A stretch of DNA of 64,000 nt from an uncultured Pseudomonadota bacterium (lineage in GTDB: Bacteria; Oederibacteriota; Muellerivitia; Muellerivitales; Muellerivitaceae), in assembly GCA_963836235.1 (NCBI GenBank), contig CAWIIP010000004.1, forward strand, positions 96,001 through 160,000, given 5' to 3'. Of this stretch, positions 1 to 64,000 are shown piece by piece. Numbering within the stretch: the first letter of the stretch is position 1; each line of letters begins with the position of its first letter. The position numbers and the translations under genes were made by a program. The notes under the pieces were generated by a model. That model ran no database searches. It was given only the letters and a program-made list of their open reading frames with translations, and had not been told where the DNA came from.

Positions 1-47
1 TTAATTTGTGGGTTTTGGATGATGCTTTTCTTTAAAGGATTTAAATC

Positions 48-2168
48 GTGAATTCTAAAACCGTCTTTAAACCCCTTTGGGCGGGTTTCTTTCTTCTCCT
101 TCTTTATTGGATGATCCGGCTTTGGGGCCATTTCCCGGCCTTTATGGACACGATGGAGTATGTCTTTCCGGAGAAGTGGTTCAATGTCGAATCGTTCCGC
201 CAGGGGCGGATACCCCTTTGGAATCCTTATATTGCCTGCGGAACGCCCCACCTAGCGGCATTCCAGCCCGCCCCTTTTTATCCTTTCTTTTGGATATGGA
301 ACCTTACCGGCCTCACCAACTGGTTTTTTGTGGTGGCGCTTTTGCACCAGGCCTTTGCCGCCGTCGGGTTTTACTTTTGGGGGAGGGCCCTGAAAGCTTC
401 CCCCTTGGTGGCGACTTTTTGCGCCTTGGGGTTTGCCGGGTCCGCCTTGATGACCTTCTATTGGGGTTTTCCCACCCATCTGGCTTCCATCGCGTGGATT
501 CCCTGGGTTTTCTTTACCTCCGTCCGGTTCCAGGAAAAACCTTCCCCGCGTTGGTGGATTTGGGCATCCCTCTGTTGGACGCTTCAAATATTGGCGGGTT
601 ATCCCATCTTCACTTTTTACGTCGCGCTTTTTTGGATGGGATGGGCCTATTGGAACTTGAGGGGCCGGGTAAAAATCCTAACGGCCCTGATGGGGACATT
701 TCTGGCCGCCATGGTTTTTTCCGCAGCCCAGTGGTTGCCCTTCGCGGATTTCCTGGGATATCTTCACCGGGACGGATGGGGGGATTATCTTTACGACCTT
801 CATTGGCCCAATTTTCTCACCCTTTTCCAGCCGCAGTTGTTGGGAACGCCTGGCATGGCCGGATATAAGGGGGATTATCCCGATTTCATTTTCAACAACC
901 TTTACCTTGGCTTGGTGCCCCTGGCGATTTTTATCGCTCTTTTTTTCTCGCCGAAATCAAAAAATTCATTTTGGAGGGGGATGGCGCTCTTCTGGTTTTT
1001 TTGGCTACCTGGGATTCATTTTTTTGTTTGGAAGATTCTTCCCGGCGCTTGGATGGACCGGCTGGAACCGGCGAAGGCCGCCTTTCTTTTCGTTTTTTGC
1101 GCCTTTACGGCCCTGGCCGTGGGGCTTTCCGAACAATTCCAATTCGCTTCCCGGAAAAACAAAATCTGGAAATGGGCCTGGGTGGCGGGAGCCTTGTGGA
1201 TTTTGGACATCCTCCTAATACCCTGCCGGGTGATTCAAACCGTGCCCGATCCTTACCGGAACGAAGAAGTTCGGCAATCCGCCGAGCGGGCCAAAGGGAT
1301 TGTGGGAGAGGGAAGGCTGGTGAGCCTCAAGGAAGCGGGCCAGGGTTATCCCGAGTGGGATGGAAGTGTTTCCGATTCCTTCAAGACGACGGCGGAGGAA
1401 CTGGTTCCCAACACCAATATGGTTTGGGGCCTAAAATCGGCACGGGGTTACCTCACGATTTATACCGATGGTTTTCAAGACCTGAACAAATATCTCAAAT
1501 CGGGCTATCCCTATGACGGACGCGTCCTGGACGCGGCGGGGGTGGACCTTATTCTTTATTCCCGGGCCCTTTCGGCCTTCAAGTACAACGTGAATGAACA
1601 GCATGGAGCGTCGGTATGGACCAAGAACGCCGGGGCCTTAGCTGGCGCCTGGAAAGTGGAGACGGTCCGGGAGTTTCCCGACCGGGCGGCGGTCTTCGAG
1701 GCGATGCTGGACCCTAAGGCTTTTCTCGAGAACGAGGTTTATACCGAAAAATCACGGGATGGGAAGGTCGTATCCCTGGCGCCGTCGACTCGAATCCTTT
1801 CCGGAAAGGTTCCTTCCGCTTGGGGGCGGTTAAAAGCCAAGGTGGCTGGTTGGTTCCAAACTGAGACGACTCTTGAGGGCTCCCGGCCTTCCCCCTGCGA
1901 GGCCCAATTCACGGTAATGGCGGACAAGAACGGGTTTCTGGTGTTCGACGAAAGTTTCGCACCCGGTTGGCACGCTTGGGTGGACGGCATCCCGGAAAAT
2001 ATTTTCCGCGCGGACGGCCTTTTTATGTCCGTGGTTTTGGATGAAAGCGGGGAGCATAAGGTGGATTTCCGCTACGAACCAGTGTCTTTCCGCCTAGGTT
2101 TATTCTTTACCTTGGTGTCGTTGGTGGCGGGTGCCTTAACCCTTGTTTTATCTAAGAGAAGGAAATGA
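48..2168 (+). CDS. YfhO-family polytopic membrane protein (GT-C-like glycosylation protein)
   Basis: 706 aa, many TM segments; N-terminal PLWNPY..CG.P motif and C-terminal PGWHAWVDG...H.V.F.Y.P motif typical of YfhO. Confidence 0.75.
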   Translation: MNSKTVFKPLWAGFFLLLLYWMIRLWGHFPAFMDTMEYVFPEKWFNVESFRQGRIPLWNPYIACGTPHLAAFQPAPFYPFFWIWNLTGLTNWFFVVALLHQAFAAVGFYFWGRALKASPLVATFCALGFAGSALMTFYWGFPTHLASIAWIPWVFFTSVRFQEKPSPRWWIWASLCWTLQILAGYPIFTFYVALFWMGWAYWNLRGRVKILTALMGTFLAAMVFSAAQWLPFADFLGYLHRDGWGDYLYDLHWPNFLTLFQPQLLGTPGMAGYKGDYPDFIFNNLYLGLVPLAIFIALFFSPKSKNSFWRGMALFWFFWLPGIHFFVWKILPGAWMDRLEPAKAAFLFVFCAFTALAVGLSEQFQFASRKNKIWKWAWVAGALWILDILLIPCRVIQTVPDPYRNEEVRQSAERAKGIVGEGRLVSLKEAGQGYPEWDGSVSDSFKTTAEELVPNTNMVWGLKSARGYLTIYTDGFQDLNKYLKSGYPYDGRVLDAAGVDLILYSRALSAFKYNVNEQHGASVWTKNAGALAGAWKVETVREFPDRAAVFEAMLDPKAFLENEVYTEKSRDGKVVSLAPSTRILSGKVPSAWGRLKAKVAGWFQTETTLEGSRPSPCEAQFTVMADKNGFLVFDESFAPGWHAWVDGIPENIFRADGLFMSVVLDESGEHKVDFRYEPVSFRLGLFFTLVSLVAGALTLVLSKRRK

Positions 2169-3532
2169 AAGTTTTTATAATTCCTAGACTGTTTTTTTTT
2201 CTTTCAATGTTTTTTTTACTACCATCGTTTGTCGTGGCTATTTCGGGCGATGAGAATGTTTTGGAAACGGACTTAAAAGACCGTGCCGATATCCTCTTTT
2301 TCGGTGGTTTCGAGTCTAACCCATGGACTTCGGTTTGGGGTATGGACTGGGGACCGGAACCAGCGTCTAATGCCGAACTTATTTTGAGCCCAAAGGCTTT
2401 CGATGGCCGTTCCCTTCGGGTCAAATACTTGAAGGATACCTATGGCCCGGAAGGTGGGCTCCAATATCTGACGGAATTTTCAAAACTTTCCATAGAACCT
2501 CAAGAAGCGCTCTATCTTCGTTATTATGTTCGGTTTGAGCCAGGTTTTGATTTTGTGAGGGGTGGAAAACTGCCCGGTCTGGCGGGTGCCAACGCCAATA
2601 CGGGCGGGCACAAATCGAACGGTACGGACGGTTGGAGCGCTCGCATGATGTGGAGGCCTGACGGAAAGATTGTTCAATATGTCTATCATCCTGATCAGCC
2701 AAACGACTATGGAGAGGATTTTGCCTGGAATTATGGAGGGTGCCCCCGCTATTTCAAACCGGGCCAATGGTATTGCGTTGAAACTTACGTTCAAATGAAC
2801 AGGCCGGGGAAGAAGGACGGCATCGTTCGGTCCTGGTTGAACGGGGACAAGGCTTTAGAGGTGACGAACCTGCGGTTCAGGGATATACCTGGGATCAAGA
2901 TCGACAAAATGTATTTTTCCACTTTTTTCGGCGGTGCCGATCCAAGCTGGGCACCTTCAAAGGAAGTGCGTGCCGATTTCGACAACTTTGTGATCGCTAA
3001 AAATTATATTGGTCCCGACAGGGATTGGACCGGAAAAACCAATGAAATTATGGTTCCTGTGTCAACCAACGAAAAAGAAACGACGGGCACCCTTCTTTTC
3101 GACGGTGACCATTCCGGTTGGATCACCAGTTCCTGGAGCGATGGCAAGTATGATTTTCATTCGACGGCCCAAAACCACACGTCAGGCGGCAAACAAAGTG
3201 TTTATATCCAACTGCCCGATGGGGCGTGGGGCGCAGTTCAGTTTGAAGGGCCGTCTACAAATGTTTTAGATTATAAGACGCTTTCTATGTGGGTTTATCC
3301 GACCCGTTGTGATTTGGAGTATCGGGTTCGATTTGAATTGAATGGACGCCAGGTGGGCGTCGAAAAGGCCGTGACAGGAGCACGTGGATGGGAAGTGAAC
3401 CAATGGAATCATGTGGAACTGTTGTTGAATGATTTTAAAATTTCGAGTTCTTTTAACAGAATAGTCCTTGCATCCAATACTTCCACGGCTGTCGCGCCGT
3501 TTTACATTGACGACATTGATTTAATTAAATGA
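2165..3532 (+). CDS. Secreted polysaccharide lyase (PL14-like) with C-terminal carbohydrate-binding-like domain
   Basis: Signal peptide; motifs GGKLPGL, WSARMMWR, FSTFFGG; C-terminal beta-sandwich ending FYIDDI. Confidence 0.7.
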   Translation: MKVFIIPRLFFFLSMFFLLPSFVVAISGDENVLETDLKDRADILFFGGFESNPWTSVWGMDWGPEPASNAELILSPKAFDGRSLRVKYLKDTYGPEGGLQYLTEFSKLSIEPQEALYLRYYVRFEPGFDFVRGGKLPGLAGANANTGGHKSNGTDGWSARMMWRPDGKIVQYVYHPDQPNDYGEDFAWNYGGCPRYFKPGQWYCVETYVQMNRPGKKDGIVRSWLNGDKALEVTNLRFRDIPGIKIDKMYFSTFFGGADPSWAPSKEVRADFDNFVIAKNYIGPDRDWTGKTNEIMVPVSTNEKETTGTLLFDGDHSGWITSSWSDGKYDFHSTAQNHTSGGKQSVYIQLPDGAWGAVQFEGPSTNVLDYKTLSMWVYPTRCDLEYRVRFELNGRQVGVEKAVTGARGWEVNQWNHVELLLNDFKISSSFNRIVLASNTSTAVAPFYIDDIDLIK

Positions 3533-3829
3533 TTCTGTTGATGCGTTAAAGCTTTCTCTATTGCGATGTTTTTTAAAATTTCAACTTGGTTGTAAAACGG
3601 TTTGCCCTTTTAAATCCTTTTTGGCATTGAACAAAAGGGTCGTTCTCCGCTTTAATGGTTTTGTCGGTAAACGGTTTTTTTAGCCTTGGCTTGGAAAGAA
3701 ATCTGAAAATCTCTTTCGGCTATTTACATTAAAACCTTTTTAGGAAAAACCGGGATGACTCCCGGTTGGAAGCATGAAGATTAAAAAACGCATTGCCTGG
3801 AATTTATTTTTTAAAATTCCGGCGAGCCG

Positions 3830-6800
3830 ATGGGTTTGAATTTTAAATCCACCCTCCTTGCCTATTTTCCTCCTAGATCCCATGTAACCGGTTTCAAATT
3901 TAAATGGCTTCAAGTTTCCTCCGTTTTTATTTTTTTGAATGTCCTCCCGGTTTTCTCACAGACTTGCAATACCAATACCACTAATGTTCCGAACCTTTGC
4001 ATCACCGTATCACCGACGAACCCGATTCCAGGCTCCGCTGTTACGGTGACGGTCAATTATTGCAGTACCGTTACTGGGGGTAACGGTACAGAACTAGTAG
4101 CCGCATTAAATAGCAATGCTACGACGCTTCAAGCTTGTAGTACTTCCGGGCAATATTTCCTTGTGGACAAGAATGGCGCGAATGTGGATGACGTGAATCC
4201 ATGCGGCGCGACCCCTGGCTGCGATATGGGCTATTACATGAATGATGAAGCCACCAATAGTAGTACGACACCTTGTACTTCTAATCATTCCGTTACCTGG
4301 ACCTTGACTATCCCTAATAGTGTTAATGTTGGCGGTACCTATAACCTTATTGTGGCGGCTGCTGGTTACACGAGTTTAACTTGTGGAACGGAAGGGTATA
4401 ATTCCGTTTTTATCCCTATCACCATACCCCTGCCACCGCCGGGAATTTCAAACGTGTCCAAAACCGCTGAAGAAAGCGGTACCACGGTCAATCCGGGGGA
4501 TTTACTCCTTTTCCATATCGACTACGACTTTGTAAATACCACCAATTTACAAGTGACCGATACGGTTCCACCAGACACCACCTTGGTTTCGACGGGTCCC
4601 GTAACCGCGGCCCCTTCCGGGTCGGCTGCTGGAACGGGGGTGACTTGGGCGATGGGCAACGCGACGACGCAGACCTCGGGTGCGGTATGGATGCTGGTAA
4701 GGGTGAATGTGGGGACACCGCAGGGGACCGTCATCCAAAATATGGCTTCGTTAACCTCTGCGGACATTACGACGCCAATTATCACGAACACGACCTCGAC
4801 CACGGTGGGCCCGGGTTTTGCCATTTCGAAAAGCGAGTCCTCCTCCTCGCTGCTACCCGGGCAGACCATCACCTATACCCTCACTTACAGCCACAGTGGC
4901 CAAAGCCTACAATTGTTCGATTCTTACGACAACAATCCAGTCAACACTTCGGGAAGTGCCATCCAAGGATTCGACGGGACCCCCTATACCGCCTCTACTG
5001 GGGTTTCCTTTACGGTGGAATCCGATTCAGCTGGTAACCATTACGTCATGGCACAGGCCTGTACAGGTATCAGCTTCGCCGCGGGTATGACCTGCACGAC
5101 TTTTGGGACCCTTTTGAGAAACGGTCCTACGGTCAATATATGCGATGGCTATACGGTGGAGGGGAACGTGTTCATCCCGGTCGGGGATCCCTCCGGTGCT
5201 GACGCCCATTTGGTGATCGCCTCCAGCGGCGGGAACGCCTACATGGTGGGTATTTCCCTGGACAGTTATCCCGGCAATTTTTTTCTGCAAAAAAATAACA
5301 CCGCGCCCGCGACGGTTACCGATCCCGTTACTCTAATTAATAACCAGATCGGCACGACCATTACGGCGGGCGTATGGTATACGATCGAGGCCCAAATCAC
5401 CTATGTCGGCGGTTTCCCCAATATTTGCGCGAAAGTTTGGCCGACCGGCGGCACTGTTCCGGCGGCTAACGCTTTTTGTTATGTCGACAACACCAACCCC
5501 CTTCCTTGCGGGCAGTATCAAATAGGCTGGCAGGCGGACGGATCGGCTAATTTCGACTATTACTCGGATTTAAAACTTTTCGGCCCAGACCCGGCTATCA
5601 ATACCCTAGTTTGGGATACGGTTCCTTCGGGAGTGCAATACCTGGGCAACGCGGTTGGACCCGTGACTGCTACCCCGGTGGCTACTGTTACATTTTCGCA
5701 AGGGCCTCCCTTGAGCTGGAGTTTTCCCGAAACCCTTTATAACGGTCCCAGCGGAGCTATTACTTGGTGGGGGTCAGTGGACTGCTCTTCTACCGGCATT
5801 CTTATCAACAGCGCGGATATCCATGCAGCCGGAGTCAGTTCGATATTATCTAACGCGGTAACGGCTTCAGTAGCTACCTGTACTTTTACCCCAACGCCTA
5901 CCAATACGCCGACCCAAACTCCAACATTGACGCCGTCCTTTACCCCTACGAATACCGATACCAACTCCCCAACTAATACTCCCACTAATACCTTTACTTA
6001 CACCCCCACCAATACTCCCACTTGGACGGCTACGAACACGCCTACAATTACTCCAACCTTCACGCCCACTTATACGGCTACCCTTACGCCCACTAATACT
6101 TTCATTAATACCCCAACGCCCACGGATACGCCCACTAATACGGCCACGAATACCCCTAGTTCCACTTTCACGAATAGCGTTACCAACACCCCAACGCCAA
6201 CCCCCACATTCACCGACACGGCGACAGATACATTCACCGCGACCAATAGTCCCACTAATACTTTCACCCCGACTCCCACTGATACTCCAACCGATACCGT
6301 GACCCCGACCTATACTTACACTTGGACTCCAACCTTCACCCCCACTGACACGCCAACGGCAACCGATACCTTTACCGTAACGAATACGCCGACCTTGACG
6401 TTCACAATGACGGATTCTTTCACCCCCACCAATACCATAACCCCCACGAATACTTTTACTTCGACTCCAACATTCACCGTAACTAATACTTTTACTCTCA
6501 CGGATACTGCGACGCCTACCAATAGCCCGACAGACACCTTCACTTATACAAATACTTTTACTCCTACACTGACGCCTACCCGGACTTTTACGCCTACTCC
6601 CACGAATACGGCAACTTCTACCCCGACTTCTACGGATACTTCCACGCCTACTAGCACTCCCACTTCGAGCCCTACCGCGACGCCTACCAGTACTTTTACT
6701 TCCACGCCGACGCTGGTAGCTGGGGTGACTATTCAGAAAAAGGCTTCGGAAACCACGGCTTCGTCGGGCGACATCATTACCTACGATATCTCCCTGAGCG

Positions 6801-7984
6801 TGACGGGAAGCATGGTTACTCTACCCATGGTGGTGGATACCCTGCCCGCAAACGTCACTTTTAATAGTTATGAATCCGACCCGCCGGGTACTACCACGCT
6901 TCCACCTAACGGAGACCTTCTGACGTGGAATCTCCCGAAGCTGAACCCCGGTACCTACGATCTATTCTATTCGGTACAGGTAAATAGTTTTGTGGCCGCG
7001 GGAACAGTGCTGGAAAATAAGGCTTGGGTCACCTACTTGGATGGGGGGCCGATCACCGCGGTCGCGGATGTGACAGTTGTCGGGCAATACACCATCCGGG
7101 TGAATGTTTATAACGAAGCCGGGGAAGTCGTGAAAACTATCCTCGTCACCCAAATGTCCCAGCCCATTATGAACATCCAGCTCGCGCCCGCCACGATCAC
7201 AAGCCTTGAGGGACAGGTGCAAATTTATGACGGTAGTTACTTGATCGGTACTTGGGACGGCACCACTAACAACGGTACCCCGGCGACCAACGGTGTTTAC
7301 CATATCAGCGTGGACAGCACCGATTCTTCGGGTGTGATCCAAAGCGTCACGCAAGAAGCTGTCGTCAGCCGGTCCATTGCGCAAGTGAATGTCGATATCT
7401 ACAATGAGGCGGGGGAGATCGTGCGGCATTTATTCGCTTATATGGATGATCCCAATAACAGCTTGATCACGGGATTCAATCTTTCGGCCTCCGCCATCAT
7501 TCCCGGGTCTTCTTCTCCTGGAACACCCGGCCAAGTCCAGATTACGAGCGATTTGGGAACCCTTTTGGCAACCTGGGACGGAAAAAGCGATTCGGGGACG
7601 GTGGTGACCAATGGGATTTACTTCGTCGAGATGTCCACGACGAATGGTGCCGGAGGGCAATCGACCATTACGAAAACAGTGACCGTTTTACAACAGGGAA
7701 GCCATTGGGCCGCGGGAACGGTGACAGCGGCTCCGAACGAAACCGACGCGGATCATCCGACGATTACGTTCGCAACAGGAACAGTCGGGTTAACCCTGGA
7801 AGTCAAGATTTATGATGTGGCTGGTGAATTGGTGGCCAATATTAATGGCGACAGGGAAATCAGCCAGGCCCAATGGACCCCCGTCAAAACCGCTAGCGGA
7901 CTTTATATTGCGGTAGTGGGTTTAACCGATTCCAATGGAAAATGGGCGGGACAACAGATTTTGAAATTACTTGTTCGGCATTAA
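3830..7984 (+). CDS. Large secreted/surface protein with DUF11-like repeats, Thr/Pro linker and FlgD-Ig-like C-terminal domains
   Basis: 1384 aa; K.....PGD.ITY / DT.P DUF11-like segments; repeated YNEAGE.V(K/R) and WDG....NG.Y modules. Confidence 0.7.
5880..6712 (+). repeat. Low-complexity coding repeat (TPT[N/F/D]T)n, Thr/Pro-rich linker
   Basis: About 280 codons of degenerate TPTNT/TFTPT repeats within the surface protein. Confidence 0.9.
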
Positions 7985-8243
7985 AACAAAAGCAAAACAT
8001 TCCATTTGTTTGAAGTCGAATTCGACCGTTCGGTTCTGTGGATTTCGATGGAGAATTTTAAAACAGACTGGACTTTTAATTGAGTGCTTGAACCAATTGC
8101 TTCGCCGCCTGGATTTTATTTAAACTCAAAAAACTTAGATTCGTCCGACCCGCAGTGGGCAGTTACCGCTTTGGATTTTCTAATGTCATAACCACTATAC
8201 AAAATGGTTTCTTTGTGGATATATATTGTTGTCCAGGTAAACT

Positions 8244-8963
8244 ATGGCCCGAAACAACCCGGAACCGGAGGCTTCTTTCATGTTTAGGTTTTTTTTGGTG
8301 TTTTTTTGTTGGGTATCATTGGGTTCCGCTTGGGCCAAGCGTGAACCCCCGCCCTTTATCCCTCCTGTCGACGATGGTATTTACCGTTTCGTTTTAAGGG
8401 AAAACAGCCAGCCCGATAAGCTCGGTATTTATAAAGGGGGGCATGTCGAGGCTTACCTGAAAATAACGGGTGAAAAAATTTGGGAAAAATACCTGTACAA
8501 AGTTCATTTAGATCCGACGGTCGAAAGGGACGTACAGGATGTTTTTGTGCGTGAAATGTATCTGGATAAACCTAACCGGCTGATACTGGAAAACGAAAGA
8601 GGGGAATGGTTTGTACTAGAACGTCGAACCGGGGACCTTCTTCAATTAGAGGATTTTAAACGGACAGAAGAGGAAAAAATACCCGATAACTCCGATTCGA
8701 CGAAAGTAGAACCAATTCTTCAGGACAATTTCCTCATCGAGGCGGATGAATCAGTCAGCTATGGCCACCAAAAAGTAAGGGCTTTTGACGTACCGACCGG
8801 ACGGTTGCTTTGGGAAAAAAAGATACCCTCTCCCAGTGATGGGAATGGGGGGCGAAGCCATATTTCCTTCATGCTGTTGAATCCAAAAAGCCAGTTGGAG
8901 ATTAATTTTGAAGATAGTTCCGAATGCTTGGTGGACGTCAAGACGGGAAAATTGTTGAAATAA
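8244..8963 (+). CDS. Hypothetical secreted protein with PQQ-like beta-propeller repeats
   Basis: Signal peptide; internal duplication with TG..(I/L)WEK and D..TG.LL motifs. Confidence 0.55.
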   Translation: MARNNPEPEASFMFRFFLVFFCWVSLGSAWAKREPPPFIPPVDDGIYRFVLRENSQPDKLGIYKGGHVEAYLKITGEKIWEKYLYKVHLDPTVERDVQDVFVREMYLDKPNRLILENERGEWFVLERRTGDLLQLEDFKRTEEEKIPDNSDSTKVEPILQDNFLIEADESVSYGHQKVRAFDVPTGRLLWEKKIPSPSDGNGGRSHISFMLLNPKSQLEINFEDSSECLVDVKTGKLLK

Positions 8964-8977
8964 TAAGTCTTATAAAC

Positions 8978-9016
8978 AAAAAAGCCCTGGCTCCATTTTG
9001 GAGTCGGGGCTTTTTT
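8978..9016. terminator. Bidirectional intrinsic terminator
   Basis: A-run, GCCCTGGCTCCA-TTT-TGGAGTCGGGGC stem, T-run, between convergent genes. Confidence 0.85.
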
Positions 9017-9029
9017 CTATAACCTATTT

Positions 9030-10097
9030 TCAGGCGACGGTGACGTCCTTACAAAGATAGACATCTTGGATCGTTTGCAGGAGCTTGGCTCCTTCTTCCA
9101 TCGGACGCTGGAAAGCCTTGCGGCCGGAAATCAGGCCCATGCCGCCCGCGCGCTTGTTGATGACCGCGGTTTTGACCGCTTCGGCGAAGTCGTTCTCGCC
9201 GGAAGCGCCGCCGGAGTTGATCAATCCCGCCCGGCCCATGTAGCAATTCGCTACCTGCCAACGGGTCCACTCGATGGGGTGATCGGGGCAAAGCGTGTCA
9301 TACATACGCTTGTCGAACTTTCCATAAGAAGATTCTTGGTTCAGGTAAGCGAAACCGCCGTTATTCTCGGGCAGCTTTTGTTTGATGATGTCGGCCTCGA
9401 TGGTGACGCCCAGGTGGTTGGCTTGGCCGGTCAGGTCGGCGGAGACGTGGAAGTCTTTTTCCTTGGTTTTAAAGGCCTTGTTGCGCACGTAGCACCAAAG
9501 AACTGTGAACATCCCGTACTCATGGGCTTGTTGAAAAGCCTTGGTCGTTTCCTCAATCTCCTTTTGGGAGTCTTCGCTTCCGAAATACACCGTAGCGCCG
9601 ATTCCGGCGGCTCCCATGTCATAGGCCTGCTTGACCGAACCGAAATAAAATTCGGAAGCCTTATTGGGATAGGTCAAAAGCTCGTTGTGGTTGAGCTTGA
9701 CGAGGAAAGGAATCTTATGGGCGTATTTGCGAGACATGATGCCCAAAACCCCCAAAGTGGAAGCCACCGCGTTACAGCCGCCCGCGAGGGCCAGCTTGAT
9801 GATGTTTTCGGCGTCAAAATAAATGGGATTTTTGGCGAAAGAAGCCCCGGCGGAATGCTCGATGCCCTGGTCCACCGGCAAGATGGAGACATAACCAGTG
9901 CCTGCCAAGCGACCCGCGTTATAAAGCCAATTCAGGCTGGAAAGGACGCGGTTGTTGCGGTCGGATTGGGCGAAAATGCGGTCGACCCAGTCGCCATCGG
10001 GAATATGGAGCGAATCCTTGGAAATTCCCTTGCACTTATAGCCCAGCAAGTCCTTGGCCTGAGTTCCCAAGTGTTTTTCAATATCGGAGATATTCAT
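9030..10097 (-). CDS. fbaB: Class I fructose-bisphosphate aldolase (DhnA type)
   Basis: [33 protein letters not shown] motifs. Confidence 0.95.
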
Positions 10098-10257
10098 GTT
10101 CCCGTCCTTCGTTGGAATTTAAACGCGATTCAGCGTGGTAAAAAGCCTTTAAATGAGCCACTACTAATACAAAATTGGGGTGCAATAAGCAAGCCAAAAG
10201 CCTGCTTGGGGCGTCAGTCCCTCATGTAGGAGTGAAGGATTGGAATTTCCATCATCT

Positions 10258-10611
10258 TTATTTCCAAGTTTTGTTGAATTCCTCCTCCTTGAAGCCGATG
10301 GTGGCTTTTTCACCCTCTACCAACAAGGGGCGTTTGATAAGCCGACCGTTTTTCGAGAGGAGTTCCAGCAATTGGTCTTCCGTCATCGTCTTCACTTTCT
10401 CCTTCATGTTGAGGAGACGGTACTGCTCGCCGCTCTTATTCAGAAGGTCGGTGATCTTCTTACCGCTCAGGTTTAATATTTTCTTCAATTCGGTTTTTCC
10501 AGGTGGGGACAAGGTGATGTCGGTGGATTTCAAGTCTTTGTGGTACTTTTCCAGCCACTTTTGGGCGTTTCGGCAGGTGGAGCATTTGGGATATTGGTAA
10601 AACTCAAGCAT
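10258..10611 (-). CDS. ArsC/Spx-family protein
   Basis: YPKCSTCRNA (CxxC) and LIKRPLL motifs. Confidence 0.9.
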   Translation of the reverse strand: MLEFYQYPKCSTCRNAQKWLEKYHKDLKSTDITLSPPGKTELKKILNLSGKKITDLLNKSGEQYRLLNMKEKVKTMTEDQLLELLSKNGRLIKRPLLVEGEKATIGFKEEEFNKTWK

Positions 10612-10724
10612 GTTTTCCTCCCTGAAATTGAGGTTTTTGAGAAAGGTTATTTAACTTGAGAAAGAACCTAAAAGCTAGTTTGATATAAGCCGTTTTCCAA
10701 ATGTTTAATTAGGGGGATCTCGAT

Positions 10725-11486
10725 ATGGTTTTAACCGGAGGAAGACTGGCTTTCCTTTTGGTATTGGGCGGCTTAACGTCACTGGTTTGGGCGGATGATT
10801 CGGATCAAAGCCCGCAAGCCCAACTTTTCGTGGCGCAGGTCAAGGGGGAAGCCTATGTCGTTCATAATGACAAGCAAAACCAAGCCATTGCCCCCGAACC
10901 TCTTGTCGAAAACGACAGGATCAAGACTGGGCCTGACGGTAAAGCCTACCTGGAATTTCAAAATGGCGGAATCGTGGAGGTGGGCGCCAAAAGCGATGTG
11001 ACGGTCAAACAACTCGAAATCACTCCCGATGATTTTAAAGCCCGGTTTCTTTTAGCCTGGGGGAAATTCCGGGCGAAGGTCAAGAAGCTGACTAGCTCGA
11101 AATCCTCCTTTGAAGTTGAGGCCGGCGGCGTGGTGGCGGGTGTTCGCGGCACGGTCTTCGGAGTGAATTATGATCAAACAAAGAAAGAAGTGGATGCCCA
11201 GATCTATGAGGGCTCTATTTTCACCCGCGCGGGGGGAAAGGAAGAAATTGTCGATAAGGGATACACCATGGCGGTGGAGAAGACGGGACTGTCGGTGAAA
11301 TCGCCCTTGACCGGTCAGCAGATGAATGGCTTCGAGGATTTTGTCAATGTCTCGGGACAGTTGGAACAAAAGAAGCAGCAGCTTCTCCAGCAGATGCATG
11401 ACAATCTCATGGGTAAAATGCCCGACGTCGTTAAACAGCATGAGAATGACTTGAACAACGCGATCGGACAGAAACTGCCTTTTTAA
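10725..11486 (+). CDS. FecR-domain secreted protein
   Basis: Signal peptide; D.IKTG, AGVRGTVF motifs. Confidence 0.8.
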   Translation: MVLTGGRLAFLLVLGGLTSLVWADDSDQSPQAQLFVAQVKGEAYVVHNDKQNQAIAPEPLVENDRIKTGPDGKAYLEFQNGGIVEVGAKSDVTVKQLEITPDDFKARFLLAWGKFRAKVKKLTSSKSSFEVEAGGVVAGVRGTVFGVNYDQTKKEVDAQIYEGSIFTRAGGKEEIVDKGYTMAVEKTGLSVKSPLTGQQMNGFEDFVNVSGQLEQKKQQLLQQMHDNLMGKMPDVVKQHENDLNNAIGQKLPF

Positions 11487-11499
11487 AAGGTTAATAGGA

Positions 11500-12438
11500 A
11501 TGCCTCCAAAACCCTTTCGCGCTTTGTGCTTGGGCAACGTGCTGATGGACGTGCTGGTAAAGCCCGTGGACAAATTGCCACCTCCGGGTGGTCTGCTATC
11601 AGTGAAGCATGTCGAATTGGCTTTGGGCGGATGCGCCTCCAACACTTCGGTGGCTTTGAGCCGGCTGGGGGTAGGGACGTCACTTTGGGGCAAGGTGGGG
11701 CAGGATCATTTCAGCCAGTTCGCCTTGCAAGAACTGGATCGGTCGGGCGTTGAGACGTCTGGGATGGTAAAGGACCCTAAGGTCTCCACTTCGGCCACGG
11801 TAGTGCTGGTGGATTCCAAAGCCCGGCGTTCTTTTCTTCATTCGGTCGCCGCCAATGACCATATCCATCGGGGTGACTTAAAACTTTCACGACTTTCTTA
11901 TTTTAATCACCTGCATATAGGCGGTTATTTTTTATTTCCAGCTTTGGATGGATCTCCTATGGCCGGGATATTACGGGAAGCCCAAGGGAAAGGGCTGACG
12001 ACCTCGCTGGATACGGCTTGGGATTTAAAGGGCCGCTGGATAAAAGCACTGAAACCTTGCCTCCCCTATCTCGACTACTTCATGCCCAGCGAAAGGGAAG
12101 TGAAGATGCTCCTTGGGTACACCCATCCGGTTAAGGCCGCCAAAGCTTTCCTGCGGATGGGCAGTAAGTGTGTCGTAATAAAGCTAGGTGAAAAAGGTTC
12201 CTATTTCTTGAGCCGAAAGGGTGAAAGCGGCCAGGTCCCGGCCTTTAAGGCCAAAGTGGTGGATACAACCGGCGCGGGGGATTGTTTTTGCGCGGGATTT
12301 ATCAAGGGCCTGTCACTCAGGTGGAGCTTAAGGGAATGCCTGCGATTGGGGAACGCCGCAGGCGCTTGCGCTGTTTCCAAGTTGGGGGCTACGGCAGGAT
12401 TACGATCCTTTACACAAGTTTGTGCTTATTTAAAATGA
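11500..12438 (+). CDS. PfkB-family carbohydrate kinase
   Basis: GGCASNT..ALSRLG and DTTGAGDCF signatures. Confidence 0.92.
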   Translation: MPPKPFRALCLGNVLMDVLVKPVDKLPPPGGLLSVKHVELALGGCASNTSVALSRLGVGTSLWGKVGQDHFSQFALQELDRSGVETSGMVKDPKVSTSATVVLVDSKARRSFLHSVAANDHIHRGDLKLSRLSYFNHLHIGGYFLFPALDGSPMAGILREAQGKGLTTSLDTAWDLKGRWIKALKPCLPYLDYFMPSEREVKMLLGYTHPVKAAKAFLRMGSKCVVIKLGEKGSYFLSRKGESGQVPAFKAKVVDTTGAGDCFCAGFIKGLSLRWSLRECLRLGNAAGACAVSKLGATAGLRSFTQVCAYLK

Positions 12439-12475
12439 TTTCACCGGAAAAATTTGAGGTTATAGTAAGGCTCCT

Positions 12476-14533
12476 ATGAAAAACCTTTGGTCGGACAAAA
12501 AATTCAAAAAACTCTCCGGGGTGGACTTGCTTGCCTACACGAGCCACTTGATCGGGGCTAATCCCGAATTGGTGGTTTGGGGCGGGGGGAATAGCTCACT
12601 CAAATGCCTGGAAGCGGACCACAAAGGCCAACGTACCCGGGTGATGTATATCAAGGGGTCCGGTTCGGACATGCGCACGATCGAGCGAAAACACTTCACC
12701 CGCCTTCGCCTGGACGACCTCCTGCTTTTGCAAAAAAGGGAATCCATGACGGACGAGGCGATGGTGGAATATCTGGGCCAGGCCATGATGGGCGGAAACC
12801 AGCCCCGGCCTTCCATCGAGACATTGCTCCACGCTTTTGTGCCCCACGGCCATGTGTACCACTCCCACGCGGACGCTATCACTTCCTTGACCGATACACC
12901 CAACAGCCAAGTTTTGATCGCCAAGTTGTTCGGGAAGGAACTGGCCCTCATACCCTATACCCGCCCCGGTTTCACCCTTTCCAAGTGGGTGGCGGCCATC
13001 GCCCAATCCCGGTTGGATTTGAAGGGGGTCATCCTAGACAAACATGGGCTCATTACCTGGGGAAAAACGGCCCAAGAGGCTTATGAACGGACCATCGGGT
13101 TTTGCACCCGAGCGGAAAAATTCATCCAGGCGGCCAAAAGCAAAAGGCCGGCTTCCTTGGGCCGGGTCACCGTAAAGCCGGTTCCGGCATCCGAACGGCA
13201 AAGGCGCATGGCCGAATTGCTCCCAGTAATCCGAGGGACAGTCAGCGAGAACCAAAGAATGATTCTGCTTTGGGACGATTCTCCCGAGGTTTTGGATTTC
13301 ATCGGAAGGCCGGGAGCCGCCAAGGCTTCCCAACTAGGCCCCATGACGCCAGACCATTTGATGTATATCAAGCCAAAACCCCTGTTTATGGGGAAACCAT
13401 TCGCCGATTCCTTGAAATTGGCCCAACAGCTCAAGAAAGAACTTCTTCTATATAAGCAGAATTACATACGTTACTTTCACCGCTACAAAGAAGGTGAGTT
13501 GACCCAATTGGACCCTTACCCCCGAATCATTCTTATCCCCGGCTTGGGGATGGTGACCACGGGCAAAAACTGGCAGGCGGCCAAGATCGTCCAAGACCTT
13601 TATCACCATAACCTGCGGGTGATCCAGAACGCTTCCGCCATCAGCCGATTCCAGGCTATCAACGAGAAAGAAATCCATCGCTTTGAATACTGGCCTCTCG
13701 AGAACTACAAACTCACGCTGTTACCCAAGGAAAAGGAATTTTCCAGGCGCATTGTGCTGGTCACCGGCGGAGCCAGCGGTATCGGCCGGGCAACGGCCTT
13801 TGCTTTCGCCCAGGAAGGGGCCCAGGTTTTCGTAACGGACTTGAACGCCCAAGGCGCGTTGGAAACGGCCCAGGCCATCTGCCAAAAGTACGGGGACCAC
13901 GTGGCGGAAGGTTGGGGAATGGACGTGGGTAGCGAGAAAAGCGTCCAAGCGGCTTTTGAAAAATGCGTCCTGGCCTTTGGGGGATTGGATATCGTCTTTT
14001 CCAACGCGGGCATCGCCAAAAGCTCGCCGATCAAGGACCTGAGACTGGCCGATTGGGAATTAAGCCTGCGGGTTAACGCCACAGGACATTTCCTGGTGGC
14101 GCGGGAAACGGCAAGGGTGATGACCCGGCAAGGTTTGGGCGGGTCTTTCGTCCTTAACGCCACCAAAAATGTGACGGCGCCGGGCAAGGATTTCGCGGCC
14201 TATAGCGCGGCTAAGGCCGCCTCAGTCCAGGTGGCCCGCATCCTGGCCCTGGAGCACGGGGAAGACGGCATCCGGGTGAACGTGGTGAATCCTGACGCTA
14301 TTTTTGAGGGTTCCAAGCTTTGGGAATCGGTCAGCCGCCAAAGGGCCAAGGCCCATGGCGTTTCGATTGAGGAACTCAAGGAGTTTTACATCCAGCGCAA
14401 CCTTCTCAAAACCCAAGTGAAATCCGAGGACGTGGCTGAAGCGGTTTTATTTCTTGCTTCCGACCGCGCCGCCAAGACCACCGGGGCCATGTTTCCGGTG
14501 GATGGTGGGGTAAAGGAAGCTTTTCTGCGTTAA
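12476..14533 (+). CDS. Bifunctional class II aldolase / short-chain dehydrogenase (rhamnulose-1-phosphate aldolase/ADH type)
   Basis: GGGNSS, PSIETLLH, H.H aldolase motifs; TGGASGIG, NAGIA, YxxxK SDR motifs. Confidence 0.9.
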   Translation: MKNLWSDKKFKKLSGVDLLAYTSHLIGANPELVVWGGGNSSLKCLEADHKGQRTRVMYIKGSGSDMRTIERKHFTRLRLDDLLLLQKRESMTDEAMVEYLGQAMMGGNQPRPSIETLLHAFVPHGHVYHSHADAITSLTDTPNSQVLIAKLFGKELALIPYTRPGFTLSKWVAAIAQSRLDLKGVILDKHGLITWGKTAQEAYERTIGFCTRAEKFIQAAKSKRPASLGRVTVKPVPASERQRRMAELLPVIRGTVSENQRMILLWDDSPEVLDFIGRPGAAKASQLGPMTPDHLMYIKPKPLFMGKPFADSLKLAQQLKKELLLYKQNYIRYFHRYKEGELTQLDPYPRIILIPGLGMVTTGKNWQAAKIVQDLYHHNLRVIQNASAISRFQAINEKEIHRFEYWPLENYKLTLLPKEKEFSRRIVLVTGGASGIGRATAFAFAQEGAQVFVTDLNAQGALETAQAICQKYGDHVAEGWGMDVGSEKSVQAAFEKCVLAFGGLDIVFSNAGIAKSSPIKDLRLADWELSLRVNATGHFLVARETARVMTRQGLGGSFVLNATKNVTAPGKDFAAYSAAKAASVQVARILALEHGEDGIRVNVVNPDAIFEGSKLWESVSRQRAKAHGVSIEELKEFYIQRNLLKTQVKSEDVAEAVLFLASDRAAKTTGAMFPVDGGVKEAFLR

Positions 14534-14631
14534 ATATGCTGCTAAATATTTGATTTTGCCCATGCCGTCAAAAGAGAGCCGCTTTATAATACCGCCCGCT
14601 TCACTTCCTTTATTTATTTCCGGAGGGTCCG

Positions 14632-16296
14632 ATGAAATCCAACGTCTCCCCATTACAAGCCGCCCGTGCCGCCTACAAGCCCAAGCTTCCCAAGGTCCTG
14701 GAAGGTAATCCCTCGAAAGCCGCCCTGAAGATGGGCCGGGCTACCCGGGCCATCGACGACCAGGATGCGGTTCAAAAACTTTTCCCTAAAACCTATGGCC
14801 AACCGGAGGTTTCCTTTGGTGCTGGCCAGGGTTCTACCTACATGAAAAAGCCCGTCAAAGTGGCCCTGGTTCTTTCCGGCGGGCAGGCGCCCGGAGGGCA
14901 CAATGTGGTTGCGGGCCTTTTCGACGGATTGAAAAAACTAAACAAGAAAAATGTCCTGATCGGCTATCTGGGGGGGCCTTCGGGGCTGATCGAAAATAAG
15001 AAAATTGAAATCACCGACAAGCTGCTGGCGGCCTACCGTAATACCGGCGGGTTCGATATTATCGGCTCGGGCCGGACTAAAATTGAAACACCCGAACAAT
15101 TTGAGGCCGTGAAGAAAAATCTGCTCAAAGAGGGCATCTCCGCCCTGGTTGTCGTAGGCGGCGACGATTCCAACACGAATGCGGCTGTTTTAGCCGAGTA
15201 TTTCAAGGCTCAGGAGACGTTCCTGCGCGTGATCGGGTGCCCCAAAACCATTGATGGGGACTTGAAGAACGATCAGATCGAAGTTAGCTTCGGGTTTGAC
15301 ACCGCTACTAAGGTTTACGCCGAACTGGCGGGGAATGTGGGCCGGGACTGTCTTTCGGCCAAAAAATACTGGCACTTCATCAAGGTTATGGGACGTTCCG
15401 CCAGTCATATCGCGTTGGAAGTAGCCTTGAAGGTGCATCCCAATATCTGTCTTATTTCAGAAGAGGTGGCGGCCAAGCAATGGACTCTGGAGCAAATTAC
15501 TGAACAAGTAGCGCGGGTCGTGGCCGACCGGGCGACGAAGAAGATGAATTATGGTGTTGCCATCATTCCCGAGGGTCTTCTGGAGTTCATTCCGGAGATG
15601 AAAAAATTAATCGGAGAATTGAATGACCTCTTGGCCCATAACGCCGAATTCGAGAAATTGGAAACGGCGGAGGAGAAGATATCTTTCGTGCGCAACCAAT
15701 TGGACGCCGACTCAAAAAACGCCTTCAATTCGCTTCCGCCGTCCATTCAGGCCCAACTTTTGGCCGACCGGGATCCCCATGGAAATGTGCAGGTCTCAAA
15801 AATCGAGACGGAAAAGCTTTTGATCGAAGCGGTGGACCTGAAACTCAAGGCCTGGAAAAAAGAAGGGAAGTACGACGGTAAGTTTTCCGGCCAAGGCCAC
15901 TTCTTCGGTTATGAGGGACGCTGCGCGGACCCCTCCAACTTCGACGCCGACTATTGCTATTCCCTGGGCTTCACCGCTTCCTATCTAGTGGCCTCTGGGC
16001 TTACGGGTTACTTGTCGAGTGTTCGGGATCTTTTGAAGCCCGCTTCCCAATGGAAGGCGGGTGGGGTGCCCTTGACCATGATGATGAATATGGAACGCCG
16101 CCACGGAGTGGACAAACCGGTCATCCAAAAAGCCCTGGTGGATTTAAAGGACAAGCCCTTCAAGACTTTCTCCACCTTGCGCAACCAATGGGCGGAAAAA
16201 GATGATTTCGCGAGCCCTGGCCCTATCCAATTTTGGGGTCCTTCGAACGTGGCCGACGCCGTACCGGAAACCCTACGGTTGGAGCGGGGAAAGTAA
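14632..16296 (+). CDS. pfp: Pyrophosphate-dependent phosphofructokinase
   Basis: GGQAPGGHNV, GGDDSNTNA, PKTIDGD, MGR motifs; long-clade size. Confidence 0.95.
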   Translation: MKSNVSPLQAARAAYKPKLPKVLEGNPSKAALKMGRATRAIDDQDAVQKLFPKTYGQPEVSFGAGQGSTYMKKPVKVALVLSGGQAPGGHNVVAGLFDGLKKLNKKNVLIGYLGGPSGLIENKKIEITDKLLAAYRNTGGFDIIGSGRTKIETPEQFEAVKKNLLKEGISALVVVGGDDSNTNAAVLAEYFKAQETFLRVIGCPKTIDGDLKNDQIEVSFGFDTATKVYAELAGNVGRDCLSAKKYWHFIKVMGRSASHIALEVALKVHPNICLISEEVAAKQWTLEQITEQVARVVADRATKKMNYGVAIIPEGLLEFIPEMKKLIGELNDLLAHNAEFEKLETAEEKISFVRNQLDADSKNAFNSLPPSIQAQLLADRDPHGNVQVSKIETEKLLIEAVDLKLKAWKKEGKYDGKFSGQGHFFGYEGRCADPSNFDADYCYSLGFTASYLVASGLTGYLSSVRDLLKPASQWKAGGVPLTMMMNMERRHGVDKPVIQKALVDLKDKPFKTFSTLRNQWAEKDDFASPGPIQFWGPSNVADAVPETLRLERGK

Positions 16297-16305
16297 AGGG
16301 TTCTT

Positions 16306-16983
16306 ATGGAACCCCGGGTTTTTTCAGAAACTGGTAAGTGGATATGTCCCCGCTGCGGAGAAAAATCCACGGGTTCCAACTGTGGCCATTGCCGGTTTTG
16401 TATTTACGCGGGATTCTTGCCGCGGGTTTTTTCCTCTCTAGTGGACAAGGGCTTCATCTGGTCACTTGCCCAGCTTCTTCTCCTGACCCGCAATTACTCC
16501 CTCACCCATTTTTGGGTGGTGACGGTTGCGGGGTTCCTCTTTTACCGTTTTTACCATATCGGTTGTGTGGCCCTTTGGGGCCAGACACCAGGGAAAATGG
16601 CGGCCAAGATCAAGGTGGTGAAAGTAGATGGATCCTCTGCCGACTGGTAGAATGCTTTTTTACGCAACTCAGTGGAGACGCTCCTGACTTTGGTGGTTCT
16701 GGTCCTGGAAATGAAAGCCGTGACGATGGTTTCATCCGCGGATTTTGCCGCGACGGATTTCGCCAAAAGACCCGCTTTAATGGATAAGTTCCTCCCGGAA
16801 ATAGTGACTTACATCGCTTGGGCCACCCAAGCCTTTGTGCTGAGTGAGTTCGTGGTCTTGTTCCTGAATAAGAAAAAGCGGGCCATACACGACTTCATCG
16901 CTGGGACCGTGGTTATTCATGATCCCCACCTGCCTTTTTTCCCCTGGCACCGGAAGAAGCTGGAACCATTAAAAGCAGTGTAA
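16306..16983 (+). pseudogene. RDD-family membrane protein interrupted by an in-frame TAG (16648-16650)
   Basis: ORFs 16306-16650 and 16672-16983 are in the same frame; RDD motifs GQTPGK and R.IHD.IAGTVV lie either side of the stop. Confidence 0.75.
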
Positions 16984-17001
16984 AACGACCATCTTTTCAT
17001 A

Positions 17002-17031
17002 TTGCAATCAAATGGCTGCCGAGCCTATACT
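17002..17031 (+). promoter_or_regulatory. Sigma70-like promoter of rpsF operon, followed by a ~130 nt structured leader
   Basis: TTGCAA-18-TATACT; hairpin CCTCATC-TTT-GATGAGG before the AAGGAGG RBS. Confidence 0.55.
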
Positions 17032-17167
17032 TCACCTCCCTTGGGGTTTCGGCCCTGAGGTTTGTTCCCGCCGCGGGCGTCAGCCCTTCGCAGGAACCTT
17101 GTTCCCCTGGGCAAGAGAAGGGGGACTATCCTCATCTTTGATGAGGAATCCAAAAGGAGGTTAGTCA

Positions 17168-17704
17168 ATGTCGAATCTTTTAAAGTATGACGTCATCTAC
17201 ATTCTGGACCCCAACTCGACGACGGAGGAAATGACGGCTGTTTCCACGAAAGTCGAGCAAATCGTCAACGATTCCAAGGGAACCGTGCTGAAGAAAGACG
17301 ATTGGGGCAAACGCCGCTTGGCCTACATGGTGAAAAAGCACCGCGAAGGCCATTATGTGTTCTTCCATCTTTCCATTTCGACCGAGACCATCGCGGAAGT
17401 CACGCGTAATCTACGCCTGTTAGAAAAAGTCATCAAGTTTCAAGTCGTCAAGGACACCATCAGCCATCTCAAAGCCAAAGTGAAGCCGCCCCGCGTTAAG
17501 ACCAGCACGACGGAAGGGTCTTCCACACACCGTCCCAGCGGCCAGCGCCATCCGAGTTCGTCCCATGGCCCGTCGCACAGCCATTCCAGTTCGGCTCCGA
17601 CGAACCCGGCTCCCGCTTCAGCCGCTAAGGCCCCGGAAGTTTCCGCGGCGCCTGTTGCTCCCGCGGTTCCCGTTGCCCCTACACCCGCGCCGACGAACCC
17701 CTAA
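17168..17704 (+). CDS. rpsF: 30S ribosomal protein S6 with low-complexity C-terminal extension
   Basis: WGKRRLAY motif; synteny with ssb-rpsR. Confidence 0.95.
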   Translation: MSNLLKYDVIYILDPNSTTEEMTAVSTKVEQIVNDSKGTVLKKDDWGKRRLAYMVKKHREGHYVFFHLSISTETIAEVTRNLRLLEKVIKFQVVKDTISHLKAKVKPPRVKTSTTEGSSTHRPSGQRHPSSSHGPSHSHSSSAPTNPAPASAAKAPEVSAAPVAPAVPVAPTPAPTNP

Positions 17705-17727
17705 CGGCTTAGAAACCGGAGAAGAAA

Positions 17728-18159
17728 ATGGCAAGTTTTAATCGAGTCATCTTGATGGGAAACCTCACGAAGGATCCGGAACTCCGGTATACGGCTGGTG
17801 GAGCGCCCGTTGCCAACCTTCGTATGGCAATCAACCGCAAGTACAAGGGTAAGGATGGAACCGATAAAGAAGATGTTTGCTTCGTGACCGTAGTGGTTTG
17901 GAGTAAAACGGCGGAAGCTGCCGGAGAGTACTTGAAAAAGGGAGATCCCCTGTTTGTTGAAGGAAGGCTTCAAAGTAAAAGCTGGGAAACTGAGGATAAG
18001 CAAAAGCGAACCGTATTGGAAGTTGTTGCGGATCGGATTCAGTTTCTCAGTCGAGGAAAAGGGGCGGGGACGGATAATGTCTCGCATGACGCAGTTGAGG
18101 ATGCAGGCGCTCCGCAAGGGCCCGCCGCTTCCGGCAGCGAAGAGGATATTCCCTTTTAA
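17728..18159 (+). CDS. ssb: Single-stranded DNA-binding protein
   Basis: FNRVILMGNLTKDPELRYT; C-terminal DIPF. Confidence 0.97.
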   Translation: MASFNRVILMGNLTKDPELRYTAGGAPVANLRMAINRKYKGKDGTDKEDVCFVTVVVWSKTAEAAGEYLKKGDPLFVEGRLQSKSWETEDKQKRTVLEVVADRIQFLSRGKGAGTDNVSHDAVEDAGAPQGPAASGSEEDIPF

Positions 18160-18209
18160 TCAAATTAGTTACTAACCCTGAAATACCAAATCATTAAGGA
18201 GAGTCGAAA

Positions 18210-18521
18210 ATGGAAAAAGCACCCGAATTCAAAGGCCCTCGGAGCGAAGGTCCCCGAGGCGAAGGCCGTCCCCGAGGTGAGGGCCGTGAGGGTGGTGGCG
18301 GCCGCTTCCGCCGTCCCCGCCGCAAATCCTGCCGCTTTTGCCAGGAAAAGGTTGTCGCCATTGATTACAAGGATTTCAACCGGATCCGTACTTTCGTCAG
18401 TGAGCGCGGGAAGATCGTCCCGAGCCGCATGACGGGCACCTGCGCCAGCCATCAACGGGAGCTGACCACGGCCATTAAGCGCGCCCGGAATATCGCCCTG
18501 CTTCCTTTCGCCAACGCTTAA
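18210..18521 (+). CDS. rpsR: 30S ribosomal protein S18
   Basis: IDYKD, SERGKI, AIKRAR..ALLPF; Zn-binding C/H residues. Confidence 0.97.
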
Positions 18522-18642
18522 AAAGCATTAGCCGCAGATTTGCGCGGATTAACGCGGATAAAAAAAATGAAATCAAAATTTTTGGATTTAAAACTGCGCC
18601 AATTTGCGGCCAGTCTTCGCTTTTAGGTTAGAGGAGGGGGTC

Positions 18643-19410
18643 TTGGAAGCGCTGTTAGTCCTTGTGGTTCAAATTGTCTTGGCTGGTTTTTTCTTTCTGT
18701 TCACCAGCCTTGCCTCTGCTTGGGCTCTTTTGCGCCGTTTCAAGCCCCGGCAGGTGGTTTTGACGGGCGCCTTCGCCATGGTTTTAATGTCCTTGGCCGT
18801 AGCCATCATTGACCGCCCTGATCCAAAGGAAAACGCGCTTGTTTCCTTCCAGCAATATTTCACCGAAAAGCATTTTGAAGAAGAATGGCAGGCGGATTCC
18901 CAAACCGCCATCAAGATGGGAGCGCCCCAGGATAAGTTGGAGGGGTTTAAGGAAGATTATAAAAAATATTTTTATAATCTCCTTCCATCATGGGTCGTAT
19001 CCGGCTGCCTGGTTTTCGGGCTAATGGCTTATTATCTGGTTTCCTTCATCCTCTCCCGAGTGACGACCCGGGTTCCGAAGGCCATGGCTTTTCAGGAATG
19101 GGTGATTCCCGAGCCCCTGGTTTTTGGTTTGATCACCGCCGGGTCCCTTAAAGTAGCGGCTGGTGAAAGGGCGTGGCTGGATATCCTCGGAAGCAACCTG
19201 TTGGTTTTCTTCACGGTGATTTACGTTTTGGGAGGTTTCAGTATTGTTTCTTTTTTCCTCCACAAATGGCGCCTGCCCGCTACGGTTCGGGTCTTAAGTT
19301 ATCTCATTTTGGTCCAACTGCCGCTGGATACGGTTTGCGCTTTGGGCGTTTTGGATGTTTGGTTTGATTTCCGTAAACTCAAAACGCGCCAAACGCAGCC
19401 AACGGCATAA
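18643..19410 (+). CDS. YybS/DUF2232-family membrane protein
   Basis: Polytopic, ends LG..D.WFDFRK; between rpsR and rplI; TTG start after GAGGAGG RBS. Confidence 0.8.
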   Translation: MEALLVLVVQIVLAGFFFLFTSLASAWALLRRFKPRQVVLTGAFAMVLMSLAVAIIDRPDPKENALVSFQQYFTEKHFEEEWQADSQTAIKMGAPQDKLEGFKEDYKKYFYNLLPSWVVSGCLVFGLMAYYLVSFILSRVTTRVPKAMAFQEWVIPEPLVFGLITAGSLKVAAGERAWLDILGSNLLVFFTVIYVLGGFSIVSFFLHKWRLPATVRVLSYLILVQLPLDTVCALGVLDVWFDFRKLKTRQTQPTA

Positions 19411-19445
19411 GAGCTTAGAAATTAGCAGTCAGGAGTTGTAAGTTT

Positions 19446-19889
19446 ATGAAAGTCCTCTTAAAAAGCGACGTTACTAATATCGGTAAAAAAGGTGAACTGC
19501 TGGAAGTGAAAGAAGGATATGCCCGCAATTTCCTTATTCCCAACGGCTTGGCCATCGAGGCGACGGGCGGCACGATGAAGCAATATGAAGAGGAAAAAAA
19601 GGCGGTTGACCGGCGCAAGGCCAAGGAAAAAGAAGACGCCCAAGCGCTGGCTTCCAAGATCAAAGGGGTTACCGTCACTTTACGGCACAAGGCAGGGGAA
19701 GAGGGAAGGCTTTTTGGCTCTATCACTTCCGCCGAGGTGGCCGAGGCCCTTAAGCAAAAGGGCTTTGAGATCGACAAAAAACAGGTTCACCTTGATGAGC
19801 CTATCCGGTTGTGCGGAAAACACGAAGCGAAGATCAAGCTCCATTCCGAAGTCACCTCCACCCTGAACGTGGAAGTGATGAAACTTTAG
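19446..19889 (+). CDS. rplI: 50S ribosomal protein L9
   Basis: VKEGYARNFLIP, LFGSIT motifs. Confidence 0.97.
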   Translation: MKVLLKSDVTNIGKKGELLEVKEGYARNFLIPNGLAIEATGGTMKQYEEEKKAVDRRKAKEKEDAQALASKIKGVTVTLRHKAGEEGRLFGSITSAEVAEALKQKGFEIDKKQVHLDEPIRLCGKHEAKIKLHSEVTSTLNVEVMKL

Positions 19890-19980
19890 AAAATTCGGCC
19901 TTTTCTCCTCGATTAAATCTTATGCCTGTTCTGCCGTAAAAAAACTCTTCGATAATTGAAAAATTTAGGGAATTCGGTTA

Positions 19981-19999
19981 GTATACTCGTGTATACCTT
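19981..19999. promoter_or_regulatory. Candidate SOS-type operator upstream of dnaB
   Basis: GTATAC-TCGT-GTATACCTT; same motif as at the umuD and radA-operon promoters. Confidence 0.55.
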
Positions 20000-20211
20000 T
20001 TCGGTGGCCGCCAAAATTTCCAATTCCACTACGGCAGTTCATCTTTAGTTTATAAACCAAATTAGCAGAGTGGAAATCAAGTGAACCAAAACCTTATCGC
20101 TTTGAATGTTTTTTTAACATTCTGCCGGTTCCGAGATTTGCCGAATAAAGAAAAATTGATCGAGAGTTATTAAGAAGTTATACAAAAAATAATTTATTTT
20201 TTGATGTCTTT

Positions 20212-20241
20212 TGTGGACAACTAAATTTTTTTTGTGGACAG
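20212..20241 (-). promoter_or_regulatory. Tandem DnaA-box-like sites upstream of dnaB
   Basis: TGTGGACAA (20212-20220; TTGTCCACA on minus) and TGTGGACAG (20233-20241) in AT-rich intergenic DNA. Confidence 0.55.
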
Positions 20242-20349
20242 ATTGTGAGTAAGACGAAATCGTTGATTTTTTAAAAATTTTAACTTTGCATTCGGGATCG
20301 AAAAGATAGAATGCCCACCTAACAAAATTTTTAATTGGAGATTCTGTTC

Positions 20350-21744
20350 ATGGAAGTCGCCCGTAGAAGCAATCCACCTTCGCCCCTGCCCAACAATTCG
20401 GAGTTCCGCGTACCGCCCCAGGATTTAGAGGCCGAACAGTCCGTCTTGGGAGCCATGATGCTTTCTTCCGAGGCGACCCGCATTGTCATTCCGCTTTGCA
20501 AGGCCGAGGATTTCTACCGGGAAGCCCATCGCAAACTTTACCAGGCTATCGTGGCCCTGGATGACCGCAAGGAACCGGTGGATATCATCACCCTTACCAA
20601 CGAATTGAAACACATGGGTGAGTTCGAGACCATCGGTGGGGTTTCGTCCCTGACCACCCTGATTGAGCGGGTACCTACCGCCGCTAATGCCGAATATTAC
20701 GCGCAGATCGTCAAGGAAAAATCCGCGGCCCGCAGGCTCATCGCCGCCGCCACCCAGGTGGTGGCCGACGCATATGAGGATTCGGTTCCCATCAAGGAAC
20801 TTTTGGATGACGCCGAGCACCGCATCTTCGAGGCCACCGAGCTTCGGGAGACCAAGGATTTCGCCAGTATCAAGGACCTGATTGGGAACAGCTACGAGTA
20901 CGTCAACAACCTGTCGGACCAGAAGATGCACATTACCGGGGTTCCCACGGGTTTCTACGACTTGGACGAATTGACGGCGGGGTTGCAACCGTCCGAAATG
21001 ATCGTGGTCGGTGCCCGTCCTTCCATGGGAAAAACGAGCCTAGCCTTGAACATCGCCCAACATGTTTGTATGGGAAGTAACCAGCTTAAGAAAAAAATTC
21101 CGGTCGGATTCTTCTCCATTGAAATGACCGCTAAACAATTGGCCCTCCGCCTGCTTTGTTCGGTAGCCCGCATTGATTTACAGAAGGCCCGTTCGGGACA
21201 TTTGAGCGACCAGGACCGGGGACGACTCGTTAATATCACCGGCCAATTTTACGAGGCCAAACTCTTCATCGATGACACCTCCTCCATGTCGGTGCTGGAT
21301 TTGAAAGCCAAGGCCAGGCGGTTGAAACGGGAGCACGGGATCGGCATCTTGATCGTGGACTATCTCCAACTGATCCAGGCAGGCATCCGAACCGACAACC
21401 GTGAGCAGGAAATCGCCTATATTTCCCGCCAATTAAAGGCCTTGGCCAAAGACCTGGATATTCCCGTTATCGTGCTTTCCCAGTTGTCCCGTCCCCAAAA
21501 GGGCCAGGAGGAAAAGCGGCCTGTTTTGTCCGATCTTCGGGAGTCGGGAGCCATTGAGCAAGACGCCGACGTGGTCATCTTCATCCATCGTGAAAGTGAG
21601 GGGCAGTCGGAGGACGGCCATCCGAATTACAAGTATGAATTGGTGATCGCCAAACAGCGTAACGGCCCTACCGACAACGTTGACGTTACTTTCCGCCGTC
21701 AATATACCTCATTCGAGTCGGCCTCGAAGGTTTCGGAACGGTAA
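20350..21744 (+). CDS. dnaB: Replicative DNA helicase
   Basis: EAEQSVLG, ARPSMGKT, VDYLQL, LSDLRESGAIEQDAD, KQRNGPT. Confidence 0.97.
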   Translation: MEVARRSNPPSPLPNNSEFRVPPQDLEAEQSVLGAMMLSSEATRIVIPLCKAEDFYREAHRKLYQAIVALDDRKEPVDIITLTNELKHMGEFETIGGVSSLTTLIERVPTAANAEYYAQIVKEKSAARRLIAAATQVVADAYEDSVPIKELLDDAEHRIFEATELRETKDFASIKDLIGNSYEYVNNLSDQKMHITGVPTGFYDLDELTAGLQPSEMIVVGARPSMGKTSLALNIAQHVCMGSNQLKKKIPVGFFSIEMTAKQLALRLLCSVARIDLQKARSGHLSDQDRGRLVNITGQFYEAKLFIDDTSSMSVLDLKAKARRLKREHGIGILIVDYLQLIQAGIRTDNREQEIAYISRQLKALAKDLDIPVIVLSQLSRPQKGQEEKRPVLSDLRESGAIEQDADVVIFIHRESEGQSEDGHPNYKYELVIAKQRNGPTDNVDVTFRRQYTSFESASKVSER

Positions 21745-21788
21745 CAGTCACCCCCGATTTTCCGCAATTTTGTTACAATAAAATTCAC

Positions 21789-22919
21789 ATGAAAACAAAG
21801 TTTTCCAAAACCCCGGCCTGGGCCGAAATATCACTCGGCGCACTAAAACACAATTTTAGGGAACTGCAAAAACTTGCCGGGGGTTCGGAAATCCTGCCAA
21901 TGGTGAAAGCCAACGCTTACGGACATGGGTTGATTCCCATTTCGAAAGCCCTTATTCAAGCGGGTGCCAAGTTCCTGGGTGTGGCTTTTGTACAGGAAGG
22001 GGTTGCTTTGCGCAGAGCGGGAATCAAGACTCCCATTCTGGTGTTGACTCCCACTTTGACCGCTGAAATTCAGCTTCTTTTAAAAAACAAGCTTATTCCC
22101 CAGGTCAGCTCGAAAGAGGGAGCGAAAGAAATATCCAAAGCCGCGCGAAAGCTTCGGTTAGGCCCCATCGCGGTTCACGTCAAAATCGACACCGGCATGG
22201 CGCGGGTGGGGATTCAAGTGAGCCGGGTTGTCCGGGAAATCGAAGCTATACGCCGGGTACCGGGCATTCAAATCCAAGGAGTCTATACCCACTTGGCGAC
22301 AGCTGACTGGACCGACCCTCTTTACGCTTGGAAGCAGATTACTTTGTTCCGGCAGGCTTTGGAAAAAATTAACCGACAGGGAATGACCCCGGCCACCCAT
22401 GTGGCCAATAGCGCCGCTTTGATCACCTATTATCCCCAGTCGAAAGGAACCTGGGTGCGGCCGGGAATTGCCCTTTATGGCGTTTATCCCAACCCTAAGA
22501 TGAAAAACCGCATAAAATTGATCCCTGTCATGCAAGTCAAGACAAGGGTGATCCATACTAAGGCCCTGGAAAAAGGGGAATCAGTCAGTTACGGACGAAC
22601 CTACAAGGCGAAAAAGAAAATCAAGGTTGCTACCCTGGGAATGGGTTACGCGGACGGGCTTCTGCGTAGCTTGTCGAACAAGGGCCATTTCCTGATCATG
22701 GGCAAAAAGGTTCCGGTGATCGGCACGGTTTGCATGGATATGACCATGGTGGATGTTTCCAAGGTTCCAGGAGTAAAGGTGGGGGATGTGGCCACGTTCT
22801 TTGGCCAGGACGGAAAAGCTTTTATTTCCGTGGAAGAGCAGGCAGCCTGGGCCGGGACTATTTCTTATGAATTGCTTTGCGCGGTAGGGGAACGGGTACA
22901 ACGGATTTACCGGGAATAA
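21789..22919 (+). CDS. alr: Alanine racemase
   Basis: VKANAYGHG PLP-lysine motif, KIDTGM.RVG, GYADG, CMD. Confidence 0.96.
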   Translation: MKTKFSKTPAWAEISLGALKHNFRELQKLAGGSEILPMVKANAYGHGLIPISKALIQAGAKFLGVAFVQEGVALRRAGIKTPILVLTPTLTAEIQLLLKNKLIPQVSSKEGAKEISKAARKLRLGPIAVHVKIDTGMARVGIQVSRVVREIEAIRRVPGIQIQGVYTHLATADWTDPLYAWKQITLFRQALEKINRQGMTPATHVANSAALITYYPQSKGTWVRPGIALYGVYPNPKMKNRIKLIPVMQVKTRVIHTKALEKGESVSYGRTYKAKKKIKVATLGMGYADGLLRSLSNKGHFLIMGKKVPVIGTVCMDMTMVDVSKVPGVKVGDVATFFGQDGKAFISVEEQAAWAGTISYELLCAVGERVQRIYRE

Positions 22920-22924
22920 AGGCC

Positions 22925-23716
22925 ATGTACGTTAAGAATTTAATCGAAAGATTTGGTAAAACCCTCGCTTATTTCATCCATGACATGGGAGAAATGGTTT
23001 TTTTAACTTTACGAATCAACCAATGGATGTTCCGTAAGCCATTTGATGGCAAACTTATCCTCCAGCAAATGGTCAAAATCGGTGTGGAATCTATTCCTGT
23101 TGCTATCATTACGGCCCTCTTTACGGGAATGGTTCTGGCCCTCCAAGCGGGTTACACTCTCGAGACCAAGATTAAAGGCGTGTCCCAATTCCTGGGTTCG
23201 GTGGTTTCCCTGTCCCTCGTGCGGGAATTGGGGCCGGTTTTGACGGCCATGGTGATCGCGGGTCGAATGGGTTCGGCGGTGGCGGCCGAAATCGGCACGA
23301 TGCAAGTCACCGAACAGGTGGACGCTCTTTATACCCTGGCGGCCAATCCGGTAAAGTACCTGGCGGTTCCCCGGTTCCTGGCCTTTACCTTTATGCTCCC
23401 CCTGTTGACGATATTCGCCGACCTGGTGGGTTGGGGTGGGGGGCTTTTCGTGAGTTCCCTAAAATTCACTTCTTCTACTGTCTATATCGAAAGCACCCAG
23501 TCTTCCTTGGAAACCAACGACATTTTGGGAGGGCTTATCAAAGCCTTGTTTTTTGGAGCCATTATCGCGGTTGTTTCATGCCGTCAGGGTTTCGCCACCA
23601 CCAACGGGGCCGAGGGAGTGGGTAAAGCCACCACAAACGCCGTTGTTTTTTCTTTCATGCTCATTCTTATTTCCGATTACTTCTTAACGGCTCTATTGAC
23701 GGCTTTCAACATTTAA
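22925..23716 (+). CDS. mlaE: MlaE-family ABC permease
   Basis: RELGPVLTA, AEIGTMQVTEQVDAL, GAEGVGKATT. Confidence 0.93.
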   Translation: MYVKNLIERFGKTLAYFIHDMGEMVFLTLRINQWMFRKPFDGKLILQQMVKIGVESIPVAIITALFTGMVLALQAGYTLETKIKGVSQFLGSVVSLSLVRELGPVLTAMVIAGRMGSAVAAEIGTMQVTEQVDALYTLAANPVKYLAVPRFLAFTFMLPLLTIFADLVGWGGGLFVSSLKFTSSTVYIESTQSSLETNDILGGLIKALFFGAIIAVVSCRQGFATTNGAEGVGKATTNAVVFSFMLILISDYFLTALLTAFNI

Positions 23717-23725
23717 GGAATAGCC

Positions 23726-24493
23726 ATGGACAAGAACAAAAAACTGATCGAACTAAAAAATGTCACCAAGAGTTTTGGCGAGCGCAAGGTGCTCGACGGG
23801 GTTGATCTTGAAATTTTTCAGGGAGAAACCTTGGTTATTATCGGCCGTTCCGGAGTCGGCAAAAGCACCATCCTCAAGCATGTGGCCGGATTACTCGCTC
23901 CTGACGACGGGGAGATTTGGGTTGAAGGGTTGGAGATTGGACGATTGGATGAACGGGAGTTGAACGAACTTCGCAAAAAAATGGGAGTTGTTTTCCAATA
24001 CGCGGCGTTATTTGATTCCCTTACGGTTTTCGAAAATGTGGCCTTCCGGCTTTTACGGGACTTTGAAATGCCTGAACCGAAGGCTGTCGAGATAGTAAAG
24101 AAAAAGTTGGAATTGGTGGGATTGAAAGACGACCTGATGGACCTGAAACCCGCCCAATTATCCGGCGGCATGCGCAAAAGGGTAGGTTTGGCCCGGGCCA
24201 TCGCCGTCGATCCGGAAATCATTCTTTATGATGAGCCTACTTCAGGATTGGACCCGGTGACTTCTGAGGCCATCAACGACCTTATTTTGGACATGCAAAA
24301 AAAATTAGGTGTCACCTCAGTGGTAGTTACCCACGATATGCACAGTGCCTACAAAGTGGCGAACCGAATCGCCATGATATATGATGGAAAAATTATCGGA
24401 ACCGGGACACCGGAGGAGATCAAAAACAGTGAAAATCCCTATATTCATCAATTTGTAACGGGAAGCGTGGAAGGGCCAATGCCGGTTCGCTGA
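23726..24493 (+). CDS. mlaF: MlaF-family ABC ATPase
   Basis: GRSGVGKS, LSGGMRKRVGLARA, YDEPTSGLDP. Confidence 0.93.
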   Translation: MDKNKKLIELKNVTKSFGERKVLDGVDLEIFQGETLVIIGRSGVGKSTILKHVAGLLAPDDGEIWVEGLEIGRLDERELNELRKKMGVVFQYAALFDSLTVFENVAFRLLRDFEMPEPKAVEIVKKKLELVGLKDDLMDLKPAQLSGGMRKRVGLARAIAVDPEIILYDEPTSGLDPVTSEAINDLILDMQKKLGVTSVVVTHDMHSAYKVANRIAMIYDGKIIGTGTPEEIKNSENPYIHQFVTGSVEGPMPVR

Positions 24494-24532
24494 CGGGAAC
24501 CGGAGGTTTGAATTCTTAATGATCGGGGTTTT

Positions 24533-25390
24533 ATGAAGGCTAGCCTTGAATTTAAAGTGGGCTTGATGACCATCCTGGCTCTTTTGGTCTTGATGTTTTC
24601 CATTCTTTTTCTTTCGAATTTCCGCCTCGGTAGTGGCGGCCGGATTGTCACGGCCCAATTCAATTTCCTGGGGGATTTGAAGGTCAACGCGCCGGTACAA
24701 TACGCGGGCGGTATTCGGGTAGGAGTGGTCCAGGACATCCGAATAGGGAATAACAAAGCCCTCGTGGACATGCTCATCACGAATAAAGACCTTAAAATTA
24801 GGAAAGACTCCCAAATCGCCCTTTATAGCGCGGGTCTTTTGGGGTCCCGTTACGTCCAGATCGGCGCCGATTTAGGGACCGGCCCTGAACTTCAAAAAGG
24901 GGATGTTCTGGACGGTCAGGATTCCAATAATTTGGATCAAACTTTCGCGCAGTTGGGAGATGTGATGGAAGCCTTTGAGAAAATGATGGGAGATCCGAAA
25001 GCCAAGGAAAATTTCCTGCATTCTTTTGACAATATGAACAAAACAACGGACCAATTATTGGCCCTGACCATCGCTAGTCGGACTAAGATTGAGAAGATGA
25101 TCGATCAAATGTCCCAATCCAGCGACCAGGTGCCCGAGATAGTCGCCAGCGCCCAGAAGGTTTCCAAGAACTTGGAAAATCTGACGAACGCTTTGAACAA
25201 GCAACAAATCACCCAGTCCATGAAGAACTTGGATAATGCCCTGAAAGTCATGAACGAAGTGGCCGACGATATCCACGACGGAAAAGGTGCCGTGGGCGTT
25301 CTTTTGAAAGACCAGCAAATGGGGGATGATATTAAGTCTTTAGTGGAAGAATTAAAGGCTCATCCCTGGCGACTTTTATGGAAGAAATAA
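24533..25390 (+). CDS. mlaD: MlaD/MCE-domain protein
   Basis: N-terminal TM, MCE domain (GIRVGVV, GLLGSRYV), helical tail; operon context. Confidence 0.88.
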   Translation: MKASLEFKVGLMTILALLVLMFSILFLSNFRLGSGGRIVTAQFNFLGDLKVNAPVQYAGGIRVGVVQDIRIGNNKALVDMLITNKDLKIRKDSQIALYSAGLLGSRYVQIGADLGTGPELQKGDVLDGQDSNNLDQTFAQLGDVMEAFEKMMGDPKAKENFLHSFDNMNKTTDQLLALTIASRTKIEKMIDQMSQSSDQVPEIVASAQKVSKNLENLTNALNKQQITQSMKNLDNALKVMNEVADDIHDGKGAVGVLLKDQQMGDDIKSLVEELKAHPWRLLWKK

Positions 25391-25411
25391 AAAAATATAC
25401 GGAGTTGGAAT

Positions 25412-26767
25412 TTGAGAAAAAAACGGATTTGGTTTCTTTGCTTGGCTTTTTTAACCGTGGGGGGAGCCTTCCAAGGTGTCAACGCGGATGAGGGTTCGGC
25501 TGATGCTTCTTCCGTGGCGGCCACCCCTACTCAAACCGATTCCATGGGTGGTGTGAAAATGGGGTCTGGCAAGGGTGGGATTCTTCAGGATAATTCCCAG
25601 ATTGGCCCGATGGAAGTTTGGGACGTGGATATGGGAATGGCTATGCCTTTCCCCATGGCCCACATGCCCATGAGCATGCTGATGCTGCACGGCTATGGTT
25701 TCTTCGAGGCTATCGCCGAGGAAGGGGTAGCCAGGGGTGGAGCGGGTTTTTCCGCTCCCAATATGTTCATGGCGGATTTGGGAACCTCAGTCGGGGCCGT
25801 CCAATATGTCAACTTAGACCTGATGTTGACCAGCGATCTTTGGACGGTGCCGAAAAATGGAACTCTCCAGCTTTTTCAAATCGGTGAAACCCACGCGGAC
25901 GGGACACCTTTCATCGACGCGCAACATCCCCATAGCTCGCCGATCATGGGACTTACTTTGAGCGATACCATCGTACTAGACCAGGCGGATAAAAGTGACC
26001 TTAAGCTGTTCGTGGCGCCCCGGGGGGAATCCACCGATGGGCCCATCGCCTATATGCACCGGATTACCGGAATGGTCAACCCGGATACACCGCTGGGGCA
26101 TCATATTGGCCAGGACGTAGGGCACATCTCCAGTACGGTTATCGGAGAGTCTTTAAAACTTGGAGGCTTTCATATCGAAGCTTCCACCTTTAATGGCATG
26201 GAGCCCGATCCCACTCAAGTGGACTTACCCATCCGCACACCCGATTCCTATGCTTGCCGCCTTATCCAGGAATTTTCACCCAATGTCATGCTCATGGCTT
26301 CCTATGCCTATGTGAATAACCCCGAGCCAGGAATCGCTAATGACAACCGTTATTCGGCGTCTTTTTATACCCATGTTCCGCTTTCAGAAGCCTGGACATG
26401 GCATAACACTCTCATTTATGGGGGTATCACCAACATTGACTATGCGAGTTTCCTAAATTCGACTTTGGAGGAATTTGCCCTTGTTAGTGAGAAAATGGCT
26501 GTTTATGGACGGGTTGAGGTCCTTCAAAGAACACCTAACCAATTAGGAATCCCCGGACTTCCGGACCCTAACTCTGGTCGTTGGGTTACCGCTATTTCCT
26601 TTGGCTATAGCCATCAGGTTGTGGCCTGGGACGGATGGGAACTGAGGGCGGGCGCGGAAGTGAGTAATGACCGAACCCCGGCGGAATATTCGCTTACCTA
26701 CGCTGGAGACCCCTTGAGCTATAAGTTTTTCTTTGAGTTGGGCGGGTCGCAAATGTATGGTTTGTAA
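25412..26767 (+). CDS. Hypothetical secreted Met/His-rich probable outer-membrane protein
   Basis: Signal peptide, Met-rich N-terminus, QHPH and LGHH..D..H motifs, beta-strand-like C-terminal half. Confidence 0.55.
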   Translation: MRKKRIWFLCLAFLTVGGAFQGVNADEGSADASSVAATPTQTDSMGGVKMGSGKGGILQDNSQIGPMEVWDVDMGMAMPFPMAHMPMSMLMLHGYGFFEAIAEEGVARGGAGFSAPNMFMADLGTSVGAVQYVNLDLMLTSDLWTVPKNGTLQLFQIGETHADGTPFIDAQHPHSSPIMGLTLSDTIVLDQADKSDLKLFVAPRGESTDGPIAYMHRITGMVNPDTPLGHHIGQDVGHISSTVIGESLKLGGFHIEASTFNGMEPDPTQVDLPIRTPDSYACRLIQEFSPNVMLMASYAYVNNPEPGIANDNRYSASFYTHVPLSEAWTWHNTLIYGGITNIDYASFLNSTLEEFALVSEKMAVYGRVEVLQRTPNQLGIPGLPDPNSGRWVTAISFGYSHQVVAWDGWELRAGAEVSNDRTPAEYSLTYAGDPLSYKFFFELGGSQMYGL

Positions 26768-26838
26768 GAAGGGGCCATTTTAGAATTGGTTTAATTGGGA
26801 TAAGTTGGGTTGTTGGAAGACGGGAAAAAGTTCAAGGA

Positions 26839-27585
26839 GTGAATAAAATGAAAAACGCTTTTAGGTTTTTATTGGGATTGACCCTGGCGCTGGCCGTCGG
26901 TCTGGCCAGGGCGACGGGAAATTTTGAGGGCGAAGTTGACATGAAAATGACCCACACCGGTTCGGATAAGACCATGACGATGCAGTATTTTGTTAAAGGC
27001 CACAAGATGCGCACCCAGATGGAAGGCAAAGAAGGAATGTCCGGCGGGGGTATTTTTGATTGGCAAAGTCACGAAATGATCATCCTGATGGACAAGCAAA
27101 AAATGTATATGGTGAGCCAGCTTGATCCGGCGAAAATGGCTTATGGCAAGGACCACCATTTTAAAATCACCAAAACTGGGGAAACCCTGGATATCCTGGG
27201 CTATACCTGCCGGGAATATGACTACACGTCCGATAACGGCAGCGGTAAGGTCTGGTTGGCTTCCGGCATTGGCAGCTGGTGGGGAACCGAAATGGCTGCG
27301 CAAGCCAATAAACTTCCTCCTGATCAAAGGGCACTGGTGAACATGGTAGAAGCCCAGAAGCTTTTTCCCATGAAGAGTGAGACGATGGATCAATCGGGAA
27401 ATGCCAAAAGCGAAATGGAAGTGACGAAGGTGGAGGAAAAATCACTGAGCTCCAGTTTTTTTGAAGTACCAGATGGCTACAAGAAATTAGATATGGGAGC
27501 GATGATGAATCAAACGTCGGGGGGCTCTAATCCATCCGGCAACGGCGATCCCTTAAGCGGGGTGAAGCCAAAACTTCCATTTTAA
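26839..27585 (+). CDS. DUF4412-like secreted protein
   Basis: Signal peptide; FEG.V.M, KTGET..ILGY.C.EY, FEVPDGY motifs. Confidence 0.7.
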   Translation: MNKMKNAFRFLLGLTLALAVGLARATGNFEGEVDMKMTHTGSDKTMTMQYFVKGHKMRTQMEGKEGMSGGGIFDWQSHEMIILMDKQKMYMVSQLDPAKMAYGKDHHFKITKTGETLDILGYTCREYDYTSDNGSGKVWLASGIGSWWGTEMAAQANKLPPDQRALVNMVEAQKLFPMKSETMDQSGNAKSEMEVTKVEEKSLSSSFFEVPDGYKKLDMGAMMNQTSGGSNPSGNGDPLSGVKPKLPF

Positions 27586-27609
27586 CCGGAAAAATGATAA
27601 TGCTCATCG

Positions 27610-27634
27610 GGGCCCCTAGATCGGGGCCCTTTTT
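27610..27634 (+). terminator. Intrinsic terminator
   Basis: GGGCCCC-TAGATC-GGGGCCC-TTTTT. Confidence 0.8.
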
Positions 27635-27636
27635 AT

Positions 27637-27666
27637 TTGAAACAAGAAGGTATACACCTGTATAAT
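27637..27666 (+). promoter_or_regulatory. Sigma70-like promoter overlapped by candidate SOS operator (radA operon)
   Basis: TTGAAA-18-TATAAT with AAGGTATAC-ACCT-GTATAA across the spacer and -10. Confidence 0.6.
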
Positions 27667-27698
27667 TGAGGCGCAATCGATCATCGGGGAGACTTGGA

Positions 27699-28340
27699 AT
27701 GACTCGAAAAACCGACTTTTCATTTTTCACGAGAAATGCGGCTTGGCTTGTGTTTGTTCTTTTACTGCTTCCGCTAGGTTTGAACGCAGCGGAGGTCATG
27801 ACGAATGACGGCCAAAAATTCGATGGAAAGATTCTTGAAGAACAAACCGATTTCATACTTATGGAAATCGAGAACGGTGTCCATGTACGAATTGAGAAGT
27901 CCGAGATCGTTTATATCCAAAGGGAAGATTCTAAAAAATTGATAAATGAATACCCCGTTTTGGGAGTAACTTACGGCACTCCTAGTGTTGTTAATTTAGT
28001 GGCGGGCTATTATTTGGCCGATTTTGGATTGAAATTGACGGGAGCTTATTGGGCCGGCATACGGGGTGTCCAGGCCGATTTATCGTACAAAATCGTGGAC
28101 CACCCGTCTTTTATGGCCGACCTTTCATTGGTGGGGGGAGCCATGCAAACTAGCGGGGCCACCAACGGTTTTTCCCTCTGGAGTTCGGGCGCCTGGGGCG
28201 GCTCAAACTGGACCTATTACGGTCTTGGCTTCGACATTAATTATGGCGGTTTTGTCTTTGAAACGGACATGGTGAAAGGCCCTTTTCCCAATCCCATCGC
28301 CATTCCTATCCAAATTGGGTTTGTTCAAAGATTTAATTGA
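27699..28340 (+). CDS. Hypothetical secreted/outer-membrane protein
   Basis: Signal peptide, beta-rich; directly upstream of radA. Confidence 0.6.
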   Translation: MTRKTDFSFFTRNAAWLVFVLLLLPLGLNAAEVMTNDGQKFDGKILEEQTDFILMEIENGVHVRIEKSEIVYIQREDSKKLINEYPVLGVTYGTPSVVNLVAGYYLADFGLKLTGAYWAGIRGVQADLSYKIVDHPSFMADLSLVGGAMQTSGATNGFSLWSSGAWGGSNWTYYGLGFDINYGGFVFETDMVKGPFPNPIAIPIQIGFVQRFN

Positions 28341-28348
28341 GGCGCGTT

Positions 28349-29743
28349 ATGGCAAAAACTAAAACTCAATTTGCCTGCCAAAACTGCGGGACTAAAAGCC
28401 CCAAGTGGCAGGGGAAATGCAATGCTTGCGGCGAATGGAATAGCTTCGTTGAGGAAATCATGGATTCGGGAAGATCGCAAGAGCGTGGGCGCAAGCTTTC
28501 CAAGCCCTCTGAAACCGCGGTGCCGGTGCCCTTGGATGAAATTGATATCGACGAAGGCTATCGCCTTAAGACCCAGATCAACGAATTCGACAGGGTTTTG
28601 GGCGGGGGGATTGTGCCGGGGGAAACGGTCATGATCGGCGGTGATCCGGGGATTGGCAAATCCACCCTGCTTTTGCAGGTGGTGGACCGGTTGGCGAGGC
28701 TTCAGAAAGAAGGGCAGGGCAAATGCCTTTATGTGACGGGTGAGGAATCGGCCCAACAGATCAAGCTCCGTGCCGAGAGGCTAGGAATCCGTTCCAACAA
28801 TCTCTATATCTTCCCGGAGACGGATGTTTTCGCCATTCTGGATCAGATTGAAAAGACCAGGCCGATACTCACCGTGATTGACTCGATTCAAACCTTGTTC
28901 CTGGCCGATATCGCCTCGGCGCCGGGCAGCGTCTCCCAGGTGAGGGAGTCGGCAGCGCGGTTGACTTACTTGGCGAAACGGGAAAAATTGCCCATGTTCC
29001 TCATCGGCCACGTCACTAAAGAAGGAAGCATTGCCGGACCCATGGTGTTGGAACACATGGTGGACGCGGTGCTTTATTTCGAGGGCGATATCCAAAGACA
29101 TTACCGGCTTTTACGGGCTGTCAAAAACCGCTTTGGCAGCACCCAGGAGATTGGTATTTTCGATATGCGGGAGGATGGATTGGCCGAAGTGGCGGACGCC
29201 TCCAAGGCTTTCCTGGACGCGCATTTCGTCCATAGTTCGGGTTCGGTCATTACGGCCAGCTTGGAAGGCACCCGGCCGCTTCTTTTGGAAGTCCAATCCC
29301 TAGTGAGTCCCACTAATTTTGGAATGCCCCAGCGCCGTTCGAGCGGGATTGATCCTAACCGGCTGGCTTTGATTTTGGCCATCCTTGAAAAAAGATTGGG
29401 CATGGCCATCTCCTCACAAGATGTTTTTCTCAATATCGCGGGCGGCATTAAGGTGGTGGAGCCATCGATCGACTTGAGCGTTGCCGTAGCCGTTGCTTCT
29501 TCTTTTAGGGAAGTACCGGTCGGCGCCGATACCCTGGTGTTGGGGGAATTGGGCTTGTCCGGCGAAGTGAGAGCGGTTTCCCAAATCGGCCCCCGGTTGG
29601 CCGAAGCGGCGCGTTTGGGTTTTAAACAGGCTGTTGTTCCCCACGGCAACTTGAAAGCAGTTTCCCTTTTGCCTGACGCGCCCATGGAAGTCTTAGGGGT
29701 GAAAACCCTGGCGGAAGCCATCGGTCTATTAGTCACTCGTTAA
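28349..29743 (+). CDS. radA: DNA repair protein RadA/Sms
   Basis: C4 zinc finger, GDPGIGKSTLLLQ, KNRFG motif. Confidence 0.97.
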   Translation: MAKTKTQFACQNCGTKSPKWQGKCNACGEWNSFVEEIMDSGRSQERGRKLSKPSETAVPVPLDEIDIDEGYRLKTQINEFDRVLGGGIVPGETVMIGGDPGIGKSTLLLQVVDRLARLQKEGQGKCLYVTGEESAQQIKLRAERLGIRSNNLYIFPETDVFAILDQIEKTRPILTVIDSIQTLFLADIASAPGSVSQVRESAARLTYLAKREKLPMFLIGHVTKEGSIAGPMVLEHMVDAVLYFEGDIQRHYRLLRAVKNRFGSTQEIGIFDMREDGLAEVADASKAFLDAHFVHSSGSVITASLEGTRPLLLEVQSLVSPTNFGMPQRRSSGIDPNRLALILAILEKRLGMAISSQDVFLNIAGGIKVVEPSIDLSVAVAVASSFREVPVGADTLVLGELGLSGEVRAVSQIGPRLAEAARLGFKQAVVPHGNLKAVSLLPDAPMEVLGVKTLAEAIGLLVTR

Positions 29744-29827
29744 AAAGGCCCATCTTCATTGAACCCATTGGGGATCAATGACTTTGCGGTGAAAATTGGG
29801 TTTTTATTTGTTAGACTGTCCGCCCTT

Positions 29828-30553
29828 ATGACAAAAGCCAAACACAAGAAAACACAACCTTGGGCAGCCATGATTGTCGCGGCCGGCCAATCCAAACGCC
29901 TCAAAAGCCAAGTGCCTAAGCCTTTCCTTTACGTCGATACTCGCCGAACGATGCTGGATATGTGCTTGGAATCCTTTGCGCAAGTTCCTGGATTAGCCTA
30001 CGTGATTATCGTGACCCGTTCGGAATTTTTAGAACAGGCCATCCAAGCCATTTATCGTTGGAAGCTCGCCGGAATCGTGACCAAAGGCGGCGCAGAACGG
30101 GAAGACTCGGTTCAGCGAGGATTAGAAGTGGTGCCACCCGGCGTCCGGCATATCCTTATCCATGATGCCGCCAGGCCTTTAGTTAGCCCTGGCCTCATTC
30201 ACCGAGTATTGGAAGGGGCGATAAATTCTGGAGCGGTAATTCCGGTCATTCCGGTGAAAGATACCTTGAAAGTGGTGGATAAAGGCCAGGTTGTAAAAAC
30301 CTTAGATCGAACCAAGATCGGGGCGGTCCAAACACCCCAAGGGTTCAAACTGGCGGTCTTACAAAAAGCTTTTAAGAAAATTGGGAAGAAAGCCTCGCGG
30401 TTGACGGATGACGCCGCCGTAGTGGAAGCCGCCGGCCTAAAGGTGCGAGTGGTGGAAGGCGATCTTTTGAATTTTAAAGTGACGACCCCCGACGATCTTC
30501 GGCATGTCAAAGACCTGGTTTGGTGGGAAAAGAGCCGGGAATACCAGCATTAA
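29828..30553 (+). CDS. ispD: 2-C-methyl-D-erythritol 4-phosphate cytidylyltransferase
   Basis: AAGQSKR, GG.ER.DSV, IHDAARP, QTPQ.F, TDDA, K.TTP.D. Confidence 0.93.
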   Translation: MTKAKHKKTQPWAAMIVAAGQSKRLKSQVPKPFLYVDTRRTMLDMCLESFAQVPGLAYVIIVTRSEFLEQAIQAIYRWKLAGIVTKGGAEREDSVQRGLEVVPPGVRHILIHDAARPLVSPGLIHRVLEGAINSGAVIPVIPVKDTLKVVDKGQVVKTLDRTKIGAVQTPQGFKLAVLQKAFKKIGKKASRLTDDAAVVEAAGLKVRVVEGDLLNFKVTTPDDLRHVKDLVWWEKSREYQH

Positions 30554-30632
30554 CCGCAATTATCAGTTGGCAGTCGTCGGCAGTCGGCATCTCCTAGCGA
30601 TTCCGCGGTAGAAATTAATTTCAGGAGTTATT

Positions 30633-31112
30633 TTGGATTATAGGGTTGGTATTGGATATGACGCTCATCGGTTTATAGAAGGGCGGTCCCTCGTCCTGGG
30701 TGGCGTGACGGTACCCCATGACAAAGGCTTACTGGGTCATTCGGACGCGGATGCCCTTTGCCACGCGGTTTCGGACGCCATCCTAGGGGCGGCGGCTTTG
30801 GGGGACATGGGACAGTATTTTCCCGATAGCGATCCCAAATGGAAAGGCGCCGACAGTTTGGCCATGCTCAAGGAATGCGCCCGCATGGCCAAAGCCAAGG
30901 GTTGGAAGGTTTGTAACGTGGACGCCACCATCGTTTGCCAGAAACCCAAATTATCGAATTACCTCGTTTCGATGTCGCAAATGATCGAACAAACATTGGA
31001 AGTAAGTTCGGACAAGGTGAACGTGAAGGCCAAAACCACCGAAAGCATGGGATTCGAAGGCAGGGAAGAGGGCCTTTCGGTCCAGGCCGTCGTATTACTC
31101 CAAAGGGAATAA
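30633..31112 (+). CDS. ispF: 2-C-methyl-D-erythritol 2,4-cyclodiphosphate synthase
   Basis: G.GYD.H, GHSDAD, VKAKTTE..GF. Confidence 0.96.
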   Translation: MDYRVGIGYDAHRFIEGRSLVLGGVTVPHDKGLLGHSDADALCHAVSDAILGAAALGDMGQYFPDSDPKWKGADSLAMLKECARMAKAKGWKVCNVDATIVCQKPKLSNYLVSMSQMIEQTLEVSSDKVNVKAKTTESMGFEGREEGLSVQAVVLLQRE

Positions 31113-31116
31113 AAGT

Positions 31117-32574
31117 ATGACAGAACAAGTAAGAGTCAGGTTCGCCCCCAGTCCTACCGGTGACCTTCATTTGGGCAATGTGCGCACGGCGCTTTATAAC
31201 TGGTTTTATGCCCGACATACGAAAGGCGTGTTGATCCTGCGGGTGGAAGATACGGACAAAGTTCGGTCCACGGAAGAATATTGCGAAGAGTTGATGGATA
31301 TCATGACTTGGCTGGGCCTGAAGTGGGATGAAGGACCAAGAGTGGGTGGACCTTATGGGCCCTACAAGCAATCCGAGCGGACCGCCATTTATGAGGAACA
31401 CCTGGAAAAGCTGAAGACCCAAAATATGGTTTATCCCTGCTATTGCAGCGAGGAAGAACTGGAACTGGAACGTAAACGCCAATTAGGCCGGGGGCAAATG
31501 CCTAAATACGGAGGTAAGTGTAAGAAACTCACGCCGGAAGAACGGAAGAAGTTAGATTCGGAGGGTAAAACTTCGGTCTTGCGTTTCAGCGTTCCGCCGG
31601 GGGAAATATTGGTGCAGGACGAGGTTCGGGGTGAAGTCCGGTTTCCGGATGATCAATTGGGGGATTTCGTGCTGACCCGCTCGGATAAAAGCCCCACTTA
31701 CAACTTTACGGTGGTCGTCGATGATGCCTTAATGAAGGTCACCCACGTTATCCGTGGGGAAGATCATTTATCCAATACTCCAAAGCAAATCCTTTTATAT
31801 AACGCGCTTGGTTATCAGCCGCCCAAGTTTGCCCATCTCTCGATTATCAAGGGGGCGGATGGCCAGAAGCTTTCTAAGCGGCACGGGGAAACCAGCGTGG
31901 AAAGCTACAAAGCCAAGGGCTATTTGCCCGAAGCCTTCTTGAATTATCTGGCTCTTTTAGGTTGGGCGCCGAAAAGCGGCGAGATCCTTTCATTGGATCA
32001 AATGGCTGCGGAATTCGACCTAACCCACATGGGCAAAAGTGGGGCTATTTTTGACCCCATAAAACTTCATTGGATGGGCCAGCAGTATGTTGCCAAGATG
32101 TCCCTGGAGGACTTGACCCGGGCTCTTTTGCCCTATCTCGAAAATTCCCAATATATAACCCGGGAACAGGCCCGGATGAAATTTGATTGGCTTAAGGGCG
32201 TGGTTGATACGGTTCGGACCAGCCTGGGGTGCTTTTCGGATATCGTGAAAGAAACTTTTTATTTTTTCTCGGACGAGTTGAGCTTTAGTCCCGATCAAAC
32301 CGAAGAAATGAAGGAACAAAAAAATCTGTTGGAAGCCTTTGAAAAGGCCTTTGCCCAAATTAGCGAGTTCAATGGTGATAGTTTCTTGAAGGCGGTGAAG
32401 GATGTTGGGAAACAGATGAACCTGAAAGGTAAGGCTCTTTATCATCCCTTGCGACTGGCCATGACGGGACGGGAAGATGGCCCGGAATTGGTGAAGGTTG
32501 CCCCTTTGTTGGGACAAAATAAAGTGGTTGAACGGCTGACGCTCTGGACGACGGAACCGACTAAAAAAGGTTAA
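31117..32574 (+). CDS. gltX: Glutamate--tRNA ligase
   Basis: RFAPSPTG.LH.G, KLSKRHG. Confidence 0.96.
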   Translation: MTEQVRVRFAPSPTGDLHLGNVRTALYNWFYARHTKGVLILRVEDTDKVRSTEEYCEELMDIMTWLGLKWDEGPRVGGPYGPYKQSERTAIYEEHLEKLKTQNMVYPCYCSEEELELERKRQLGRGQMPKYGGKCKKLTPEERKKLDSEGKTSVLRFSVPPGEILVQDEVRGEVRFPDDQLGDFVLTRSDKSPTYNFTVVVDDALMKVTHVIRGEDHLSNTPKQILLYNALGYQPPKFAHLSIIKGADGQKLSKRHGETSVESYKAKGYLPEAFLNYLALLGWAPKSGEILSLDQMAAEFDLTHMGKSGAIFDPIKLHWMGQQYVAKMSLEDLTRALLPYLENSQYITREQARMKFDWLKGVVDTVRTSLGCFSDIVKETFYFFSDELSFSPDQTEEMKEQKNLLEAFEKAFAQISEFNGDSFLKAVKDVGKQMNLKGKALYHPLRLAMTGREDGPELVKVAPLLGQNKVVERLTLWTTEPTKKG

Positions 32575-32582
32575 TTAAAACG

Positions 32583-33218
32583 ATGTTTGAATATATTAAA
32601 TCCATCCTTGATAGAGACCCGGCGGCGAAGTGGTGGGAACTTCCTTTGTATCCCAGCCTCTATGCTTTGTTCCTGCATCGGGTCGCCCATTTTCTATGGT
32701 CGCTGGGGTTTATCCCAATTATTCCTCGCCTTATTTCCCAGATTTCCAGGTTTTTGACGGGCATTGAAATCCATCCAGGGGCCAGGATCGGCAGATGTTT
32801 CTTTATCGATCATGGAATGGGGACGGTTATCGGTGAAACTTGTGATATTGGTGATTACGTTACTTTGTTCCAAGGCGTGACCTTGGGCGGTACGGGTAAG
32901 GAAAAGGGCAAGCGCCATCCGACCTTGCGAAACCATGTGGTCGTCGCGGCCGGGGCCAAAGTGCTGGGAAACATCGAAATTGGGGAATATTCCAAAGTAG
33001 GGGCTAATGCGGTTGTGGTTTCAAAGGTCCCGCCGCACTCAACGGTGGTCGGAGTACCGGGAAGGGTCGTTTCCTTAAGAGGCCAGAAACTGGAAGGGCA
33101 CGAGCTGGATCATAACAAGCTTCCAGACCCGCTTTTACGACGGCTGGAACATCTCGAAAGGGATTTAGCCCGCCATGCCGGATCCTGGGTTTCCCGTAAC
33201 GAAAAAAAGTCCAAGTAA
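32583..33218 (+). CDS. cysE: Serine O-acetyltransferase
   Basis: RDPAA, GIEIHPGA, IDHG.G, KRHPT. Confidence 0.95.
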   Translation: MFEYIKSILDRDPAAKWWELPLYPSLYALFLHRVAHFLWSLGFIPIIPRLISQISRFLTGIEIHPGARIGRCFFIDHGMGTVIGETCDIGDYVTLFQGVTLGGTGKEKGKRHPTLRNHVVVAAGAKVLGNIEIGEYSKVGANAVVVSKVPPHSTVVGVPGRVVSLRGQKLEGHELDHNKLPDPLLRRLEHLERDLARHAGSWVSRNEKKSK

Positions 33219-33285
33219 CACAAGGTTGCCTAGCCTCCTTCCCCCGTGTACCCTAGCCTAAAGTTCAATACCTTTTGAGGTTTTT

Positions 33286-34716
33286 ATGCTGAAAGTTACC
33301 AACACTCTGTCCGGCGATAAAGAAGTCTTCCAGCCAATAGATCCACCCCAAGTGAAGATGTATGTCTGCGGACCCACCGTTTATGGCGACATTCATATCG
33401 GGAATGCCCGCTCCCAAGTTAATTTTGACGTCATCCGAAAGTACCTTGTTTATTCGGGTTACCAGGTGACCTATGTGGTAAACATCACCGATATTGACGA
33501 TAAGATCATCAAGATTTCCATTGAGGAAAAGCGGGACGCCAAAGAAGTGGCCGAAACCTATACCAAAGCTTATTTTGAGGTGATGGAGAAACTAGGAGTT
33601 CAAAAGGCCGATTTGCATCCCAAGGCCACGGATTTTATTGGGGAAATGGTTAATCTCATTTCAGGCCTTGTGGAAAAGGGACACGCTTATGCCGTTCCCT
33701 CGACGGAATTTGGAAAAGACGTTCTCTATGACTCAACGTCCTTTAAAAGTTATGGAAAGCTTTCAGGGAAGAATTTGGAGGAGCTTTTGGAAGGCGCCCG
33801 GGTGGAAAAGAACGACACCAAAAGGAATCCAACCGATTTCGTTTTATGGAAAGCTTCTAAAGCCGGGGAACCGCAATGGGATTCGCCCTGGGGCAAGGGC
33901 CGCCCGGGTTGGCACATCGAATGCTCGGCCATGGTGCGCAAGCTTCTGGGGGATTCCATTGATATCCACGGTGGGGGGATCGACCTGATCTTTCCCCATC
34001 ATGAAAATGAAATCGCCCAGTGTGAGGCTTTTACGGAAAAGCCCTATGTGAAATATTGGCTCCATAACGGATTTATTGAAATCTCGGGCCAGAAGATGAG
34101 CAAGTCCCTGGGTAATATCTGGAAGGCCAAGGATGCCTTGGCGGATTTCCGACCCGAAGTCCTGCGTTACTTTTTCCTTAGCGCCCATTACCGCAGTGGG
34201 CTCAATTATGATCGGCCCATTTTGGAAGCCGCAGCCAGGGGATGGGAGGAGTTCAACCAGACCTTCCAACGCATTGAAGACGCGCTTACCGGGCCCGATG
34301 GAATTGATCCCATGGATCTTTTGGAATTGCGCCTTGGAATTGATGAGGTGGAAACGAAGTTTAAAGAGGCCATGGACGACGATTTCAACACACCGAGGGC
34401 TCTCGCGGTTTTGTTCGATCTCGCCCGGGAGACCCGCCGGGTCTTGAGTCAATCGGCAAGGCCCACGGCGGGCGCCAAGAGTCTTTTGGGAGAAGCTCTC
34501 GAAAAACTCAATCAATTTGGCGGACTCTTGGGAGTCGTCTCGGCCAAGCGGGTCTCCGTGCCCAAAGAGATAGAGGAACTGGCCCAAACCCGTGTCCAAT
34601 TGAAGGCCGAAAAGAAATTCAAGGAAGCCGATGGAATACGGGACAAAGTTCTTCAAATGGGGTTTACAATTGAGGATGTGAAGGGCGGTCAGTTTAGAAT
34701 CCTGCCCAAAAAGTAA
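33286..34716 (+). CDS. cysS: Cysteine--tRNA ligase
   Basis: CGPTVY, HIGN, PGWHIECS, KMSKS. Confidence 0.97.
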   Translation: MLKVTNTLSGDKEVFQPIDPPQVKMYVCGPTVYGDIHIGNARSQVNFDVIRKYLVYSGYQVTYVVNITDIDDKIIKISIEEKRDAKEVAETYTKAYFEVMEKLGVQKADLHPKATDFIGEMVNLISGLVEKGHAYAVPSTEFGKDVLYDSTSFKSYGKLSGKNLEELLEGARVEKNDTKRNPTDFVLWKASKAGEPQWDSPWGKGRPGWHIECSAMVRKLLGDSIDIHGGGIDLIFPHHENEIAQCEAFTEKPYVKYWLHNGFIEISGQKMSKSLGNIWKAKDALADFRPEVLRYFFLSAHYRSGLNYDRPILEAAARGWEEFNQTFQRIEDALTGPDGIDPMDLLELRLGIDEVETKFKEAMDDDFNTPRALAVLFDLARETRRVLSQSARPTAGAKSLLGEALEKLNQFGGLLGVVSAKRVSVPKEIEELAQTRVQLKAEKKFKEADGIRDKVLQMGFTIEDVKGGQFRILPKK

Positions 34717-34730
34717 CCCCGGGTGTTTTT

Positions 34731-35681
34731 ATGAGCGAAAAAATATACGGCCGTAAACCTGTTTTGGAAGTCATCCGGTCGGGCAACCGGGCCGTTTCCC
34801 ATGTTTACCTATTGCAAGGCTCGCGAGATGTGGTCCTGGATCAAATTGAGTCCCACGCGAAGGCCCGGGGTATTCCCATCAATTTGGAAACCCGGCACCG
34901 CATGGACACCCTGGCCGGAAGCGACAACCATCAAGGTGTCATTGCCGTGGCGGATAACTACCAATACGCCGACCTGCAGGACCTTCTCGATATCGCCCGG
35001 GATAAAAACGAGGCCCCCTTCATCCTTCTTCTGGATGAAATTGAGGACCCACAAAATCTCGGTGCCATTCTTCGTTCCGCCGACGCGGCGGGTGTCCATG
35101 GAGTCGTCATCCCCAAACACCGGGCCGCGGATATTACCGCGGCGGTCATTAAATCTTCCGCCGGCGCGGCCGAACACGTGAATACCGTTAAAATTACCAA
35201 TCTCAATGAAACTATTCGATTGCTTAAGGAAGCCAATGTATGGGTAGTGGGTGCGGATGGGGAAGCGGAGAAGAATTTTTACGATTACGATTACCGCCAA
35301 CCGGTGGCTTTAATCATCGGGAATGAGGGCAATGGATTGAGGCGGTTGGTAAAGGAAAACTGCGACGAACTGGTCAAAATTCCCATGGCTGGGAAGATGT
35401 CTTCCTTGAACGCTTCCGTGGCTGCGGCTCTCGTCTTGTTTGAAGTGACCCGTCAGAGGAAGTGGGGCATGGGTCTTGCCAGCAAGGATCCCCCTCTTTC
35501 TTCCTATGGAGTCGGCCTGTCTCCTGAAAAAGACTTTTTTCGCTCACGCCCTGATCCGGATCCTGAAACGCCGGGTGAGGGCGATCCTCCGCGGTTCGAT
35601 ATAAGTCCGTCGGATCATCTAGAAGAGAATATTTCACAAGACTCGCCAGGTAATAATAAAGGCGGGGGTTTTAAGTGGTGA
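34731..35681 (+). CDS. rlmB: 23S rRNA (G2251) 2'-O-methyltransferase with C-terminal extension
   Basis: HQGV, DPQNLGAILRSA, GNEG.G, SLNASVA. Confidence 0.93.
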   Translation: MSEKIYGRKPVLEVIRSGNRAVSHVYLLQGSRDVVLDQIESHAKARGIPINLETRHRMDTLAGSDNHQGVIAVADNYQYADLQDLLDIARDKNEAPFILLLDEIEDPQNLGAILRSADAAGVHGVVIPKHRAADITAAVIKSSAGAAEHVNTVKITNLNETIRLLKEANVWVVGADGEAEKNFYDYDYRQPVALIIGNEGNGLRRLVKENCDELVKIPMAGKMSSLNASVAAALVLFEVTRQRKWGMGLASKDPPLSSYGVGLSPEKDFFRSRPDPDPETPGEGDPPRFDISPSDHLEENISQDSPGNNKGGGFKW

Positions 35682-35695
35682 AAGGGCCTTGTCGC

Positions 35696-35724
35696 TTGAC
35701 GCCCTGAAGAGGCACTTCTATAAT
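35696..35724 (+). promoter_or_regulatory. Sigma70 promoter of tRNA-Thr
   Basis: TTGACG-17-TATAAT. Confidence 0.85.
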
Positions 35725-35761
35725 CCCCTTTCCTTTGACGACGTAGGCTTCACTTGCTCGG

Positions 35762-35837
35762 GCTGGCGTAGCTCAGTTGGTAGAGCAGCCGCCTTGTAAG
35801 CGGCAGGTCACCGGTCCGATTCCGGTCGCCAGCTCCA
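35762..35837 (+). tRNA. tRNA-Thr(UGU)
   Basis: 76 nt cloverleaf: GCTGGCG/CGCCAGC acceptor stem, anticodon loop CTTGTAA, encoded CCA; T-loop reads TCCGATT. Confidence 0.95.
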
Positions 35838-35925
35838 TTTTTAAAATTACTTGCCACTGGTGCACTTTAGAAGCCTTTGCCTGTAAGGGTTTTCATTAAC
35901 CTTGCCGGTGGAGGCTTTTTTTTAA

Positions 35926-35999
35926 ATCCATGAACATCCATGACCATCCAAGGCAATCCCTGGCAAAAATGGACTGAGTAAGACACGAATAAGACACGA
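35926..35999 (+). repeat. Short direct repeats near attachment site (possible integrase arm/Xis sites)
   Basis: ATCCATGAAC-ATCCATGACC-ATCCA and TAAGACACGA x2 (35979-35988, 35990-35999). Confidence 0.5.
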
Positions 36000-36107
36000 G
36001 GTTTTATTTAATTATTGGTCTTATATGAACTTGCCAACTTTGTGCGGTAGGAATAAAAGTTAAAGGGTCTTTTGTGTTCCAAAAACCTTTTAAGAAGATT
36101 TACCGCC

Positions 36108-37913
36108 ATGGCCTGGAATTTTTTTAAAAAAATTGAGAGCTATACCCCTCCCATATTGGTCGGATTTGGGGTCTATTCGGGCCTCAAATTCACTCTTGAG
36201 GTCTTAGGGGTCATTGGCCTGTCCTTTACCCCTTTTGACACCCTAGCAGCCCTTTCCGTGGGTTTTCTCTACTTGTTTGAGAAGCACGTCCGTATCGACC
36301 ACCTTCTGGCTATTGCACCGGCGGTTATAGCCTTGGCCTTTTGCCACGACTTTTTCGGGGTGTTCCTGGGTAACGAAGGGTTTACGGGTGATGTGGTGAT
36401 GGGCATTTCCATCATCATCGGCTTTTGCTTTTATTTCATTCATTTCTGGATGAGGCATGTCCCAGACCAACAGGGAGAATCACCCAAAGCGGAAGGCGGG
36501 AAATATTCCCTATACCTGGATGCGGAAAATAAATATTTCATTCCTGGGGACTTTCTCAAATACCACACTGAGGTTATCGGATCTTCAGGAATGGGAAAGA
36601 CCAATATTTTCAATTATCTCATTGAGCAGGGAATCAAGAATGGTCTTGGAATGTTTGTGTTCGATGCAAAATCAAATTACAACAAAACCATCCCTTATTA
36701 CGCCGAAAAGCACAAACGGCTTGGTGACCTTAAATACTTTGACTTAGCAGATATCAAAAGAAGCCAGACCTACAACCCAGACTTTAAGGAAAAGGCTGAC
36801 GAGGTTTTTAACGGCCTCATGAAGTCTATTTTCTTCGGGCCGGTGACTCAGGAATTTTACCGGGACCAAGCCGCTGACGTTTTGAGTAACCTAACAAACC
36901 TTCTTTTCCTAGAATTTAAGCATGTAACGCGGATGGATTACCAGAACCTTATATCCAATGAGATCAGGTCATTCGGTACGATCAAGGCTTTGGCAAAGCG
37001 TCACGAGGACACCGTCTCAGGGAAATACTTCTTGGAGAAATGGGTCAATATGTCCGAAAAGGACAGGGAGTTGAACCTATCGGGCCTAACTAGCAAACTT
37101 TCCCGGTTCACTAGCAGGGAATGGTCGCCCCTTATTAATACCTTGCACCCGGATATCCAGATGAAGGATGTAGTTGAGAAAGAGCAGATTTTCCTATTCG
37201 GAACGTCTTCCCTTGTGAACCAAGAAGACTCTAAACCGATCATTATTTCTGCCTTAATCGACTTGGCGGGGGTAATAGGTCGAAGGCTTATCGAGAAGTC
37301 CGATAGGCCTTTTTTCGTATTTTTGGACGAGTTCTATACCGCCGCTTATCCAGGGTTAAATGACCTTATTTCCCTTGGACGGGAGGCTAACGTTTGCTTC
37401 TTTCTGGCCCACCACAGCCTGGGCCAGTTAGGGGCGGTTAGCCAGGAGTTTAAGGACGACATTCTCACCAATACCAACCACAAAATTGTGATGAATATCA
37501 CGGAGAAGGCTACCGTGGATTTCTTCGCATCGATATTCGGAACCAAAGTCACCAAGAAGGACGTTTATTCCTATGACACTCGTATGGCTCAGGCAAGGGG
37601 AAGGACGGAGAAACAAGATGAGGAATTCATCATCCACCCCAATTACTTGCGGGGAATGAAGCGCGGGGAGGCCGTGTGCCGGATTGTTTACGTAACTGGT
37701 CCAAAAGTTTTCAAAATAAAGCTCAAGGAAGTTAAACCCCCGCCAAGGGAGTTTGATTATGTCGGTTGCGTTCCAATTCGTAATAACCATCAAAAGACAA
37801 ATGATTTTAATAAAGTTGAAATCCCCGATGCTCCTAAAAATAAAAAGGAAAAATCAAAAAAAGGGCCGCCGGACCAAGGAAACCTTGAAACCGAATTAAA
37901 GTTGAATAACTAA
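36108..37913 (+). CDS. Type IV coupling protein (TraD/VirD4-like ATPase)
   Basis: N-terminal TMs; Walker A GSSGMGKT; FDAK, TYNP; Walker B FFVFLDEF; GREAN. Confidence 0.85.
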   Translation: MAWNFFKKIESYTPPILVGFGVYSGLKFTLEVLGVIGLSFTPFDTLAALSVGFLYLFEKHVRIDHLLAIAPAVIALAFCHDFFGVFLGNEGFTGDVVMGISIIIGFCFYFIHFWMRHVPDQQGESPKAEGGKYSLYLDAENKYFIPGDFLKYHTEVIGSSGMGKTNIFNYLIEQGIKNGLGMFVFDAKSNYNKTIPYYAEKHKRLGDLKYFDLADIKRSQTYNPDFKEKADEVFNGLMKSIFFGPVTQEFYRDQAADVLSNLTNLLFLEFKHVTRMDYQNLISNEIRSFGTIKALAKRHEDTVSGKYFLEKWVNMSEKDRELNLSGLTSKLSRFTSREWSPLINTLHPDIQMKDVVEKEQIFLFGTSSLVNQEDSKPIIISALIDLAGVIGRRLIEKSDRPFFVFLDEFYTAAYPGLNDLISLGREANVCFFLAHHSLGQLGAVSQEFKDDILTNTNHKIVMNITEKATVDFFASIFGTKVTKKDVYSYDTRMAQARGRTEKQDEEFIIHPNYLRGMKRGEAVCRIVYVTGPKVFKIKLKEVKPPPREFDYVGCVPIRNNHQKTNDFNKVEIPDAPKNKKEKSKKGPPDQGNLETELKLNN

Positions 37914-37927
37914 GAATAGGGAAATTA

Positions 37928-38740
37928 ATGGAATCAACCATGGAAATATCCGAATTGGAAGCCAGTCATCTAACCTGGATTCATTCAAATAAATTCACAA
38001 CGCCAGAGCTTTTCCACAAACGGTTTATCCATCCAAAAACCTACCGTCAGGCCTGTTCAATTTTAAGGGACCAATATCTTGAAAAAGGGTTAGTCGGATT
38101 AACGAAAGCTGAGTCCACCACCTTTCAGGATTCGATGTATTTCCTCTCTACGAAAGCCATAAAGATTTTGGACGAAAAGGAAAAAATATTAGTAAAAAGC
38201 ACAAATTATCCCGTGAGGATTAACCCTTACGAAAGGCAGCACGACCTTGAGGTCCAAGCCATAAGGATAGCCTTTGAGAAAAATGTTCAACTCGGAAGGA
38301 TTTTTTGGCTTTCGGATTTCGAAATGAGGGGTGGTATCACCCAGGGCGTGAAAAAAGCCTTTTTGTCCGGTGATTTGGATAAGGAGGAATGGCGTTCTAA
38401 TTGGGTTAATACCCAGATAAGGGGGAGGAGAACCCCGGACGGGTATTTTGAAACGGATTTGGATGGAAAAAGGTACGGGTTCACTTTGGAGTATGAGCAT
38501 GTCCAAAACCCCGAGGCCAAGATCGGCAGGATGATTGAATACTTAAAAGATTCCTTTCCCAATGTTTTAAGGCTTGTTGTATCTGCGGATAAGAAAAATG
38601 CCACGAGGATGATGAATATCCTTCGGGGCAAGGTCAGGGAAAGCGAATGGGACCGTTGGTTTGTCTCATATTTCGAGAGGGCAACGACTTTGCCTTTTAA
38701 AAAAATATGGCACCAGCTAAACCAACCTATCAAGGGATAA
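37928..38740 (+). CDS. Replication-relaxation (Replic_Relax)-like protein
   Basis: N-terminal wHTH-like region, HDLEV, PDG.F...LEYE PD-(D/E)XK-like motif; adjacent to T4CP. Confidence 0.6.
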   Translation: MESTMEISELEASHLTWIHSNKFTTPELFHKRFIHPKTYRQACSILRDQYLEKGLVGLTKAESTTFQDSMYFLSTKAIKILDEKEKILVKSTNYPVRINPYERQHDLEVQAIRIAFEKNVQLGRIFWLSDFEMRGGITQGVKKAFLSGDLDKEEWRSNWVNTQIRGRRTPDGYFETDLDGKRYGFTLEYEHVQNPEAKIGRMIEYLKDSFPNVLRLVVSADKKNATRMMNILRGKVRESEWDRWFVSYFERATTLPFKKIWHQLNQPIKG

Positions 38741-38762
38741 AAACGGCATATATCGCGCTGGC

Positions 38763-38789
38763 TTGACATTGAGTCGCTTATAAGCGACT
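38763..38789 (+). promoter_or_regulatory. TA promoter with perfect 18-bp palindromic operator
   Basis: TTGACA (38763) then AGTCGCTTA-TAAGCGACT (38772-38789). Confidence 0.75.
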
Positions 38790-38807
38790 ATTGAGAAAGG
38801 AACCGTT

Positions 38808-39167
38808 TTGATGGAGCAAAACCCTTGGGCGATAGAACACTATGAAACACGGTCGGGAGTCAAACCCTTTGAGGTCTGGTTTGACCATCAAAGGAAAAGT
38901 GACCCCGTTACAGCGGCCTTAGTTGGCAAAAGAATTTCCCGATTGAGGTTTGGACATTTGGGAGATTACGACAACGTTGGAGATGGGGTTCTCGAACTTA
39001 GGAATTTCCACGGGCCAGGATACCGGATATATACCGGGAGAATTGGGGCCACCATGTACCTTCTTCTTGTGGGAGGAAGCAAGGGAAACCAGAACTCGGA
39101 CATTAAGCTGGCACGGGAATACTTTCGGGAATTTAAGGGAAGAAAGAAGAAGGAAGGTTCAAAATGA
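38808..39167 (+). CDS. RelE/HigB-like addiction module toxin (HI1419 type)
   Basis: PF..W, RI.RL..G..GD...VG.GV.ELR...GPGYRIY, GGSK..Q..DI. Confidence 0.88.
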   Translation: MMEQNPWAIEHYETRSGVKPFEVWFDHQRKSDPVTAALVGKRISRLRFGHLGDYDNVGDGVLELRNFHGPGYRIYTGRIGATMYLLLVGGSKGNQNSDIKLAREYFREFKGRKKKEGSK

Positions 39168-39499
39168 AAAAGAACGCCGCTACAACGGACCACGACGATT
39201 TTATCGTCGGACAGTTAAAAAAGGACCCACGGTTTCTTGAAGCTTACCTAAATGAAGCCCTAAGTGACGAAAACGAGGACCCCCGCGTCGTTCTGGATAT
39301 GCTTCGTAAAGTCGCTGAGGCCAGTGGTGGGGTTAGAAAGTTGGCCCAGGCCGCAGACCTCAACCGGCAGAACCTTTATAAGGCCCTTTCCGCAGAGAAG
39401 GGAAACCCTGAATTTTTCACCATCAATAAGATCGTTAACGCCCTTGGTTTTCATTTCAAGCTTGTCAAAAACAAAAGACGACTGGCGATGGCGAAGTAA
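39164..39499 (+). CDS. HTH addiction module antidote (HI1420 type)
   Basis: YLNEAL, G...LA....NRQNLYKALS..GNP.F.T. Confidence 0.88.
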   Translation: MKKNAATTDHDDFIVGQLKKDPRFLEAYLNEALSDENEDPRVVLDMLRKVAEASGGVRKLAQAADLNRQNLYKALSAEKGNPEFFTINKIVNALGFHFKLVKNKRRLAMAK

Positions 39500-39625
39500 T
39501 TTTATTAACCCCTCCAGACATTCCGAAGCCTAATAAATAATGTCAAAATTTTAATTACCAAAAGAGAAACCCTCAACCCTGAAGGCTTCAAAAGAGGTAA
39601 AATCAAAATGGTCTTTGTGAAAGCG

Positions 39626-39655
39626 GTGTCCACGATTGGGACCCGCATTGGACAG
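39626..39655 (+). repeat. Palindromic cassette-boundary site S1 (degenerate)
   Basis: GTGTCCACGATTGG-GA-CCCGCATTGGACAG. Confidence 0.8.
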
Positions 39656-39723
39656 GATAATTTTAATGATCGAGCCGTTTCTAAAGAGTTGAAATCAAGG
39701 TTGGATATTGAAAGAATCCTTTC

Positions 39724-40497
39724 ATGACCACCCGAATCCTTAAACCCTGGCCCGTTCTGGCGGACGTCATCGCTTCCATTGATCTTCATGACACCGCAAC
39801 CACTGGCGAAGGTCCCGCCTATTCGGTTTTGCCCTCCCCCCAATTTGTCATGGGGTTTCAATTGCAAGGCCGTTTGAAAACGCTTCGTCCTGGGACCGAA
39901 ACAACCCTTACTCCCAGCGGCGTTACCGGACTCCAGGGGCAAAGCCGTCTTTATCAAGGGGTCGGTAAGACCCGGTCCATCCTGGTGCGGTTCAAACCAT
40001 GGGGGCCTTCCTGCTTTTTACCGGGGCCCATGGGCGAGCTGATGAACGAAAGTGTGGATTTGCGCCAGTTGTGGGACCCGCAAGAAGTCAGCGACCTCGA
40101 AGATAAGCTTTATCACTCTACGCCCGGACCGGCGGTGGTCCTCTTGCAAACTTTTCTGGTCAAGTGCCGCCGGTTTCAAACCATCGATCCTCTGGCGCTC
40201 AACGCCGCCCAACGGTTCATCCTCAAAGCGGGTAATGTTTTGATCGGACGCATGGCCGGGGAACTGGCCACCACCGAACGTTCCCTCGAAAGACGGTTCC
40301 AGCAATGGATCGGCACCAGCCCCAAACGGTTCGCGGCCCTGCTGCGCTTCCAGAAAAGCATCCAAATGCTTCAGGCGGGAAAGGATGGAACCGAAGTGGC
40401 CTATGAATGCGGCTATTTCGACCAGGCTCATTTCATCCAGGAATTCAAGAATTTTACCGGTGTTTCACCCCAAAAATACAAAATCGGGCTGCTTTAA
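39724..40497 (+). CDS. AraC-family transcriptional regulator
   Basis: C-terminal double HTH (LERRF...G.SPK, GYFDQAHFI.EFK.FTG.SP). Confidence 0.9.
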   Translation: MTTRILKPWPVLADVIASIDLHDTATTGEGPAYSVLPSPQFVMGFQLQGRLKTLRPGTETTLTPSGVTGLQGQSRLYQGVGKTRSILVRFKPWGPSCFLPGPMGELMNESVDLRQLWDPQEVSDLEDKLYHSTPGPAVVLLQTFLVKCRRFQTIDPLALNAAQRFILKAGNVLIGRMAGELATTERSLERRFQQWIGTSPKRFAALLRFQKSIQMLQAGKDGTEVAYECGYFDQAHFIQEFKNFTGVSPQKYKIGLL

Positions 40498-40582
40498 GAT
40501 TGTCGGATTTTTCCAATAGGTTTTTTTCACTCTTTCCTAAAATTATTCAAGTTGGTTTATTACATCAAACAGGAGGACGTCA

Positions 40583-41245
40583 ATGAAAACGGAACAAAGG
40601 GCAGAGGTTTTGATTAATGTACACAAGGGGCTCCGCCGGGGGCTGTTGGGCCTGGCCCTCAAGCTGGGAGCCCTGGACTGGCAGGATCAGGAAGAGGTCA
40701 AGGCGGCCGGGGCGGATTTCGCCACCATGCTTCACTTTTTAAGGGAACACGCGGCCAACGAGGATCAGATCCAATTTCCTCTGCTGGAAAACAAGGTGTC
40801 CGGGGCCGCCCGCCGGGAAATGGAAGAACACCATCGCCTGGATGCACAGATCGACGATTTGGAAAAACAATGGGTGAGGCTGGCTGTGGAAGAGGACAAA
40901 TCCAAGCCGGGTTACGCCTTCTATCTGGCCTATAACCGGTTCCTTTCGGATTATCTGGCCCACATGGACCACGAAGAGACGGATCTGACCGACGCCCTTT
41001 ATCAAAATTTCACCGACGCTGAAATCGAGGCGGAGTTCAAAAAAATCATCGCCCGCACCCAGCCCGCGGACATGGGCATGATGCTGGGCTATATGATCCC
41101 GGGGATGAATCCGGGGGAGAGGGCCCAGTTCCTTTCCAAGCTTCAAAAGACCGCGCCGGCGCCGGTTTTTGAGAAAGTGAAAGGATTGGCCCAAAAGGTT
41201 CTGTCTTCCGGCGATTGGGAAAAGCTATCAGCACGGTTAGGATAA
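40583..41245 (+). CDS. Hemerythrin-like domain protein
   Basis: HKGLR, H...ED, EH, H...EE ligand pattern. Confidence 0.8.
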   Translation: MKTEQRAEVLINVHKGLRRGLLGLALKLGALDWQDQEEVKAAGADFATMLHFLREHAANEDQIQFPLLENKVSGAARREMEEHHRLDAQIDDLEKQWVRLAVEEDKSKPGYAFYLAYNRFLSDYLAHMDHEETDLTDALYQNFTDAEIEAEFKKIIARTQPADMGMMLGYMIPGMNPGERAQFLSKLQKTAPAPVFEKVKGLAQKVLSSGDWEKLSARLG

Positions 41246-41272
41246 CCGTGATGGTGAAAACCGCTACTAATG

Positions 41273-41302
41273 TTGTCCACGACGGGGACCCATCGTGGAC
41301 AA
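41273..41302 (+). repeat. Palindromic cassette-boundary site S2
   Basis: TTGTCCACGACGGG-GA-CCCATCGTGGACAA. Confidence 0.95.
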
Positions 41303-41346
41303 AGTGATAACCATTTACCGATCAAAAAAACTAGGTTATCTGAAGC

Positions 41347-41694
41347 TCAAGCGTTCTTGTAATCGGTGAGGGCCCAAACCGCCAAAATCACGATCCCGCA
41401 AGTAACATAAAAACCAAGGACCGCTGGTACGGAGGAAAGTCCTAGGACAAAGGGCAGGGCGATGAGGCAGGGCCCGACCACTAATTCGATATAGCCGTGT
41501 ATTTTAAAAGGTATTACCTTCACCAGACCCATGGGAAAGTTCGTCAAGAACGTGAGGGCGAAGTGCACTCCCGCCAGGGAGTAGGAAATGACTGCCGGTA
41601 TCCCTGAAAAATGGAGAAGGGAGGGGGCGGCCAAGAAAACCAAAACAACCACGTAATCCAAATAACCATGAATCTTTGAGTTGATTATTTTCAT
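41347..41694 (-). CDS. Small membrane protein (SPW-repeat-like)
   Basis: Duplicated K.HGY.(D/E) TM module, ends ALTDY. Confidence 0.65.
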   Translation of the reverse strand: MKIINSKIHGYLDYVVVLVFLAAPSLLHFSGIPAVISYSLAGVHFALTFLTNFPMGLVKVIPFKIHGYIELVVGPCLIALPFVLGLSSVPAVLGFYVTCGIVILAVWALTDYKNA

Positions 41695-42338
41695 TTCAAA
41701 GCATCCTTTGCCGCCTTCATTAAATCTTCCGGGTTGACTCTTATTTTAATATCCGCGTTGAAATAAACGAAATGAATAAGACCCTTGGTGTCCACCACAA
41801 AGGCCGCTGGAACGGGCAATTCGTGGAGGGAATTCCCCGTGGCTTTGTCCAGATCGTGGCCGTAACTTTTCATCATCCCCAGCGTTTTCTCATCCAGGCG
41901 ATAGGCCAGGCCGAATTGACGGGTCAACTCCATGGTCCGGTCGGAAAGCAGGATATAGTTGATCCCGTGTTTCTCCAGGCTTTCCTTCAGGCTTTCGGGT
42001 TTGTCCGGCGTAATCGCCAAGACTTGATAACCCATTTTCATCAAATCAGGTTCGATCTTCACCAATTGGCCCATTTGCAAGTTGCAATAGGGACACCATC
42101 CCCCCCGGTAAAAAATAAGGATACTGGGCTTTTGGGAAATAAGGGTTTTGAGGGCCACCTTTTTTCCATCAAGGGTCGTCAGCTCCCCGTTGGGAATGCT
42201 TTGCCCCTTTTTGAGGGGTTGGACATCCTGCGGATTATCGTAAATCGGTTTTTTCATGGAATCGGCCCGAGCCATTTCAACCATTCCCAAACCTCCTCCA
42301 AAAAGAACCGTCAGGATGAGCGCCCATCGCTTTAACAT
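41691..42338 (-). CDS. Secreted AhpC/TSA peroxiredoxin-like protein
   Basis: Signal peptide; FYRGGWCPYCN, LPVPA.FVVD. Confidence 0.85.
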   Translation of the reverse strand: MLKRWALILTVLFGGGLGMVEMARADSMKKPIYDNPQDVQPLKKGQSIPNGELTTLDGKKVALKTLISQKPSILIFYRGGWCPYCNLQMGQLVKIEPDLMKMGYQVLAITPDKPESLKESLEKHGINYILLSDRTMELTRQFGLAYRLDEKTLGMMKSYGHDLDKATGNSLHELPVPAAFVVDTKGLIHFVYFNADIKIRVNPEDLMKAAKDALK

Positions 42339-42471
42339 TCACCACCTCCGTGATTTTTAGTTTCCCGATGATTTGAAGGGATGAATACCTGGCCCTAGTT
42401 ATGAGGGCAAATACGTTCATCTGGTATGAAAAGTTACTTCCCTTGACCAAAACAAAGGTAAAGTATTGGCC

Positions 42472-42501
42472 TTGTCCACGACGGGGACCCGTCGTGGACA
42501 G
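42472..42501 (+). repeat. Palindromic cassette-boundary site S3
   Basis: TTGTCCACGACGGG-GA-CCCGTCGTGGACAG. Confidence 0.95.
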
Positions 42502-42539
42502 GCAAACCGACGGTTGAATCGGCCCCAATTTCGGTGTAT

Positions 42540-42553
42540 TCTTACTGGTAAGA
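42540..42553. promoter_or_regulatory. Probable antitoxin operator
   Basis: TCTTAC-TG-GTAAGA palindrome just upstream of the AbrB-type gene. Confidence 0.55.
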
Positions 42554-42570
42554 TTACTGGGAGGTAACCT

Positions 42571-42831
42571 ATGACAGTAGCGACCACAAAGCTTTCCTCG
42601 AAGGGGCAGGTAGTTATTCCTGAATCCATCCGCAAGAGCCTGCATCTCAAAGAAGGAGACCAATTCGTCGTCGTCGGCCAGGGGGATTCGGTGATCTTCA
42701 AAGCCATCACCCCGCCTTCCCTGAATCAACTTGACGGCTTACTGGCGACGGCGCGAAAGCAGGCGCGTGAAGCCAGCTTGCGCCCATCGGATATAAAGAC
42801 CGCGATTGCCCGGGTCCGGCGCGGTAAATGA
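42571..42831 (+). CDS. AbrB/MazE/SpoVT-family antitoxin
   Basis: SSKGQVVIP..IR..L.L..GD. Confidence 0.9.
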   Translation: MTVATTKLSSKGQVVIPESIRKSLHLKEGDQFVVVGQGDSVIFKAITPPSLNQLDGLLATARKQAREASLRPSDIKTAIARVRRGK

Positions 42832-43229
42832 AAAGGATTGTTGTAATCGACACAAATGTTCTTGTGTCAGGAATCTTCTGGAAAGGGACACCTTACCAAG
42901 TAATTAAATCTTGGGAACGGGGCGACTTCAAGTTGTTGGCATCCCCGGAAATCTTTGATGAATACCGCCGTGTCTTCGCCGACCTTGCCAAACGGCATCC
43001 CGGCGTCGAGGTTGGGGCCATCCTTGAAATTATCGAATTGAATTGCGAATTGGTGAATGCCAAACCTGTCCACGGTGTTTGTAAAGACCCAGATGATGAT
43101 AAGTTCATAGCAGTGGCATTGGCAGGTGGCGCTGAGTTTATTGTCTCAGGCGACAAGGCATTGTTGGATGTTGGGGTTCATCAAAATGTTAAAATCATGA
43201 ATCCGTCCAATTTTCTGAAAAACCTATAA
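42828..43229 (+). CDS. PIN-domain toxin (VapC-like)
   Basis: VIDTNVLVS, DPDDDKF, IVSGDK.LL; overlaps antitoxin stop. Confidence 0.9.
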   Translation: MKRIVVIDTNVLVSGIFWKGTPYQVIKSWERGDFKLLASPEIFDEYRRVFADLAKRHPGVEVGAILEIIELNCELVNAKPVHGVCKDPDDDKFIAVALAGGAEFIVSGDKALLDVGVHQNVKIMNPSNFLKNL

Positions 43230-43234
43230 TTGGG

Positions 43235-43264
43235 TTGTCCACGACGGGGACCCGTCGTGGACAG
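43235..43264 (+). repeat. Palindromic cassette-boundary site S4
   Basis: TTGTCCACGACGGG-GA-CCCGTCGTGGACAG, 5 nt after the PIN stop. Confidence 0.95.
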
Positions 43265-43300
43265 GCTAAATTGAAAAGTATGTTTATAGATGAGGCTTAA

Positions 43301-43978
43301 ATGAAGCGAAAATTAATCATGATACTTTTTTTATCATGCTCACAATTATGGGCAATTACACCCACGGCATCCCCTGGGCCCGACCCATCTGATGTCGAGG
43401 TAGTGAAGGATATTGATAATCCGAATAAAACCATTACAGCCGATTTTAAAGAAATTTTTATTAAGGCGAGCCATCAACCAACAAATATGGTTTGGCCCTA
43501 TTATCTAGACTTGGAAGGAAGGGGTCGGGACGAAGTCATAGTTTTTGGGGGTAGCAAACTTTTAGTTTTGAATCCAAATACTTTAAAAGTCGTTTTTGTA
43601 TTAAAAAACGATTTTAAAATTGATTTCGATACTGACGATAATATTCATTTTGGCCGAATTATTCAAAAAGGGCCCTATTGTTTTTGGTTTGAAAAAATCA
43701 CAAAAGTTCCAATGGCTGAAAATATGGTTCTTATGTCTTATGACTGGTCCTATGAGTGGTTTTTTTATTCTTTCATAGATGGCCAATGGAAAAGAGTTTT
43801 TTGCCAGAAATTTATAGGGCAGGATGACCACTACGGTGATGATCCCAACAATGAGGTGGATTTAAAGGATGGTAATTTAAGATGTGTAGATGTAACGGCA
43901 AGATGGGATAAAAAGTATAATTGCTTTGTTAAAATAGCTAAAACCAAGTTTAAGGCCCACACTGGTACCGGAAATTGA
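43301..43978 (+). CDS. Hypothetical secreted protein (AT-rich cassette)
   Basis: 225 aa ORF with signal peptide filling S4-S5. Confidence 0.7.
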   Translation: MKRKLIMILFLSCSQLWAITPTASPGPDPSDVEVVKDIDNPNKTITADFKEIFIKASHQPTNMVWPYYLDLEGRGRDEVIVFGGSKLLVLNPNTLKVVFVLKNDFKIDFDTDDNIHFGRIIQKGPYCFWFEKITKVPMAENMVLMSYDWSYEWFFYSFIDGQWKRVFCQKFIGQDDHYGDDPNNEVDLKDGNLRCVDVTARWDKKYNCFVKIAKTKFKAHTGTGN

Positions 43979-43997
43979 ATTTGAGACACATTAGATG

Positions 43998-44027
43998 ATG
44001 TCCACGATGGGGACCCGTCGTGGACAG
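43998..44027 (+). repeat. Palindromic cassette-boundary site S5
   Basis: ATGTCCACGATGGG-GA-CCCGTCGTGGACAG. Confidence 0.95.
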
Positions 44028-44036
44028 GGGACACCA

Positions 44037-44066
44037 TTGCATTGTAACTACATTGTAGTGTATACT
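44037..44066 (+). promoter_or_regulatory. brnTA promoter with palindromic operator
   Basis: TTGCAT-18-TATACT; ACTACA-T-TGTAGT (44047-44059) in the spacer. Confidence 0.65.
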
Positions 44067-44072
44067 TAAGCC

Positions 44073-44345
44073 ATGCTCGTCATTTGGGATCCCCAGAAAG
44101 CTATTTCCAATCTAAGAAAGCACGGGGTCTCATTTGAAGAGGCCCAATCCGTCTTGGAATCCGACGTTCAGTTGGTGCTGGAAGACAGGGGACACCACGA
44201 AGAAAGATTCGTCGCGCTTGGGTATTCGAAGAAACTAAACCTATTGGTGGTGGTTTACGCGTATCGGGAGATCGATGTTATTCGGATCATCTCGGCCCGT
44301 AAGGCCATACGAAAGGAAAGGGAAAACTATGAAAAAAGAATATGA
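44073..44345 (+). CDS. brnT: BrnT-family toxin
   Basis: WD..K...N..KHG.SF, EERF, IRIISARKA. Confidence 0.9.
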   Translation: MLVIWDPQKAISNLRKHGVSFEEAQSVLESDVQLVLEDRGHHEERFVALGYSKKLNLLVVVYAYREIDVIRIISARKAIRKERENYEKRI

Positions 44346-44586
44346 TTTTTCAAAAGCTAAGGTTCATAAAGGCCCTCTGTTGGCTTCCAAGGGCTCTAAA
44401 ATTCAGAAAACTTTCCGGTTGGATGAGTCTGTTTACCTTTGGCTCATCGAGGAAGGCAAAAAACTAGGAATCCCCTATCAAACCCTCATGAACTCGATTT
44501 TGAAGCGTTCGATGTCCGATAACTCAACCCTCGAAGAACGCGTCCGAAAAATCGAACATAAATTAGGCCTGAAAAAGACAGGCTGA
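44329..44586 (+). CDS. brnA: BrnA-family antitoxin
   Basis: MKKEYDFSK, RLD..V..W, GIPYQTLMN..L. Confidence 0.88.
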   Translation: MKKEYDFSKAKVHKGPLLASKGSKIQKTFRLDESVYLWLIEEGKKLGIPYQTLMNSILKRSMSDNSTLEERVRKIEHKLGLKKTG

Positions 44587-44623
44587 TTTCCTCGAACAAA
44601 TCGGTTTTGTGAACTCGAAAACT

Positions 44624-44653
44624 CTGTCCACGGCGGGGACCCGTCGTGGACAC
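44624..44653 (+). repeat. Palindromic cassette-boundary site S6
   Basis: CTGTCCACGGCGGG-GA-CCCGTCGTGGACAC. Confidence 0.95.
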
Positions 44654-44701
44654 TTAAATTAAAAATGTGCTTTTAATCGAATGGGCGGGAGGAATTCTTA
44701 A

Positions 44702-45235
44702 GTGCGGCATTTTCTTTCGATGGTTTTGATTTTTGTGTTAGCGCCGATAGTGTGGGCAGACGAGGGTACCCCGGTCCCCACCCCAACCCACCCCCCTATC
44801 ACAACCCATTGGACGACCCTGGGAGGAATGCAATATTTACAAAATAACAAGGCGTTATCCGGGCCTGAGTTGAAAGATCTTATTAACTCCATCGACGATC
44901 AACAAGCCACCGCACTTCTGAATAAATCTGAATCGGATGAAACGCTAGGATTTTTTGGATTGGGTGGTTCGGTAATCCTGTCGGTTGGGTCTTTATTCTT
45001 CCCGAATACGCATATCTACATATTTGGCCTGGATATTTCCACTCCTTATATGCCTATCGCCGTTCCGGGGGCGGTTTTAGGCGTCGCGGGCGGGCTCCTT
45101 GAACTCGAAGCCAATACCGCCAAATACGCCTCTGTCCAACGCTATAACCACGTTACTAAACAATCGGATTCAATTACTTGGAACCTCACTCCCCAAAAAG
45201 ACGGTTTGGGCTTAAGTTTAGGTTATAGCTTTTGA
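44702..45235 (+). CDS. Hypothetical secreted/membrane protein
   Basis: Signal peptide, TPTH linker, C-terminal GLSLGYSF strand. Confidence 0.65.
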   Translation: MRHFLSMVLIFVLAPIVWADEGTPVPTPTHPPITTHWTTLGGMQYLQNNKALSGPELKDLINSIDDQQATALLNKSESDETLGFFGLGGSVILSVGSLFFPNTHIYIFGLDISTPYMPIAVPGAVLGVAGGLLELEANTAKYASVQRYNHVTKQSDSITWNLTPQKDGLGLSLGYSF

Positions 45236-45267
45236 ATACCAGATCAAATTGGGATTGAAAGAGTTCT

Positions 45268-46530
45268 ATGGTTAAGAAGGGCTTTACACAAAAACGTTCC
45301 CGGCGGGTTACCCTGAAAAAAACCTCTTTTCTCTATCTGTCTTTATTTGTAATGACAATGCTCTCCCTCGGATTCCTTTTTCAGGGTTGCACTTTACTTT
45401 TTGTGTCAAAAGGCGAAACACGGTACGTCGAAAATAAGACGCCTCAAACTCCCCCAGCGCCGTCACTCTCCCGTCAAATGAATAAAACGGTTGTTTTAAA
45501 ATACAAAGTTCAGGAAGGGGATACCTTCCAGTCCATTGCCGCCATTTACTATGGCGTGACTTCAAAAGCATCCAAGGTGGCATCCGCAAACCATTTGAGC
45601 CTGAAATCGAAGTTGAAAGAAGGAAAGGTCTTGAGGATCGTGGACCCGGTTAATTTCCCGAACCCCAAGGAATTGGTGAAGAAGAAACCGACAGCCCAGA
45701 CTACGACTGAAACCCCGAAACCCGGCCCTATATCCCACCTAGATACCACGCCGGAAAACATCACCCAAGTACCCCGTCCTAAAAAGAACTACGCCTTTGG
45801 GCCCGGAGAAAAGCTTACCTTTGAAGTAAAAGCTCTTTCCATGGTGGGGGGATACGGGACATTGGAGATTGGGAATCCGGTCACTGTCCAAGACCGTCCT
45901 TGTTATCCACTGTCCGCCAAAGCCACGGCGGCTTTTCCTTTCAGCATGGTTTACCAGGTACATGATGTGCAAACGAGTTATTTTGATGTGGTGGACTTCC
46001 TGACCTGGAAATTCGAGAACGACGTTCTGGAAGGCAAGCACAAGGCCCAGAACTTGGAAATCTATGACCAGGTCAAACACAAGGTCGTACGGTCCAAGGG
46101 AAATGAGCCTCCTGAGGAAATAGACATAGCCCCCTTCACCCAGGACATTATTTCCTGCTTTTTCTACTTCCGCCTTCTGCCTCTCGAAGTCGGGAAGAAC
46201 TATTCCATTCCCGCTCAGGCCGCAGGCTACAACTATAACTTGATCGTGGAGGTCATCAAAAAAGAACGAATTACCATACCTTCCGGTACTTATGATTGTC
46301 TGTTAGTGAAACCCCATGTCCGGTACGCGACGGTTTTTCGCAACACGGACGATATCAATATTTGGCTTACCGATGACCAAAGGCATTTGCCGGTATTGGT
46401 CACCAGCAAAATATTTATCGGAAATGTTGAGGCGACCCTTATCGAGGCTAACCTGCCAAAAGTGAAAGAACCTGAGAAAAAGCCCGAACCAAGAATCCAA
46501 ACCCATAAGCGCAAAAAGGAGGAAGAATGA
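45268..46530 (+). CDS. LysM + DUF3108-like protein
   Basis: YKVQEGDT..SIA..YYG LysM; GEKL.F.V, E.ITIPSG.YDC, IWL.DD.R..PV. Confidence 0.75.
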   Translation: MVKKGFTQKRSRRVTLKKTSFLYLSLFVMTMLSLGFLFQGCTLLFVSKGETRYVENKTPQTPPAPSLSRQMNKTVVLKYKVQEGDTFQSIAAIYYGVTSKASKVASANHLSLKSKLKEGKVLRIVDPVNFPNPKELVKKKPTAQTTTETPKPGPISHLDTTPENITQVPRPKKNYAFGPGEKLTFEVKALSMVGGYGTLEIGNPVTVQDRPCYPLSAKATAAFPFSMVYQVHDVQTSYFDVVDFLTWKFENDVLEGKHKAQNLEIYDQVKHKVVRSKGNEPPEEIDIAPFTQDIISCFFYFRLLPLEVGKNYSIPAQAAGYNYNLIVEVIKKERITIPSGTYDCLLVKPHVRYATVFRNTDDINIWLTDDQRHLPVLVTSKIFIGNVEATLIEANLPKVKEPEKKPEPRIQTHKRKKEEE

Positions 46531-47012
46531 ACGATCCTCAGGAAATTAATCGAACTTTTAACCGTCCATTTTCGAAAGCGGCCTTTCTTCTCCTGCTTTT
46601 GCTCTTACTTCCAACTCCAAAAGCCTATTGCCGTAACGAAGCCGTAACCATCCCGCTTATCGCGGCGGATTATTATGGATGGGCCTATACCGAAGCCTTC
46701 ATGGATAAGTCCTATGTTTACGGCTGGTCCACGGCAGGCGTGGACACCTTGGGGTGGACGATCCTTCTGACACGGAAGGAATATTCGGGTTTGTTTTTCG
46801 TCAATGTGGCGGGCATCGCCAAAACCGTGTATCCGGTGGTACAGCTTTTAGCTTCGTCGGACTCGGATACCCGAAGCCGGGCGTGGATTGCCTTGGGTAC
46901 CCATACCGCGACGCTGATAAGCCTGGAACTTTTAGGCAAACCGGCTTTGAGCATTCAAACCATGGTTCCTAAAAATGGGGGCTATGGGGCGTCGTTGGCT
47001 TTTCGGTTTTAA
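46527..47012 (+). CDS. Hypothetical secreted/membrane protein
   Basis: Signal-like hydrophobic stretch; C-terminal aromatic strand; overlaps upstream stop. Confidence 0.6.
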   Translation: MNDPQEINRTFNRPFSKAAFLLLLLLLLPTPKAYCRNEAVTIPLIAADYYGWAYTEAFMDKSYVYGWSTAGVDTLGWTILLTRKEYSGLFFVNVAGIAKTVYPVVQLLASSDSDTRSRAWIALGTHTATLISLELLGKPALSIQTMVPKNGGYGASLAFRF

Positions 47013-47039
47013 AATAACACCAAATAATAAGAGGGAAAA

Positions 47040-47414
47040 ATGGACGATTTGATTCTGTATTTAGGTGCTTTCCTGATTGGGTCTATTCCGTTCGGATTTT
47101 TGTTGGCAATGACGTTCAAGAAAATCGACTTGAGGAAAAAGGGGACCGGCGATGTCGGCGTGACCAATGCCTGGAAGGTAGCGGGTACCCCATTGGGCCT
47201 GTTGACGCTAGTTTTGGATATTTTAAAAGGTGGCACGGCAATTTTCCTGGCCCATGGACTTTCCCCCAAAGACCAGCCGGATTGGGTTCTGGCCGGTTTC
47301 CTAGCCTTGCTTGCCGATGAATTTCCCGTTTTCTTAAAGTTCAAGGGCGGTAGAGGGATCGGAACAAGCATAGGCGTTTTTGCGTCGCTTCTTTACTGGA
47401 TGTTGAGTAAGTAA
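47040..47414 (+). CDS. Short PlsY-like glycerol-3-phosphate acyltransferase (truncated/degenerate)
   Basis: GSIPFG, DLR..G.G..G.TNA, D.LKG, FKGG.G; 124 aa; His of the GH.FP motif replaced (ADEFP). Confidence 0.7.
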   Translation: MDDLILYLGAFLIGSIPFGFLLAMTFKKIDLRKKGTGDVGVTNAWKVAGTPLGLLTLVLDILKGGTAIFLAHGLSPKDQPDWVLAGFLALLADEFPVFLKFKGGRGIGTSIGVFASLLYWMLSK

Positions 47415-47456
47415 AGGATCCAGCATTTTATAAACTCGTTGAAATGGTGAAAACCC

Positions 47457-47486
47457 CTGTCCACGACGGGGACCAGCCGTGGACAA
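47457..47486 (+). repeat. Palindromic cassette-boundary site S7
   Basis: CTGTCCACGACGGG-GA-CCAGCCGTGGACAA. Confidence 0.92.
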
Positions 47487-47523
47487 CCTCGTCCAGGCTT
47501 TTTGAACCTCACAGTGGTATGAG

Positions 47524-48300
47524 TCAGTTTTTGAAAATGCTCCAAATGTGATTAAGGAATTTTTTTGGTTTTGGCCCTGTTTCATTTTTTTGAACATCCG
47601 GCTTGGCAAGATCAAAGAGAAGAATTTCGGTGGGCATTTGGGCCGTAAATGAAACGGAAATTTCATCGGATAAACCGGCACCATCCCCTGTTTGAAGTTT
47701 TAGATCATTCATTAGAATTTGACCGCTCACCACATGAAGCCATCCGTTTCGGTCCGGGCCAAGCTCATGAATTACATGATTGCCCTTTTGAATGAGCGTG
47801 GAGTACATCCGAACGTCCTTTTGTATTTTGAGCGATTCCTTTTCCCCCTCGGGAGAGGCGATGAGTTTCAAAATCCCCTTCCGTTCTGCGTGAGTAAAGT
47901 GTTTTTTTCTATTGCCCGGTTTCGACACAAACATGCTTGGGATAAACCCGCTTTGGAAGACATGTGCGTCATCGGTTAGCAAAGTGTCGAACCCATACTC
48001 TTTTATGACGGAAGCGAGATTGATCTGATGGATTTCCCCGGATTCAAGCAACCCGGACGTTCCCAATGGGCCATCATAGATAATTAAGCCTTCCTTAACA
48101 TAAGCTACGATCACTGCATTCTCATGGGTGCTTAGTATGAATCCCGTACCTGGGGAAAGTATTTCTTCGTTGAATATTTTGAGTCCGCCAAACCCATTTT
48201 GTAGGGAATCGGTATTATTTTCCCAGTCGAAGGTTCTCCAGGTGTTTCGAACATTGTCCGCAATATGACGACGTTCTTCCGACTTCCGCACGTTAATCAT
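47524..48300 (-). CDS. Pirin-like bicupin (YhhW/YhaK type)
   Basis: GFG.L...NEE, SLKIQ.DV, R.GWLHVV.G, GDGA, EILLFDL. Confidence 0.8.
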   Translation of the reverse strand: MINVRKSEERRHIADNVRNTWRTFDWENNTDSLQNGFGGLKIFNEEILSPGTGFILSTHENAVIVAYVKEGLIIYDGPLGTSGLLESGEIHQINLASVIKEYGFDTLLTDDAHVFQSGFIPSMFVSKPGNRKKHFTHAERKGILKLIASPEGEKESLKIQKDVRMYSTLIQKGNHVIHELGPDRNGWLHVVSGQILMNDLKLQTGDGAGLSDEISVSFTAQMPTEILLFDLAKPDVQKNETGPKPKKFLNHIWSIFKN

Positions 48301-48580
48301 TTTTTTGATTTCGTAATCGTTATTGGACGTTCAGCGAAGTCTAGTATGAGTCGGTTTAAAAAAGTTCGGGGGGGGGCGAAATTTTAGATAGAACTCTCAT
48401 GGGAGATTCTCCGAAGCGGTGGATTGTGTGCGAAAAAATTGATGTTTAAAATATACCCTGGTTTGAAAATTAAACCTGCCGAATTCGAAACTATTTAATA
48501 TTCAAGATTCTCCCACTGGCAGATTTATCAAAATGAGAGCCATGAAAAAGGAAAAAATGGTTAAATTTAGGAGTTGAGGG

Positions 48581-48610
48581 TTGTCCACGACGGGGACCCG
48601 TCGTGGACAG
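48581..48610 (+). repeat. Palindromic cassette-boundary site S8
   Basis: TTGTCCACGACGGG-GA-CCCGTCGTGGACAG. Confidence 0.95.
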
Positions 48611-48650
48611 GGCGAAACCATAAAAAGTCGTTCCATTGGAGGTGAATTTA

Positions 48651-49085
48651 ATGGCTATTGATACCAGTGGCAAGTTCTGGAAAGGTCAAAACACCGACGA
48701 CTTGATCGAATATATCCGTCTTCTCACAAAAGAGGGATATCCCACCAGTAAACATGTCGTCGCTAAATGTACCTGCGGAAAACAACACTTCCAACTTACC
48801 GCTGACCAAGATGAAGGATGCGCCAAACGCATTTGTACTTCCTGCGGGAAAGAAACGTTTATTTGCGATAGTGAAGAAGCGTGGCAGGACTCCTCCTCGA
48901 AGAAATTAAAGTGTAAATGCAAAACGGACATTTTTGAGATCGTTGTTGGCTTTTCCCTGAGAGACGATGGTGAGATAAAATGGGTTAACGTCGGTCAACG
49001 ATGTGTTAATTGCGGAATACTTGGGTCGTATGTTAATTGGGGTATTGATTATGCTCCAACGAAACAACTTTATACGATGGTATGA
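48651..49085 (+). CDS. Hypothetical Cys-rich (double zinc-ribbon-like) protein
   Basis: CTCG, CTSCG, CKC, CVNCG; GGAGGTG RBS. Confidence 0.75.
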   Translation: MAIDTSGKFWKGQNTDDLIEYIRLLTKEGYPTSKHVVAKCTCGKQHFQLTADQDEGCAKRICTSCGKETFICDSEEAWQDSSSKKLKCKCKTDIFEIVVGFSLRDDGEIKWVNVGQRCVNCGILGSYVNWGIDYAPTKQLYTMV

Positions 49086-49086
49086 C

Positions 49087-49102
49087 TTGTCCACGACGGG
49101 GA
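49087..49102 (+). repeat. Half site S9 (left arm + central GA)
   Basis: TTGTCCACGACGGG-GA then GGCAAAG. Confidence 0.9.
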
Positions 49103-49115
49103 GGCAAAGTAAACA

Positions 49116-49403
49116 ATGTATTTTAAGTTTTTGAATAAGCCGATACCAAAACGTGTTTACATTGAAACTAAATGGCTAAGGAAATTAGTGGCTTGGTATC
49201 TTATAGTTCACACGTTAATAGGGTATTTAATATTCTGGAAAATTTTTCCCCGGTATCATGCAGATGGTTCACTGAACCCTTGGTATTTTGTTTTTTTGCC
49301 CGTGATGTTGTTATGCGTTCTTATAACTTTTGTTATCTTTTATTGCTTTGTGGGTTATGTGGAAAAGTTTTTCCTTAAAAAGCCAAAAAATATAAAAAGA
49401 TGA
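49116..49403 (+). CDS. Hypothetical two-TM membrane protein (AT-rich cassette)
   Basis: 95 aa ORF filling S9-S10. Confidence 0.6.
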   Translation: MYFKFLNKPIPKRVYIETKWLRKLVAWYLIVHTLIGYLIFWKIFPRYHADGSLNPWYFVFLPVMLLCVLITFVIFYCFVGYVEKFFLKKPKNIKR

Positions 49404-49408
49404 TTAGA

Positions 49409-49438
49409 TTGTCCACGACGGGGACCCATCGTGGACAG
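49409..49438 (+). repeat. Palindromic cassette-boundary site S10
   Basis: TTGTCCACGACGGG-GA-CCCATCGTGGACAG. Confidence 0.95.
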
Positions 49439-49481
49439 GGAAAAGGCTTTAGAAGGCTTTTCGATATGAGGAGTAAAATTA

Positions 49482-49811
49482 ATGAGCGATGAAGAGATTT
49501 TTGAAAGCGCCATCAATCAAAACGGGGATTTGGGCGCTGTATTCGAACGGGCGGACGGCACTTGTTACTTTTACTTATGCAAAATAAAAGATGGAAAACC
49601 AGATGGGGTAATGGACACGATTCATGTCACCTCAAAAAAACCTGATTTTGGTCAAAAGGATATTGAAGTGAAGTGGAATCACTCAGGGGAAAAGGTTGGT
49701 TTCTTAGTGAAGGGGAAACTCGTTGCATTTTTTGACACGAAAACGAAAAGCAAACATGGAGAGAATATGACTCCGATTATTCCGGAGATCGTCGAAAGCT
49801 TCGGGGTTTAG
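49482..49811 (+). CDS. DUF2251-like hypothetical protein
   Basis: VFE..DGT.YFY and W...G.K.G......A.FD pattern; GAGGAG RBS. Confidence 0.6.
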   Translation: MSDEEIFESAINQNGDLGAVFERADGTCYFYLCKIKDGKPDGVMDTIHVTSKKPDFGQKDIEVKWNHSGEKVGFLVKGKLVAFFDTKTKSKHGENMTPIIPEIVESFGV

Positions 49812-49832
49812 AAAGCAAACAATAATTTGAGG

Positions 49833-49862
49833 TTGTCCACGATGGGGAGCCGTATTGGACGG
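49833..49862 (+). repeat. Palindromic cassette-boundary site S11 (degenerate right arm)
   Basis: TTGTCCACGATGGG-GA-GCCGTATTGGACGG. Confidence 0.88.
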
Positions 49863-49964
49863 TTAAATGATTAGTAGGCTTATTCAATAAGGGGAGGCGT
49901 TTATGAAATGGTGGATGAAAGGCCATTTTAATGGCGTTGAATTCATGTGGTGTGAGGTTCACAA

Positions 49965-50627
49965 ATGTTTCTGAATAGAGAAAAATATAAATGGTCTTTT
50001 GTTGGGATCGTTATAGGTTTTTTAATAGCGGGATGTTTTTGTAATGGTTTATTGTTTCATGAATGGAAAGATGTTATGGCGGCGTTGATTGGAGCTGCAG
50101 TTGGCGGTGGAGTTACATGGCTTACTACCAGAGAATTAATAGATCAACAAATTAAACTTGAAAAAGTGAAAAGCGAATTAATACAAATTCACTTCATTAA
50201 AGCCGTGAAAACAGAAATTAAAATTCTAAAAGATATTTATATGCAAATGGTTGGTAACGAAACTGAAAAACTTAAAGTTGGAGAACCTTTGAACCTTACG
50301 TGGTCAAATCACCAAGATTATTTTACGATTTATCAAGGCAACAGCAGTTTTATAGGTGGGGTGACAGATGATGCCTTGCGGGAATTGATTGTGGCCACAT
50401 ATGCGAAGGCGAAGGGGTTGTTGGATTCATACAGTCACAATAACGAATTGGTTGAAAGACTAGATTATTTAGCTAAAGAAAGTCGCACAGGATTTGGTAT
50501 GAAGCCGACGGTTACCGCAGAACAGTACAAAGATCATTTAACAATGATGGTTAAATATGCCGAAGGTATCAAAGGTTCGCATCAAGACTTTTTAAAAAAC
50601 GTAAATGAGTTATTGGCGAAAATCTAA
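49965..50627 (+). CDS. Hypothetical membrane-anchored helical protein
   Basis: Two N-terminal TMs (ALIGAAVGGGVT), helical C-terminus; AT-rich. Confidence 0.7.
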   Translation: MFLNREKYKWSFVGIVIGFLIAGCFCNGLLFHEWKDVMAALIGAAVGGGVTWLTTRELIDQQIKLEKVKSELIQIHFIKAVKTEIKILKDIYMQMVGNETEKLKVGEPLNLTWSNHQDYFTIYQGNSSFIGGVTDDALRELIVATYAKAKGLLDSYSHNNELVERLDYLAKESRTGFGMKPTVTAEQYKDHLTMMVKYAEGIKGSHQDFLKNVNELLAKI

Positions 50628-50640
50628 AAGGGGGTCTTGG

Positions 50641-50656
50641 TTGTCCACGACGGGGA
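50641..50656 (+). repeat. Half site S12 (left arm + central GA)
   Basis: TTGTCCACGACGGG-GA then GGCGTCC. Confidence 0.9.
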
Positions 50657-50793
50657 GGCGTCCTTCTTAATTGCAATCCCAAGACCTGGCCCCATTTTTT
50701 CAGACCCAATTTTCCATAATCGTACGAGATGGTCAACACGGTTAGTCTCATTTCCATTCTAACGTCCTTAGGACTTTCAACCGTTTTTAAATA

Positions 50794-51387
50794 ATGGTAA
50801 AATTTCTTAACATGAGCAAAAAACTTGGAATTTTCATTGATAGCTGTGCTTGGAATTTCCTTTACGACCACGGAATAAATTTGTCCAAAGAATTGCCAGT
50901 GGATGAGTTTGATTTATTTGTTACGAAAGAAGTTGGTTCGTTCGAGATTCCAGAAATTCCTGAAGAGAAGAAAGGCCTCGCGGAATACATTCGAAAACAA
51001 AGGGAGGAGCGAGGCGTTAAGGAAGATTCGTATTTTGGTTTCTCTTCTTACAATGACCCGCCGGAAAAGCGATACAGAATTGGCGGTTTTGGTGAAGGGC
51101 GATTTGCAACTTACCGGGATGCAGAAGTGTTGAAGAAATTCCAGATAATACCGGCTCCGGGAGAAAAAGAGGGGAAGACAGGTCTTTATAAGAATGAAGC
51201 GGATGCCTCTCTCGCCGTCAGAGCTGGTGTTGGGAATGTTGTGTTGACAGCAGAGAAATTGAATAAAGGGCCGTTAAAAAAAGCCTCAAGTGAGTATGGG
51301 CGAGTAGTTAGTTTGTTGGGCTTTAATCCTTCAAATCAATCCTTGAAGAATTACATAATCTCGTCAGTTAAACCGAACAAACATTAA
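50794..51387 (+). CDS. Hypothetical protein, possible PIN-like fold
   Basis: IFIDSCAWN, ADASLA, VVLTAE resemble PIN acidic motifs. Confidence 0.5.
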   Translation: MVKFLNMSKKLGIFIDSCAWNFLYDHGINLSKELPVDEFDLFVTKEVGSFEIPEIPEEKKGLAEYIRKQREERGVKEDSYFGFSSYNDPPEKRYRIGGFGEGRFATYRDAEVLKKFQIIPAPGEKEGKTGLYKNEADASLAVRAGVGNVVLTAEKLNKGPLKKASSEYGRVVSLLGFNPSNQSLKNYIISSVKPNKH

Positions 51388-51423
51388 CATACTTATTTGG
51401 TCCAACTGATTATTTCGACCTTT

Positions 51424-51453
51424 TTACCCATGGCGGGGGAGTGGTGTGGATAA
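51424..51453 (+). repeat. Possible highly degenerate terminal site S13
   Basis: TTACCCATGGCGGGGGAGTGGTGTGGATAA; 19/30 identity by hand; at the expected position after the last cassette. Confidence 0.35.
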
Positions 51454-51510
51454 CAACCAAGCCCCTTTTAACCCGTTGCTTTGAATTTCCCTTGGAGGTT
51501 TTTTTAGCCA

Positions 51511-52242
51511 ATGTGTGGACGATACATAATCAGCTCTGATCCCGGTAAGGTTGCCAAGGACTTTAAGGCCGACCCTTACGAGTCCTTTAAGCCCAGCTAC
51601 AATGTCAAGCCGACCCAAAAGGCCCCGATCATTCGCCTGAACCCCGAAACCGGAAAAAGGGAACTGGTCCTGGTCAAATGGGGGATGCCTTTTTTTGACC
51701 TGAAATCCAAGAAATATATTTATAAGCTTATCAACGCCGTGGGCGAGACCATCACCGAGAAAGCGACCTTCAAGAAGCATTTCAGGGAAGACAGATGTTT
51801 GGTTCCTGTAGACGGCTTTTACGAATGGAAGGAAATCTCCAGTAAGTTGAAACAGCCTTACTTCATCGAGTTAAAGGCCAAAGGCACCTTCGCTTTTGCC
51901 GGTATTTGGGGCCGGTGGAACATGACGGTGGACGACGAAGCCACCATCCTCAAAAAGAAAATGGTAAACCCCAATTACGAACCCAAAAAGGAGGAAGTCG
52001 AGACTTTCTCCATTATCACAACCACCCCCAACAAACTGCTGAAAGAAATCCATAACACCAAGCCCCGTATGCCGGTCATCGTCGAAAAAAAGAATTGGGA
52101 TGCTTGGTTGGACCGTTCCTTCCAGGAGGAGGGTTCTTTAAAAGGCTTCTTGCGGTCTTATCCCGATGAGAAAATGCAGGCATGGCCGGTCAAGCCGCTC
52201 TCCGGGGATGATGCTTCGCTTATTGAAAAAGTAAAGATTTAG
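51511..52242 (+). CDS. SOS response-associated peptidase (SRAP/YedK/HMCES family)
   Basis: N-terminal MCGRY, YNVKPTQ, RCLVP.DGFYEW, IH...RMP. Confidence 0.93.
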   Translation: MCGRYIISSDPGKVAKDFKADPYESFKPSYNVKPTQKAPIIRLNPETGKRELVLVKWGMPFFDLKSKKYIYKLINAVGETITEKATFKKHFREDRCLVPVDGFYEWKEISSKLKQPYFIELKAKGTFAFAGIWGRWNMTVDDEATILKKKMVNPNYEPKKEEVETFSIITTTPNKLLKEIHNTKPRMPVIVEKKNWDAWLDRSFQEEGSLKGFLRSYPDEKMQAWPVKPLSGDDASLIEKVKI

Positions 52243-52244
52243 GA

Positions 52245-52451
52245 ATGAAAGACTTTCCTTTTTGGCGCGGGGCGATCTACGCCGCAAAGACAGCTCTTAT
52301 TTTAAAAACCGTTGGGGAGGATCTTTCAAATTTCCAAGCCCAATCCGGGCTTTTTGGCGACGAGGAGAAGAAGCTGACCGACGAACAAGTGGCTGTCCTG
52401 CGCACGCAATACTCTGAAAAGATGAAAAAACTTATCGCGGAGAGGATTTGA
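52245..52451 (+). CDS. Hypothetical small protein
   Basis: 68 aa ORF tightly packed between SRAP and next gene. Confidence 0.45.
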   Translation: MKDFPFWRGAIYAAKTALILKTVGEDLSNFQAQSGLFGDEEKKLTDEQVAVLRTQYSEKMKKLIAERI

Positions 52452-52930
52452 AAATGAAAAATATTAATTCTCTATCTACTTTGCAAATCGGGGCGCTTGG
52501 TGTGTTACTAACCCAATTTGAGCTTCTTAAGGAGGGAATTGAATCCGCGCATCTTACTACTGATGCCGGTATTGACCTTGTGGCCTATTCGCCAAAAAAA
52601 GTTAAACCAGTTACCATTCAGGTAAAAGCTAATTTAAAACCCAAACCAGGTGGCGGCAAAGGCCCGAATTCAGTTGATTGGACTGTTCCAGGTGATTCGC
52701 CAGCCGAATTGTTCTCCTTTGTCGATGTTTCGGAAAGACGGGTTTGGCTAGTTACAAAAAATGAAATAGAAAGGGTGGCTCAACAACACCCGAAAAGTGG
52801 GAAGCACCATTTATATATGTACGTTGTGGACCCGGCCAAACTTAAAGGAAAAATTGGTATCGCTTCCCACGTTTCTAATTTTGATAAATACCGCCTTGAA
52901 AAAAGAATTAAAGAGCTTTTTTTTACTTAA
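52448..52930 (+). CDS. PD-(D/E)XK-family nuclease-like protein
   Basis: GIDLVAY ... TIQVKA motif. Confidence 0.6.
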   Translation: MKMKNINSLSTLQIGALGVLLTQFELLKEGIESAHLTTDAGIDLVAYSPKKVKPVTIQVKANLKPKPGGGKGPNSVDWTVPGDSPAELFSFVDVSERRVWLVTKNEIERVAQQHPKSGKHHLYMYVVDPAKLKGKIGIASHVSNFDKYRLEKRIKELFFT

Positions 52931-52987
52931 AAAATTCTTCAATTCCCTGAAAATTCTCTCATTTCAAATTTACTAACTCATTAAAAC

Positions 52988-53029
52988 TTGACCTTTACGA
53001 AAGGCGGAAGGTATACAAGAGTATACCTT
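52988..53029 (+). promoter_or_regulatory. umuDC promoter with perfect palindromic operator (candidate SOS box)
   Basis: TTGACC -35 at 52988; AAGGTATAC-AAGA-GTATACCTT at 53008-53029. Confidence 0.7.
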
Positions 53030-53054
53030 TACCCTATTTCGCAAGGATATTGTC

Positions 53055-53522
53055 ATGCGCGCTCACTTTCTAGGACCCATCGATAAACACAAAGATATTC
53101 TCCTCGACCTGATAGACCCGCCCATTCATGCCGGGGCACCCGGCCCCCCGGAAGAGTACCGGCGAAAGAGGGTGGATCTCAACAAGCTCCTCATGGACAA
53201 CATGGACGCCACTTTTCTTTGGTTTGCCGAAGGGGAATCCATGATCGATATCGGCATCCGAACCGACGACCTTTTGGTGATTGATCGTTCCTTGGACGCG
53301 GTGGATGGGGACATTGTGGTGGCTGGCTTCAACGGGGACAACACCGTGAAACGGCTTTCCGTGAACAAGGAAAAAGTCTTTTTGCTTCCCGAAAATTCCA
53401 ATTACCAACCCATCCCCATCAACCCCGAGGAAGGCGTCACCATTTGGGGCGTGGTCATCCTTGTCATTCACCCCTTGAGGAAGTCCTATGAACTCCGTCG
53501 TCGCCTTAATCGATTGCAATAA
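53055..53522 (+). CDS. umuD: UmuD-like S24 peptidase
   Basis: AG cleavage site (HAG.P.P), GESM, TVKRL catalytic Ser/Lys. Confidence 0.88.
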   Translation: MRAHFLGPIDKHKDILLDLIDPPIHAGAPGPPEEYRRKRVDLNKLLMDNMDATFLWFAEGESMIDIGIRTDDLLVIDRSLDAVDGDIVVAGFNGDNTVKRLSVNKEKVFLLPENSNYQPIPINPEEGVTIWGVVILVIHPLRKSYELRRRLNRLQ

Positions 53523-54759
53523 CTACTACGTCAGTTGCGAGAGGCTGTTTAACCTCAGGCTACGCGATAGGCCGGTGGTGGTCTTGTCCAACAACGACGG
53601 CATTATTATTTCCCGCTCGAACGAGGCCAAGGCCTTGGGGATCAAGATGGGCTCCCCCTTATTCGAGGTTAGGGAAGCGGTCGAGAGGCTGGGGATCATT
53701 GTCATCTCCTCAAATTACCCCTTCTACTTCGACATGTGCGACCGGGTGCGGGGCGTCTTGGCCCGGTTCACCCCGCTCCTGGATAAATACTCCATAGACG
53801 AGTGCTTTCTTGACCTCTCCGGCATACCTGCCCACGAGCTGGACGGTTATGGGCGCTTGATAAAAAAGACGGTTGAGAAATGGACGGGGATACCGGTCAC
53901 CGTGGGGATCGCCGAGACGAAATGCCTCGCCAAGGTCGCCAATAAGATCGCCAAGAAATCGAAGAGGGCCAAGGGAGTCCTGAACCTTTACCAATCCCCC
54001 CACATGGAGAGGGCGTTGGGGATGACCGACGTGGGGAGCCTTTGGGGAGTTGGGCCGGCCTACGAGAACGCCTTGAAGGGGGTGGGGATCAAGACGGCCC
54101 TGGATTTCGTCAGGGCCGAGGAACATTGGGTGAGGAAAAAAATGACGGTGGTGGGGTCCAGGATACAGATGGAACTCAAGGGCTTCCCTTGCATTCCGCT
54201 GGAATGGATTCCTCCCTCTAAGGAGCAGATGGGTATCGCGCAGGGTTTCGGGGTGCTGGTGGAGACCTTGGAGGAAATGCGGGAGGCCGCGGCCTTCAAG
54301 GGCTCGGAAATGGCGGCCAAGGCGAGAAGGGAAAAGAAGGCCATCAAGGAAATGACCGTCTGGATTCAGACCAACCCTTTCAGCGACGGCCCCAGCCACG
54401 AGGATTCGGAACCTATCGTTTTTCCGGTGGCCACCCAGGACACGGCCACTCTCATCCGGGCGGTGGAGGGGCCGGTGTCCCGGCTTTACAAACCCGGTTT
54501 CGGCTACAAGCGCATCGGGGTTTGGGCGAAAAAACTTGAGGGCGAGGATTGCGTCCAGGGCCACCTCTGGGTCAACCCGGACCGGGAGAAAAAACCCAAG
54601 CTCCTTAAGTGTATGGACCAGATCAACCGGGACTTTGGGCCGGGCACCCTGCGCATGGCCTCGGTGGTACGGAACCCAAGGTGGCCCACCCGGTTCGACC
54701 ACCAAAGCCCGGCCTACACGACGGACCCGATGGGGATTCCAAGGGCCAGGGTGAAATAA
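53488..54759 (+). CDS. umuC: Y-family DNA polymerase V subunit
   Basis: LIDCNNYYVSCER, VVLSNNDG, YSIDE, C-terminal SPAYTT. Confidence 0.93.
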   Translation: MNSVVALIDCNNYYVSCERLFNLRLRDRPVVVLSNNDGIIISRSNEAKALGIKMGSPLFEVREAVERLGIIVISSNYPFYFDMCDRVRGVLARFTPLLDKYSIDECFLDLSGIPAHELDGYGRLIKKTVEKWTGIPVTVGIAETKCLAKVANKIAKKSKRAKGVLNLYQSPHMERALGMTDVGSLWGVGPAYENALKGVGIKTALDFVRAEEHWVRKKMTVVGSRIQMELKGFPCIPLEWIPPSKEQMGIAQGFGVLVETLEEMREAAAFKGSEMAAKARREKKAIKEMTVWIQTNPFSDGPSHEDSEPIVFPVATQDTATLIRAVEGPVSRLYKPGFGYKRIGVWAKKLEGEDCVQGHLWVNPDREKKPKLLKCMDQINRDFGPGTLRMASVVRNPRWPTRFDHQSPAYTTDPMGIPRARVK

Positions 54760-54876
54760 AAAACACTCGTGAAATCATTTCAGCGAGGAATAGTAATGGT
54801 TTTGTCGATGTCCCATGGAAGTGAAACTTCCGCGCCATGGAAGTCGAAAAATGAAGTTTCCCGTTTGTTTGGGTCT

Positions 54877-54971
54877 GTTTTCTCATGCTCCGATGGCGAA
54901 CCCCCCTATCTACGCATCAAGTGATGATGCGAGAACCGATAGGGGGGTTCGCCCTCTACGCATGAGAAAAC
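54877..54971. other. Long imperfect inverted repeat
   Basis: GTTTTCTCATGC/GCATGAGAAAAC, GGCGAACCCCCCTATC/GATAGGGGGGTTCGCC, CGCATCA/TGATGCG nested stems. Confidence 0.8.
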
Positions 54972-55185
54972 CTTTATAAACCAGAGAAATTGACTTGATG
55001 CGGAAGTTAATAGGAGTGAGAAAGACAACAGAAAAGACAAAGACACACATAGGAAACTGGAGTGGGAGGACGGGAGTGAAGTGGTGGGGGTATGCGATGT
55101 GGTAGGTGCTAAGGCAGACCGTAGCCGGGGGAGTTAGTGGTAGGTGGATATTGGACGGGTTAAAGACAAGGCAAAGGATCGAGGC

Positions 55186-55229
55186 AATGGGGCCTCCTGG
55201 AAAAACACCAGGAGGCCCCATTTTTTTTT
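55186..55229 (+). terminator. Strong intrinsic terminator with no upstream CDS
   Basis: AATGGGGCCTCCTGG-AAAAACA-CCAGGAGGCCCCATT then T-run. Confidence 0.85.
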
Positions 55230-55499
55230 ACTTGTTAGGGAACAGGTTAGGGGACTGCTTATAGGGTTATGGATTAAACGCAAGAAGGCCATTTAAGGGG
55301 GGAACGAAAAAGGGAAGAACGTCCTTTTTCGTGGGCCTTCCCCCTGGTCCAAGCTTCCCCACAAAAGCGGTGGGGAATCTCGGACCACCCCTTTCCCCTG
55401 GGGGCTTTGCCCCCAAGCCCCTTACCAAAAGGGAAAGACCCCTTTTGGAATTCCCAAGGAAACACCGTTGGTAGTGATAGGAGTTGTCGCGTTGAAGCT

Positions 55500-55708
55500 C
55501 CCTTTCATTTTCCAACGGGGACCCCACCAAGCCGAAATCCCCCTTACCGGCTTTCTATCCAGCCAAAGTATTTGAGCCCTTCGGGGAATGGAATTTTGGA
55601 GGCTAAAAGCCGGTAAGGGGGATTTCAGATTGGCCCATCCCCGTTGGCACTGTCCCGCCTGGGCCACGGAAAAATGCGGCCCTGGCAGGACAGCGATAAA
55701 TGAAAGGG
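55500..55708. other. Long multi-stem inverted repeat
   Basis: 21-bp perfect IR 55534-55554/55606-55626, outer CCAACGGGGA/TCCCCGTTGG and CCCTTTCATTT/AAATGAAAGGG. Confidence 0.8.
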
Positions 55709-56235
55709 GACTTTGAGTCCTCAGGGCCGTTTCAAAAAAGGAAAATTTCGGGGTAACCGCAAAAGATACCCCCTCGGTTTCCCTTTTTTGAAAGGACTTC
55801 GTCCCCGCCTTCGGAAAGCACGAAGGCTCCCGGCACTTCGGGTATCGGGGAACCATTAAAACCTTCGCCGTGGATCTGAGTCGTTATTCCCGCCTGAAGT
55901 ATTCCAGCAAACCCATAAAGCAGACATAGAAGTCCGGTACCCCAGGTATTAGGACGATGGACAGTTTCGGGAATTCGTCCCGAGGCCTTATAGCAGTTTT
56001 CCTTTCCACACGGCCACCCTTGCAAGGCAACTTTTGCGCCAGCCAAAGAGCGGCTGTCACAAAAGTTAAGGGATGGCCTTGCCTTTCTTCTCCTCCGATT
56101 AGTTCAGGACGTTTCCCCGCACGAACTCCCAAAACTCCGGCTTTGCCTTCTCCCTCCCCCCTTTTTTGTGAGGGGGGAGGGGGAAGGCGGTTTTTAAAAG
56201 GCGAAGAGCCTTCAAAAAAAAAGGAGGTGGTGGAC

Positions 56236-56355
56236 ATGGACGAGAACACGAAGCCGGAGGAGAAGACGGGAGGAATCCAAGGCGAGGGCTGGAAAGTCAC
56301 CGACGAGGAGATCGACCGGGTCATCAAGAAGCTGGAAGAGGGTTGGGGGTTTTAA
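56236..56355 (+). CDS. Small acidic hypothetical peptide (39 aa)
   Basis: AAGGAGGT RBS, first ORF of the ardC operon. Confidence 0.5.
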   Translation: MDENTKPEEKTGGIQGEGWKVTDEEIDRVIKKLEEGWGF

Positions 56356-56364
56356 GGAGGGGGT

Positions 56365-56595
56365 ATGGCGCGCTCATCGTTTCAGGTCAGGAAGTTCAAA
56401 GTTTTGGGCCGGTATGAAATCCACTTTGGGCAGGTGGAAGGGTTCTTTTTCTACGAGATCGAGGACTTGGAAACCCTTGCCATGGTGGACGTGAAAGACG
56501 GCTTGACCGAGGGCGAGTTTTTGGAAGCGGTGGGAAGCGCCATGAACCCGATGGAATTCTTTGTTTTTCAAAAGCTTATTCACTCAATCACATAA
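56365..56595 (+). CDS. Small acidic hypothetical protein
   Basis: AAGGAGG RBS; operonic. Confidence 0.6.
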   Translation: MARSSFQVRKFKVLGRYEIHFGQVEGFFFYEIEDLETLAMVDVKDGLTEGEFLEAVGSAMNPMEFFVFQKLIHSIT

Positions 56596-56607
56596 GGAGG
56601 CAGACAG

Positions 56608-57516
56608 ATGAAAAACAACATCGCCGAGGAAATCACGAACCGGATTTTGCAGGACTTGGAAAAGGGCGTCATGCCTTGGGAGAAACCCTGGAAGCAGGGG
56701 CGGGGGCTCCCCCTGCCGGTTAACGCCAGCACGGGGAAGCACTACCGGGGGATTAACGTTTTGGTTCTATGGGACGAGGCCGTGAAGCGGGGATTTTCTT
56801 CCCCCTCATGGGTCACCTTCAACCAAGCCAAGGCCTTAAAGGGAAACGTCAAGAAGGGCGAAAAGGGTTGCGGGGTCGTTTTCTACAAGCGCCTCGCCAA
56901 GACCAAATCCTTGAACCTTTCGGATGAAGTCATGCTCGAACAGCAGACCTTTTGGATTTTGAGGACTTACACGGTTTTCAACCTCGACCAAGTAGAAGGG
57001 CTTGACCACCTGAAAGTAAAACCCGAAACCATCGAGCCCTTTGCCGCCATCGAGGAGGCCGAAGGGCTTTTAGTGGATTCGGGGGCGGAGATTCACCACG
57101 CCGCCCAAGATCGGGCCTTTTACGACCGCAAGGGGGACTTTATCTCCCTCCCCTTGAAAGAGAGCTTCAAGACCCCGGAAGGCTACTACGGCACTGCCTT
57201 GCACGAGTTGACCCACTGGACGGGCCACGAAACCCGCTTGAAACGGGAATTCGGGAAATGGTTTGGCGATCAAGCCTATGCCTTCGAGGAATTGGTGGCC
57301 GAAATGGGAGCCGCCTTCCTTTCCGTTTCTTGCGGCATTCCTTACGTCACCCGGCATTCCGACTACATCGGCGACTGGATTCAGGTTTTGAAAGACCACA
57401 AGAGGGCCATCTTCACGGCGGCGTCAAAGGCCCAGGCCGCCATGGATTTTGTCTTGAAGAGAACCCAAGAGGATTCCGAAGCCACTGAAACCATGCCGGA
57501 CCAATCAGCCGCCTGA
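56608..57516 (+). CDS. ardC: ArdC-family anti-restriction ssDNA-binding protein (DUF1738 + zincin-like)
   Basis: PW.KPW, YRGIN, W.TF.QA, KGEKG, VFN.DQ, HEL.HWTGH..RL.R, YA.EEL.AE. Confidence 0.92.
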   Translation: MKNNIAEEITNRILQDLEKGVMPWEKPWKQGRGLPLPVNASTGKHYRGINVLVLWDEAVKRGFSSPSWVTFNQAKALKGNVKKGEKGCGVVFYKRLAKTKSLNLSDEVMLEQQTFWILRTYTVFNLDQVEGLDHLKVKPETIEPFAAIEEAEGLLVDSGAEIHHAAQDRAFYDRKGDFISLPLKESFKTPEGYYGTALHELTHWTGHETRLKREFGKWFGDQAYAFEELVAEMGAAFLSVSCGIPYVTRHSDYIGDWIQVLKDHKRAIFTAASKAQAAMDFVLKRTQEDSEATETMPDQSAA

Positions 57517-57528
57517 AAGGAGGGGATT

Positions 57529-58011
57529 ATGAAAAAGCAATTAGTCATGAGATTCAACTTGGATAGTTTCCCCGCGCCGACCGTTCCGCCCGCGTCTTGG
57601 GCGGAGGCGCGGGCCACCTATAAGCGAGGGCCGGTGGTGGGAAGCCCAGACGCAGTGGTTTCATACTTCAAGAAGTTCATCGGAGGGAAACCCAACGAGG
57701 CTTTCCTTTGTATGTTTTTGGACCACCGGAACCACGTCTTGGACTGCGTCTTGATGCAGGAGGGAACTGTGGACCACACCGCAGTCTACCCAAGGGAGAT
57801 TTTCAAGAAAGCTTTCGAACTGAAATCGGCCAGCGGTTTGATCCTCGTGCATAACCATCCGGCTGGAAGCCTGGAACCGTCCGAGGGGGACAAGGCTTTG
57901 ACCCGGCAGATGATGACCGCCGCCCGTTCCTTGGGGTTCACCATCCACGATCATTTGATCGTGGCCCACGAGGGGCATTTTTCTTTCCGCCTAGCCGGAC
58001 TTTTAACCTAA
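57529..58011 (+). CDS. RadC-like JAB-domain protein
   Basis: VYPREI, HNHP.G...PS..D, DHLI. Confidence 0.9.
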   Translation: MKKQLVMRFNLDSFPAPTVPPASWAEARATYKRGPVVGSPDAVVSYFKKFIGGKPNEAFLCMFLDHRNHVLDCVLMQEGTVDHTAVYPREIFKKAFELKSASGLILVHNHPAGSLEPSEGDKALTRQMMTAARSLGFTIHDHLIVAHEGHFSFRLAGLLT

Positions 58012-58020
58012 GGGGGAACT

Positions 58021-58242
58021 ATGGAAGCCAAGATCAAGAAAATCGGCCAGGAGGCTTTTTGGGTAAGGGGTGGAAATTACCGAACCGTCACAAAGGTCTT
58101 TTTCAAGGATGGGACGGCCATAACCTTTTGGGAAAAGCTTTCCCGGAAGGAGGCGAGTTTTAAGGCCTATTACCAGAAGGGGGTGGACGCAGGAATGACG
58201 GTTGAGGAGGCAACCGTTTTTGCCCAAGGGGGCGGGGTATGA
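58021..58242 (+). CDS. Hypothetical small protein
   Basis: GGGGGA RBS; operonic. Confidence 0.55.
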   Translation: MEAKIKKIGQEAFWVRGGNYRTVTKVFFKDGTAITFWEKLSRKEASFKAYYQKGVDAGMTVEEATVFAQGGGV

Positions 58243-58424
58243 GCCCCCTTGAATCGAATCCCCCGAAGGAAAAACCTGCCAAAATGGGCTTTGACAATTT
58301 CCACCTAGACCATTTTACCTGTAGATGTTGCGGGGCTCATGTGGTCATAAAGAACACCGAGCATTTCAAGATGCTTTGCCCGGAATGCGATCCGGACAGT
58401 TACCAGGAACCTAGTTGGGACTAA
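58239..58424 (+). CDS. Small zinc-ribbon-like protein
   Basis: CRCCG ... CPEC; overlaps upstream stop. Confidence 0.5.
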   Translation: MSPLESNPPKEKPAKMGFDNFHLDHFTCRCCGAHVVIKNTEHFKMLCPECDPDSYQEPSWD

Positions 58425-58446
58425 CCCTTTGAACCAGGGAAACCAA

Positions 58447-58489
58447 CCGCCACCTTTGCCGGTGTGGCCTCCGTGACCAAAGGTGGCGG
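58447..58489. terminator. Stem-loop ending the ardC operon
   Basis: CCGCCACCTTTG / CAAAGGTGGCGG; weak T-tail. Confidence 0.45.
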
Positions 58490-58767
58490 CGCGGGTTTAA
58501 AAATAGATTTTTAAGCTCCGAGGGCTTCACCCCGAACATATAAAGAATTGATTCGTTATTTCTCTGAAACCAGATGGCTTTCTTCCCCCCATTCCTGCCG
58601 GGGGTAGATTAAAGTCAGTTAGGGAAGGGCTCACGCAGTGAATATTAACCACTTCAAGAGTGGCTAACCTGGGAATTTCACAATTATGAAAGGTCCTTGG
58701 CCAACTAGACCCTATTGCCTTTTCTGATTATCAAAACATTAACTGTATAATGACCCTTAATTAAATC

Positions 58768-59727
58768 ATGCCCCACGACCTCGAACGAAAACTTGTCCTG
58801 CTTACCTTATTGGCTTCCAGCCGATATCCTTTGACGCGCGCCGAGATATTCAAAAAACTCCCGTCCTATTATGGCGACCCTAAACGCAAAGCCGATTCAG
58901 CCAAAAAAATGTTCGAGCGGGATAAGGCGGAATTATCGGATGCAGGGTATGAACTTCTAGCAGAACCCATGGAAAGCGGGGATTTTAAGTATCGTCTTAA
59001 CAAGCCAACTGATTTTTTAGACCGAAATTTCCTTCTAACCCAAGAACAAGCTCAAACACTCAACAAAAGCCTAAACGACCCAGTTTTCAGAGGTCAACTT
59101 CCGGGAGTGGCCCTGCTGTCCCTGGCGAAACTGCTCACATTCCATGCTCCTTTCCTAGCAGGGGCTAAAACCCCAAAGGTCGGCCTCGACAAAGAAAGCC
59201 ACACTCTCCATTTCGCCCTTCGGGCGACGCAGGAAGAAAGAGCCATCGACGTGGAATATCCCTCGAAAGAAGGAAAGATGGAACGAAGGATATTCAGCCC
59301 CTATGGCGTATTTACCCAATCGGGAGCTGGTTATCTGACGGCCTGGTGCCATCGGGAAGAAATTCCCAAAGTCCTGGCTCTTTACAAAATCGGACGAATC
59401 GGTTTTTCTCCGGAATCCTACCACCCCAAACCAGATGGCCTTTCTATCGAACGGGATTATGCCTTCACCAATAAATGGGTCAAAGATGAAGCCAGAGGTC
59501 AAAGGGTCATCCTGCGGGTGGATAAAAGAAAAGCCAAACAAATACAGGAACAACACAAGTATTCACTACTCGACATTAAAAAAGACGGGTCTGTTCTGGC
59601 TGAATTTTGGGTGACCAACCCCAAGAGGTTCTTCCGCTTTGTCCTCCAGTTTGGACGTTACGCTCAAATCTTGGAGCCGCTGGAAACCTATAAAGCCTTT
59701 TCGGCTTTTCTGAAGGCCATTTCATGA
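58768..59727 (+). CDS. WYL-domain transcriptional regulator, PafB-like
   Basis: HTH KKMFERDKAEL (cf. PafB RMFERDK.EL); R...PYG....GYL.AWC..R; C-terminal WCX-like Q.LEP. Confidence 0.82.
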   Translation: MPHDLERKLVLLTLLASSRYPLTRAEIFKKLPSYYGDPKRKADSAKKMFERDKAELSDAGYELLAEPMESGDFKYRLNKPTDFLDRNFLLTQEQAQTLNKSLNDPVFRGQLPGVALLSLAKLLTFHAPFLAGAKTPKVGLDKESHTLHFALRATQEERAIDVEYPSKEGKMERRIFSPYGVFTQSGAGYLTAWCHREEIPKVLALYKIGRIGFSPESYHPKPDGLSIERDYAFTNKWVKDEARGQRVILRVDKRKAKQIQEQHKYSLLDIKKDGSVLAEFWVTNPKRFFRFVLQFGRYAQILEPLETYKAFSAFLKAIS

Positions 59728-60701
59728 AAAAGAAAGCCTCTCGTCTTGAATGGTCCATCTCTAGGCTCATTGCACTCTTTGCCGGTTTAAAAAACCCCAT
59801 GACTTTGGAACAATTGGAAAAAAGATTCGGAGTCCGTTATCCAGATTTGATGTTCCTGGAAAAACACTTTTTGGGCCAGTCCGAAGAAATGAGTTCCACC
59901 GGTGACTTTGGTTTTCGCCTTGACATGCAAAAACTCAAGAACGGTCAAACCCTGGTCACCCCGATTGTGCCTACGGTTTTAGAAAGGGCGGTGGGGGTCT
60001 CCAATTCCGAGGCCCAATTGGCGTTGGCGGCTTTAACTTATATTGAGGTTCCCGAACCTCGCCGAAAGATATTAAAGGAAATCGAAACGGATTTAAGCGA
60101 AGCCTTGAAAAAGGTTAAAAACCCAACCAATATCCCATTTTTGTTTTCCCGCCAAAGCCCGCCTTTTCTGGACCCCGAGGGGTTGAAGGTTGCCCAAGGG
60201 GTTCAAGAAGAAACCGAGTTGGAATTCAACTATGAAGGGGCCAACAAATTCGAACGGAAAGTGCAACCTTTAAGCCTACGGAATGACGATGGGGTTTGGC
60301 GGCTTCTGGCTTGGGATTTGGATCGGCAAGGTCTTAGGATATTCAAACTATCCAATATCCAGAAGGTGGTTCCAGGAAAGGGGTTTAAATGGCCGACACA
60401 ACTCGACAAAGCCAAAATCCGCGCCACAGATTTAAGTGTTTACCAACCCAATGGGAAAGAACAAAAGGTGGTCCTTCAAATTCGTAATCCCACACTGGAA
60501 AGGTATCGAAGCTTTTTTCCGAATGTTCGGATCAATAAGAAGGACAATGGTTGGAAAAAAATTTCCATGGTCAGCCAAGACCCGCAGTGGGCCGCAAGAC
60601 TATTTTTACCTGGCCTGGGGGATGTCAAAATCCTTGGGCCGGCGGAGTTTAAGACGGCCTGGTTGGAAGAGATCAAAGCGGTAAAAGCCCTCTACCCCTA
60701 A
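59724..60701 (+). CDS. WYL-domain protein, PafC-like
   Basis: R.VQP..L....G.WRLLAWD..R...R.FKL..I; KILGP.E; overlaps PafB-like stop. Confidence 0.8.
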   Translation: MKKKASRLEWSISRLIALFAGLKNPMTLEQLEKRFGVRYPDLMFLEKHFLGQSEEMSSTGDFGFRLDMQKLKNGQTLVTPIVPTVLERAVGVSNSEAQLALAALTYIEVPEPRRKILKEIETDLSEALKKVKNPTNIPFLFSRQSPPFLDPEGLKVAQGVQEETELEFNYEGANKFERKVQPLSLRNDDGVWRLLAWDLDRQGLRIFKLSNIQKVVPGKGFKWPTQLDKAKIRATDLSVYQPNGKEQKVVLQIRNPTLERYRSFFPNVRINKKDNGWKKISMVSQDPQWAARLFLPGLGDVKILGPAEFKTAWLEEIKAVKALYP

Positions 60702-60790
60702 TTTAACTTTCTTCGGAAATCCTCAAATAACTTCAAAAACTAGCCATGTCCGTGGCGTCTTTCATGATCTCTCTTAAATCAGGGGGGGAC

Positions 60791-61732
60791 ATGAACATCA
60801 AAATTATCGGAATTGGCGGCGGGGGTTGTAACGCCCTTAACTATTTAATTCGTTCCAGGAAACTGAAAGCGGATTTTATCGCCATCAATTCCGACTATCG
60901 CTCCTTACGTCGTTCTAAAGCCAAAAAGAAACTTATCTTAAGCCCTAATTTATTGAACGGTTATGGAGCAGGAGGCAACCCAGATTTGGCTCAACAGGCC
61001 GCATGGCAAAGCGCACAAGCCATTCTAGGCTTGTTTAAAAAACCGGATTGGGTCTGCATCCTGGCGGGATTAGGTGGGGGTACGGGCACTGGAGCGGCCC
61101 CGGTGGTTGCCCAAATTGCCCGGGATGCGGGCATTCAAGTGGCTTCGGTTGTCACCCTTCCCTTTAGACATGAAGGGCCTATTCGCCACGCCCAAGCCCA
61201 AGAAGGTATGGAACTTTTGAAATCCCATTGTGATATCGTCTTGAAATTTTCAAATGACCAATTGAATCTCTTTGTTGACCGCGAGGGGTTGGACCTAAGA
61301 GAAGCCTTTGCCTTAATGGACGAGTGGTTTTCAAGGGCGGCCATGGCGGTGGGAGATCTATTACTCTATCGGCGTATTTTAGGACCTAAGCCTAGTGAGT
61401 GGAAAACCATTTTAGGAAAAGGAAGAAGCCTTTGGGTCGGGACGGGGTCTGCTTCTGGAAACTCGAGGTTTTTAAAAGTCTGTGAAGAGGCAATCCGATA
61501 TCCGATTGTGGAAGAAGTACAACTTTCCAAAGCGAAGAAATGGTACCCCTTGGTGGTGTGCCGAAGCATCACTCTTGGACAGTTCAACGCTATCAATGGT
61601 CATCTTTTAGCTAGAGTGCCTAAAGGGGTTAAGATCATCCCCGGAATTGCTTACGACAAAACTATGAAAAAGGACCAATTGCGTTTATCCCTTTGGGCAT
61701 CAGCGCCGCCAGAGAAGCACAAAAAACTTTGA
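60791..61732 (+). CDS. Divergent FtsZ-family protein lacking T7-loop catalytic motif and C-terminal tail
   Basis: IKIIGIGGGGCNA, GAGGNP, GLGGGTGTGAAP, TLPF..EG, NDQL; NxDFAD replaced by GPKPSEW. Confidence 0.85.
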   Translation: MNIKIIGIGGGGCNALNYLIRSRKLKADFIAINSDYRSLRRSKAKKKLILSPNLLNGYGAGGNPDLAQQAAWQSAQAILGLFKKPDWVCILAGLGGGTGTGAAPVVAQIARDAGIQVASVVTLPFRHEGPIRHAQAQEGMELLKSHCDIVLKFSNDQLNLFVDREGLDLREAFALMDEWFSRAAMAVGDLLLYRRILGPKPSEWKTILGKGRSLWVGTGSASGNSRFLKVCEEAIRYPIVEEVQLSKAKKWYPLVVCRSITLGQFNAINGHLLARVPKGVKIIPGIAYDKTMKKDQLRLSLWASAPPEKHKKL

Positions 61733-61774
61733 AAAGGGAAGGTTTCAAGCGGGAATGGAACCACTTCTAGGAGG

Positions 61775-62242
61775 TTGAAAATGTGGGATGCAAAAGAATC
61801 GGATGAAATGATATTTGATAAATTATTGCGCACTGGACAAAAGGTGAGGACCTTGGAATGGGTCCTAGATGAAGTCGGAAAGAGACCATGGAGCACAGAA
61901 TTGAGGGCTTTGGCAGCTTTTGGATCGCTAACTTTAAGGTTTGATAAGGCGGCTAGGTCATTTGCAAAAACGGTTCTCTCCACCAATCGTTATAATAAAT
62001 GGGCCTTGACTGTCATGTTCGCATACACCCCAAATTCGACCATTGAGGAAATGCCGGAATTTTTTTACAGCAAAGGTTTTTATTTGGACTCTCTTTTGTA
62101 CTTACGCTTGAACCGACTAGGGTTAAAAGCCCCGGCCAGAAGACTTTGGGGTTTCATTGCCCGGTATGGACCAGAAGTGGAAAAGTGGTATTTGTTAAAA
62201 TCCGAGTTTGGGGTGGACAGGCGAGGTGGGCTAAATAGCTGA
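61775..62242 (+). CDS. Hypothetical protein
   Basis: 155 aa ORF after AGGAGG RBS. Confidence 0.55.
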   Translation: MKMWDAKESDEMIFDKLLRTGQKVRTLEWVLDEVGKRPWSTELRALAAFGSLTLRFDKAARSFAKTVLSTNRYNKWALTVMFAYTPNSTIEEMPEFFYSKGFYLDSLLYLRLNRLGLKAPARRLWGFIARYGPEVEKWYLLKSEFGVDRRGGLNS

Positions 62243-62296
62243 GATTGATAACTTGTTCTGAAATTTATTCAAAAATGAAGACTCCTGAGGGGAATA

Positions 62297-63946
62297 ATGG
62301 GAACCCAGATAAATAATTATAATCTTAAAGACCTCATTAAATTTATTGAGTCAAAAAATGTTGCCGTTCCCGAATTCCAAAGAGGTTTTGTTTGGAGGAC
62401 TAAACAAGTTAAAGCCCTCTTTGATAGTCTTGTAAAAAATTACCCTGTCGGGAGTTTTATTATTTGGAGGACTAAAAAGCAAATTGAGGCCCGTCCGTTA
62501 AGTGGGGATAAACTTCCTAGTTTGAAATATTTGATCCTTGATGGACAACAACGAATGACGAGTATTTACTATTTATACCGGCAAAAAAAATTTAAGGAAT
62601 CAATAAAAGATAGATTTCACGAAACCTGTGAAAACCCCGAGAGAAACCTAATAGATTTTGAAAAATTCGAGATATCCAAAAATGGTGGTGATCAGTCCTT
62701 GGAATACACCAGAGATGGTGACTGCAAGATTGATTATCGAAAATTATTAAGCCGCGTTAAAAAAAGTTACAAATTTCCAGTGGTCGTAATCTCTCTAGAT
62801 GATTATCGTCAGGCCATAGAGGTTTTTGAGAGAATAAACCAAGCTGGAACTAGGATTTCTACTGAGTCTATTTTCTTGTCTGAAACATGGAACAGTCGAT
62901 CCAACATCGGAAAAATTTTAAGGACTAGAAAAAAGAAAAAAACTGGTTCTCTGACAAGAAAAATTGACACTGTTATATTTATACATGTTTTCGCTATCGT
63001 CCTTCAAATTAATAAGTCGAATTCCACGAACTCTAGAATAGAAATAAATATTGGAACACTTAAAAAAATTGCTGATGAAGTAAGAAAAGATAAAAGAGGA
63101 AAATATAAACGGACTTTTGAAGATTGTATTGAATCTGTAGGGCGCGCTTTGCGATTTCTAACTGAGGAATACCGGATAGTCAATGTTAGAGAACTTCCCT
63201 CACAAACAATGATTACGGTTTTGAGTATATTTTTTTATTTTGAAAAATCAGCGACCAGTTTTCAAAAAAAAGAATTGAGGAAATGGTATTGGAGATCGTC
63301 TCTAAGGAATCAATATATTGGGGCTGGATATACCAAAAACATTAATGATGATGCGAAGGCCATGAAGCTGCTTGCCTTAAAAAATATAAAATTAAACATT
63401 CCAAAAGCTTCTCTTTGGAAATTTAACAAAATAGTTGAAGACGGGGATATAAGGTCCGGCAGATCAACCTACCGAAATATTTTCAAACAGGCTCTATGGC
63501 AACAGAACCCCGTATTTATTGACGGCGAGCCAGTCAGCCGAGAGGATAAGGAGACTGAACAACACAAGCCAGAAGATGACCACTTTTTTCCCTACTATTT
63601 GCATAAACGGAGGATGGCCGGTAGTGAAATCAACAATATTTTAAATATTCATTTTTTGAATAGGGATGAGAACAGAACTAAAACCAAAAAATTACCATCT
63701 GAATGGTTGGAAGAAAGGATCGAAAAGGAAAAACCGGACCAAAAGGCCATAGAAAAATATTTTAAAAGTGAACTTTTGCCTTTTAAAACGTTAGGGGAGT
63801 TAAAAAGGTATGAACGTCCATTTATGTTAAAAACCCCAAAAGCTGTTCAAAAACAATTTGAAAAAAATTATGAACGTTTTTTGCGAAAGAGATATGAACT
63901 TTTTCAAAAGGCTTTAATTCGATTACAAGATGGGAAGCAAAAATAG
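62297..63946 (+). CDS. DUF262 + HNH-like nuclease (GmrSD-like type IV restriction/defence protein)
   Basis: PEFQRGFVW, DGQQR, F.RIN..G; C-terminal DH.FP...N...L....N..K; AT-rich. Confidence 0.85.
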   Translation: MGTQINNYNLKDLIKFIESKNVAVPEFQRGFVWRTKQVKALFDSLVKNYPVGSFIIWRTKKQIEARPLSGDKLPSLKYLILDGQQRMTSIYYLYRQKKFKESIKDRFHETCENPERNLIDFEKFEISKNGGDQSLEYTRDGDCKIDYRKLLSRVKKSYKFPVVVISLDDYRQAIEVFERINQAGTRISTESIFLSETWNSRSNIGKILRTRKKKKTGSLTRKIDTVIFIHVFAIVLQINKSNSTNSRIEINIGTLKKIADEVRKDKRGKYKRTFEDCIESVGRALRFLTEEYRIVNVRELPSQTMITVLSIFFYFEKSATSFQKKELRKWYWRSSLRNQYIGAGYTKNINDDAKAMKLLALKNIKLNIPKASLWKFNKIVEDGDIRSGRSTYRNIFKQALWQQNPVFIDGEPVSREDKETEQHKPEDDHFFPYYLHKRRMAGSEINNILNIHFLNRDENRTKTKKLPSEWLEERIEKEKPDQKAIEKYFKSELLPFKTLGELKRYERPFMLKTPKAVQKQFEKNYERFLRKRYELFQKALIRLQDGKQK

Positions 63947-64000
63947 AATGTTAAACATTATTGTCGTGTTCTTGCAGGTTTCGACTCCGGCGGCAAAGAA

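Follow-up and report, generated by a model that had tools for sequence, protein, structure and literature searches.

Within the 64,000-nucleotide stretch of DNA analysed here (the window), which derives from an uncultured bacterium from peat, 11 unrelated gene units are parted by 12 copies of the palindrome TTGTCCACGACGGG-GA-CCCGTCGTGGACAR in an array of approximately 11 kb (39626-50670), and the locus raises the question of how such units are exchanged, and by which enzyme. The original prediction described this site-delimited array, an observation that is confirmed; its interpretation is supported, with two corrections. The reading favoured here, to which we give a probability of roughly 0.6, is that the units are cassettes bounded by a 28-30-bp double-stranded site and exchanged at its centre by conservative site-specific recombination, most likely through a short serine recombinase.

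The array, its cassettes and the surrounding island

A plus-strand search with the 30-mer, allowing at most 3 mismatches, detects 8 positions in the window against 0 expected from 100 shuffles, and a second scan requiring at least 19/30 matches recovers all 12 positions originally predicted, each with GGGGA on the plus strand, in keeping with the proposal of 12 palindrome copies in a single orientation. Both scans report the perfect-consensus sites S3 (42472-42501), S4 (43235-43264) and S8 (48581-48610), each with 0 mismatches, as well as S2 (41273-41302, 2 mismatches), S5 (43998-44027, 2), S6 (44624-44653, 3) and S10 (49409-49438, 1), while S11 (49833-49862, 5), with a divergent right arm, is reported by the 19/30 scan. 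The first site, S1 (39626-39655, 6), combines a divergent left arm, GTGTCCACGATTG, with a GCATT variant of the right arm, and S7 (47457-47486, 4) carries a CCAGCCG right-arm variant that belongs to the pirin unit downstream. S9 (49087-49116, 8) and S12 (50641-50670, 8) are half-sites, consisting of the left arm and GA centre only: in S9 these are followed by the non-consensus right arm GGCAAAGTAAACAA, and S12 ends the array and runs into island backbone. A suspected thirteenth copy at 51424 falls below 19/30 matches and is not a copy. The sole extra match, at 21988, has 11 mismatches and is noise, so that the first 35 kb of the window are free of copies, as had been stated. Equally in line with the prediction, all 12 copies lie between long ORFs, plus-strand stop codons precede the next copy by 1-42 nt, and GC content per kb varies between 0.38 and 0.54 along the array.

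Pfam bears out the unit contents that had been named. Cassette 1 (39656-41272, plus strand) encodes an AraC-family regulator (39724-40497) and a hemerythrin-domain protein (40583-41245); its counterpart in genome G042 (locus L003) is 96% identical and lies between two sites with other neighbours, and the GCATT arm of S1 belongs to this unit, the same right arm being present in G042 next to another left flank. Cassette 2 (41303-42471, minus strand) encodes an SPW-repeat protein (41347-41694) and an AhpC/TSA peroxiredoxin (41691-42338), and has a 78% homologue without sites in G004 (L011). The VapBC-like pair of cassette 3 (42502-43234, plus), a MazE-type antitoxin (42571-42831) and a PIN-domain toxin (42828-43229), has 84% homologues adjoining sites in G045 (L004) and G023 (L005), and the BrnT toxin (44073-44345) and BrnA-like antitoxin (44275-44586) of cassette 5 (44028-44623, plus) have 85-88% homologues between sites in G001 (L006) and G005 (L007). 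Cassette 7 (47487-48580, minus) encodes a pirin/quercetinase-like cupin protein (47524-48300), and its initial 143 bases recur at 100% identity in contig C40 of G018, where they follow an identical S7 and a different upstream unit.

Beyond the contents originally listed, Pfam resolves the four ORFs of cassette 6 (44654-47456, plus) as a 177-aa unknown, a LysM and DUF3108 protein (45268-46530), a 161-aa unknown and a PlsY-like 124-aa ORF (47040-47414); G018, from a different genus, has this unit at 99.5% identity and with another neighbour downstream, and a 2852-base contig of run X7 covers exactly 44624-47474. Several ORFs are without a family, including those of cassette 8 (48611-49086, plus; 149 aa, 48636-49085) and cassette 9 (49117-49408, plus; 95 aa, 49116-49403); the 225-aa ORF (43301-43978) of cassette 4 (43265-43997, plus) has neither a Pfam nor a PADLOC family, and an 80% homologue lies between two sites in G016 (L008). 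Cassette 10 (49439-49832, plus) encodes a DUF2251 protein (49482-49811), and the 220-aa ORF (49965-50627) of cassette 11 (49863-50640, plus) matches SLATT_1 below threshold (19.1 bits; cut-off 26.3). Most window cassettes lack a mobility gene of their own, and the array is without its own recombinase.

The array sits within a tRNA-inserted island, whose upstream backbone (35762-39499, plus) comprises a tRNA gene (35762-35834) as the probable point of attachment, a TraD/TraG-like coupling ATPase (36072-37913), a 270-aa ORF and, at 38808-39499, a small ORF together with one of the antidote family; paralogues of these modules adjoin tyrosine integrases elsewhere in the genome. The downstream backbone (50794-57516, plus) includes a 197-aa ORF and SRAP (51511-52242), UmuD-like (53055-53522), UmuC-like (53488-54759) and ArdC-like (56608-57516) proteins. 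A paralogous island with the same backbone (C4:196.5-217 kb) contains no sites. The view that the system is a property of this mobile element, and its motif confined to the island, has to be abandoned: when at least 22 of 28 positions are required to match, the genome contains 67 sites and the reversed genome used as a control 0; the 11 arrays are spread over 4 contigs, and the site occurs throughout the family. The 18-mer of half-site and core, with at most one mismatch, is found in 29/31 family genomes, and a 26-mer with up to 3 mismatches in 21/24, against 0/15 genomes from eight other families of the phylum. The records of the family relatives carry the label candidate division FCPU426.

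Form of the site and point of exchange

The site consists of two inverted 13-14-bp arms (TGTCCACGAYGGG) flanking an asymmetric GA, for a total of 28-30 bp. GA is the centre of 205 of 240 unique sites, and 21 more read TC through mis-orientation by the scan. The canonical copy is a perfect stem that folds equally well on both strands (-17.7 kcal/mol, z = -5.75), and S1 (-7.5 kcal/mol) and S9, which forms no hairpin (-1.6 kcal/mol), still bound units; the equal folding of the two strands and the existence of non-folding sites favour a double-stranded substrate. Alignment of the 240 unique sites reveals neither R boxes nor conserved sequence outside the 30 bp, and no compensatory change between the arms. 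Positions 17-19 vary (GCC, GGC, TCC, GGT) in approximately 10% of sites, and conservation is 70-80% at positions 20-23 versus 79-90% at positions 8-11. It is also observed that at least two group II intron lineages and one Cas1-Cas2 unit target the site, as IS110 elements possibly do.

The intervals between sites behave as discrete exchangeable units, as had been proposed: five window units recur in other genera, homology stops at the sites, and the neighbours differ. Comparison of the 251 sites whose flanks are complete gives 41 pairs with only the left flank in common, 76 with only the right and 17 with both, counts that take in some duplicate loci, and a 1245-bp unit is present twice in the genome, in two arrays (C2:1195351-1196596 and C4:57528-58773). 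Once duplicates are removed and a flank identity of at least 95% is required, differences are confined to positions 11, 19-23, 26 and 30 in the 5 pairs that share the left flank, and to positions 1, 2, 7, 8, 11 and 12 in the 8 that share the right; in G018, the cassettes flanking S7 are split between separate arrays, and each S7 arm goes with its cassette. Variants of the left arm thus follow the unit upstream of the site, and those of the right arm the unit downstream, which places the exchange within the central GGGGACC; the few informative pairs (5 + 8) narrow the breakpoint no further than positions 13-18.

These properties could also be expected of a REP-like or terminator-like hairpin, spread or kept for another reason, around which the cassette pattern arises passively once genes have been transferred, through homologous recombination between the 30-bp repeats or template switching at them. 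Like REPs with their RAYTs, the site is a short, GC-rich, intergenic and lineage-conserved palindrome in tens of copies; its canonical copy folds stably, it lies just past stop codons, it receives group II introns, which favour hairpins, and its orientation tracks the replication strand, while exchange anywhere within a shared 30-mer would keep each arm with its own flank. Homology between palindromic arms, however, should invert units as readily, whereas abutting flank matches are direct in 82 + 50 = 132 cases and inverted in 2, both from one locus. Dispersal in the manner of REPs had been named as a possible objection, and the sites are indeed genome-wide, yet 59 of the 67 fall in 11 clusters of at least 3, and the GA-centred ones are co-oriented within their own cluster, bounding exchangeable units. 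Nor do Y1 transposases accompany the sites, being absent from the site-rich G018, G001 and G023 and present in the site-free G017. Considering also the poorly folding S1 and S9, the lack of compensatory change, one 28-bp sequence conserved over 16 genera and a dedicated recombinase gene linked to the site, we judge the passive explanation improbable.

A candidate serine recombinase

A breakpoint at positions 13-18 fits the 6-8-bp overlap of tyrosine recombinases as well as the 2-bp overlap of serine recombinases, and a host tyrosine recombinase, such as a single Xer-like protein, could act on 11 + 8 + 11 sites, the arrays being chromosomal relatives of the plasmid pdif/dif (XerC/XerD) modules of Acinetobacter. 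The latter are described as small accessory modules, often toxin-antitoxin, with approximately 28-bp recombination sites in varied contexts, a description that also suits the present arrays. The site logo accommodates 11-8-11; the unequal variability of the arms resembles the XerC/XerD asymmetry; the genome encodes one good Xer-like protein (C1:328954-329805; 154.6 bits, XerD model) and a weaker one; and an enzyme with a housekeeping role, encoded in all genomes, would account for arrays where the serine recombinase is missing. We nonetheless hold this reading to be unlikely. A tyrosine recombinase, of island-integrase type, occurs in 1 of 59 site loci (L032) and none is recurrently adjacent; the nearest site is 41 kb from the Xer-like gene; and on contig C1 the GC-skew extreme is free of arrays. 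The variation at positions 17-19 would disturb an 8-bp overlap. Furthermore, flanking sites alternate in orientation in pdif modules and are direct here, the XerC/XerD pair is absent from this genome, the site sequence is presumably unrelated to dif, and the arrays are chromosomal, in an uncultured phylum.

The only recombinase recurrently adjacent to sites is a short serine recombinase of 275-283 aa, with catalytic and recombinase domains and no zinc ribbon, and the serine-type crossover geometry originally suggested gains support from this association. The single copy in the genome (G000:C2:163827-164660), with Resolvase and Recombinase domains within 278 aa, stands at the end of another array, and would therefore act on the window's array in trans. 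All members of the 19 closest protein clusters (74-100% identity) measure 275-283 aa and lack the zinc-ribbon domain, which is present in more distant relatives; the catalytic residues are invariant, dN/dS is 0.09-0.17 at dS of about 1 or more, indicating purifying selection, and the predicted model matches structures of large serine recombinases (LSRs), including 4bqq (an NTD+RD crystal structure) and 4kis (a DNA complex). A site lies 0-40 bp past the stop codon in 4 of 5 family genomes with an intact gene, the fifth having half a site, and 8-110 bp beyond it in 5 of 5 metagenome contigs that reach past the stop; a sixth ends within site-like sequence. LSR relatives at 55-61% identity have the site on 0 of 73 contigs. 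The median number of sites is 63 in genomes with an intact gene versus 5 in the rest (one-sided Mann-Whitney p = 0.003, with related genomes being non-independent).

Could this protein instead be the integrase remnant of an element once integrated at the palindrome as its attB, a place where many mobile elements land and which no single cassette-moving enzyme serves? The variety of elements that target the site, the frequent divergence of the arm adjoining the gene, as an attP-derived half would be, and the existence of 5'-truncated gene copies all fit such a history. It is, however, a quite remote prospect: in this genome, no second hybrid site was found in 164 kb on the opposite side of the gene, sites are confined to the 3' side of the gene at every locus examined, cassettes mostly lack a mobility gene, and 19 close clusters that share one domain-boundary truncation under purifying selection are unexpected for decaying integrases.

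Evidence counted against assigning the exchange to the short serine recombinase is the rarity of its gene, found intact in 5 of 31 family genomes; the site-rich genomes G005 (46 sites), G021 (36), G023 (39), G010 (29) and G016 (19), in which no gene with a resolvase domain is found, and G018, the richest (96), which has a recombinase fragment only; and the 10 of 11 arrays of the genome, the window's included, with no recombinase neighbour. Missing genes are weak evidence, since these are draft metagenome bins whose contigs break at repeats, but they are still not explained away. No LSR lacking the zinc-ribbon/coiled-coil domain is known to be active.

Judging from gene linkage and sequence, the array probably uses this shortened serine recombinase, an LSR-derived enzyme that would have kept the catalytic and 'recombinase' domains and lost the zinc-ribbon/coiled-coil domain. 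The candidate protein would catalyse the exchange by cleaving at the GA dinucleotide, cutting cassettes out and putting them in by conservative site-specific recombination at the site centre, such that each cassette would keep the arm adjoining it, the left arm for the upstream and the right arm for the downstream cassette, while the non-palindromic GA would set polarity. The intermediates may be circular cassettes; neither these nor empty sites were seen in assembled contigs of public runs.

Relation to known systems

As in integrons and in CALIN, the attC clusters without a recombinase, small, unrelated and mostly co-oriented cassettes, many of them toxin-antitoxin units, each stop short, by a few bases, of a conserved palindromic site to which group II introns home, and a recombinase gene stands at one end of some arrays while many have none. 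Such features, together with the promoter-poor nature of most units, would be expected of a true integron or CALIN with unusually short attC sites, a reading that is extremely improbable. Against the integron-integrase model, no match scores above 40.9 bits (cut-off 265), and IntI is absent. attC sites measure 55-140 bp, are conserved in structure rather than sequence and have their exchange point at one end, whereas the present site is a near-perfect palindrome of fixed sequence, with a stem equal on both strands, no R''/R' box and conservation that ends at 30 bp; its crossover lies at the centre instead of the 3' end, and therefore its two arms belong to different cassettes. The candidate enzyme, moreover, belongs to the serine recombinases, and its gene and the array are convergent. 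An integron with attC is ruled out by the lack of IntI and of R boxes and by the central crossover, and the original statement that the palindrome is not an attC site holds.

Crossover sites of small serine recombinases, such as res site I of Tn3/gamma-delta and the hix/gix sites of DNA invertases, are 26-28 bp long, with inverted 12-bp arms, TGTC-like outer starts and a 2-bp asymmetric centre, and the present site, 28 bp from TGTC to GACA around GA, resembles them. The small enzymes, approximately 180-200 aa long and equipped with a C-terminal helix-turn-helix, depend on accessory sites or an enhancer and act to resolve or invert a single segment; the candidate described here has the LSR 'recombinase' domain, no accessory sites are evident and the arrays are long and direct. 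Fold and sequence family are shared with LSRs and the CcrA/B proteins of the staphylococcal cassette chromosome (SCC), elements that can stack in tandem with short att repeats between them, some without ccr genes of their own. The differences lie in the missing zinc-ribbon/coiled-coil domain, a CcrB model match of 75 bits against a cut-off of 900, sites that are alike and palindromic rather than distinct attP and attB, cassettes of 0.3-2.8 kb rather than tens of kb, and many arrays per genome instead of one locus.

The cassettes are modular, their breakpoint is central, their orientation is fixed, the site is conserved throughout the family and the recombinase gene is tightly linked to it. What this family carries is a new, integron-analogous cassette system, made of unrelated parts.

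The palindromic site and its distribution

In the window, all 12 positions proposed for the 30-bp palindrome (S1-S12, 39626-50670) carry the 30-mer, with GGGGA on the + strand in every copy, and each copy lies between ORFs, the long ORFs never being overlapped. The original prediction of 12 intergenic copies in a single orientation is thereby borne out, as is that of their absence from the first 35 kb, where no real copy was found; a possible thirteenth copy (S13) fails the site scan and is not a copy. Eight copies lie within three mismatches of the 30-mer, the expectation from 100 shuffles being 0; S9 and S12, the latter without its right arm, are half-sites composed of the left arm and the centre, and the left arm of S1 is divergent. 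In a logo of 240 unique sites, conservation is confined to 30 bases (information of at most 0.32 bit outside positions 1-30), and the 13-bp arms surround a centre that is GA in 205 sites, or in 226 when mis-oriented sites are counted in. The stem of the site is perfect (-17.7 kcal/mol on one strand and -17.5 on the other), S1 and S9 are boundary sites unable to fold, and no Rfam family matches the sites at E <=0.1. A second arm type, TTGTCCCCT(A/T)GGGG, replaces TTGTCCACGACGGG at or near recombinase-adjacent sites (fetched loci L121 and L122, and C2:164697 and C2:168008 in the source genome), and makes up both arms of the site in L121.

The gene units that had been named between the sites are present, together with a four-ORF unit and several ORFs without a family; a PADLOC search of 10 unassigned ORFs gave no match. 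The last ORF of cassette 6, the S6-S7 unit, matches only positions 2-102 of the 164-position profile of PlsY (G3P acyltransferase), and this ORF (47040-47414) may be a truncated gene carried in the cassette.

The window spans C4:96001-160000 of the source genome. A scan of the whole source genome with the motif yields 67 sites (at least 22 of 28 matches), and a reversed-genome control yields 0. Fifty-nine of the sites fall into 11 clusters of at least three, spread over four of the five contigs, and within each cluster all GA-centred sites are co-oriented; the possibility of REP-like dispersal in both orientations thus holds for the genome-wide occurrence of the sites but not for their clustering and orientation. 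A REP/RAYT family, for which dispersed copies and a repeat-flanked Y1 transposase are expected, is rejected in view of this clustering and of Y1 genes that do not track the sites: the three Y1 (RAYT) transposases of the source genome all lie at least 11 kb from any site, and no co-occurrence is seen across 31 genomes, which also eliminates these transposases as candidate enzymes.

Among relatives, the 18-base left arm with core (at most one mismatch) is present in 29 of 31 family genomes, with 0-96 copies each, and the 26-mer (at most three mismatches) in 21 of 24 family genomes, in the one sister-family genome as a single weak match, and in none of 15 genomes from eight other families of the phylum; the comparison genomes are representatives or draft bins, and related genomes are not independent samples. 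An exact-match scan with one genome per species returned 48 loci, all in metagenome-assembled genomes and most labelled candidate division FCPU426, and the exact 26-mer was not found in the one viral contig collection searched. Site orientation in the source genome tracks GC skew: rising cumulative skew on C4 goes with sites that are all +, and falling skew on C5 with sites that are all -, which places the core GGGGACCC mostly on the presumed leading strand; the exception is the array at C2:1.19-1.21 Mb, in a flat-skew region.

Cassette exchange and the crossover point

Comparison of the array with the family's genomes reveals that five window units recur in other genera, with homology stopping at the sites: S1-S2 at 96% identity (genome G042), S3-S4 at 84% (G045 and G023), S4-S5 at 80% (G016), S5-S6 at 85-88% (G001 and G005), and S6-S7 at 99.5% over 2858 bases (G018). 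The units are mobile, in that all five lie beside or between sites of other arrays and have unrelated neighbours there; this agrees with the integron-like array of unrelated, exchangeable units that had been proposed, and gene order between the sites is not fixed across relatives. Within the source genome, a 1245-base unit encoding an NHL-repeat protein is present in two arrays and is site-bounded in both. Homologues of the same cassette genes are also found without sites (L009-L012), as would be expected of cassette sources.

Public data were compared as assembled contigs from four of 21 runs, belonging to four studies of peat/moss metagenomes; the best run contained at most 46% of the sampled words, and uncovered parts of the array carry no weight. 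In three runs S7 is bridged by contigs with the window's arrangement, and in the fourth run a 2852-base contig spans exactly S6-S7 and two short contigs pass S7 into sequence unlike that of the window. Thirteen "joints" in public contigs were rejected as excision products and are attributed to repeat artefacts, because their short side comprises 20-35 letters within repeated sites.

Units hold a fixed orientation relative to the site: direct abutting flank matches number 82 and 50, against two inverted ones, both of which were traced to a single pair of convergent sites. This polarity, and the existence of boundary sites that do not fold, weaken a model in which the palindromes act passively as hairpins or REP elements.

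For 251 full-flank sites, taken from the fetched loci and the source genome, the upstream flank alone is shared by 41 pairs, the downstream flank alone by 76 and both flanks by 17, counts that include duplicates since some loci overlap. Breakpoint pairs, for which the shared flank had to be at least 95% identical and from which duplicates were removed, are few (5 + 8 informative pairs). Site differences are limited to positions 11, 19-23, 26 and 30 in the five pairs with a common upstream flank, and to positions 1, 2, 7, 8, 11 and 12 in the eight with a common downstream flank. In one contig of G018, the start of the pirin unit (cassette 7), at 100% identity, follows an exact copy of S7 that is preceded by another unit; in a second contig, the S6-S7 unit is followed by a site that equals S7 at positions 1-18 and differs at 19-22, and this site by another unit. 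G018 thereby provides a natural recombinant. The pair differences and the G018 contigs together establish that the left arm goes with the upstream cassette and the right arm with the downstream one, and these breakpoints place the exchange within positions 13-18, around GA. A tyrosine enzyme, for example an Xer-like one, acting on the sites with a 6-8-base overlap also fits, the interval being compatible with such an overlap; the source genome encodes one Xer-like gene, but it is not near any site.

The window's array lies in an island whose parts flank it at 35762-39499 and 50794-64000; the island starts with a tRNA gene (35762-35834) that follows cysS and a SpoU methylase. A TraD-like coupling ATPase is encoded on the upstream side of the array, and on the downstream side are SRAP, UmuDC, ArdC, RadC, two WYL regulators, an FtsZ/tubulin-like protein and GmrSD. 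At C4:196.5-217 kb, on the same contig, a paralogous island has this backbone without any sites, which indicates that the array was inserted into the cargo region of the island; the divergent left arm of S1 and the missing right arm of S12 could be the trace of a cassette circle that integrated into a pseudo-site. The notion of a system carried on a mobile element therefore stands for this array, inside a tRNA-inserted island, but does not extend to the sites as a whole, which occur in their 11 clusters genome-wide and throughout the family. Five further modules of the island kind are present in the source genome (C4:196.5-217 kb, C5:269.5-273 kb, C2:1182.8-1186.6 kb, C2:1371.7-1374.9 kb and C2:507-509.6 kb), each beside a tyrosine integrase of ~370 aa; the window's copy is without an integrase.

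A short serine recombinase as candidate enzyme

Serine recombinases act as a dimer on each site; two sites synapse, all four strands are cleaved at the dinucleotide in the centre, one half of the complex rotates, and the ends are religated. The crossover site of small serine recombinases is an inverted repeat of ~26-30 bp with an asymmetric 2-bp centre, a geometry matched here by the 13-bp arms and the GA between them, and a short serine recombinase is repeatedly found in site-bearing loci, in keeping with the serine-recombinase-like geometry first attributed to the palindrome. Only two resolvase-domain genes occur in the source genome. The candidate is a protein of 278 aa with Resolvase and Recombinase domains, encoded at C2:163827-164660, and its gene stops 36 bases short of the final site in another array. 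The protein possesses the catalytic domain of large serine recombinases (LSRs) with the serine nucleophile (PF00239, residues 13-159) and their recombinase domain (PF07508, residues 187-271, profile positions 4-102 of 102), but the zinc ribbon with coiled coil (PF13408) is missing from all of the 19 closest protein clusters in a large collection (74-100% identity, all of 275-283 aa), whereas relatives at <=61% identity have the ribbon. In an alignment, the short clade terminates 10-15 residues past KLWEKVQ, precisely at the start of the relatives' CxxC ribbon. Across 28 sequences there is no variation in YxRVSS and other residues of the catalytic core, dN/dS is 0.09-0.17 with dS saturated (five genomes, four genera), and an AlphaFold model (mean pLDDT 78.6) matches the LSR structures 4bqq, 4kis, 9dxh and 9iu2. 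Small serine recombinases (resolvases and invertases), by contrast, have ~180-200 aa and a C-terminal helix-turn-helix, and the candidate has no HTH_7 match.

In four of the five family genomes with an intact gene, a site follows 0-40 bases past the stop codon in convergent orientation, sites being on the 3' side of the gene only; the fifth holds half a site. Seven metagenome contigs encode close relatives, and the site is present in all five that extend past the stop codon, the remaining two ending inside site-like sequence and inside the gene, respectively. Four full-length relatives have no site, and the site is on 0 of 73 contigs of the 55-61% relatives. As the sole recombinase type that recurs in site-bearing loci, the short serine recombinase is the best candidate for the co-occurring recombinase that had been sought. 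The median number of sites is 63 in genomes with an intact gene and 5 in the others (one-sided p = 0.003, for genomes that are related and not independent). The gene is intact in only five of 31 genomes, and several site-rich genomes yielded no resolvase-domain gene, these being draft bins; most close homologues lie on contigs of 1-5 kb, which fits an assumed loss of the gene at repeat-induced assembly breaks. In the window, neither a recombinase nor a remnant of the short one was found. The gene might instead be a relic of an element for which the site served as attB, but the truncation is uniform and falls at a domain boundary, the gene is under purifying selection, and a second hybrid site is lacking within 164 kb in the source genome. 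In one sublineage (L079, L080, L125), a 13-base palindrome, TCAGTA-N-TACTGA, lies between the recombinase stop codon and the site; the same ~130 bases, together with the matching divergent arm, persist at C1:399375 in the source genome, with no recombinase gene.

Other enzymes were considered and rejected. IS110-family (DEDD) transposase genes lie a few kb from sites in other genomes (L029, L035, L038, L041), though none is present in the source genome; a site-abutting Cas1-Cas2 pair occurs in only five of 31 genomes, at 96-100% identity; of six island-type tyrosine integrases just one is within 6 kb of an array; and no integron integrase was found.

We give a probability of roughly one half to the reading that a whole family of an uncultured candidate phylum runs an independently evolved integron analogue, in which an LSR devoid of the zinc-ribbon/coiled-coil recombines identical 28-30-bp palindromic double-stranded sites at the central GA, capturing, stacking, shuffling and exchanging 0.3-3-kb cassettes between arrays and genera. 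Each arm of 13-14 bases would be bound by one recombinase domain, two sites would synapse and be cut at the central dinucleotide, and the ends would rejoin after rotation of half of the complex. As GA is not self-complementary, religation would occur only between sites aligned in parallel, and direct repeats would consequently release the intervening DNA as a circle. The single site on such a circle would combine the downstream site's left arm with the upstream site's right arm, and by the reverse reaction the circle would enter any site.

Comparison with known systems and implications

Integrons are the textbook case of a device that stockpiles and reshuffles genes, and to our knowledge they have so far been essentially the sole system of their kind. 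The arrays described here resemble them in holding small, co-oriented, exchangeable cassettes. However, an attC site has R''/R' boxes (RYYYAAC...GTTRRRY) and extrahelical bases in an imperfect stem, and is constant in neither length nor sequence, whereas the site here is a fixed 30-bp sequence without R boxes whose perfect stem is alike on both strands. Crossover in integrons is terminal, and the upstream gene takes along almost all of the attC; here it is central, and the arms segregate with opposite flanks. The best match to IntI (NCBIfam TIGR02249) in the source genome scores 40.9 bits against a cut-off of 265, and no tyrosine recombinase lies within the window. The absence of IntI and R boxes, the equal perfect stems, the central crossover and the non-folding S1 and S9 lead us to reject integron identity, and the view that the palindrome is not an attC site is confirmed.

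In pdif modules the flanking sites alternate in orientation, unlike the direct sites of these clusters. Xer-like genes of the source genome score 154.6 and 74.9 bits, both below the XerD model cut-off of 329.6. The dif hypothesis is rejected since even site-poor genomes hold small clusters rather than one site, one 97%-complete genome has none, and no array lies at the GC-skew extreme. The candidate enzyme scores 75.3, 69.5 and 29.7 bits with the NCBIfam models of the SCC recombinases (CcrA/CcrB/CcrC), whose cut-offs are 900, 700 and 900; the score of 75 against 900 is that for CcrB. A CRISPR array, with non-coding spacers of ~26-72 bp and adjacent cas genes, is rejected given intervals of 322-2833 bp that hold genes; the sole Cas1 of the source genome is on a different contig from the window's array. 

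That Cas1 belongs to a 1.5-kb Cas1-Cas2 unit (C1:431300-432930, L107; also L108, L109, L113 and L116), which in each of five contexts has a half-site (right arm TTCGTGAACAA) at its start and gives way abruptly to unrelated DNA at its end. At the nucleotide level the copies in three genera are 98-99% identical; one genome has four of them, and the nearest 18 kb hold no CRISPR array. The unit has the look of a passenger or exploiter, and could be an element based on Cas1 by which arrays are exploited or terminated. A ParB_N-like protein family of 591-784 aa, with a weak N-terminal match and no other known domain, is encoded at the edge of three of the 11 arrays (C1:368632-370986, C2:1205629-1207404 and C5:39555-41432) and near sites in two other genomes (L009, L098); it was considered as a recombinase candidate and set aside, as no function could be given to it.

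Group II introns target attC in integrons, and they target the site here as well. One lineage in other genomes inserts directly after position 30, with several copies per contig (L029, L031, L051); a different intron has two copies in the source genome, between site positions 20 and 21 (C1:223030-224988 and C2:1476543-1478501, of 1959 bases each, 99.85% identical, with an RT and maturase ORF).

Full-text searches of the literature, considered at the level of abstracts, returned nothing on mobile elements of FCPU426 or on cassette arrays built on a serine recombinase. The arrays show the integron layout reproduced with unrelated parts. If the proposed reading is true, cassette platforms would be a convergent solution and not a one-off, and this would be the first that involves neither a tyrosine recombinase nor a folded single-stranded attC; its serine recombinase, with a site of 30 bp, would be a minimal one occurring in nature. 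Should the 278-aa enzyme prove able to act on this site unaided by accessory factors, it would rank as an unusually compact member of the serine recombinases, with an orientation rule, set by the central dinucleotide, that is easily testable. The arrays would also offer a second system in which to study the genesis of cassettes, and a view on the genome plasticity of a phylum known from metagenomes only.

What the first reader, a model, noticed from the sequence alone, without database searches (positions are those of the whole stretch)
39626..49862. Compensatory substitutions split between neighbouring sites record crossover at the palindrome centre
Seen (site numbered 1-30, position i pairs with 31-i): S6 has G10 in its left arm and S7 has the complementary C21 in its right arm, so removing the S6-S7 block restores a G10:C21 pair and releases a circle with a fully paired core site. 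S10 has A20 (right) and S11 has T11 (left), so the cassette between them circularises to a T11:A20 palindrome. S1-left T11 (or S5-left T11) likewise complements S2-right A20. Mismatches within individual sites are thus resolved by re-pairing half-sites across cassettes. Inference: half-sites travel with cassettes and strand exchange lies between positions 11 and 20. This argues for site-specific recombination rather than terminators or REPs.
Basis: partly seen in the sequence, partly recalled or inferred. Interest (0 to 1): 0.85.

Follow-up and report, generated by a model that had tools for sequence, protein, structure and literature searches.

The report
Mobile gene cassettes bounded by 28-bp sites
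A soil bacterium of the uncultured phylum FCPU426 stores small accessory genes as swappable cassettes separated by a 28-base repeat, much as integrons do but without the integron enzyme; the mutation pattern first used to argue this is no better than chance.

Summary
The claimed cross-site "compensation" is not above chance: 3 adjacent matches against 1.55 expected in the window (P=0.15). Over 450 unique adjacent pairs from 11 genomes and 120 metagenome contigs, P is 0.03-0.13 uncorrected. In a palindrome, T11/A20 and G10/C21 are the same half-site change at the most mutable arm positions.

The conclusion still holds on other evidence:
- The 28-bp site TGTCCACGAC-GGGGACCC-nnnnTGGACA bounds compact, mostly one-gene cassettes. 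Median unit is 843 bp, the longest ORF is co-oriented in 284 of 301 units, and the site starts a median 16 nt after the stop.
- Adjacent sites are direct repeats, 301 to 6.
- One 1273-bp site-cassette-site unit is identical in two arrays of this genome, with unrelated flanks.
- In pairs of sites that share only one flank, the left arm follows the upstream flank. The core and right arm follow the downstream flank.

No integron integrase exists in 31 family genomes. The recombinase is unproven. The lead candidate is a 278-aa serine recombinase abutting terminal sites, followed by the single Xer-like recombinase.

The parts
39627..39654 (+). S1, first site of the array (5 mismatches to the consensus; left T10, T11; right arm GCATTGGACA)
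41274..41301 (+). S2 (right-arm A19)
42473..42500 (+). S3, consensus TGTCCACGACGGGGACCCGTCGTGGACA
43236..43263 (+). S4, consensus
43999..44026 (+). S5 (left T10)
44625..44652 (+). S6 (left G9)
47458..47485 (+). S7 (A18, C20). The same variant site with a 100% identical downstream flank occurs in relative G018 (L054:6393).
48582..48609 (+). S8, consensus
49088..49115 (+). S9, degenerate site: intact left arm, core GGGGAGGC, decayed right arm. Its GGAGG lies about 10 nt before the ATG at 49116.
49410..49437 (+). S10 (right-arm A19)
49834..49861 (+). S11 (left T10; G16; right arm GTATTGGACG)
50642..50659 (+). Left-half-only site that ends the array (TGTCCACGACGGGGAGGC followed by non-site DNA)
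39655..41273 (+). Cassette 1: AraC-family regulator (39724-40497) and hemerythrin-domain protein (40583-41245)
41302..42472 (-). Cassette 2, genes reversed relative to the sites: SPW-repeat protein (41347-41694) and AhpC/TSA peroxiredoxin (41691-42338)
42501..43235 (+). Cassette 3: MazE/AbrB-type antitoxin (42571-42831) and PIN-domain toxin (42828-43229)
43264..43998 (+). Cassette 4: 225-aa protein with no Pfam family (43301-43978)
44027..44624 (+). Cassette 5: BrnT toxin (44073-44345) and BrnA-like antitoxin (44275-44586)
44653..47457 (+). Cassette 6 (four ORFs): 177 aa; LysM+DUF3108 (45268-46530); 161 aa; PlsY-like G3P acyltransferase fragment (47040-47414)
47486..48581 (-). Cassette 7, reversed: pirin/quercetinase-like protein (47524-48300). 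The block from S6 to S8 occurs as one contig in 2 of the 4 peat or moss metagenome runs laid and is covered in pieces in the other 2.
48610..50641 (+). Cassettes 8-11: ORFs of 149 aa, 95 aa, DUF2251 (49482-49811) and 220 aa (49965-50627)
35762..39499 (+). Left context of the array: tRNA-Thr (35762-35837), TraG/TraD-like coupling protein (36072-37913), 270-aa ORF (weak MobC-like match), and a RelE/ParE-type toxin with an HI1420-type antidote (38808-39499). This is the start of an integrative element.

Best explanation
WHAT IT IS. The 28-bp sites (30 bp with the flanking Y/R pair) are the recombination sites of an integron-like gene-cassette system in a family of the candidate phylum FCPU426. 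Each cassette is [core GGGGACCC + variable right arm] - short leader - usually one ORF - [left arm TGTCCACGAC].

HOW IT WORKS. Cassettes are excised and inserted by conservative exchange within the site. As a result each site in an array is a chimera: its left arm comes from the cassette upstream, and its core and right arm come from the cassette downstream.

SHOWN.
- Array and cassette anatomy.
- Identical cassettes in different arrays.
- No conserved neighbour order.
- Each half-site segregates with its own flank.
- Absence of an integron integrase.

INFERRED.
- A dedicated site-specific recombinase does the exchange.
- The exchange point is at, or just right of, the border between left arm and core (10|11).

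WHICH ENZYME (my estimates).
- About 0.4: a 278-aa serine recombinase (Resolvase + Recombinase domains). Its 3' end abuts the last site of an array in several genera.
- About 0.2: the single-copy Xer-like tyrosine recombinase present in 30 of 31 family genomes. A 10-8-10 site with exchange at the arm/core border fits a tyrosine enzyme better.

The complementary substitutions in neighbouring sites are chance coincidences of common half-site variants.
For: ANATOMY.
- 399 sites in G000 plus 70 loci of 10 relatives. Positions 1-8, 11-18 and 23-28 are >=90% conserved; positions 19-22 are 60-75% conserved.
- 301 inter-site units: median 843 bp, longest ORF co-oriented with the site in 284 of 301, stop-to-site distance median 16 nt.
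- Adjacent sites are direct in 301 cases and inverted in 6.
- Cargo is TA pairs and small accessory genes.

MOBILITY.
- The 1273-bp unit C4:57529-58801 equals C2:1195352-1196624 (reverse complement) with 0 mismatches, and the flanks outside both sites are unrelated.
- Among 389 usable genome sites, 21 pairs share only the upstream flank, 23 share only the downstream flank, and 0 share both.
- The congeneric G001 has the same upstream genes, a TraG-like gene and three small ORFs, followed by an array that shares only the sites.
- The block 44625-48599 is covered at about 99.7% identity in four metagenome runs, as one contig in two of them. The sequence beyond both ends differs between runs.

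JUNCTION.
- Regional linkage figures and the maximum-likelihood junction after position 10. The log-likelihood drop is 2.4-2.5 for junctions 11-12, 4.8 for 14, 8.4 for 18, and >=6 for <=9.
- Rare-variant sharing, left arm: 5/24 in upstream-only pairs against 0.034 at random (P=0.001). Right arm: 19/54 in downstream-only pairs against 0.091 at random (P=1.4e-7), and 4/61 in upstream-only pairs.

DISTRIBUTION.
- The 18-mer (<=1 mismatch) occurs in 20 of 24 other genomes of the family, 1 of 1 in a second family, and 0 of 15 genomes of eight other families of the phylum.

RECOMBINASES.
- No IntI above cut-off in any of 31 genomes.
- The ser278-type 3' end has a convergent site 18-50 nt away in 9 of 12 distinct loci.
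- No site lies within the fetched DNA (about 1.5 kb on each side of the match) of 8 loci holding other serine recombinases, most of them full-length large ones.
- The neighbouring cassettes differ from locus to locus.
- The same gene-end flank follows 8 of 650 unique sites, including in G005, G021 and G012, which lack an intact gene.
- The Xer-like gene is single-copy in 30 of 31 genomes.
Against: - No circle junction or empty site was seen. The joints have sides of <=31 nt and are repeat artefacts.
- No recombinase is shown to act on the site.
- Intact ser278 is found in only 5 of 31 genomes. No Resolvase-domain match was found in the site-rich G005, G010, G021 and G023.
- A serine recombinase should exchange at the dyad centre (14|15), which the junction fit disfavours.
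- The Xer-like gene is also present in the four family genomes that lack the site.
- Linkage of the left arm to the upstream flank is imperfect: 7 of 21 pairs differ, mostly at positions 6-10.
- Two downstream-only pairs with identical flanks differ at all of positions 19-22.
- Some pairs share members (triads), so the counts are not fully independent.
- All data are MAGs and metagenome contigs.
Confidence: 0.75

Rival explanations
1. One reading: substitutions in neighbouring sites are compensatory partners separated by cassette insertion, so re-pairing half-sites across cassettes restores palindromes and records a crossover at the palindrome centre.
For: - The named substitutions exist.
- There is a small excess of cross-site matches in every data set: 40 against 33.7 and 45 against 34.2 in 450 pairs.
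- Half-sites do segregate with cassettes.
Against: - P=0.15 in the window. P=0.20 and 0.075 with within-genome shuffles. P=0.03-0.13 uncorrected across six tests.
- No selection for pairing is visible. Within-site complementarity is depleted, and 70% of right arms do not match the consensus left arm at positions 19-22 (119 GTCG of 399).
- The variants concerned are common: T10 is in 15.7% of left arms and its mirror is in 23.8% of right arms.
- The dyad centre is 4.8 log-likelihood units worse than 10|11 as the junction.
Confidence: 0.1
2. There is no dedicated recombinase. The 28-bp repeats serve another purpose (protein binding or an RNA/ssDNA hairpin), and cassettes are shuffled by RecA-type or illegitimate recombination between the repeats.
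For: - The identical 18-mer (positions 1-18) offers short homology.
- No recombinase is co-distributed with the sites.
- Left-arm linkage to the upstream flank is leaky.
- With >=80% flank pairs the junction signal blurs.
Against: - Crossovers spread over positions 1-18 would link left-arm variants partly to the downstream flank and core variants partly to the upstream flank. Instead, downstream-only pairs differ in positions 1-10 at the random rate (13/20 against 0.67). Upstream-only pairs differ in positions 11-18 near the random rate (6/21 against 0.35). Downstream-only pairs never differ in 11-18 (0/20).
- Neighbour order is lost even where flanks are 100% identical, which implies frequent exchange.
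- No alternative function is supported.
Confidence: 0.12
3. The sites are true, very short attC sites, and the arrays are CALINs of a classical integron whose IntI is missing from these assemblies.
For: - Cassette anatomy, direct orientation, TA cargo and a site-specific group II intron all parallel integrons.
- Passages of PMC4889954, PMC3001079 and PMC5371416 were read.
Against: - No IntI in any of 31 genomes, 17 of them >=90% complete.
- The site is 28-30 bp with a near-invariant sequence. It lacks R/L boxes, an unpaired spacer or a variable loop.
- The junction lies near the middle of the site, whereas in integrons it lies at one end. The integron crossover position is recalled, not read here.
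Confidence: 0.03

Closest known systems
Integrons (IntI, attI, attC cassette arrays; CALINs)
   Same: - Arrays of compact, mostly single-ORF cassettes, each followed at once by a recombination site.
- All sites are direct repeats.
- Sites are chimeras of two cassettes.
- Cargo is rich in toxin-antitoxin pairs.
- Many arrays have no recombinase nearby.
- Array orientation is tied to replication direction (compare PMC5371416, passages read).
- A group II intron is specialised on the site (compare PMC3001079, abstract and passages read).
   Different: - No IntI.
- The site is a 28-30-bp sequence-conserved palindrome, not a 57-140-nt structure-conserved hairpin (the attC length range is recalled).
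- The junction is near the middle of the site.
- There are 12 arrays in one genome.
- Where a recombinase gene abuts an array, it is a serine recombinase, at the downstream end and convergent with the cassettes.
- The intron lies in the same orientation as the cassettes. IIC-attC introns lie in the opposite orientation.
dif modules bounded by pdif (XerC/XerD) sites in Acinetobacter plasmids
   Same: - 28-bp sites made of two arms around a short conserved spacer.
- Small accessory modules, often TA pairs, shuffled between replicons.
- The recombinase acts in trans and is chromosomal.
- Recombination needs identical spacers (PMC13141974, passages read). This matches the near-invariant core here.
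   Different: - pdif sites alternate in orientation, so modules are flanked by inverted sites and move in pairs. Here the sites are direct (301 to 6).
- The host has one Xer-like gene, not a XerC+XerD pair.
- The host's dif site was not found, so likeness to dif is untested.
- The arrays are chromosomal and sit in integrative elements.
Crossover sites of serine recombinases (resolvase/invertase site I, hix; large serine integrase att sites next to the int gene)
   Same: - A roughly 28-bp inverted repeat with an asymmetric central dinucleotide (GA, 97% conserved) that would set polarity.
- The outer TGTCC...GGACA resembles the TGTCY half-site motif of gamma-delta/Tn3 resolvase (recalled, not tested).
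- A recombinase gene lies directly beside one site.
   Different: - The gene is a 278-aa form without the zinc-ribbon and coiled-coil part of large serine integrases.
- It is intact in only 5 of 31 genomes.
- The junction fit favours 10|11 over the central dinucleotide.
- Cassette arrays of this kind did not turn up for serine recombinases in my searches.

Membership tests
Integron | IntI-type tyrosine recombinase (TIGR02249, with the extra domain near patch III) | tested here: not met
   Best hit in G000 is 40.9 bits by six-frame genome search. The Xer-like protein itself scores 77.9 bits. The cut-off is 265 bits. 0 of 31 family genomes are over the cut-off.
Integron | attC: imperfect hairpin with R''/L''...L'/R' boxes, unpaired central spacer, extrahelical bases and a variable loop | tested here: not met
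   The site is 28-30 bp with a fixed sequence and a 4-nt loop at most. There is no Rfam hit. IntegronFinder's attC model could not be run.
Integron | Directly repeated sites bounding promoterless ORF+site cassettes; each site is a chimera of two cassettes | tested here: met
CALIN (cluster of attC sites lacking an integron integrase) | At least two attC sites recognised by the attC model, with no intI nearby | not testable with these tools
   No attC covariance model is at hand. Definition taken from PMC4889954 (passages read).
Xer/dif modules | 28-bp site: two ~11-bp arms and a 6-bp spacer resembling the host's dif site | tested here: inconclusive
   The length and the arm-core-arm layout fit. 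The host dif site was not identified.
Xer/dif modules | XerC and XerD both present | tested here: not met
   One Xer-like gene in G000. It is single-copy in 30 of 31 genomes.
Xer/dif modules | Alternating C/D and D/C site orientation | tested here: not met
   301 direct against 6 inverted neighbours.
Serine-recombinase site | Cognate serine recombinase encoded beside a site | tested here: met
   9 of 12 distinct ser278-type 3' ends have a site 18-50 nt away. The Resolvase and Recombinase domains are intact in the G000 copy; the copies in G001, G022, G042 and G045 have open frames of 281-329 aa without internal stops.
Serine-recombinase site | Exchange at the central 2-bp overlap on the dyad axis | tested here: inconclusive
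   The maximum-likelihood junction is 10|11. Junction 14|15 is 4.8 log-likelihood units worse. This rests on about 3 core variants in upstream-only pairs and none in 20 downstream-only pairs.
Serine-recombinase site | Recombinase present wherever the sites are | tested here: not met
   Intact in 5 of 31 genomes. No Resolvase-domain match in G005, G010, G021 and G023. Only 3'-end remnants in G005, G021 and G012.
REP elements with a RAYT | Co-occurring Y1 (IS200-like) transposase; hairpins scattered through intergenic regions | tested here: not met
   The Y1 gene is not found in G018 (95 sites), G001 and G023. The sites are clustered in arrays.
Intrinsic terminator | G+C-rich hairpin followed by a T-run on the transcribed strand | tested here: not met
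   None of the 11 sites is called. The downstream flank is A-rich.

The most novel reading that the evidence does not exclude
A family of the uncultured phylum FCPU426 carries a cassette-capture system that evolved independently of integrons. It has dozens of arrays and up to about 95 sites per genome. The 28-bp sites have an invariant 8-bp core. Exchange occurs at one arm/core border. The system is driven by a short (278-aa) serine recombinase sitting at a primary site at the array end, or else by the host's single Xer. It has acquired its own site-specific group II intron, in parallel with the IIC-attC introns of integrons.
Probability: 0.45. Interest if true: 0.85.

Novelty: new variant of a known kind. 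Interest (0 to 1): 0.68.

Why it matters
Integrons are so far the only well-understood system in which bacteria store and reshuffle single promoterless genes at a dedicated site. Acinetobacter dif modules are a second, still debated, case.

A third system would show that cassette capture evolved more than once. This one sits in an uncultured soil and peat phylum, has a simple 28-bp site and has no integron integrase. It would also offer a very small recombination site for study.

The cassettes are mostly toxin-antitoxin pairs and small genes of unknown function. They are shared between genera at up to 100% identity in the flanking sequence compared, so they form a common mobile gene pool in peat communities.

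For the scan itself, the case is a useful warning. In a palindrome, 'complementary' substitutions in two half-sites are the same mutation seen twice, so they need a null model before they can be read as compensation.

Tried and rejected
- Rfam scan of 36000-53000 at E<=1: no match.
- Terminator scan: 16 terminator-like calls against 17.4 expected, none at a site.
- RAYT/REP idea: three Y1_Tnp genes of about 313-320 aa in G000. They are not near sites and are not found in G018, G001 and G023. Rejected.
- IS110-type (PF01548): none in G000. IS91-type (PF04986): none, but the control rang nowhere, so this is uninformative.
- The six paralogous integrases of about 368 aa belong to TraG-orf270-integrase modules. 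They occur in 26 of 31 genomes and correlate only loosely with site number. Only one of the 190 array loci fetched carries one.
- Clustering ORFs of >=120 aa around arrays gave PIN toxins and lipoproteins as the commonest families, and no recombinase.
- Search for the chromosomal dif site. The lone site at C1:236010 in the terminus region is not syntenic in relatives. The intergenic DNA beside the Xer-like gene holds only a terminator-like palindrome. dif was not identified.
- The other half of a split large serine recombinase was sought at the far end of the G000 array: none.
- The end of the window's own array (50642 onward) is not a ser278 remnant.
- Read laying: the 14 joints listed all have sides of 20-31 nt within the repeated site, so they are taken as repeat artefacts, not excision products. 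Parts of the array without cover in those runs say nothing.
- The 18-mer has no exact match in viral contigs.
- Literature: 'FCPU426' (134 papers, 15 listed); 'FCPU426'+'integron' (2 papers, both unrelated by title and abstract); integron-like/gene cassettes/palindrom/tyrosine recombinase; serine recombinase/gene cassettes/cassette array/attC; pdif/dif modules. No listed paper describes this site or system. Only listings and the passages named were read. Supplements are closed and were not seen.

Full report
THE OBSERVATION.

The region 39626-49862 holds eleven copies of an imperfect palindrome, all in the same orientation. A twelfth copy, left half only, lies at 50642. With up to three mismatches the 28-mer gives 15 matches counting both strands, against none in 100 shuffles.

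IS THE CROSS-SITE COMPLEMENTARITY MORE THAN CHANCE?

In a palindrome, 'T11 on the left' and 'A20 on the right' are the same half-site variant, and so are G10 and C21. The question is therefore whether equal variants sit in neighbouring half-sites more often than expected.

- In the window, 3 adjacent matches are seen against 1.55 expected (P=0.15).
- I then collected sites from the whole genome. G000 is 3.97 Mb in 5 contigs and has 67 sites with up to 6 mismatches, in 12 arrays.
- I added 70 array loci from ten relatives and 120 metagenome contigs.
- In 301 adjacent pairs the two kinds of cross-site match are 30 against 25.2+-4.6 and 35 against 26.8+-4.6.
- With shuffles confined to each genome, P=0.20 and 0.075.
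- In 450 unique pairs the counts are 40 against 33.7+-5.3 (P=0.13) and 45 against 34.2+-5.4 (P=0.033).
- These are six uncorrected tests with small excesses, so I do not count this as shown.
- Complementarity within a site is slightly depleted (37 against 48.3+-6.3), so pairing is not under selection at the variable positions.
- Those positions are the most mutable ones. Positions 9 and 10 are 85% and 79% conserved. The mirror tetranucleotide 19-22 is only 60-75% conserved, and GTCG makes up 119 of 399 sites.

WHAT THE THING IS.

Record titles of exact matches place the site in MAGs of candidate division FCPU426 from peat and soil. The 18-mer with up to one mismatch occurs in 20 of 24 other genomes of the same family, with up to 95 copies. 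It occurs once in a second family and in none of 15 genomes of eight other families of the phylum.

- Sites are clustered in arrays of 2-14.
- Neighbouring sites are direct repeats in 301 cases and inverted in 6.
- Inter-site units have a median of 843 bp (IQR 636-1588).
- The longest ORF points the same way as the site in 284 of 301 units.
- The next site begins a median 16 nt after the stop codon.
- The window's cassettes encode MazE/PIN and BrnT/BrnA pairs, an AraC regulator, a hemerythrin-domain protein, a peroxiredoxin, a pirin-like protein and several ORFs without a family. Two cassettes carry their genes reversed while the sites keep their orientation.
- The sites are not terminators. 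None is called, and the downstream flank is A-rich, not T-rich.
- They are not a conserved hairpin. Folding energy as single-stranded DNA runs from -14.9 to -4.0 kcal/mol, and S1 folds no better than its shuffles.
- No Rfam family matches.

CASSETTES MOVE, AND THE BREAK IS INSIDE THE SITE.

A 1273-bp unit, from the first base of one site to the last base of the next, is identical at C4:57529-58801 and, reverse-complemented, at C2:1195352-1196624. The DNA just outside both sites is unrelated.

Among 389 usable genome sites, 21 pairs share only their upstream 40 nt at >=80% identity, 23 share only their downstream 40 nt, and none shares both. The congeneric genome G001 has the same upstream genes (a TraG-like gene, orf270, orf119 and orf111), about 79% identical at the DNA level across the TraG-like gene. 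They are followed by an array that shares nothing with the window's array but the sites.

In Logan contigs of four runs from different studies, the block from S6 to S8 is covered at about 99.7% identity, as one contig in two runs and in pieces in the other two. It continues into different sequence at both ends.

After adding the metagenome contigs and collapsing loci that are the same on both sides, 21 upstream-only and 20 downstream-only pairs have >=95% flank identity. The number of pairs that differ somewhere in each part of the site is:

- Positions 1-10: 7/21 upstream-only, 13/20 downstream-only, random pairs 0.67.
- Positions 11-18: 6/21 upstream-only, 0/20 downstream-only, random pairs 0.35.
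- Positions 19-28: 17/21 upstream-only, 5/20 downstream-only, random pairs 0.91.

So the left arm goes with the cassette upstream, and the core and right arm go with the cassette downstream. A simple likelihood model puts the junction after position 10. The log-likelihood drops by 2.4-2.5 for junctions 11-12, 3.6 for 13, 4.8 for the dyad centre, 8.4 for 18, and 6 or more for 9 or less.

Caveats on the junction fit:
- The preference for 10|11 over 13-15 rests on three core differences in upstream-only pairs and none in downstream-only pairs.
- Some pairs share members.
- With looser flank thresholds the signal blurs.

Rare-variant sharing gives the same picture. It also argues against plain homologous recombination, which should scatter breakpoints over the 18 identical bases.

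WHICH ENZYME?

- No integron integrase exists in G000 or in any of 31 family genomes.
- G000 has eight tyrosine recombinases. Six are paralogues of about 368 aa that sit in TraG-orf270-integrase modules. One is a 425-aa phage-type integrase. One is a 353-aa Xer-like protein.
- G000 also has two serine recombinases, three Y1 transposases and no IS110-type gene.
- The Y1 gene and serine recombinases in general are missing from several site-rich genomes.
- The Xer-like gene is single-copy in 30 of 31 genomes. It is the only universal candidate, but it is also present in the genomes without sites.

One clear link did turn up. A 278-aa serine recombinase (Resolvase plus Recombinase domains) lies with its 3' end 18-50 nt from the last site of an array, convergent with the cassettes. 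This holds in G000, G022, G042 and G045, in decayed copies in G018, G046 and G042, and on a metagenome contig: 9 of 12 distinct loci. Eight loci holding other serine recombinases, most of them full-length large ones, have no site within the fetched DNA.

The right arm and core next to the gene are conserved together with the gene, while the left arm and the neighbouring cassette differ from locus to locus. That is the behaviour of a primary insertion site. The same gene-end flank follows 8 of 650 unique sites, including in G005, G021 and G012, which have no intact gene.

Against this candidate:
- Only five genomes have an intact copy.
- The gene's upstream context is not conserved.
- A serine enzyme should cut at 14/15.

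A 10-8-10 layout with an invariant 8-bp core and exchange at the arm/core border fits a tyrosine recombinase better. I leave the enzyme open, at about 0.4 for ser278 and about 0.2 for the Xer-like protein.

CONTEXT.

The window's array lies in an integrative element that begins after tRNA-Thr (35762-35837). It starts with a TraG/TraD-like gene and continues after the array with SRAP, UmuD/UmuC, ArdC, RadC, WYL, FtsZ-like and GmrSD genes. Other arrays are not near such modules. Site orientation follows the local GC skew in all G000 arrays.

COMPARISON AND NOVELTY.

The system works like an integron: direct sites, ORF-plus-site cassettes, chimeric sites, TA cargo, arrays without a recombinase nearby, and even a dedicated group II intron. 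It fails both defining tests for membership, IntI and attC.

It shares the 28-bp arm-core-arm site and a trans-acting host recombinase with Acinetobacter dif modules (PMC13141974, passages read). It differs in site orientation and in having a single Xer-like gene.

My literature searches found no description of it. I saw listings and named passages only; supplements are closed. I file it as a new variant of a known kind, namely site-specific cassette arrays.

VERDICT.

- The underlying system is well supported as a cassette system (0.75), and its recombinase is unidentified.

Noticed in passing
G000 C1:223031-225000 (L121:531-2490); G000 C2:1476544; L109 (G012:C4) sites at 1649 and 5557: A group II intron is inserted inside the 28-bp site between positions 19 and 20, in the same orientation as the site. 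Rfam matches are RF02005 and RF00029, and the RT ORF is 436 aa. The exon ends rejoin to a perfect ATCG-variant site. At least two copies occur in G000 and two in another genus. It parallels the IIC-attC introns of integrons, which lie in the opposite orientation.
   Followed up: partly
G000 C2:163827-164663 and loci L230, L266-L268, L271, L272, L278, L286: A 278-aa serine recombinase gene, or its 3' remnant, abuts the terminal site of arrays, usually across a small palindrome (TCAGTAnTACTGA). The G000, L230 and L266 (G022) copies have a different spacer. G042 has one intact copy and three 5'-truncated copies, three of the four beside a terminal site.
   Followed up: yes
site positions 19-22, all loci: The right-arm tetranucleotide is hypervariable: GTCG 119, ATCG 59, TTCG 31, GGAT 23, GGAG 20, GCAT 15 of 399. 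Two pairs with 100% identical downstream flanks differ at all four positions (L150:3299 against L105:2728 and L236:424). The cause is unexplained.
   Followed up: partly
G000, all contigs: Left-half-only sites are common in G000 (12) and right-half-only sites are rare (1). Several left halves close an array. The left arm plus core seems to be the part under constraint.
   Followed up: partly
G000 all contigs (window: + strand): Site orientation follows the sign of the local GC skew in every array: + on C4, - on C5, with switches on C1 and C2. The sites are therefore co-oriented with replication.
   Followed up: partly
window 35762-64000; G000 C4:196035-223140, C2:1182677-1186712, C5:269373-273407, C2:1371774-1374939, C2:506989-509655: G000 has six modules of a TraG-like coupling protein, orf270 (a weak MobC/relaxase-like match) and an integrase of about 368 aa (57-70% identical to one another). 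The window's copy lacks the integrase and starts at tRNA-Thr. A second, similar element follows on C4 with SRAP, UmuC and ArdC paralogues.
   Followed up: partly
G042 and G012: A Y1 (IS200-like) transposase of about 313-320 aa with a long C-terminal extension is highly multi-copy in some relatives: 18 matches in G042, several at 99-100% identity, and 17 in G012. It looks like an active element unrelated to the sites.
   Followed up: no
G018:C97:110447-112226, G015:C1, G023:C34, G012:C8, G043:C134: Runs of two or three adjacent Xer-like tyrosine recombinase genes, laid out like recombinase-trio elements, occur in several relatives but not in G000.
   Followed up: no
window 49088-49118 and 50642-50662; G000 C1:236010; L266: A core variant, GGGGAGGC, recurs. 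In S9 its GGAGG sits about 10 nt before the next start codon, so a decayed site may double as a ribosome-binding site.
   Followed up: no

Follow-up and report, generated by a model that had tools for sequence, protein, structure and literature searches.

The bacterial division brakes known to us, among them SulA, MciZ, DidA, AciT and Kil, are small proteins unrelated to FtsZ. DidA targets late divisome proteins rather than FtsZ itself. FtsZ paralogues without a tail occur in magnetotactic bacteria and rhizobia, the ARC3 protein of plant chloroplasts lacks the GTP-binding motifs, and beta-tubulin carries a lysine in place of the catalytic acidic residue of the T7 loop. In the case of SulA, DidA and AciT a damage- or ssDNA-sensing regulator lies directly upstream of the division brake, and for the latter two this regulator is a WYL activator which induces the inhibitor after DNA damage, DriD for didA (PMC9186387) and DdaA for aciT (PMC13010146), the mechanism of AciT being given as unknown (PMC13010146). 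DriD is activated by ssDNA (PMC9186387), as is the actinobacterial PafBC, through ssDNA binding to its WYL domain (PMC11804915). Promoters of PafBC have the consensus tGTCgg(N10)tA(N3)T, which combines a -26 and a -10 element with no -35 element, and residues R46 and R50 of PafB read the GTC triplet (PMC8635444).

Altered forms of FtsZ itself are also described. FtsZ with mutations in its bottom face is toxic and stops division, the growing end of the filament being the T7 end (PMC8936486). The E. coli D212A/G substitutions essentially abolish the dynamics of Z-ring assembly and disassembly and treadmilling, yet cells with no other FtsZ can be viable (10.1101/077610). The FtsZ-like protein of Nitrosopumilus maritimus, which is chromosomal, has no NVDFAD T7 loop, has lost the GTP-binding signature and does not polymerise (PMC3684127).

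An FtsZ paralogue within an integrative conjugative element

The window (the whole stretch of 64,000 nucleotides that was analysed) carries a gene for an FtsZ paralogue, here called FtsZl, within a 65.4-kb integrative conjugative element (ICE) at tRNA-Thr. The element extends beyond the window to G000:C4:197257 in the host genome.

35762..35837, plus strand: tRNA-Thr(TGT), located with ARAGORN; its 3' 50 nt are attL of the ICE
36072-37913: T4CP, a gene of the ICE
62297..63946, plus strand: GmrSD-type nuclease (Pfam GmrSD_N, 4.9e-31), neighbouring cargo

The 3' half of the tRNA-Thr is repeated exactly at C4:197235 and C4:245939, a tyrosine integrase adjoins the second repeat, and TrbL/VirB6 and VirB4-like genes are close by. 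The direct repeats, the integrase, the T4CP and the T4SS genes bear out the proposal, made in a preliminary description of this DNA, that FtsZl is encoded by a mobile element. The cargo is rich in defence functions, with anti-restriction genes, GmrSD, a helicase-nuclease, CBASS and Hachiman. The GmrSD-type nuclease is cargo of a different composition and is not part of the FtsZl module: GC3 is 0.46-0.52 across the two WYL regulator genes, FtsZl and orf153 described below, as against 0.70-0.73 and 0.32 in the flanks, the GmrSD gene itself being at 0.32. In the related genome G070, orf175 and the helicase-nuclease have no such gene between them. A search for a terminator-like site between FtsZl and GmrSD found none.

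The GTP-binding face of FtsZl

60791..61732, plus strand: FtsZl, an intact 313-aa FtsZ-fold protein and FtsZ paralogue, with a degenerate T7 loop and without a tail
60781..60788, plus strand: Shine-Dalgarno sequence of FtsZl, G-rich, GGGGGGGA, 3 nt before ATG 60791, read from the sequence
61370..61402, plus strand: rewritten T7 loop RRILGPKPSEW, FtsZl residues 194-204, placed by alignment to solved FtsZ structures and by the clade alignment

The start is ATG 60791, which has the Shine-Dalgarno sequence before it and fits the homologues, all of which begin with MN[IMV]K; the alternative ATG at 60746 is at the upstream edge of the promoter motif described below, upstream of the predicted transcription start. 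In single low-depth contigs from two sequencing runs, the Shine-Dalgarno sequence has one additional G.

The Pfam model for the tubulin/FtsZ GTPase domain (PF00091) matches FtsZl at 1.8e-37, while the FtsZ_C model (PF12327) gives 25.6 bits, just below its cut-off of 27. Against the ftsZ equivalog TIGR00065, FtsZl scores 206.8 bits, below the cut-off of 295.2, and the host FtsZ scores 382.1. The closest solved relatives are FtsZ proteins (1e-49, residues 3-303), and the AF2 model (pLDDT 91.7) has FtsZ as all of its top Foldseek matches (TM 0.78-0.85 over about 305 aligned columns), the fold of the C-terminal, GTPase-activating domain being present by both the model and Foldseek. TubZ/RepX 4ei7 matches at 1.6e-4, as against 1e-49 for FtsZ, the PHROG PhuZ profile at 6.6e-6 over residues 2-121 alone, and Pfam gave no match at E<=0.01 to Tubulin_2 (PF13809), the FtsZ-like families of Makarova and Koonin described in PMC2875224 and PMC9871819.

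The motifs GGGGCN (residues 9-14), GGGTGTG (95-101) and PFRHEG (124-129) can be read in the sequence, and the canonical GTP-binding loops with them, so that the intact GTP-binding face noted at the outset is upheld. The nucleotide-binding apparatus being kept, FtsZl is predicted to be competent for GTP binding. This differs from the N. maritimus protein, with which FtsZl shares the loss of the T7 loop, in that GGGTGTG is retained. Across the seven members of the FtsZl clade, G1, T4, PF.xEG..R, N155 and D148 are kept in six or seven, and conservation in T1, T4, T5 and H4 is 0.74-0.78, compared with 0.59-0.83 among canonical FtsZ. The T3 loop is poorly preserved in P0004, P0005 and P0124. Residues that work with the T7 loop of the partner subunit are retained, D35 in 6/7 and R132 in 7/7; these correspond to D46 and R143 of S. 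aureus, the residue roles being those given in PMC8936486.

A rewritten T7 loop and no tail

When FtsZl is aligned by HMMER with the FtsZ of Klebsiella/E. coli, its 'GLMNVDFADVRT' (nt 61370-61402) stands opposite 'RILGPKPSEWKT', which replaces N207 with G, D209 with K and D212 with E (E. coli numbering). The N-x-D-x-x-D synergy loop is therefore absent, with G-x-K-x-x-E in its place, and FtsZl resembles beta-tubulin in having a lysine at a catalytic T7 acidic position. An alignment of 65 canonical FtsZ has 89 columns with conservation of >=85%; of these, the clade retains 35/57 in the N-terminal GTPase domain and 0/7 in T7 and H8, where 6/7 are lost, and this contrast is not due to chance. Segment identity between FtsZl and the host FtsZ is 1/11 in T7, 8/19 in H10 and 9/18 in S9.

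The claim that the T7 loop is missing thus holds for the catalytic residues and the canonical columns, but the loop is rewritten rather than blank. E203 occupies the D212 position, with E in six of the seven clade members, and E203, W204 and K205 are invariant in the six that were aligned. W204, W215 and W302 are likewise invariant in these six and are visible in the sequence of P0124 too. Conservation of the T7 segment is 0.31 within the clade, compared with 0.58 among canonical FtsZ. Because H10 and S9 keep host-like residues and the three tryptophans are invariant, the bottom face may have acquired a new selected function, rather than having none.

FtsZl ends at residue 313, 8-10 residues past the last core strand ('RLSLWASAPPEKHKKL'), and has neither the linker nor the conserved C-terminal peptide, as had been described. 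Both are present in the 386-aa host FtsZ, which has about 65 further residues, ending DIPAYLRRRL..., and whose end reads '...DIPAYLRRRLASKPFQN'.

The resulting protein is comparable to the engineered FtsZ mutants (E. coli D212A/G; S. aureus N208L, D210N, D213N; and bottom-face mutants), in which the top face is intact and the T7 or bottom face is defective, and which abolish treadmilling or assembly, those of the bottom face being toxic (10.1101/077610; PMC8936486). These are laboratory point mutants which keep the tail, whereas FtsZl is natural, separately encoded and regulated, and has the whole loop replaced, with new conserved residues. ARC3 is different again: it is a eukaryotic protein with several domains (MORN), acts in the Min system and is neither on a mobile element nor regulated by damage.

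Origin and distribution of the FtsZl clade

FtsZl belongs to a clade of seven short proteins (309-323 aa, all from intact ORFs and 40-78% identical to the protein in the window), each with a degenerate T7 loop. It is very rare, these seven being all that was found among about 15 billion proteins, and the gene is present in one of 99 genomes of the phylum. That genome has a normal, tailed ftsZ (product of 386 aa) elsewhere, at the chromosomal ftsZ locus on contig C2, so FtsZl is, as first suggested, a second FtsZ beside the normal one, to which it is 40% identical.

In the maximum likelihood tree of 49 rows the clade is supported at 100/99, and its sister group (100/97) is the FtsZ of families f1 and f2, of the host's order. 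The placement is the same in a quick tree of 69 rows (96*) and without the two longest rows (97*). The stem of the clade is 2.0 substitutions per site, compared with 0.23 for the sister, roughly 9-fold longer. The comparison with host FtsZ and TubZ that had been called for places FtsZl within bacterial FtsZ. The signatures GGGGCN, Y[KR]SLRRSKA, HEGP.R.AQA, FN.ING.L and IIPGI are common to FtsZl and the host lineage, along with the two-domain fold and the GTP-binding motifs; the FtsZ of the host order differs in its chromosomal locus, in its canonical T7 loop and in having the linker and C-terminal peptide. Since the clade is sister, on a long stem, to the FtsZ of the host's own order, FtsZl is a fast-evolving copy of ftsZ from that order that was captured by a conjugative element.

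Searches for further loci returned canonical genes. A profile of the clade alignment found no FtsZl-like locus in viral contigs, and a single-protein search of genome contigs with FtsZl found no related locus. With the clade alignment, the best 80 of 266 metagenome loci and the best 80 of 586 genome loci were canonical FtsZ loci only, and the best partial match among those listed (L082) is a normal ftsZ of a dcw cluster. A tblastn search of plasmids with FtsZl gave canonical or rhizobial ftsZ only, at no more than 34% identity in 114 records. As to the neighbourhoods of the other clade members, the sole link, an indirect one, is that P0003, an FtsZl homologue, and P0275, a WYL2 homologue, are each listed on two contigs, the longest of 6419 nt.

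The possibility raised at the outset, that the gene is a decaying copy, is not upheld, as the clade has seven intact members with invariant GTP-binding motifs, and FtsZl appears to be under selection. Reads from four DNA runs gave low-depth pieces of 150-370 nt, mostly at least 99% alike, with two variants of the gene, Q137H and N224K, both non-synonymous and too few for selection (dN/dS) to be judged. There was no RNA run among the sequencing runs found to hold the locus.

The WYL pair, the promoter and orf153

58768..59727, plus strand: WYL1, a PafB-like WYL-WCX regulator (Pfam WYL 4.4e-9, WCX 4.2e-8) with an N-terminal HTH-like region
59724..60701, plus strand: WYL2, a PafC-like WYL-WCX regulator (Pfam WYL 2.8e-12; WCX 20.6 bits, below the cut-off of 23.9)
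60747..60768, plus strand: match to a PafBC-type hybrid promoter, TGTCCG-N10-CATGAT, made up of a -26 and a -10 element and placed 22 nt before the FtsZl ATG
61781..62242, plus strand: orf153, a small all-alpha TPR-like protein, with AGGAGG 6 nt before its ATG at 61781

WYL1 and WYL2 overlap by 4 nt and resemble actinobacterial PafBC in being tandem paralogous WYL-WCX genes, in the promoter tGTC.G-N10-.A...T and in the PafB recognition helix. The best PDB matches are weak, WYL1 to the PafB-like chain 7p5x_AY of M. smegmatis at 5e-7 (residues 5-258) and WYL2 to PafBC 6sj9 at 2.9e-6 and CapW 9c5g at 7.8e-4, and the pair differs from PafBC in being on a conjugative element of another phylum and in not being linked to a proteasome locus. 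WYL1 and PafB share the stretch 'MFERDK.EL.D.G' of the recognition helix, with K47 and R51 of WYL1 at the positions of R46 and R50, and WYL1 is presumed to be the DNA-reading half of a heterodimer. The HTH is placed by the alignment to PafB, as no Pfam HTH model matched either protein. Three homologues of WYL2 were found in a search of 5.8 billion clusters.

The promoter site is the sole match in the window to TGTCNGTG-N8-NANNNT, with 0.27 expected and at least one match in 24 of 100 shuffles. Motifs with the same spacing follow WYL2 in relatives, TGTCTG-N10-TATCCT in G054 and G044 and TGTCCG-N10-TACCAT in G070. The proposed control of FtsZl by the upstream WYL pair thereby gains a PafBC-type motif between WYL2 and FtsZl, as a motif match. 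The extended motif recurs within the element as TGTCCGTGCC-N6-TAAGGT ahead of the CBASS operon (G000:C4:163504-163525), and FtsZl and this operon may be co-regulated by the same sensor. A genome-wide PafBC-like regulon was considered and rejected: a looser PafBC-like pattern is not enriched, with 50 matches genome-wide and 49 in the control, and of the four matches to the extended pattern (none in the control) two fall within mutS and fliG and are probably chance matches.

In three of the four related WYL pairs in the phylum an orf153-like gene is present and FtsZl is absent, the gene following WYL2 immediately in G054 and G044, while in G070 it lies downstream (E 1e-10 to 2e-11). Beyond these, orf153 has one homologue, P0278, at 63% identity. 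Its AF2 model (pLDDT 70.5) has nine helices; no Foldseek match reached E<=0.001, those to TPR proteins being weak, and the Atlas recognition score falls short of the reliability mark. On this comparison orf153 is the ancestral first gene behind the WYL-controlled promoter, and because the motif directly precedes the small TPR-like gene in three relatives, FtsZl is an insert into its 5' leader. The preliminary description had proposed to check whether a WYL-WYL-FtsZ neighbourhood is conserved. The conserved unit is WYL-WYL-orf153, into which FtsZl has been inserted in this genome, and FtsZl does not accompany the pair everywhere. The presence of the WYL pair and promoter without FtsZl in these three loci also means that the regulator was not built for FtsZl. 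A toxin-antitoxin pairing of FtsZl with orf153 was rejected, given the orf153-like genes without FtsZl in G054, G044 and G070.

A proposed role in division and the alternatives

The likeliest role of FtsZl is that of a division brake which can be switched on and off. That it is, more specifically, an ssDNA- or damage-inducible, dominant-negative poison of the host Z-ring is a proposal we regard as evenly balanced, and in it we infer the ssDNA induction, the binding to host FtsZ and the division block. Following its capture by the 65-kb ICE, the ftsZ of the host's order would have been remodelled by fast evolution and come to lie in the 5' leader right behind the PafBC-type promoter served by the element's own PafB/PafC-like pair. 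A build-up of ssDNA, through DNA damage, conjugative transfer or phage attack, would lead the WYL pair to turn the promoter on, by analogy with PafBC, DriD and DdaA. FtsZl would then bind GTP, and a subunit of host FtsZ would still meet a nucleotide (top) face of canonical type on it, while its T7 loop would be unable to activate GTP hydrolysis in the subunit below and there would be no tail for anchors of the FtsA/SepF type. With the T7 loop inactive and the tail missing, co-assembly would cap filaments or create hydrolysis-dead, untethered interfaces; treadmilling would stop, and division would be delayed until the signal fades. FtsZl has the fold of FtsZ, has neither the fold nor the sequence of SulA and is not a member of that family; it may work like SulA. 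The capping or poisoning of host FtsZ, the SulA-like action and the abortive infection put forward at the outset are conjectural. SulA, DidA and AciT have no homology to FtsZ, whereas in FtsZl the inhibitor would derive from its own target. No FtsZ-derived bacterial inhibitor and no WYL-FtsZ link was found in the open-access literature searched.

The complete proposal, in which the conjugative element has made a host division protein into a regulated weapon, with the intact GTP face binding host FtsZ, a capped or non-hydrolysing heterotypic interface resulting and a PafBC-like ssDNA sensor governing expression, is put forward tentatively, as somewhat less than probable. At 40% identity to host FtsZ, co-assembly is not assured. 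A complex prediction of host FtsZ 10-322 with FtsZl and two GTP, run without controls, gave a median score of 0.25 against a mark of 0.32, which speaks neither for nor against binding. The viability of cells with D212A/G also means that loss of catalysis alone is no proof of poisoning.

These viable mutants, in which hydrolysis-poor FtsZ still works in rings, would suit a role as an accessory co-polymer, where FtsZl joins or decorates host Z-rings, or builds mixed filaments, and modifies them to the ends of the element or the cell, division not being blocked; it would then resemble the tail-less paralogues of magnetotactic bacteria and rhizobia. The host derivation, the host-like H10 and S9 and the conservation of E203, W204, K205, W215 and W302 fit this as well. 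It is nonetheless unlikely, as FtsZl is in a conjugative element amid defence and anti-restriction cargo, behind a damage-type promoter, is rare and patchy in the phylum and has no anchoring tail. Equally unlikely is that FtsZl is a decoy or guard, mimicking FtsZ so as to soak up or sense phage-encoded FtsZ inhibitors and thereby protect division or trigger the neighbouring defence genes. The defence-rich island and the motif copy upstream of CBASS, with its possible co-regulation, are consistent with this, and loss of the T7 loop and tail would leave a decoy harmless to the host. However, the inhibitor footprints solved with FtsZ (SulA 1ofu and MciZ 4u39, among the Foldseek matches) are on the bottom/T7 face, as given for MciZ in PMC8936486, and it is this face that is rewritten in FtsZl. 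In PADLOC-DB 2.0 there are no families for FtsZl and orf155, the WYL genes match generic WYL models and GmrSD matches several models.

FtsZl might instead be the element's own static cytoskeleton, assembling by itself into filaments that do not hydrolyse GTP and that serve, as those of TubZ or PhuZ would, to position or partition the excised element or its transfer machinery. The gene is on a mobile element, GTP binding seems to be kept and the new conserved residues of the bottom face could preserve a homotypic contact, but FtsZl nests inside bacterial FtsZ and not with TubZ/PhuZ, no TubR-like or centromere-binding partner is adjacent and related elements lack it, which makes this quite improbable. 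Still less probable is a non-cytoskeletal GTP-binding subunit that would form a nucleotide-sensing regulator with orf153 or the downstream helicase-nuclease. FtsZl is co-oriented and likely co-transcribed with orf153, and its GTP pocket is as constrained as in canonical FtsZ, whereas the polymer interface has changed; against this, orf153 and the helicase-nuclease are together without FtsZl in G070, G054 and G044 have orf153-like genes but no FtsZl, and the open-access literature searched yielded no precedent. That FtsZl is a functionless passenger heading to decay is very unlikely indeed. The very long stem branch, the lower conservation of the T7 segment within the clade than among canonical FtsZ and the two non-synonymous metagenome variants would suit it, but all seven ORFs are intact and keep every GTP-binding motif and the clade-specific invariant residues, and a good Shine-Dalgarno sequence and a promoter are present.

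Implications

New here are the seven-member clade, its origin in the host order, the PafBC-type promoter motif and the position of FtsZl as a 5'-leader insert. The family is very rare, at seven sequences, which limits its wider significance, save where analogues of greater divergence exist. If the proposed role is correct, a natural FtsZ-derived inhibitor that moves with its element would serve as a ready-made "bottom-face capper", and FtsZl would test models of polarity and treadmilling so far probed only with engineered mutants. A checkpoint of the SulA type would have evolved from FtsZ itself and would be travelling horizontally, which would mean that mobile elements can capture and repurpose a cytoskeletal gene of the host. 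The promoter match suggests that sigma adaptation in the style of PafBC, which has until now been described in actinobacteria, is also at work on conjugative elements in a remote phylum without cultured members, where it may couple ssDNA sensing to division control and CBASS.

A second FtsZ-fold protein in the host

The host genome (G000; 3.97 Mb in 5 contigs, 99.4% complete) contains two Tubulin-family genes. The one on contig 2 encodes a normal FtsZ of 386 aa with a linker and the C-terminal peptide DIPAYLRRRL, and the other encodes FtsZl; against the NCBI ftsZ equivalog model, which has a cut-off of 295 bits, host FtsZ scores 382 and FtsZl 207. The features around FtsZl are as follows, in window coordinates.

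58744–58751, sigma-70-like extended -10 TGTATAAT ahead of WYL1, a candidate of low weight
58768–59727 (+), WYL1
59724–60701 (+), WYL2
60747–60768, motif TGTCCG-N10-CATGAT, within the 89-nt spacer ahead of FtsZl
60791–61732 (+), FtsZl, 313 residues
61781–62242 (+), orf153
62297–63946 (+), GmrSD-type nuclease

Translation of FtsZl from 60791 is supported, since the homologues share this start and a G-rich ribosome-binding site lies 5' of it, and the rival ATG at 60746 falls on the 5' border of the promoter motif, ahead of the predicted transcription start. The poly-G tract of the ribosome-binding site has one additional G at 60781 in single low-depth contigs from two metagenome runs (X3, X4), which may be homopolymer length variation or sequencing error.

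Pfam identifies the Tubulin/FtsZ GTPase domain (1.8e-37), with FtsZ_C scoring slightly below its cut-off, and all strong solved-structure matches are to FtsZ (1e-49, residues 3–303), CetZ and TubZ being far behind. The AlphaFold2 model, made from an alignment of 72 rows, is confident (pLDDT 91.7, pTM 0.89) and superposes on solved FtsZ with a TM of 0.78–0.85 across ~305 columns.

The preliminary description had an intact GTP-binding face without catalytic T7 loop or tail. The motifs of that face are indeed present, GGGGCN at residues 9–14, GGGTGTG at 95–101 and PFRHEG at 124–129. The loss of the T7 loop stands in part: in the HMMER alignment GLMNVDFADVRT of E. coli/Klebsiella FtsZ pairs with RILGPKPSEWKT of FtsZl, so that the first two catalytic positions are lost (N207 to G, D209 to K), but an acidic residue is retained at the third (D212 to E). 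The chain terminates 8–10 residues past the last strand, and the tail is absent in all seven members of the FtsZl clade.

The FtsZl clade and its constraint

A search of 5.8 billion protein clusters gave only five others that are closer to FtsZl than canonical FtsZ is, and a profile search against 1.84 billion representatives added one more, P0124.

Table. Database relatives of FtsZl (protein; identity to FtsZl; length; T7 region)
FtsZl; –; 313 aa; G.K..E
P0002; 78%; 310–323 aa (range of P0002–P0006); G.K..E
P0003; 61%; as P0002; G.K..E
P0004; 50%; as P0002; T.DL.E
P0005; 47%; as P0002; T.DL.E
P0006; 46%; as P0002; N.DF.E retained
P0124; –; 309 aa; QPKSPWSE

Four entries of that search with higher scores are fusions of two FtsZ, each score being a sum over both domains. 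P0121, P0122, P0123 and P0125 (731–840 aa) have two complete tandem FtsZ domains per polypeptide, and in P0122 the T7 loop is degenerate in both, GLVGLNLSELK and SLVNLTLGELQ.

Residues E203-W204-K205, W215 and W302 are invariant in the six aligned clade members; the same three tryptophans are visible in P0124, where the T7 stretch aligns off register. A set of 65 canonical FtsZ is at least 85% conserved at 89 columns, of which the clade has 45 kept, 21 partly kept and 23 lost. The clade keeps 35 of 57 such columns in the N-terminal GTPase domain and none of the seven in T7+H8, where six are lost. Conservation of T1, T4, T5 and H4 inside the clade equals that among canonical FtsZ, whereas for the T7 segment it is 0.31 against 0.58, and only 1 of 11 T7 positions in FtsZl matches host FtsZ. 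Such uneven conservation, with the GTP-binding segments at the canonical level and T7+H8 lost, is unlike that of a pseudogene. Judged from the alignments, the pattern is one of selection for nucleotide binding, and not for activating hydrolysis in the neighbouring subunit.

Origin from the host lineage

FtsZl is 40% identical to host FtsZ, 36–41% to FtsZ of the host family and 35–36% to the best FtsZ of other phyla, and with the host family it has in common the strings GGGGCN, Y[KR]SLRRSKA, HEGP.R.AQA, FN.ING.L and IIPGI. The phylogeny against host FtsZ that had been proposed earlier (maximum likelihood, LG+C20+F+G4) places the clade as sister to FtsZ of two families of the host order, f1 and f2, in all three trees: the 69-row tree (SH-aLRT 96), the careful 49-row tree (UFBoot/SH-aLRT 100/97) and the tree without the two longest rows (97). 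The stem of the clade is ~2.0 substitutions per site compared with 0.23 for its sister. The placement is strong but not beyond artefact, because the clade rows were flagged for long branches and odd amino-acid composition.

In another genome of the host's family (L196:1509–2108, G070:C37) there is a 199-aa FtsZ-like ORF with the host-lineage signatures, adjoining an OmpA-like gene. It has the N-terminal GTPase domain only, stopping in helix H7 before the T7 loop and C-terminal domain, and could be a further FtsZ derivative of the 'top-face-only' kind, or else a remnant left by truncation.

The WYL pair and a candidate promoter

The 3' end of WYL1 overlaps WYL2 by 4 nt, and both proteins match Pfam WYL, with WCX above the cut-off in WYL1 and slightly below it in WYL2. 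Among solved structures, WYL1 is closest to a chain of the mycobacterial RNAP-PafBC complex that is PafB-like (5e-7), and it conserves the recognition helix MFERDK.EL.D.G, in which K47/R51 stand at the positions of PafB R46/R50. For WYL2 the best solved relatives are PafBC, then CapW. According to PMC8635444, the in vivo PafBC consensus is tGTCgg(N10)tA(N3)T, and the promoter combines a canonical -10 with a -26 element that PafB R46/R50 recognise, without a -35.

The pattern TGTCNGTG-N8-NANNNT has one match in the window, compared with 0.27 expected, and at least one match in 24 of 100 shuffles. Among the phylum's 98 other genomes, 6 have a homologue of WYL2, and the best four of these six loci were compared. 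The motif follows WYL2 with the same spacing in G054 and G044 (WYL2 49% identity), which count once because the two spacers do not differ, and in G070 (35% identity), where the surrounding sequence has diverged; it was not found after WYL2 in G058. This conservation across relatives is stronger evidence than the single match in the window, and the predicted assignment of the WYL pair to the promoter combines weak protein similarity with a short motif that three independent sequences share.

The extended pattern has four matches across the genome and none in the control. One, TGTCCGTGCC-N6-TAAGGT, lies past the window end (G000:C4:163504–163525, = L003:5504–5525), 151 nt upstream of a patatin/CD-NTase CBASS operon on the same element as FtsZl, and two others are inside mutS and fliG. 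Given the copy upstream of the CBASS operon, the WYL pair may also act like CapW.

An integrative conjugative element

The last 50 nt of tRNA-Thr (window 35762–35837), at its 3' end, have two further exact copies, at C4:197235 and C4:245939, and two integrated elements of 65.4 kb and 48.7 kb therefore lie in tandem. FtsZl sits in the first, the gene order of which is as follows.

G000:C4:131815–131837 (= window 35815–35837), tRNA-Thr 3' repeat, exact
T4 coupling protein, AraC, hemerythrin, AhpC, PIN
SRAP, UmuD/UmuC
ArdC, RadC
WYL pair, FtsZl, orf153
GmrSD, 1141-aa nuclease-helicase
Patatin/CD-NTase CBASS
DUF499/DUF1156-methylase/SNF2 set
HamA and helicase (Hachiman)
TrbL/VirB6 and VirB4-like genes
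Tyrosine integrase adjoining the second repeat
197235–197257, second repeat, exact
245939–245961, third repeat, exact, beyond the first element

That FtsZl is element-encoded, as described earlier, is thus borne out by the tRNA-Thr repeats, T4 coupling protein, TrbL/VirB6, VirB4-like genes and integrase, and its gene content marks the element as an integrative conjugative one that carries a large defence cargo. The cargo is dense across L003 and L004 (G000:C4:158001–198000), with GmrSD, CBASS, the DUF499/DUF1156-methylase/SNF2-helicase set and Hachiman. A GGDEF-TPR protein is encoded close to the integrase. At window 51511–54759, directly upstream of ArdC-RadC, a SRAP (YedK-like) gene is followed by a umuD-umuC pair. 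As annotated, the cargo has a DNA-damage theme.

FtsZl as an insertion into a conserved module

A check on conservation of the WYL-WYL-FtsZ neighbourhood had been proposed earlier. No FtsZl clade member is present in any of the phylum's 98 other genomes. Directly after the motif, G054 and G044 have an orf153-like gene (27% identity, E about 1e-10). The orf153-like gene of G070 (30% identity, 2e-11) is downstream, ahead of a nuclease-helicase (79% identical) and then a CoiA-like gene, as is the case in G000. There FtsZl separates orf153 from the motif, and the short spacer between FtsZl and orf153 can still be aligned to the G054 leader AAAAAGGGAGGGTTT. From these arrangements the conserved module is WYL-WYL-promoter-orf153, with FtsZl dropped into its leader and so brought under the control of the module's predicted promoter. 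A GC3 of 0.46–0.52 is common to WYL1, WYL2, FtsZl and orf153, compared with 0.70–0.73 for ArdC/RadC and 0.32 for GmrSD on the flanks. A WYL2 homologue, P0275 (73% identical), and the FtsZl homologue P0003 have the same contig figures, '2 contigs, longest 6419', which suggests, but does not prove, that the same WYL-FtsZl arrangement occurs elsewhere.

The 1141-aa protein downstream of the orf153-like gene in both G000 and G070 (L003:2001–5426 and L211:4149–7460) combines domains of the PD-(D/E)XK, RNase-H-like and SF1-helicase types, and seems to belong to the backbone that is conserved downstream of the WYL-controlled promoter.

Proposed mechanism

The trigger of PafBC is ssDNA (PMC11804915), DriD is an ssDNA sensor that activates the division inhibitor didA (PMC9186387), and the division inhibitor AciT is driven by the WYL activator DdaA (PMC13010146). 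In the FtsZ filament, the upper subunit reaches with its T7 loop onto the GTP of the lower subunit and completes the active site there, and the T7-exposing end is the growing end; S. aureus FtsZ mutated at N208, D210 or D213 does not assemble, and mutations of the bottom face are toxic and prevent division (PMC8936486). In E. coli, FtsZ D212A/G nearly abolishes ring dynamics and treadmilling, yet is viable (10.1101/077610).

The lower-subunit residues are kept in the clade (D35 in 6 of 7 members, R132 in 7 of 7) and the upper-subunit residues are lost in FtsZl, from which we infer that FtsZl, once induced, would add onto host FtsZ filaments through its GTP face. At the filament end it might stop further growth, or else its partly host-like H10/S9 might still dock, giving interfaces unable to hydrolyse GTP; either way it would bring no membrane tether. 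The possible beneficiary would be the cell, through a checkpoint, the element, if the donor or recipient is held while transfer takes place, or defence, through growth arrest on infection.
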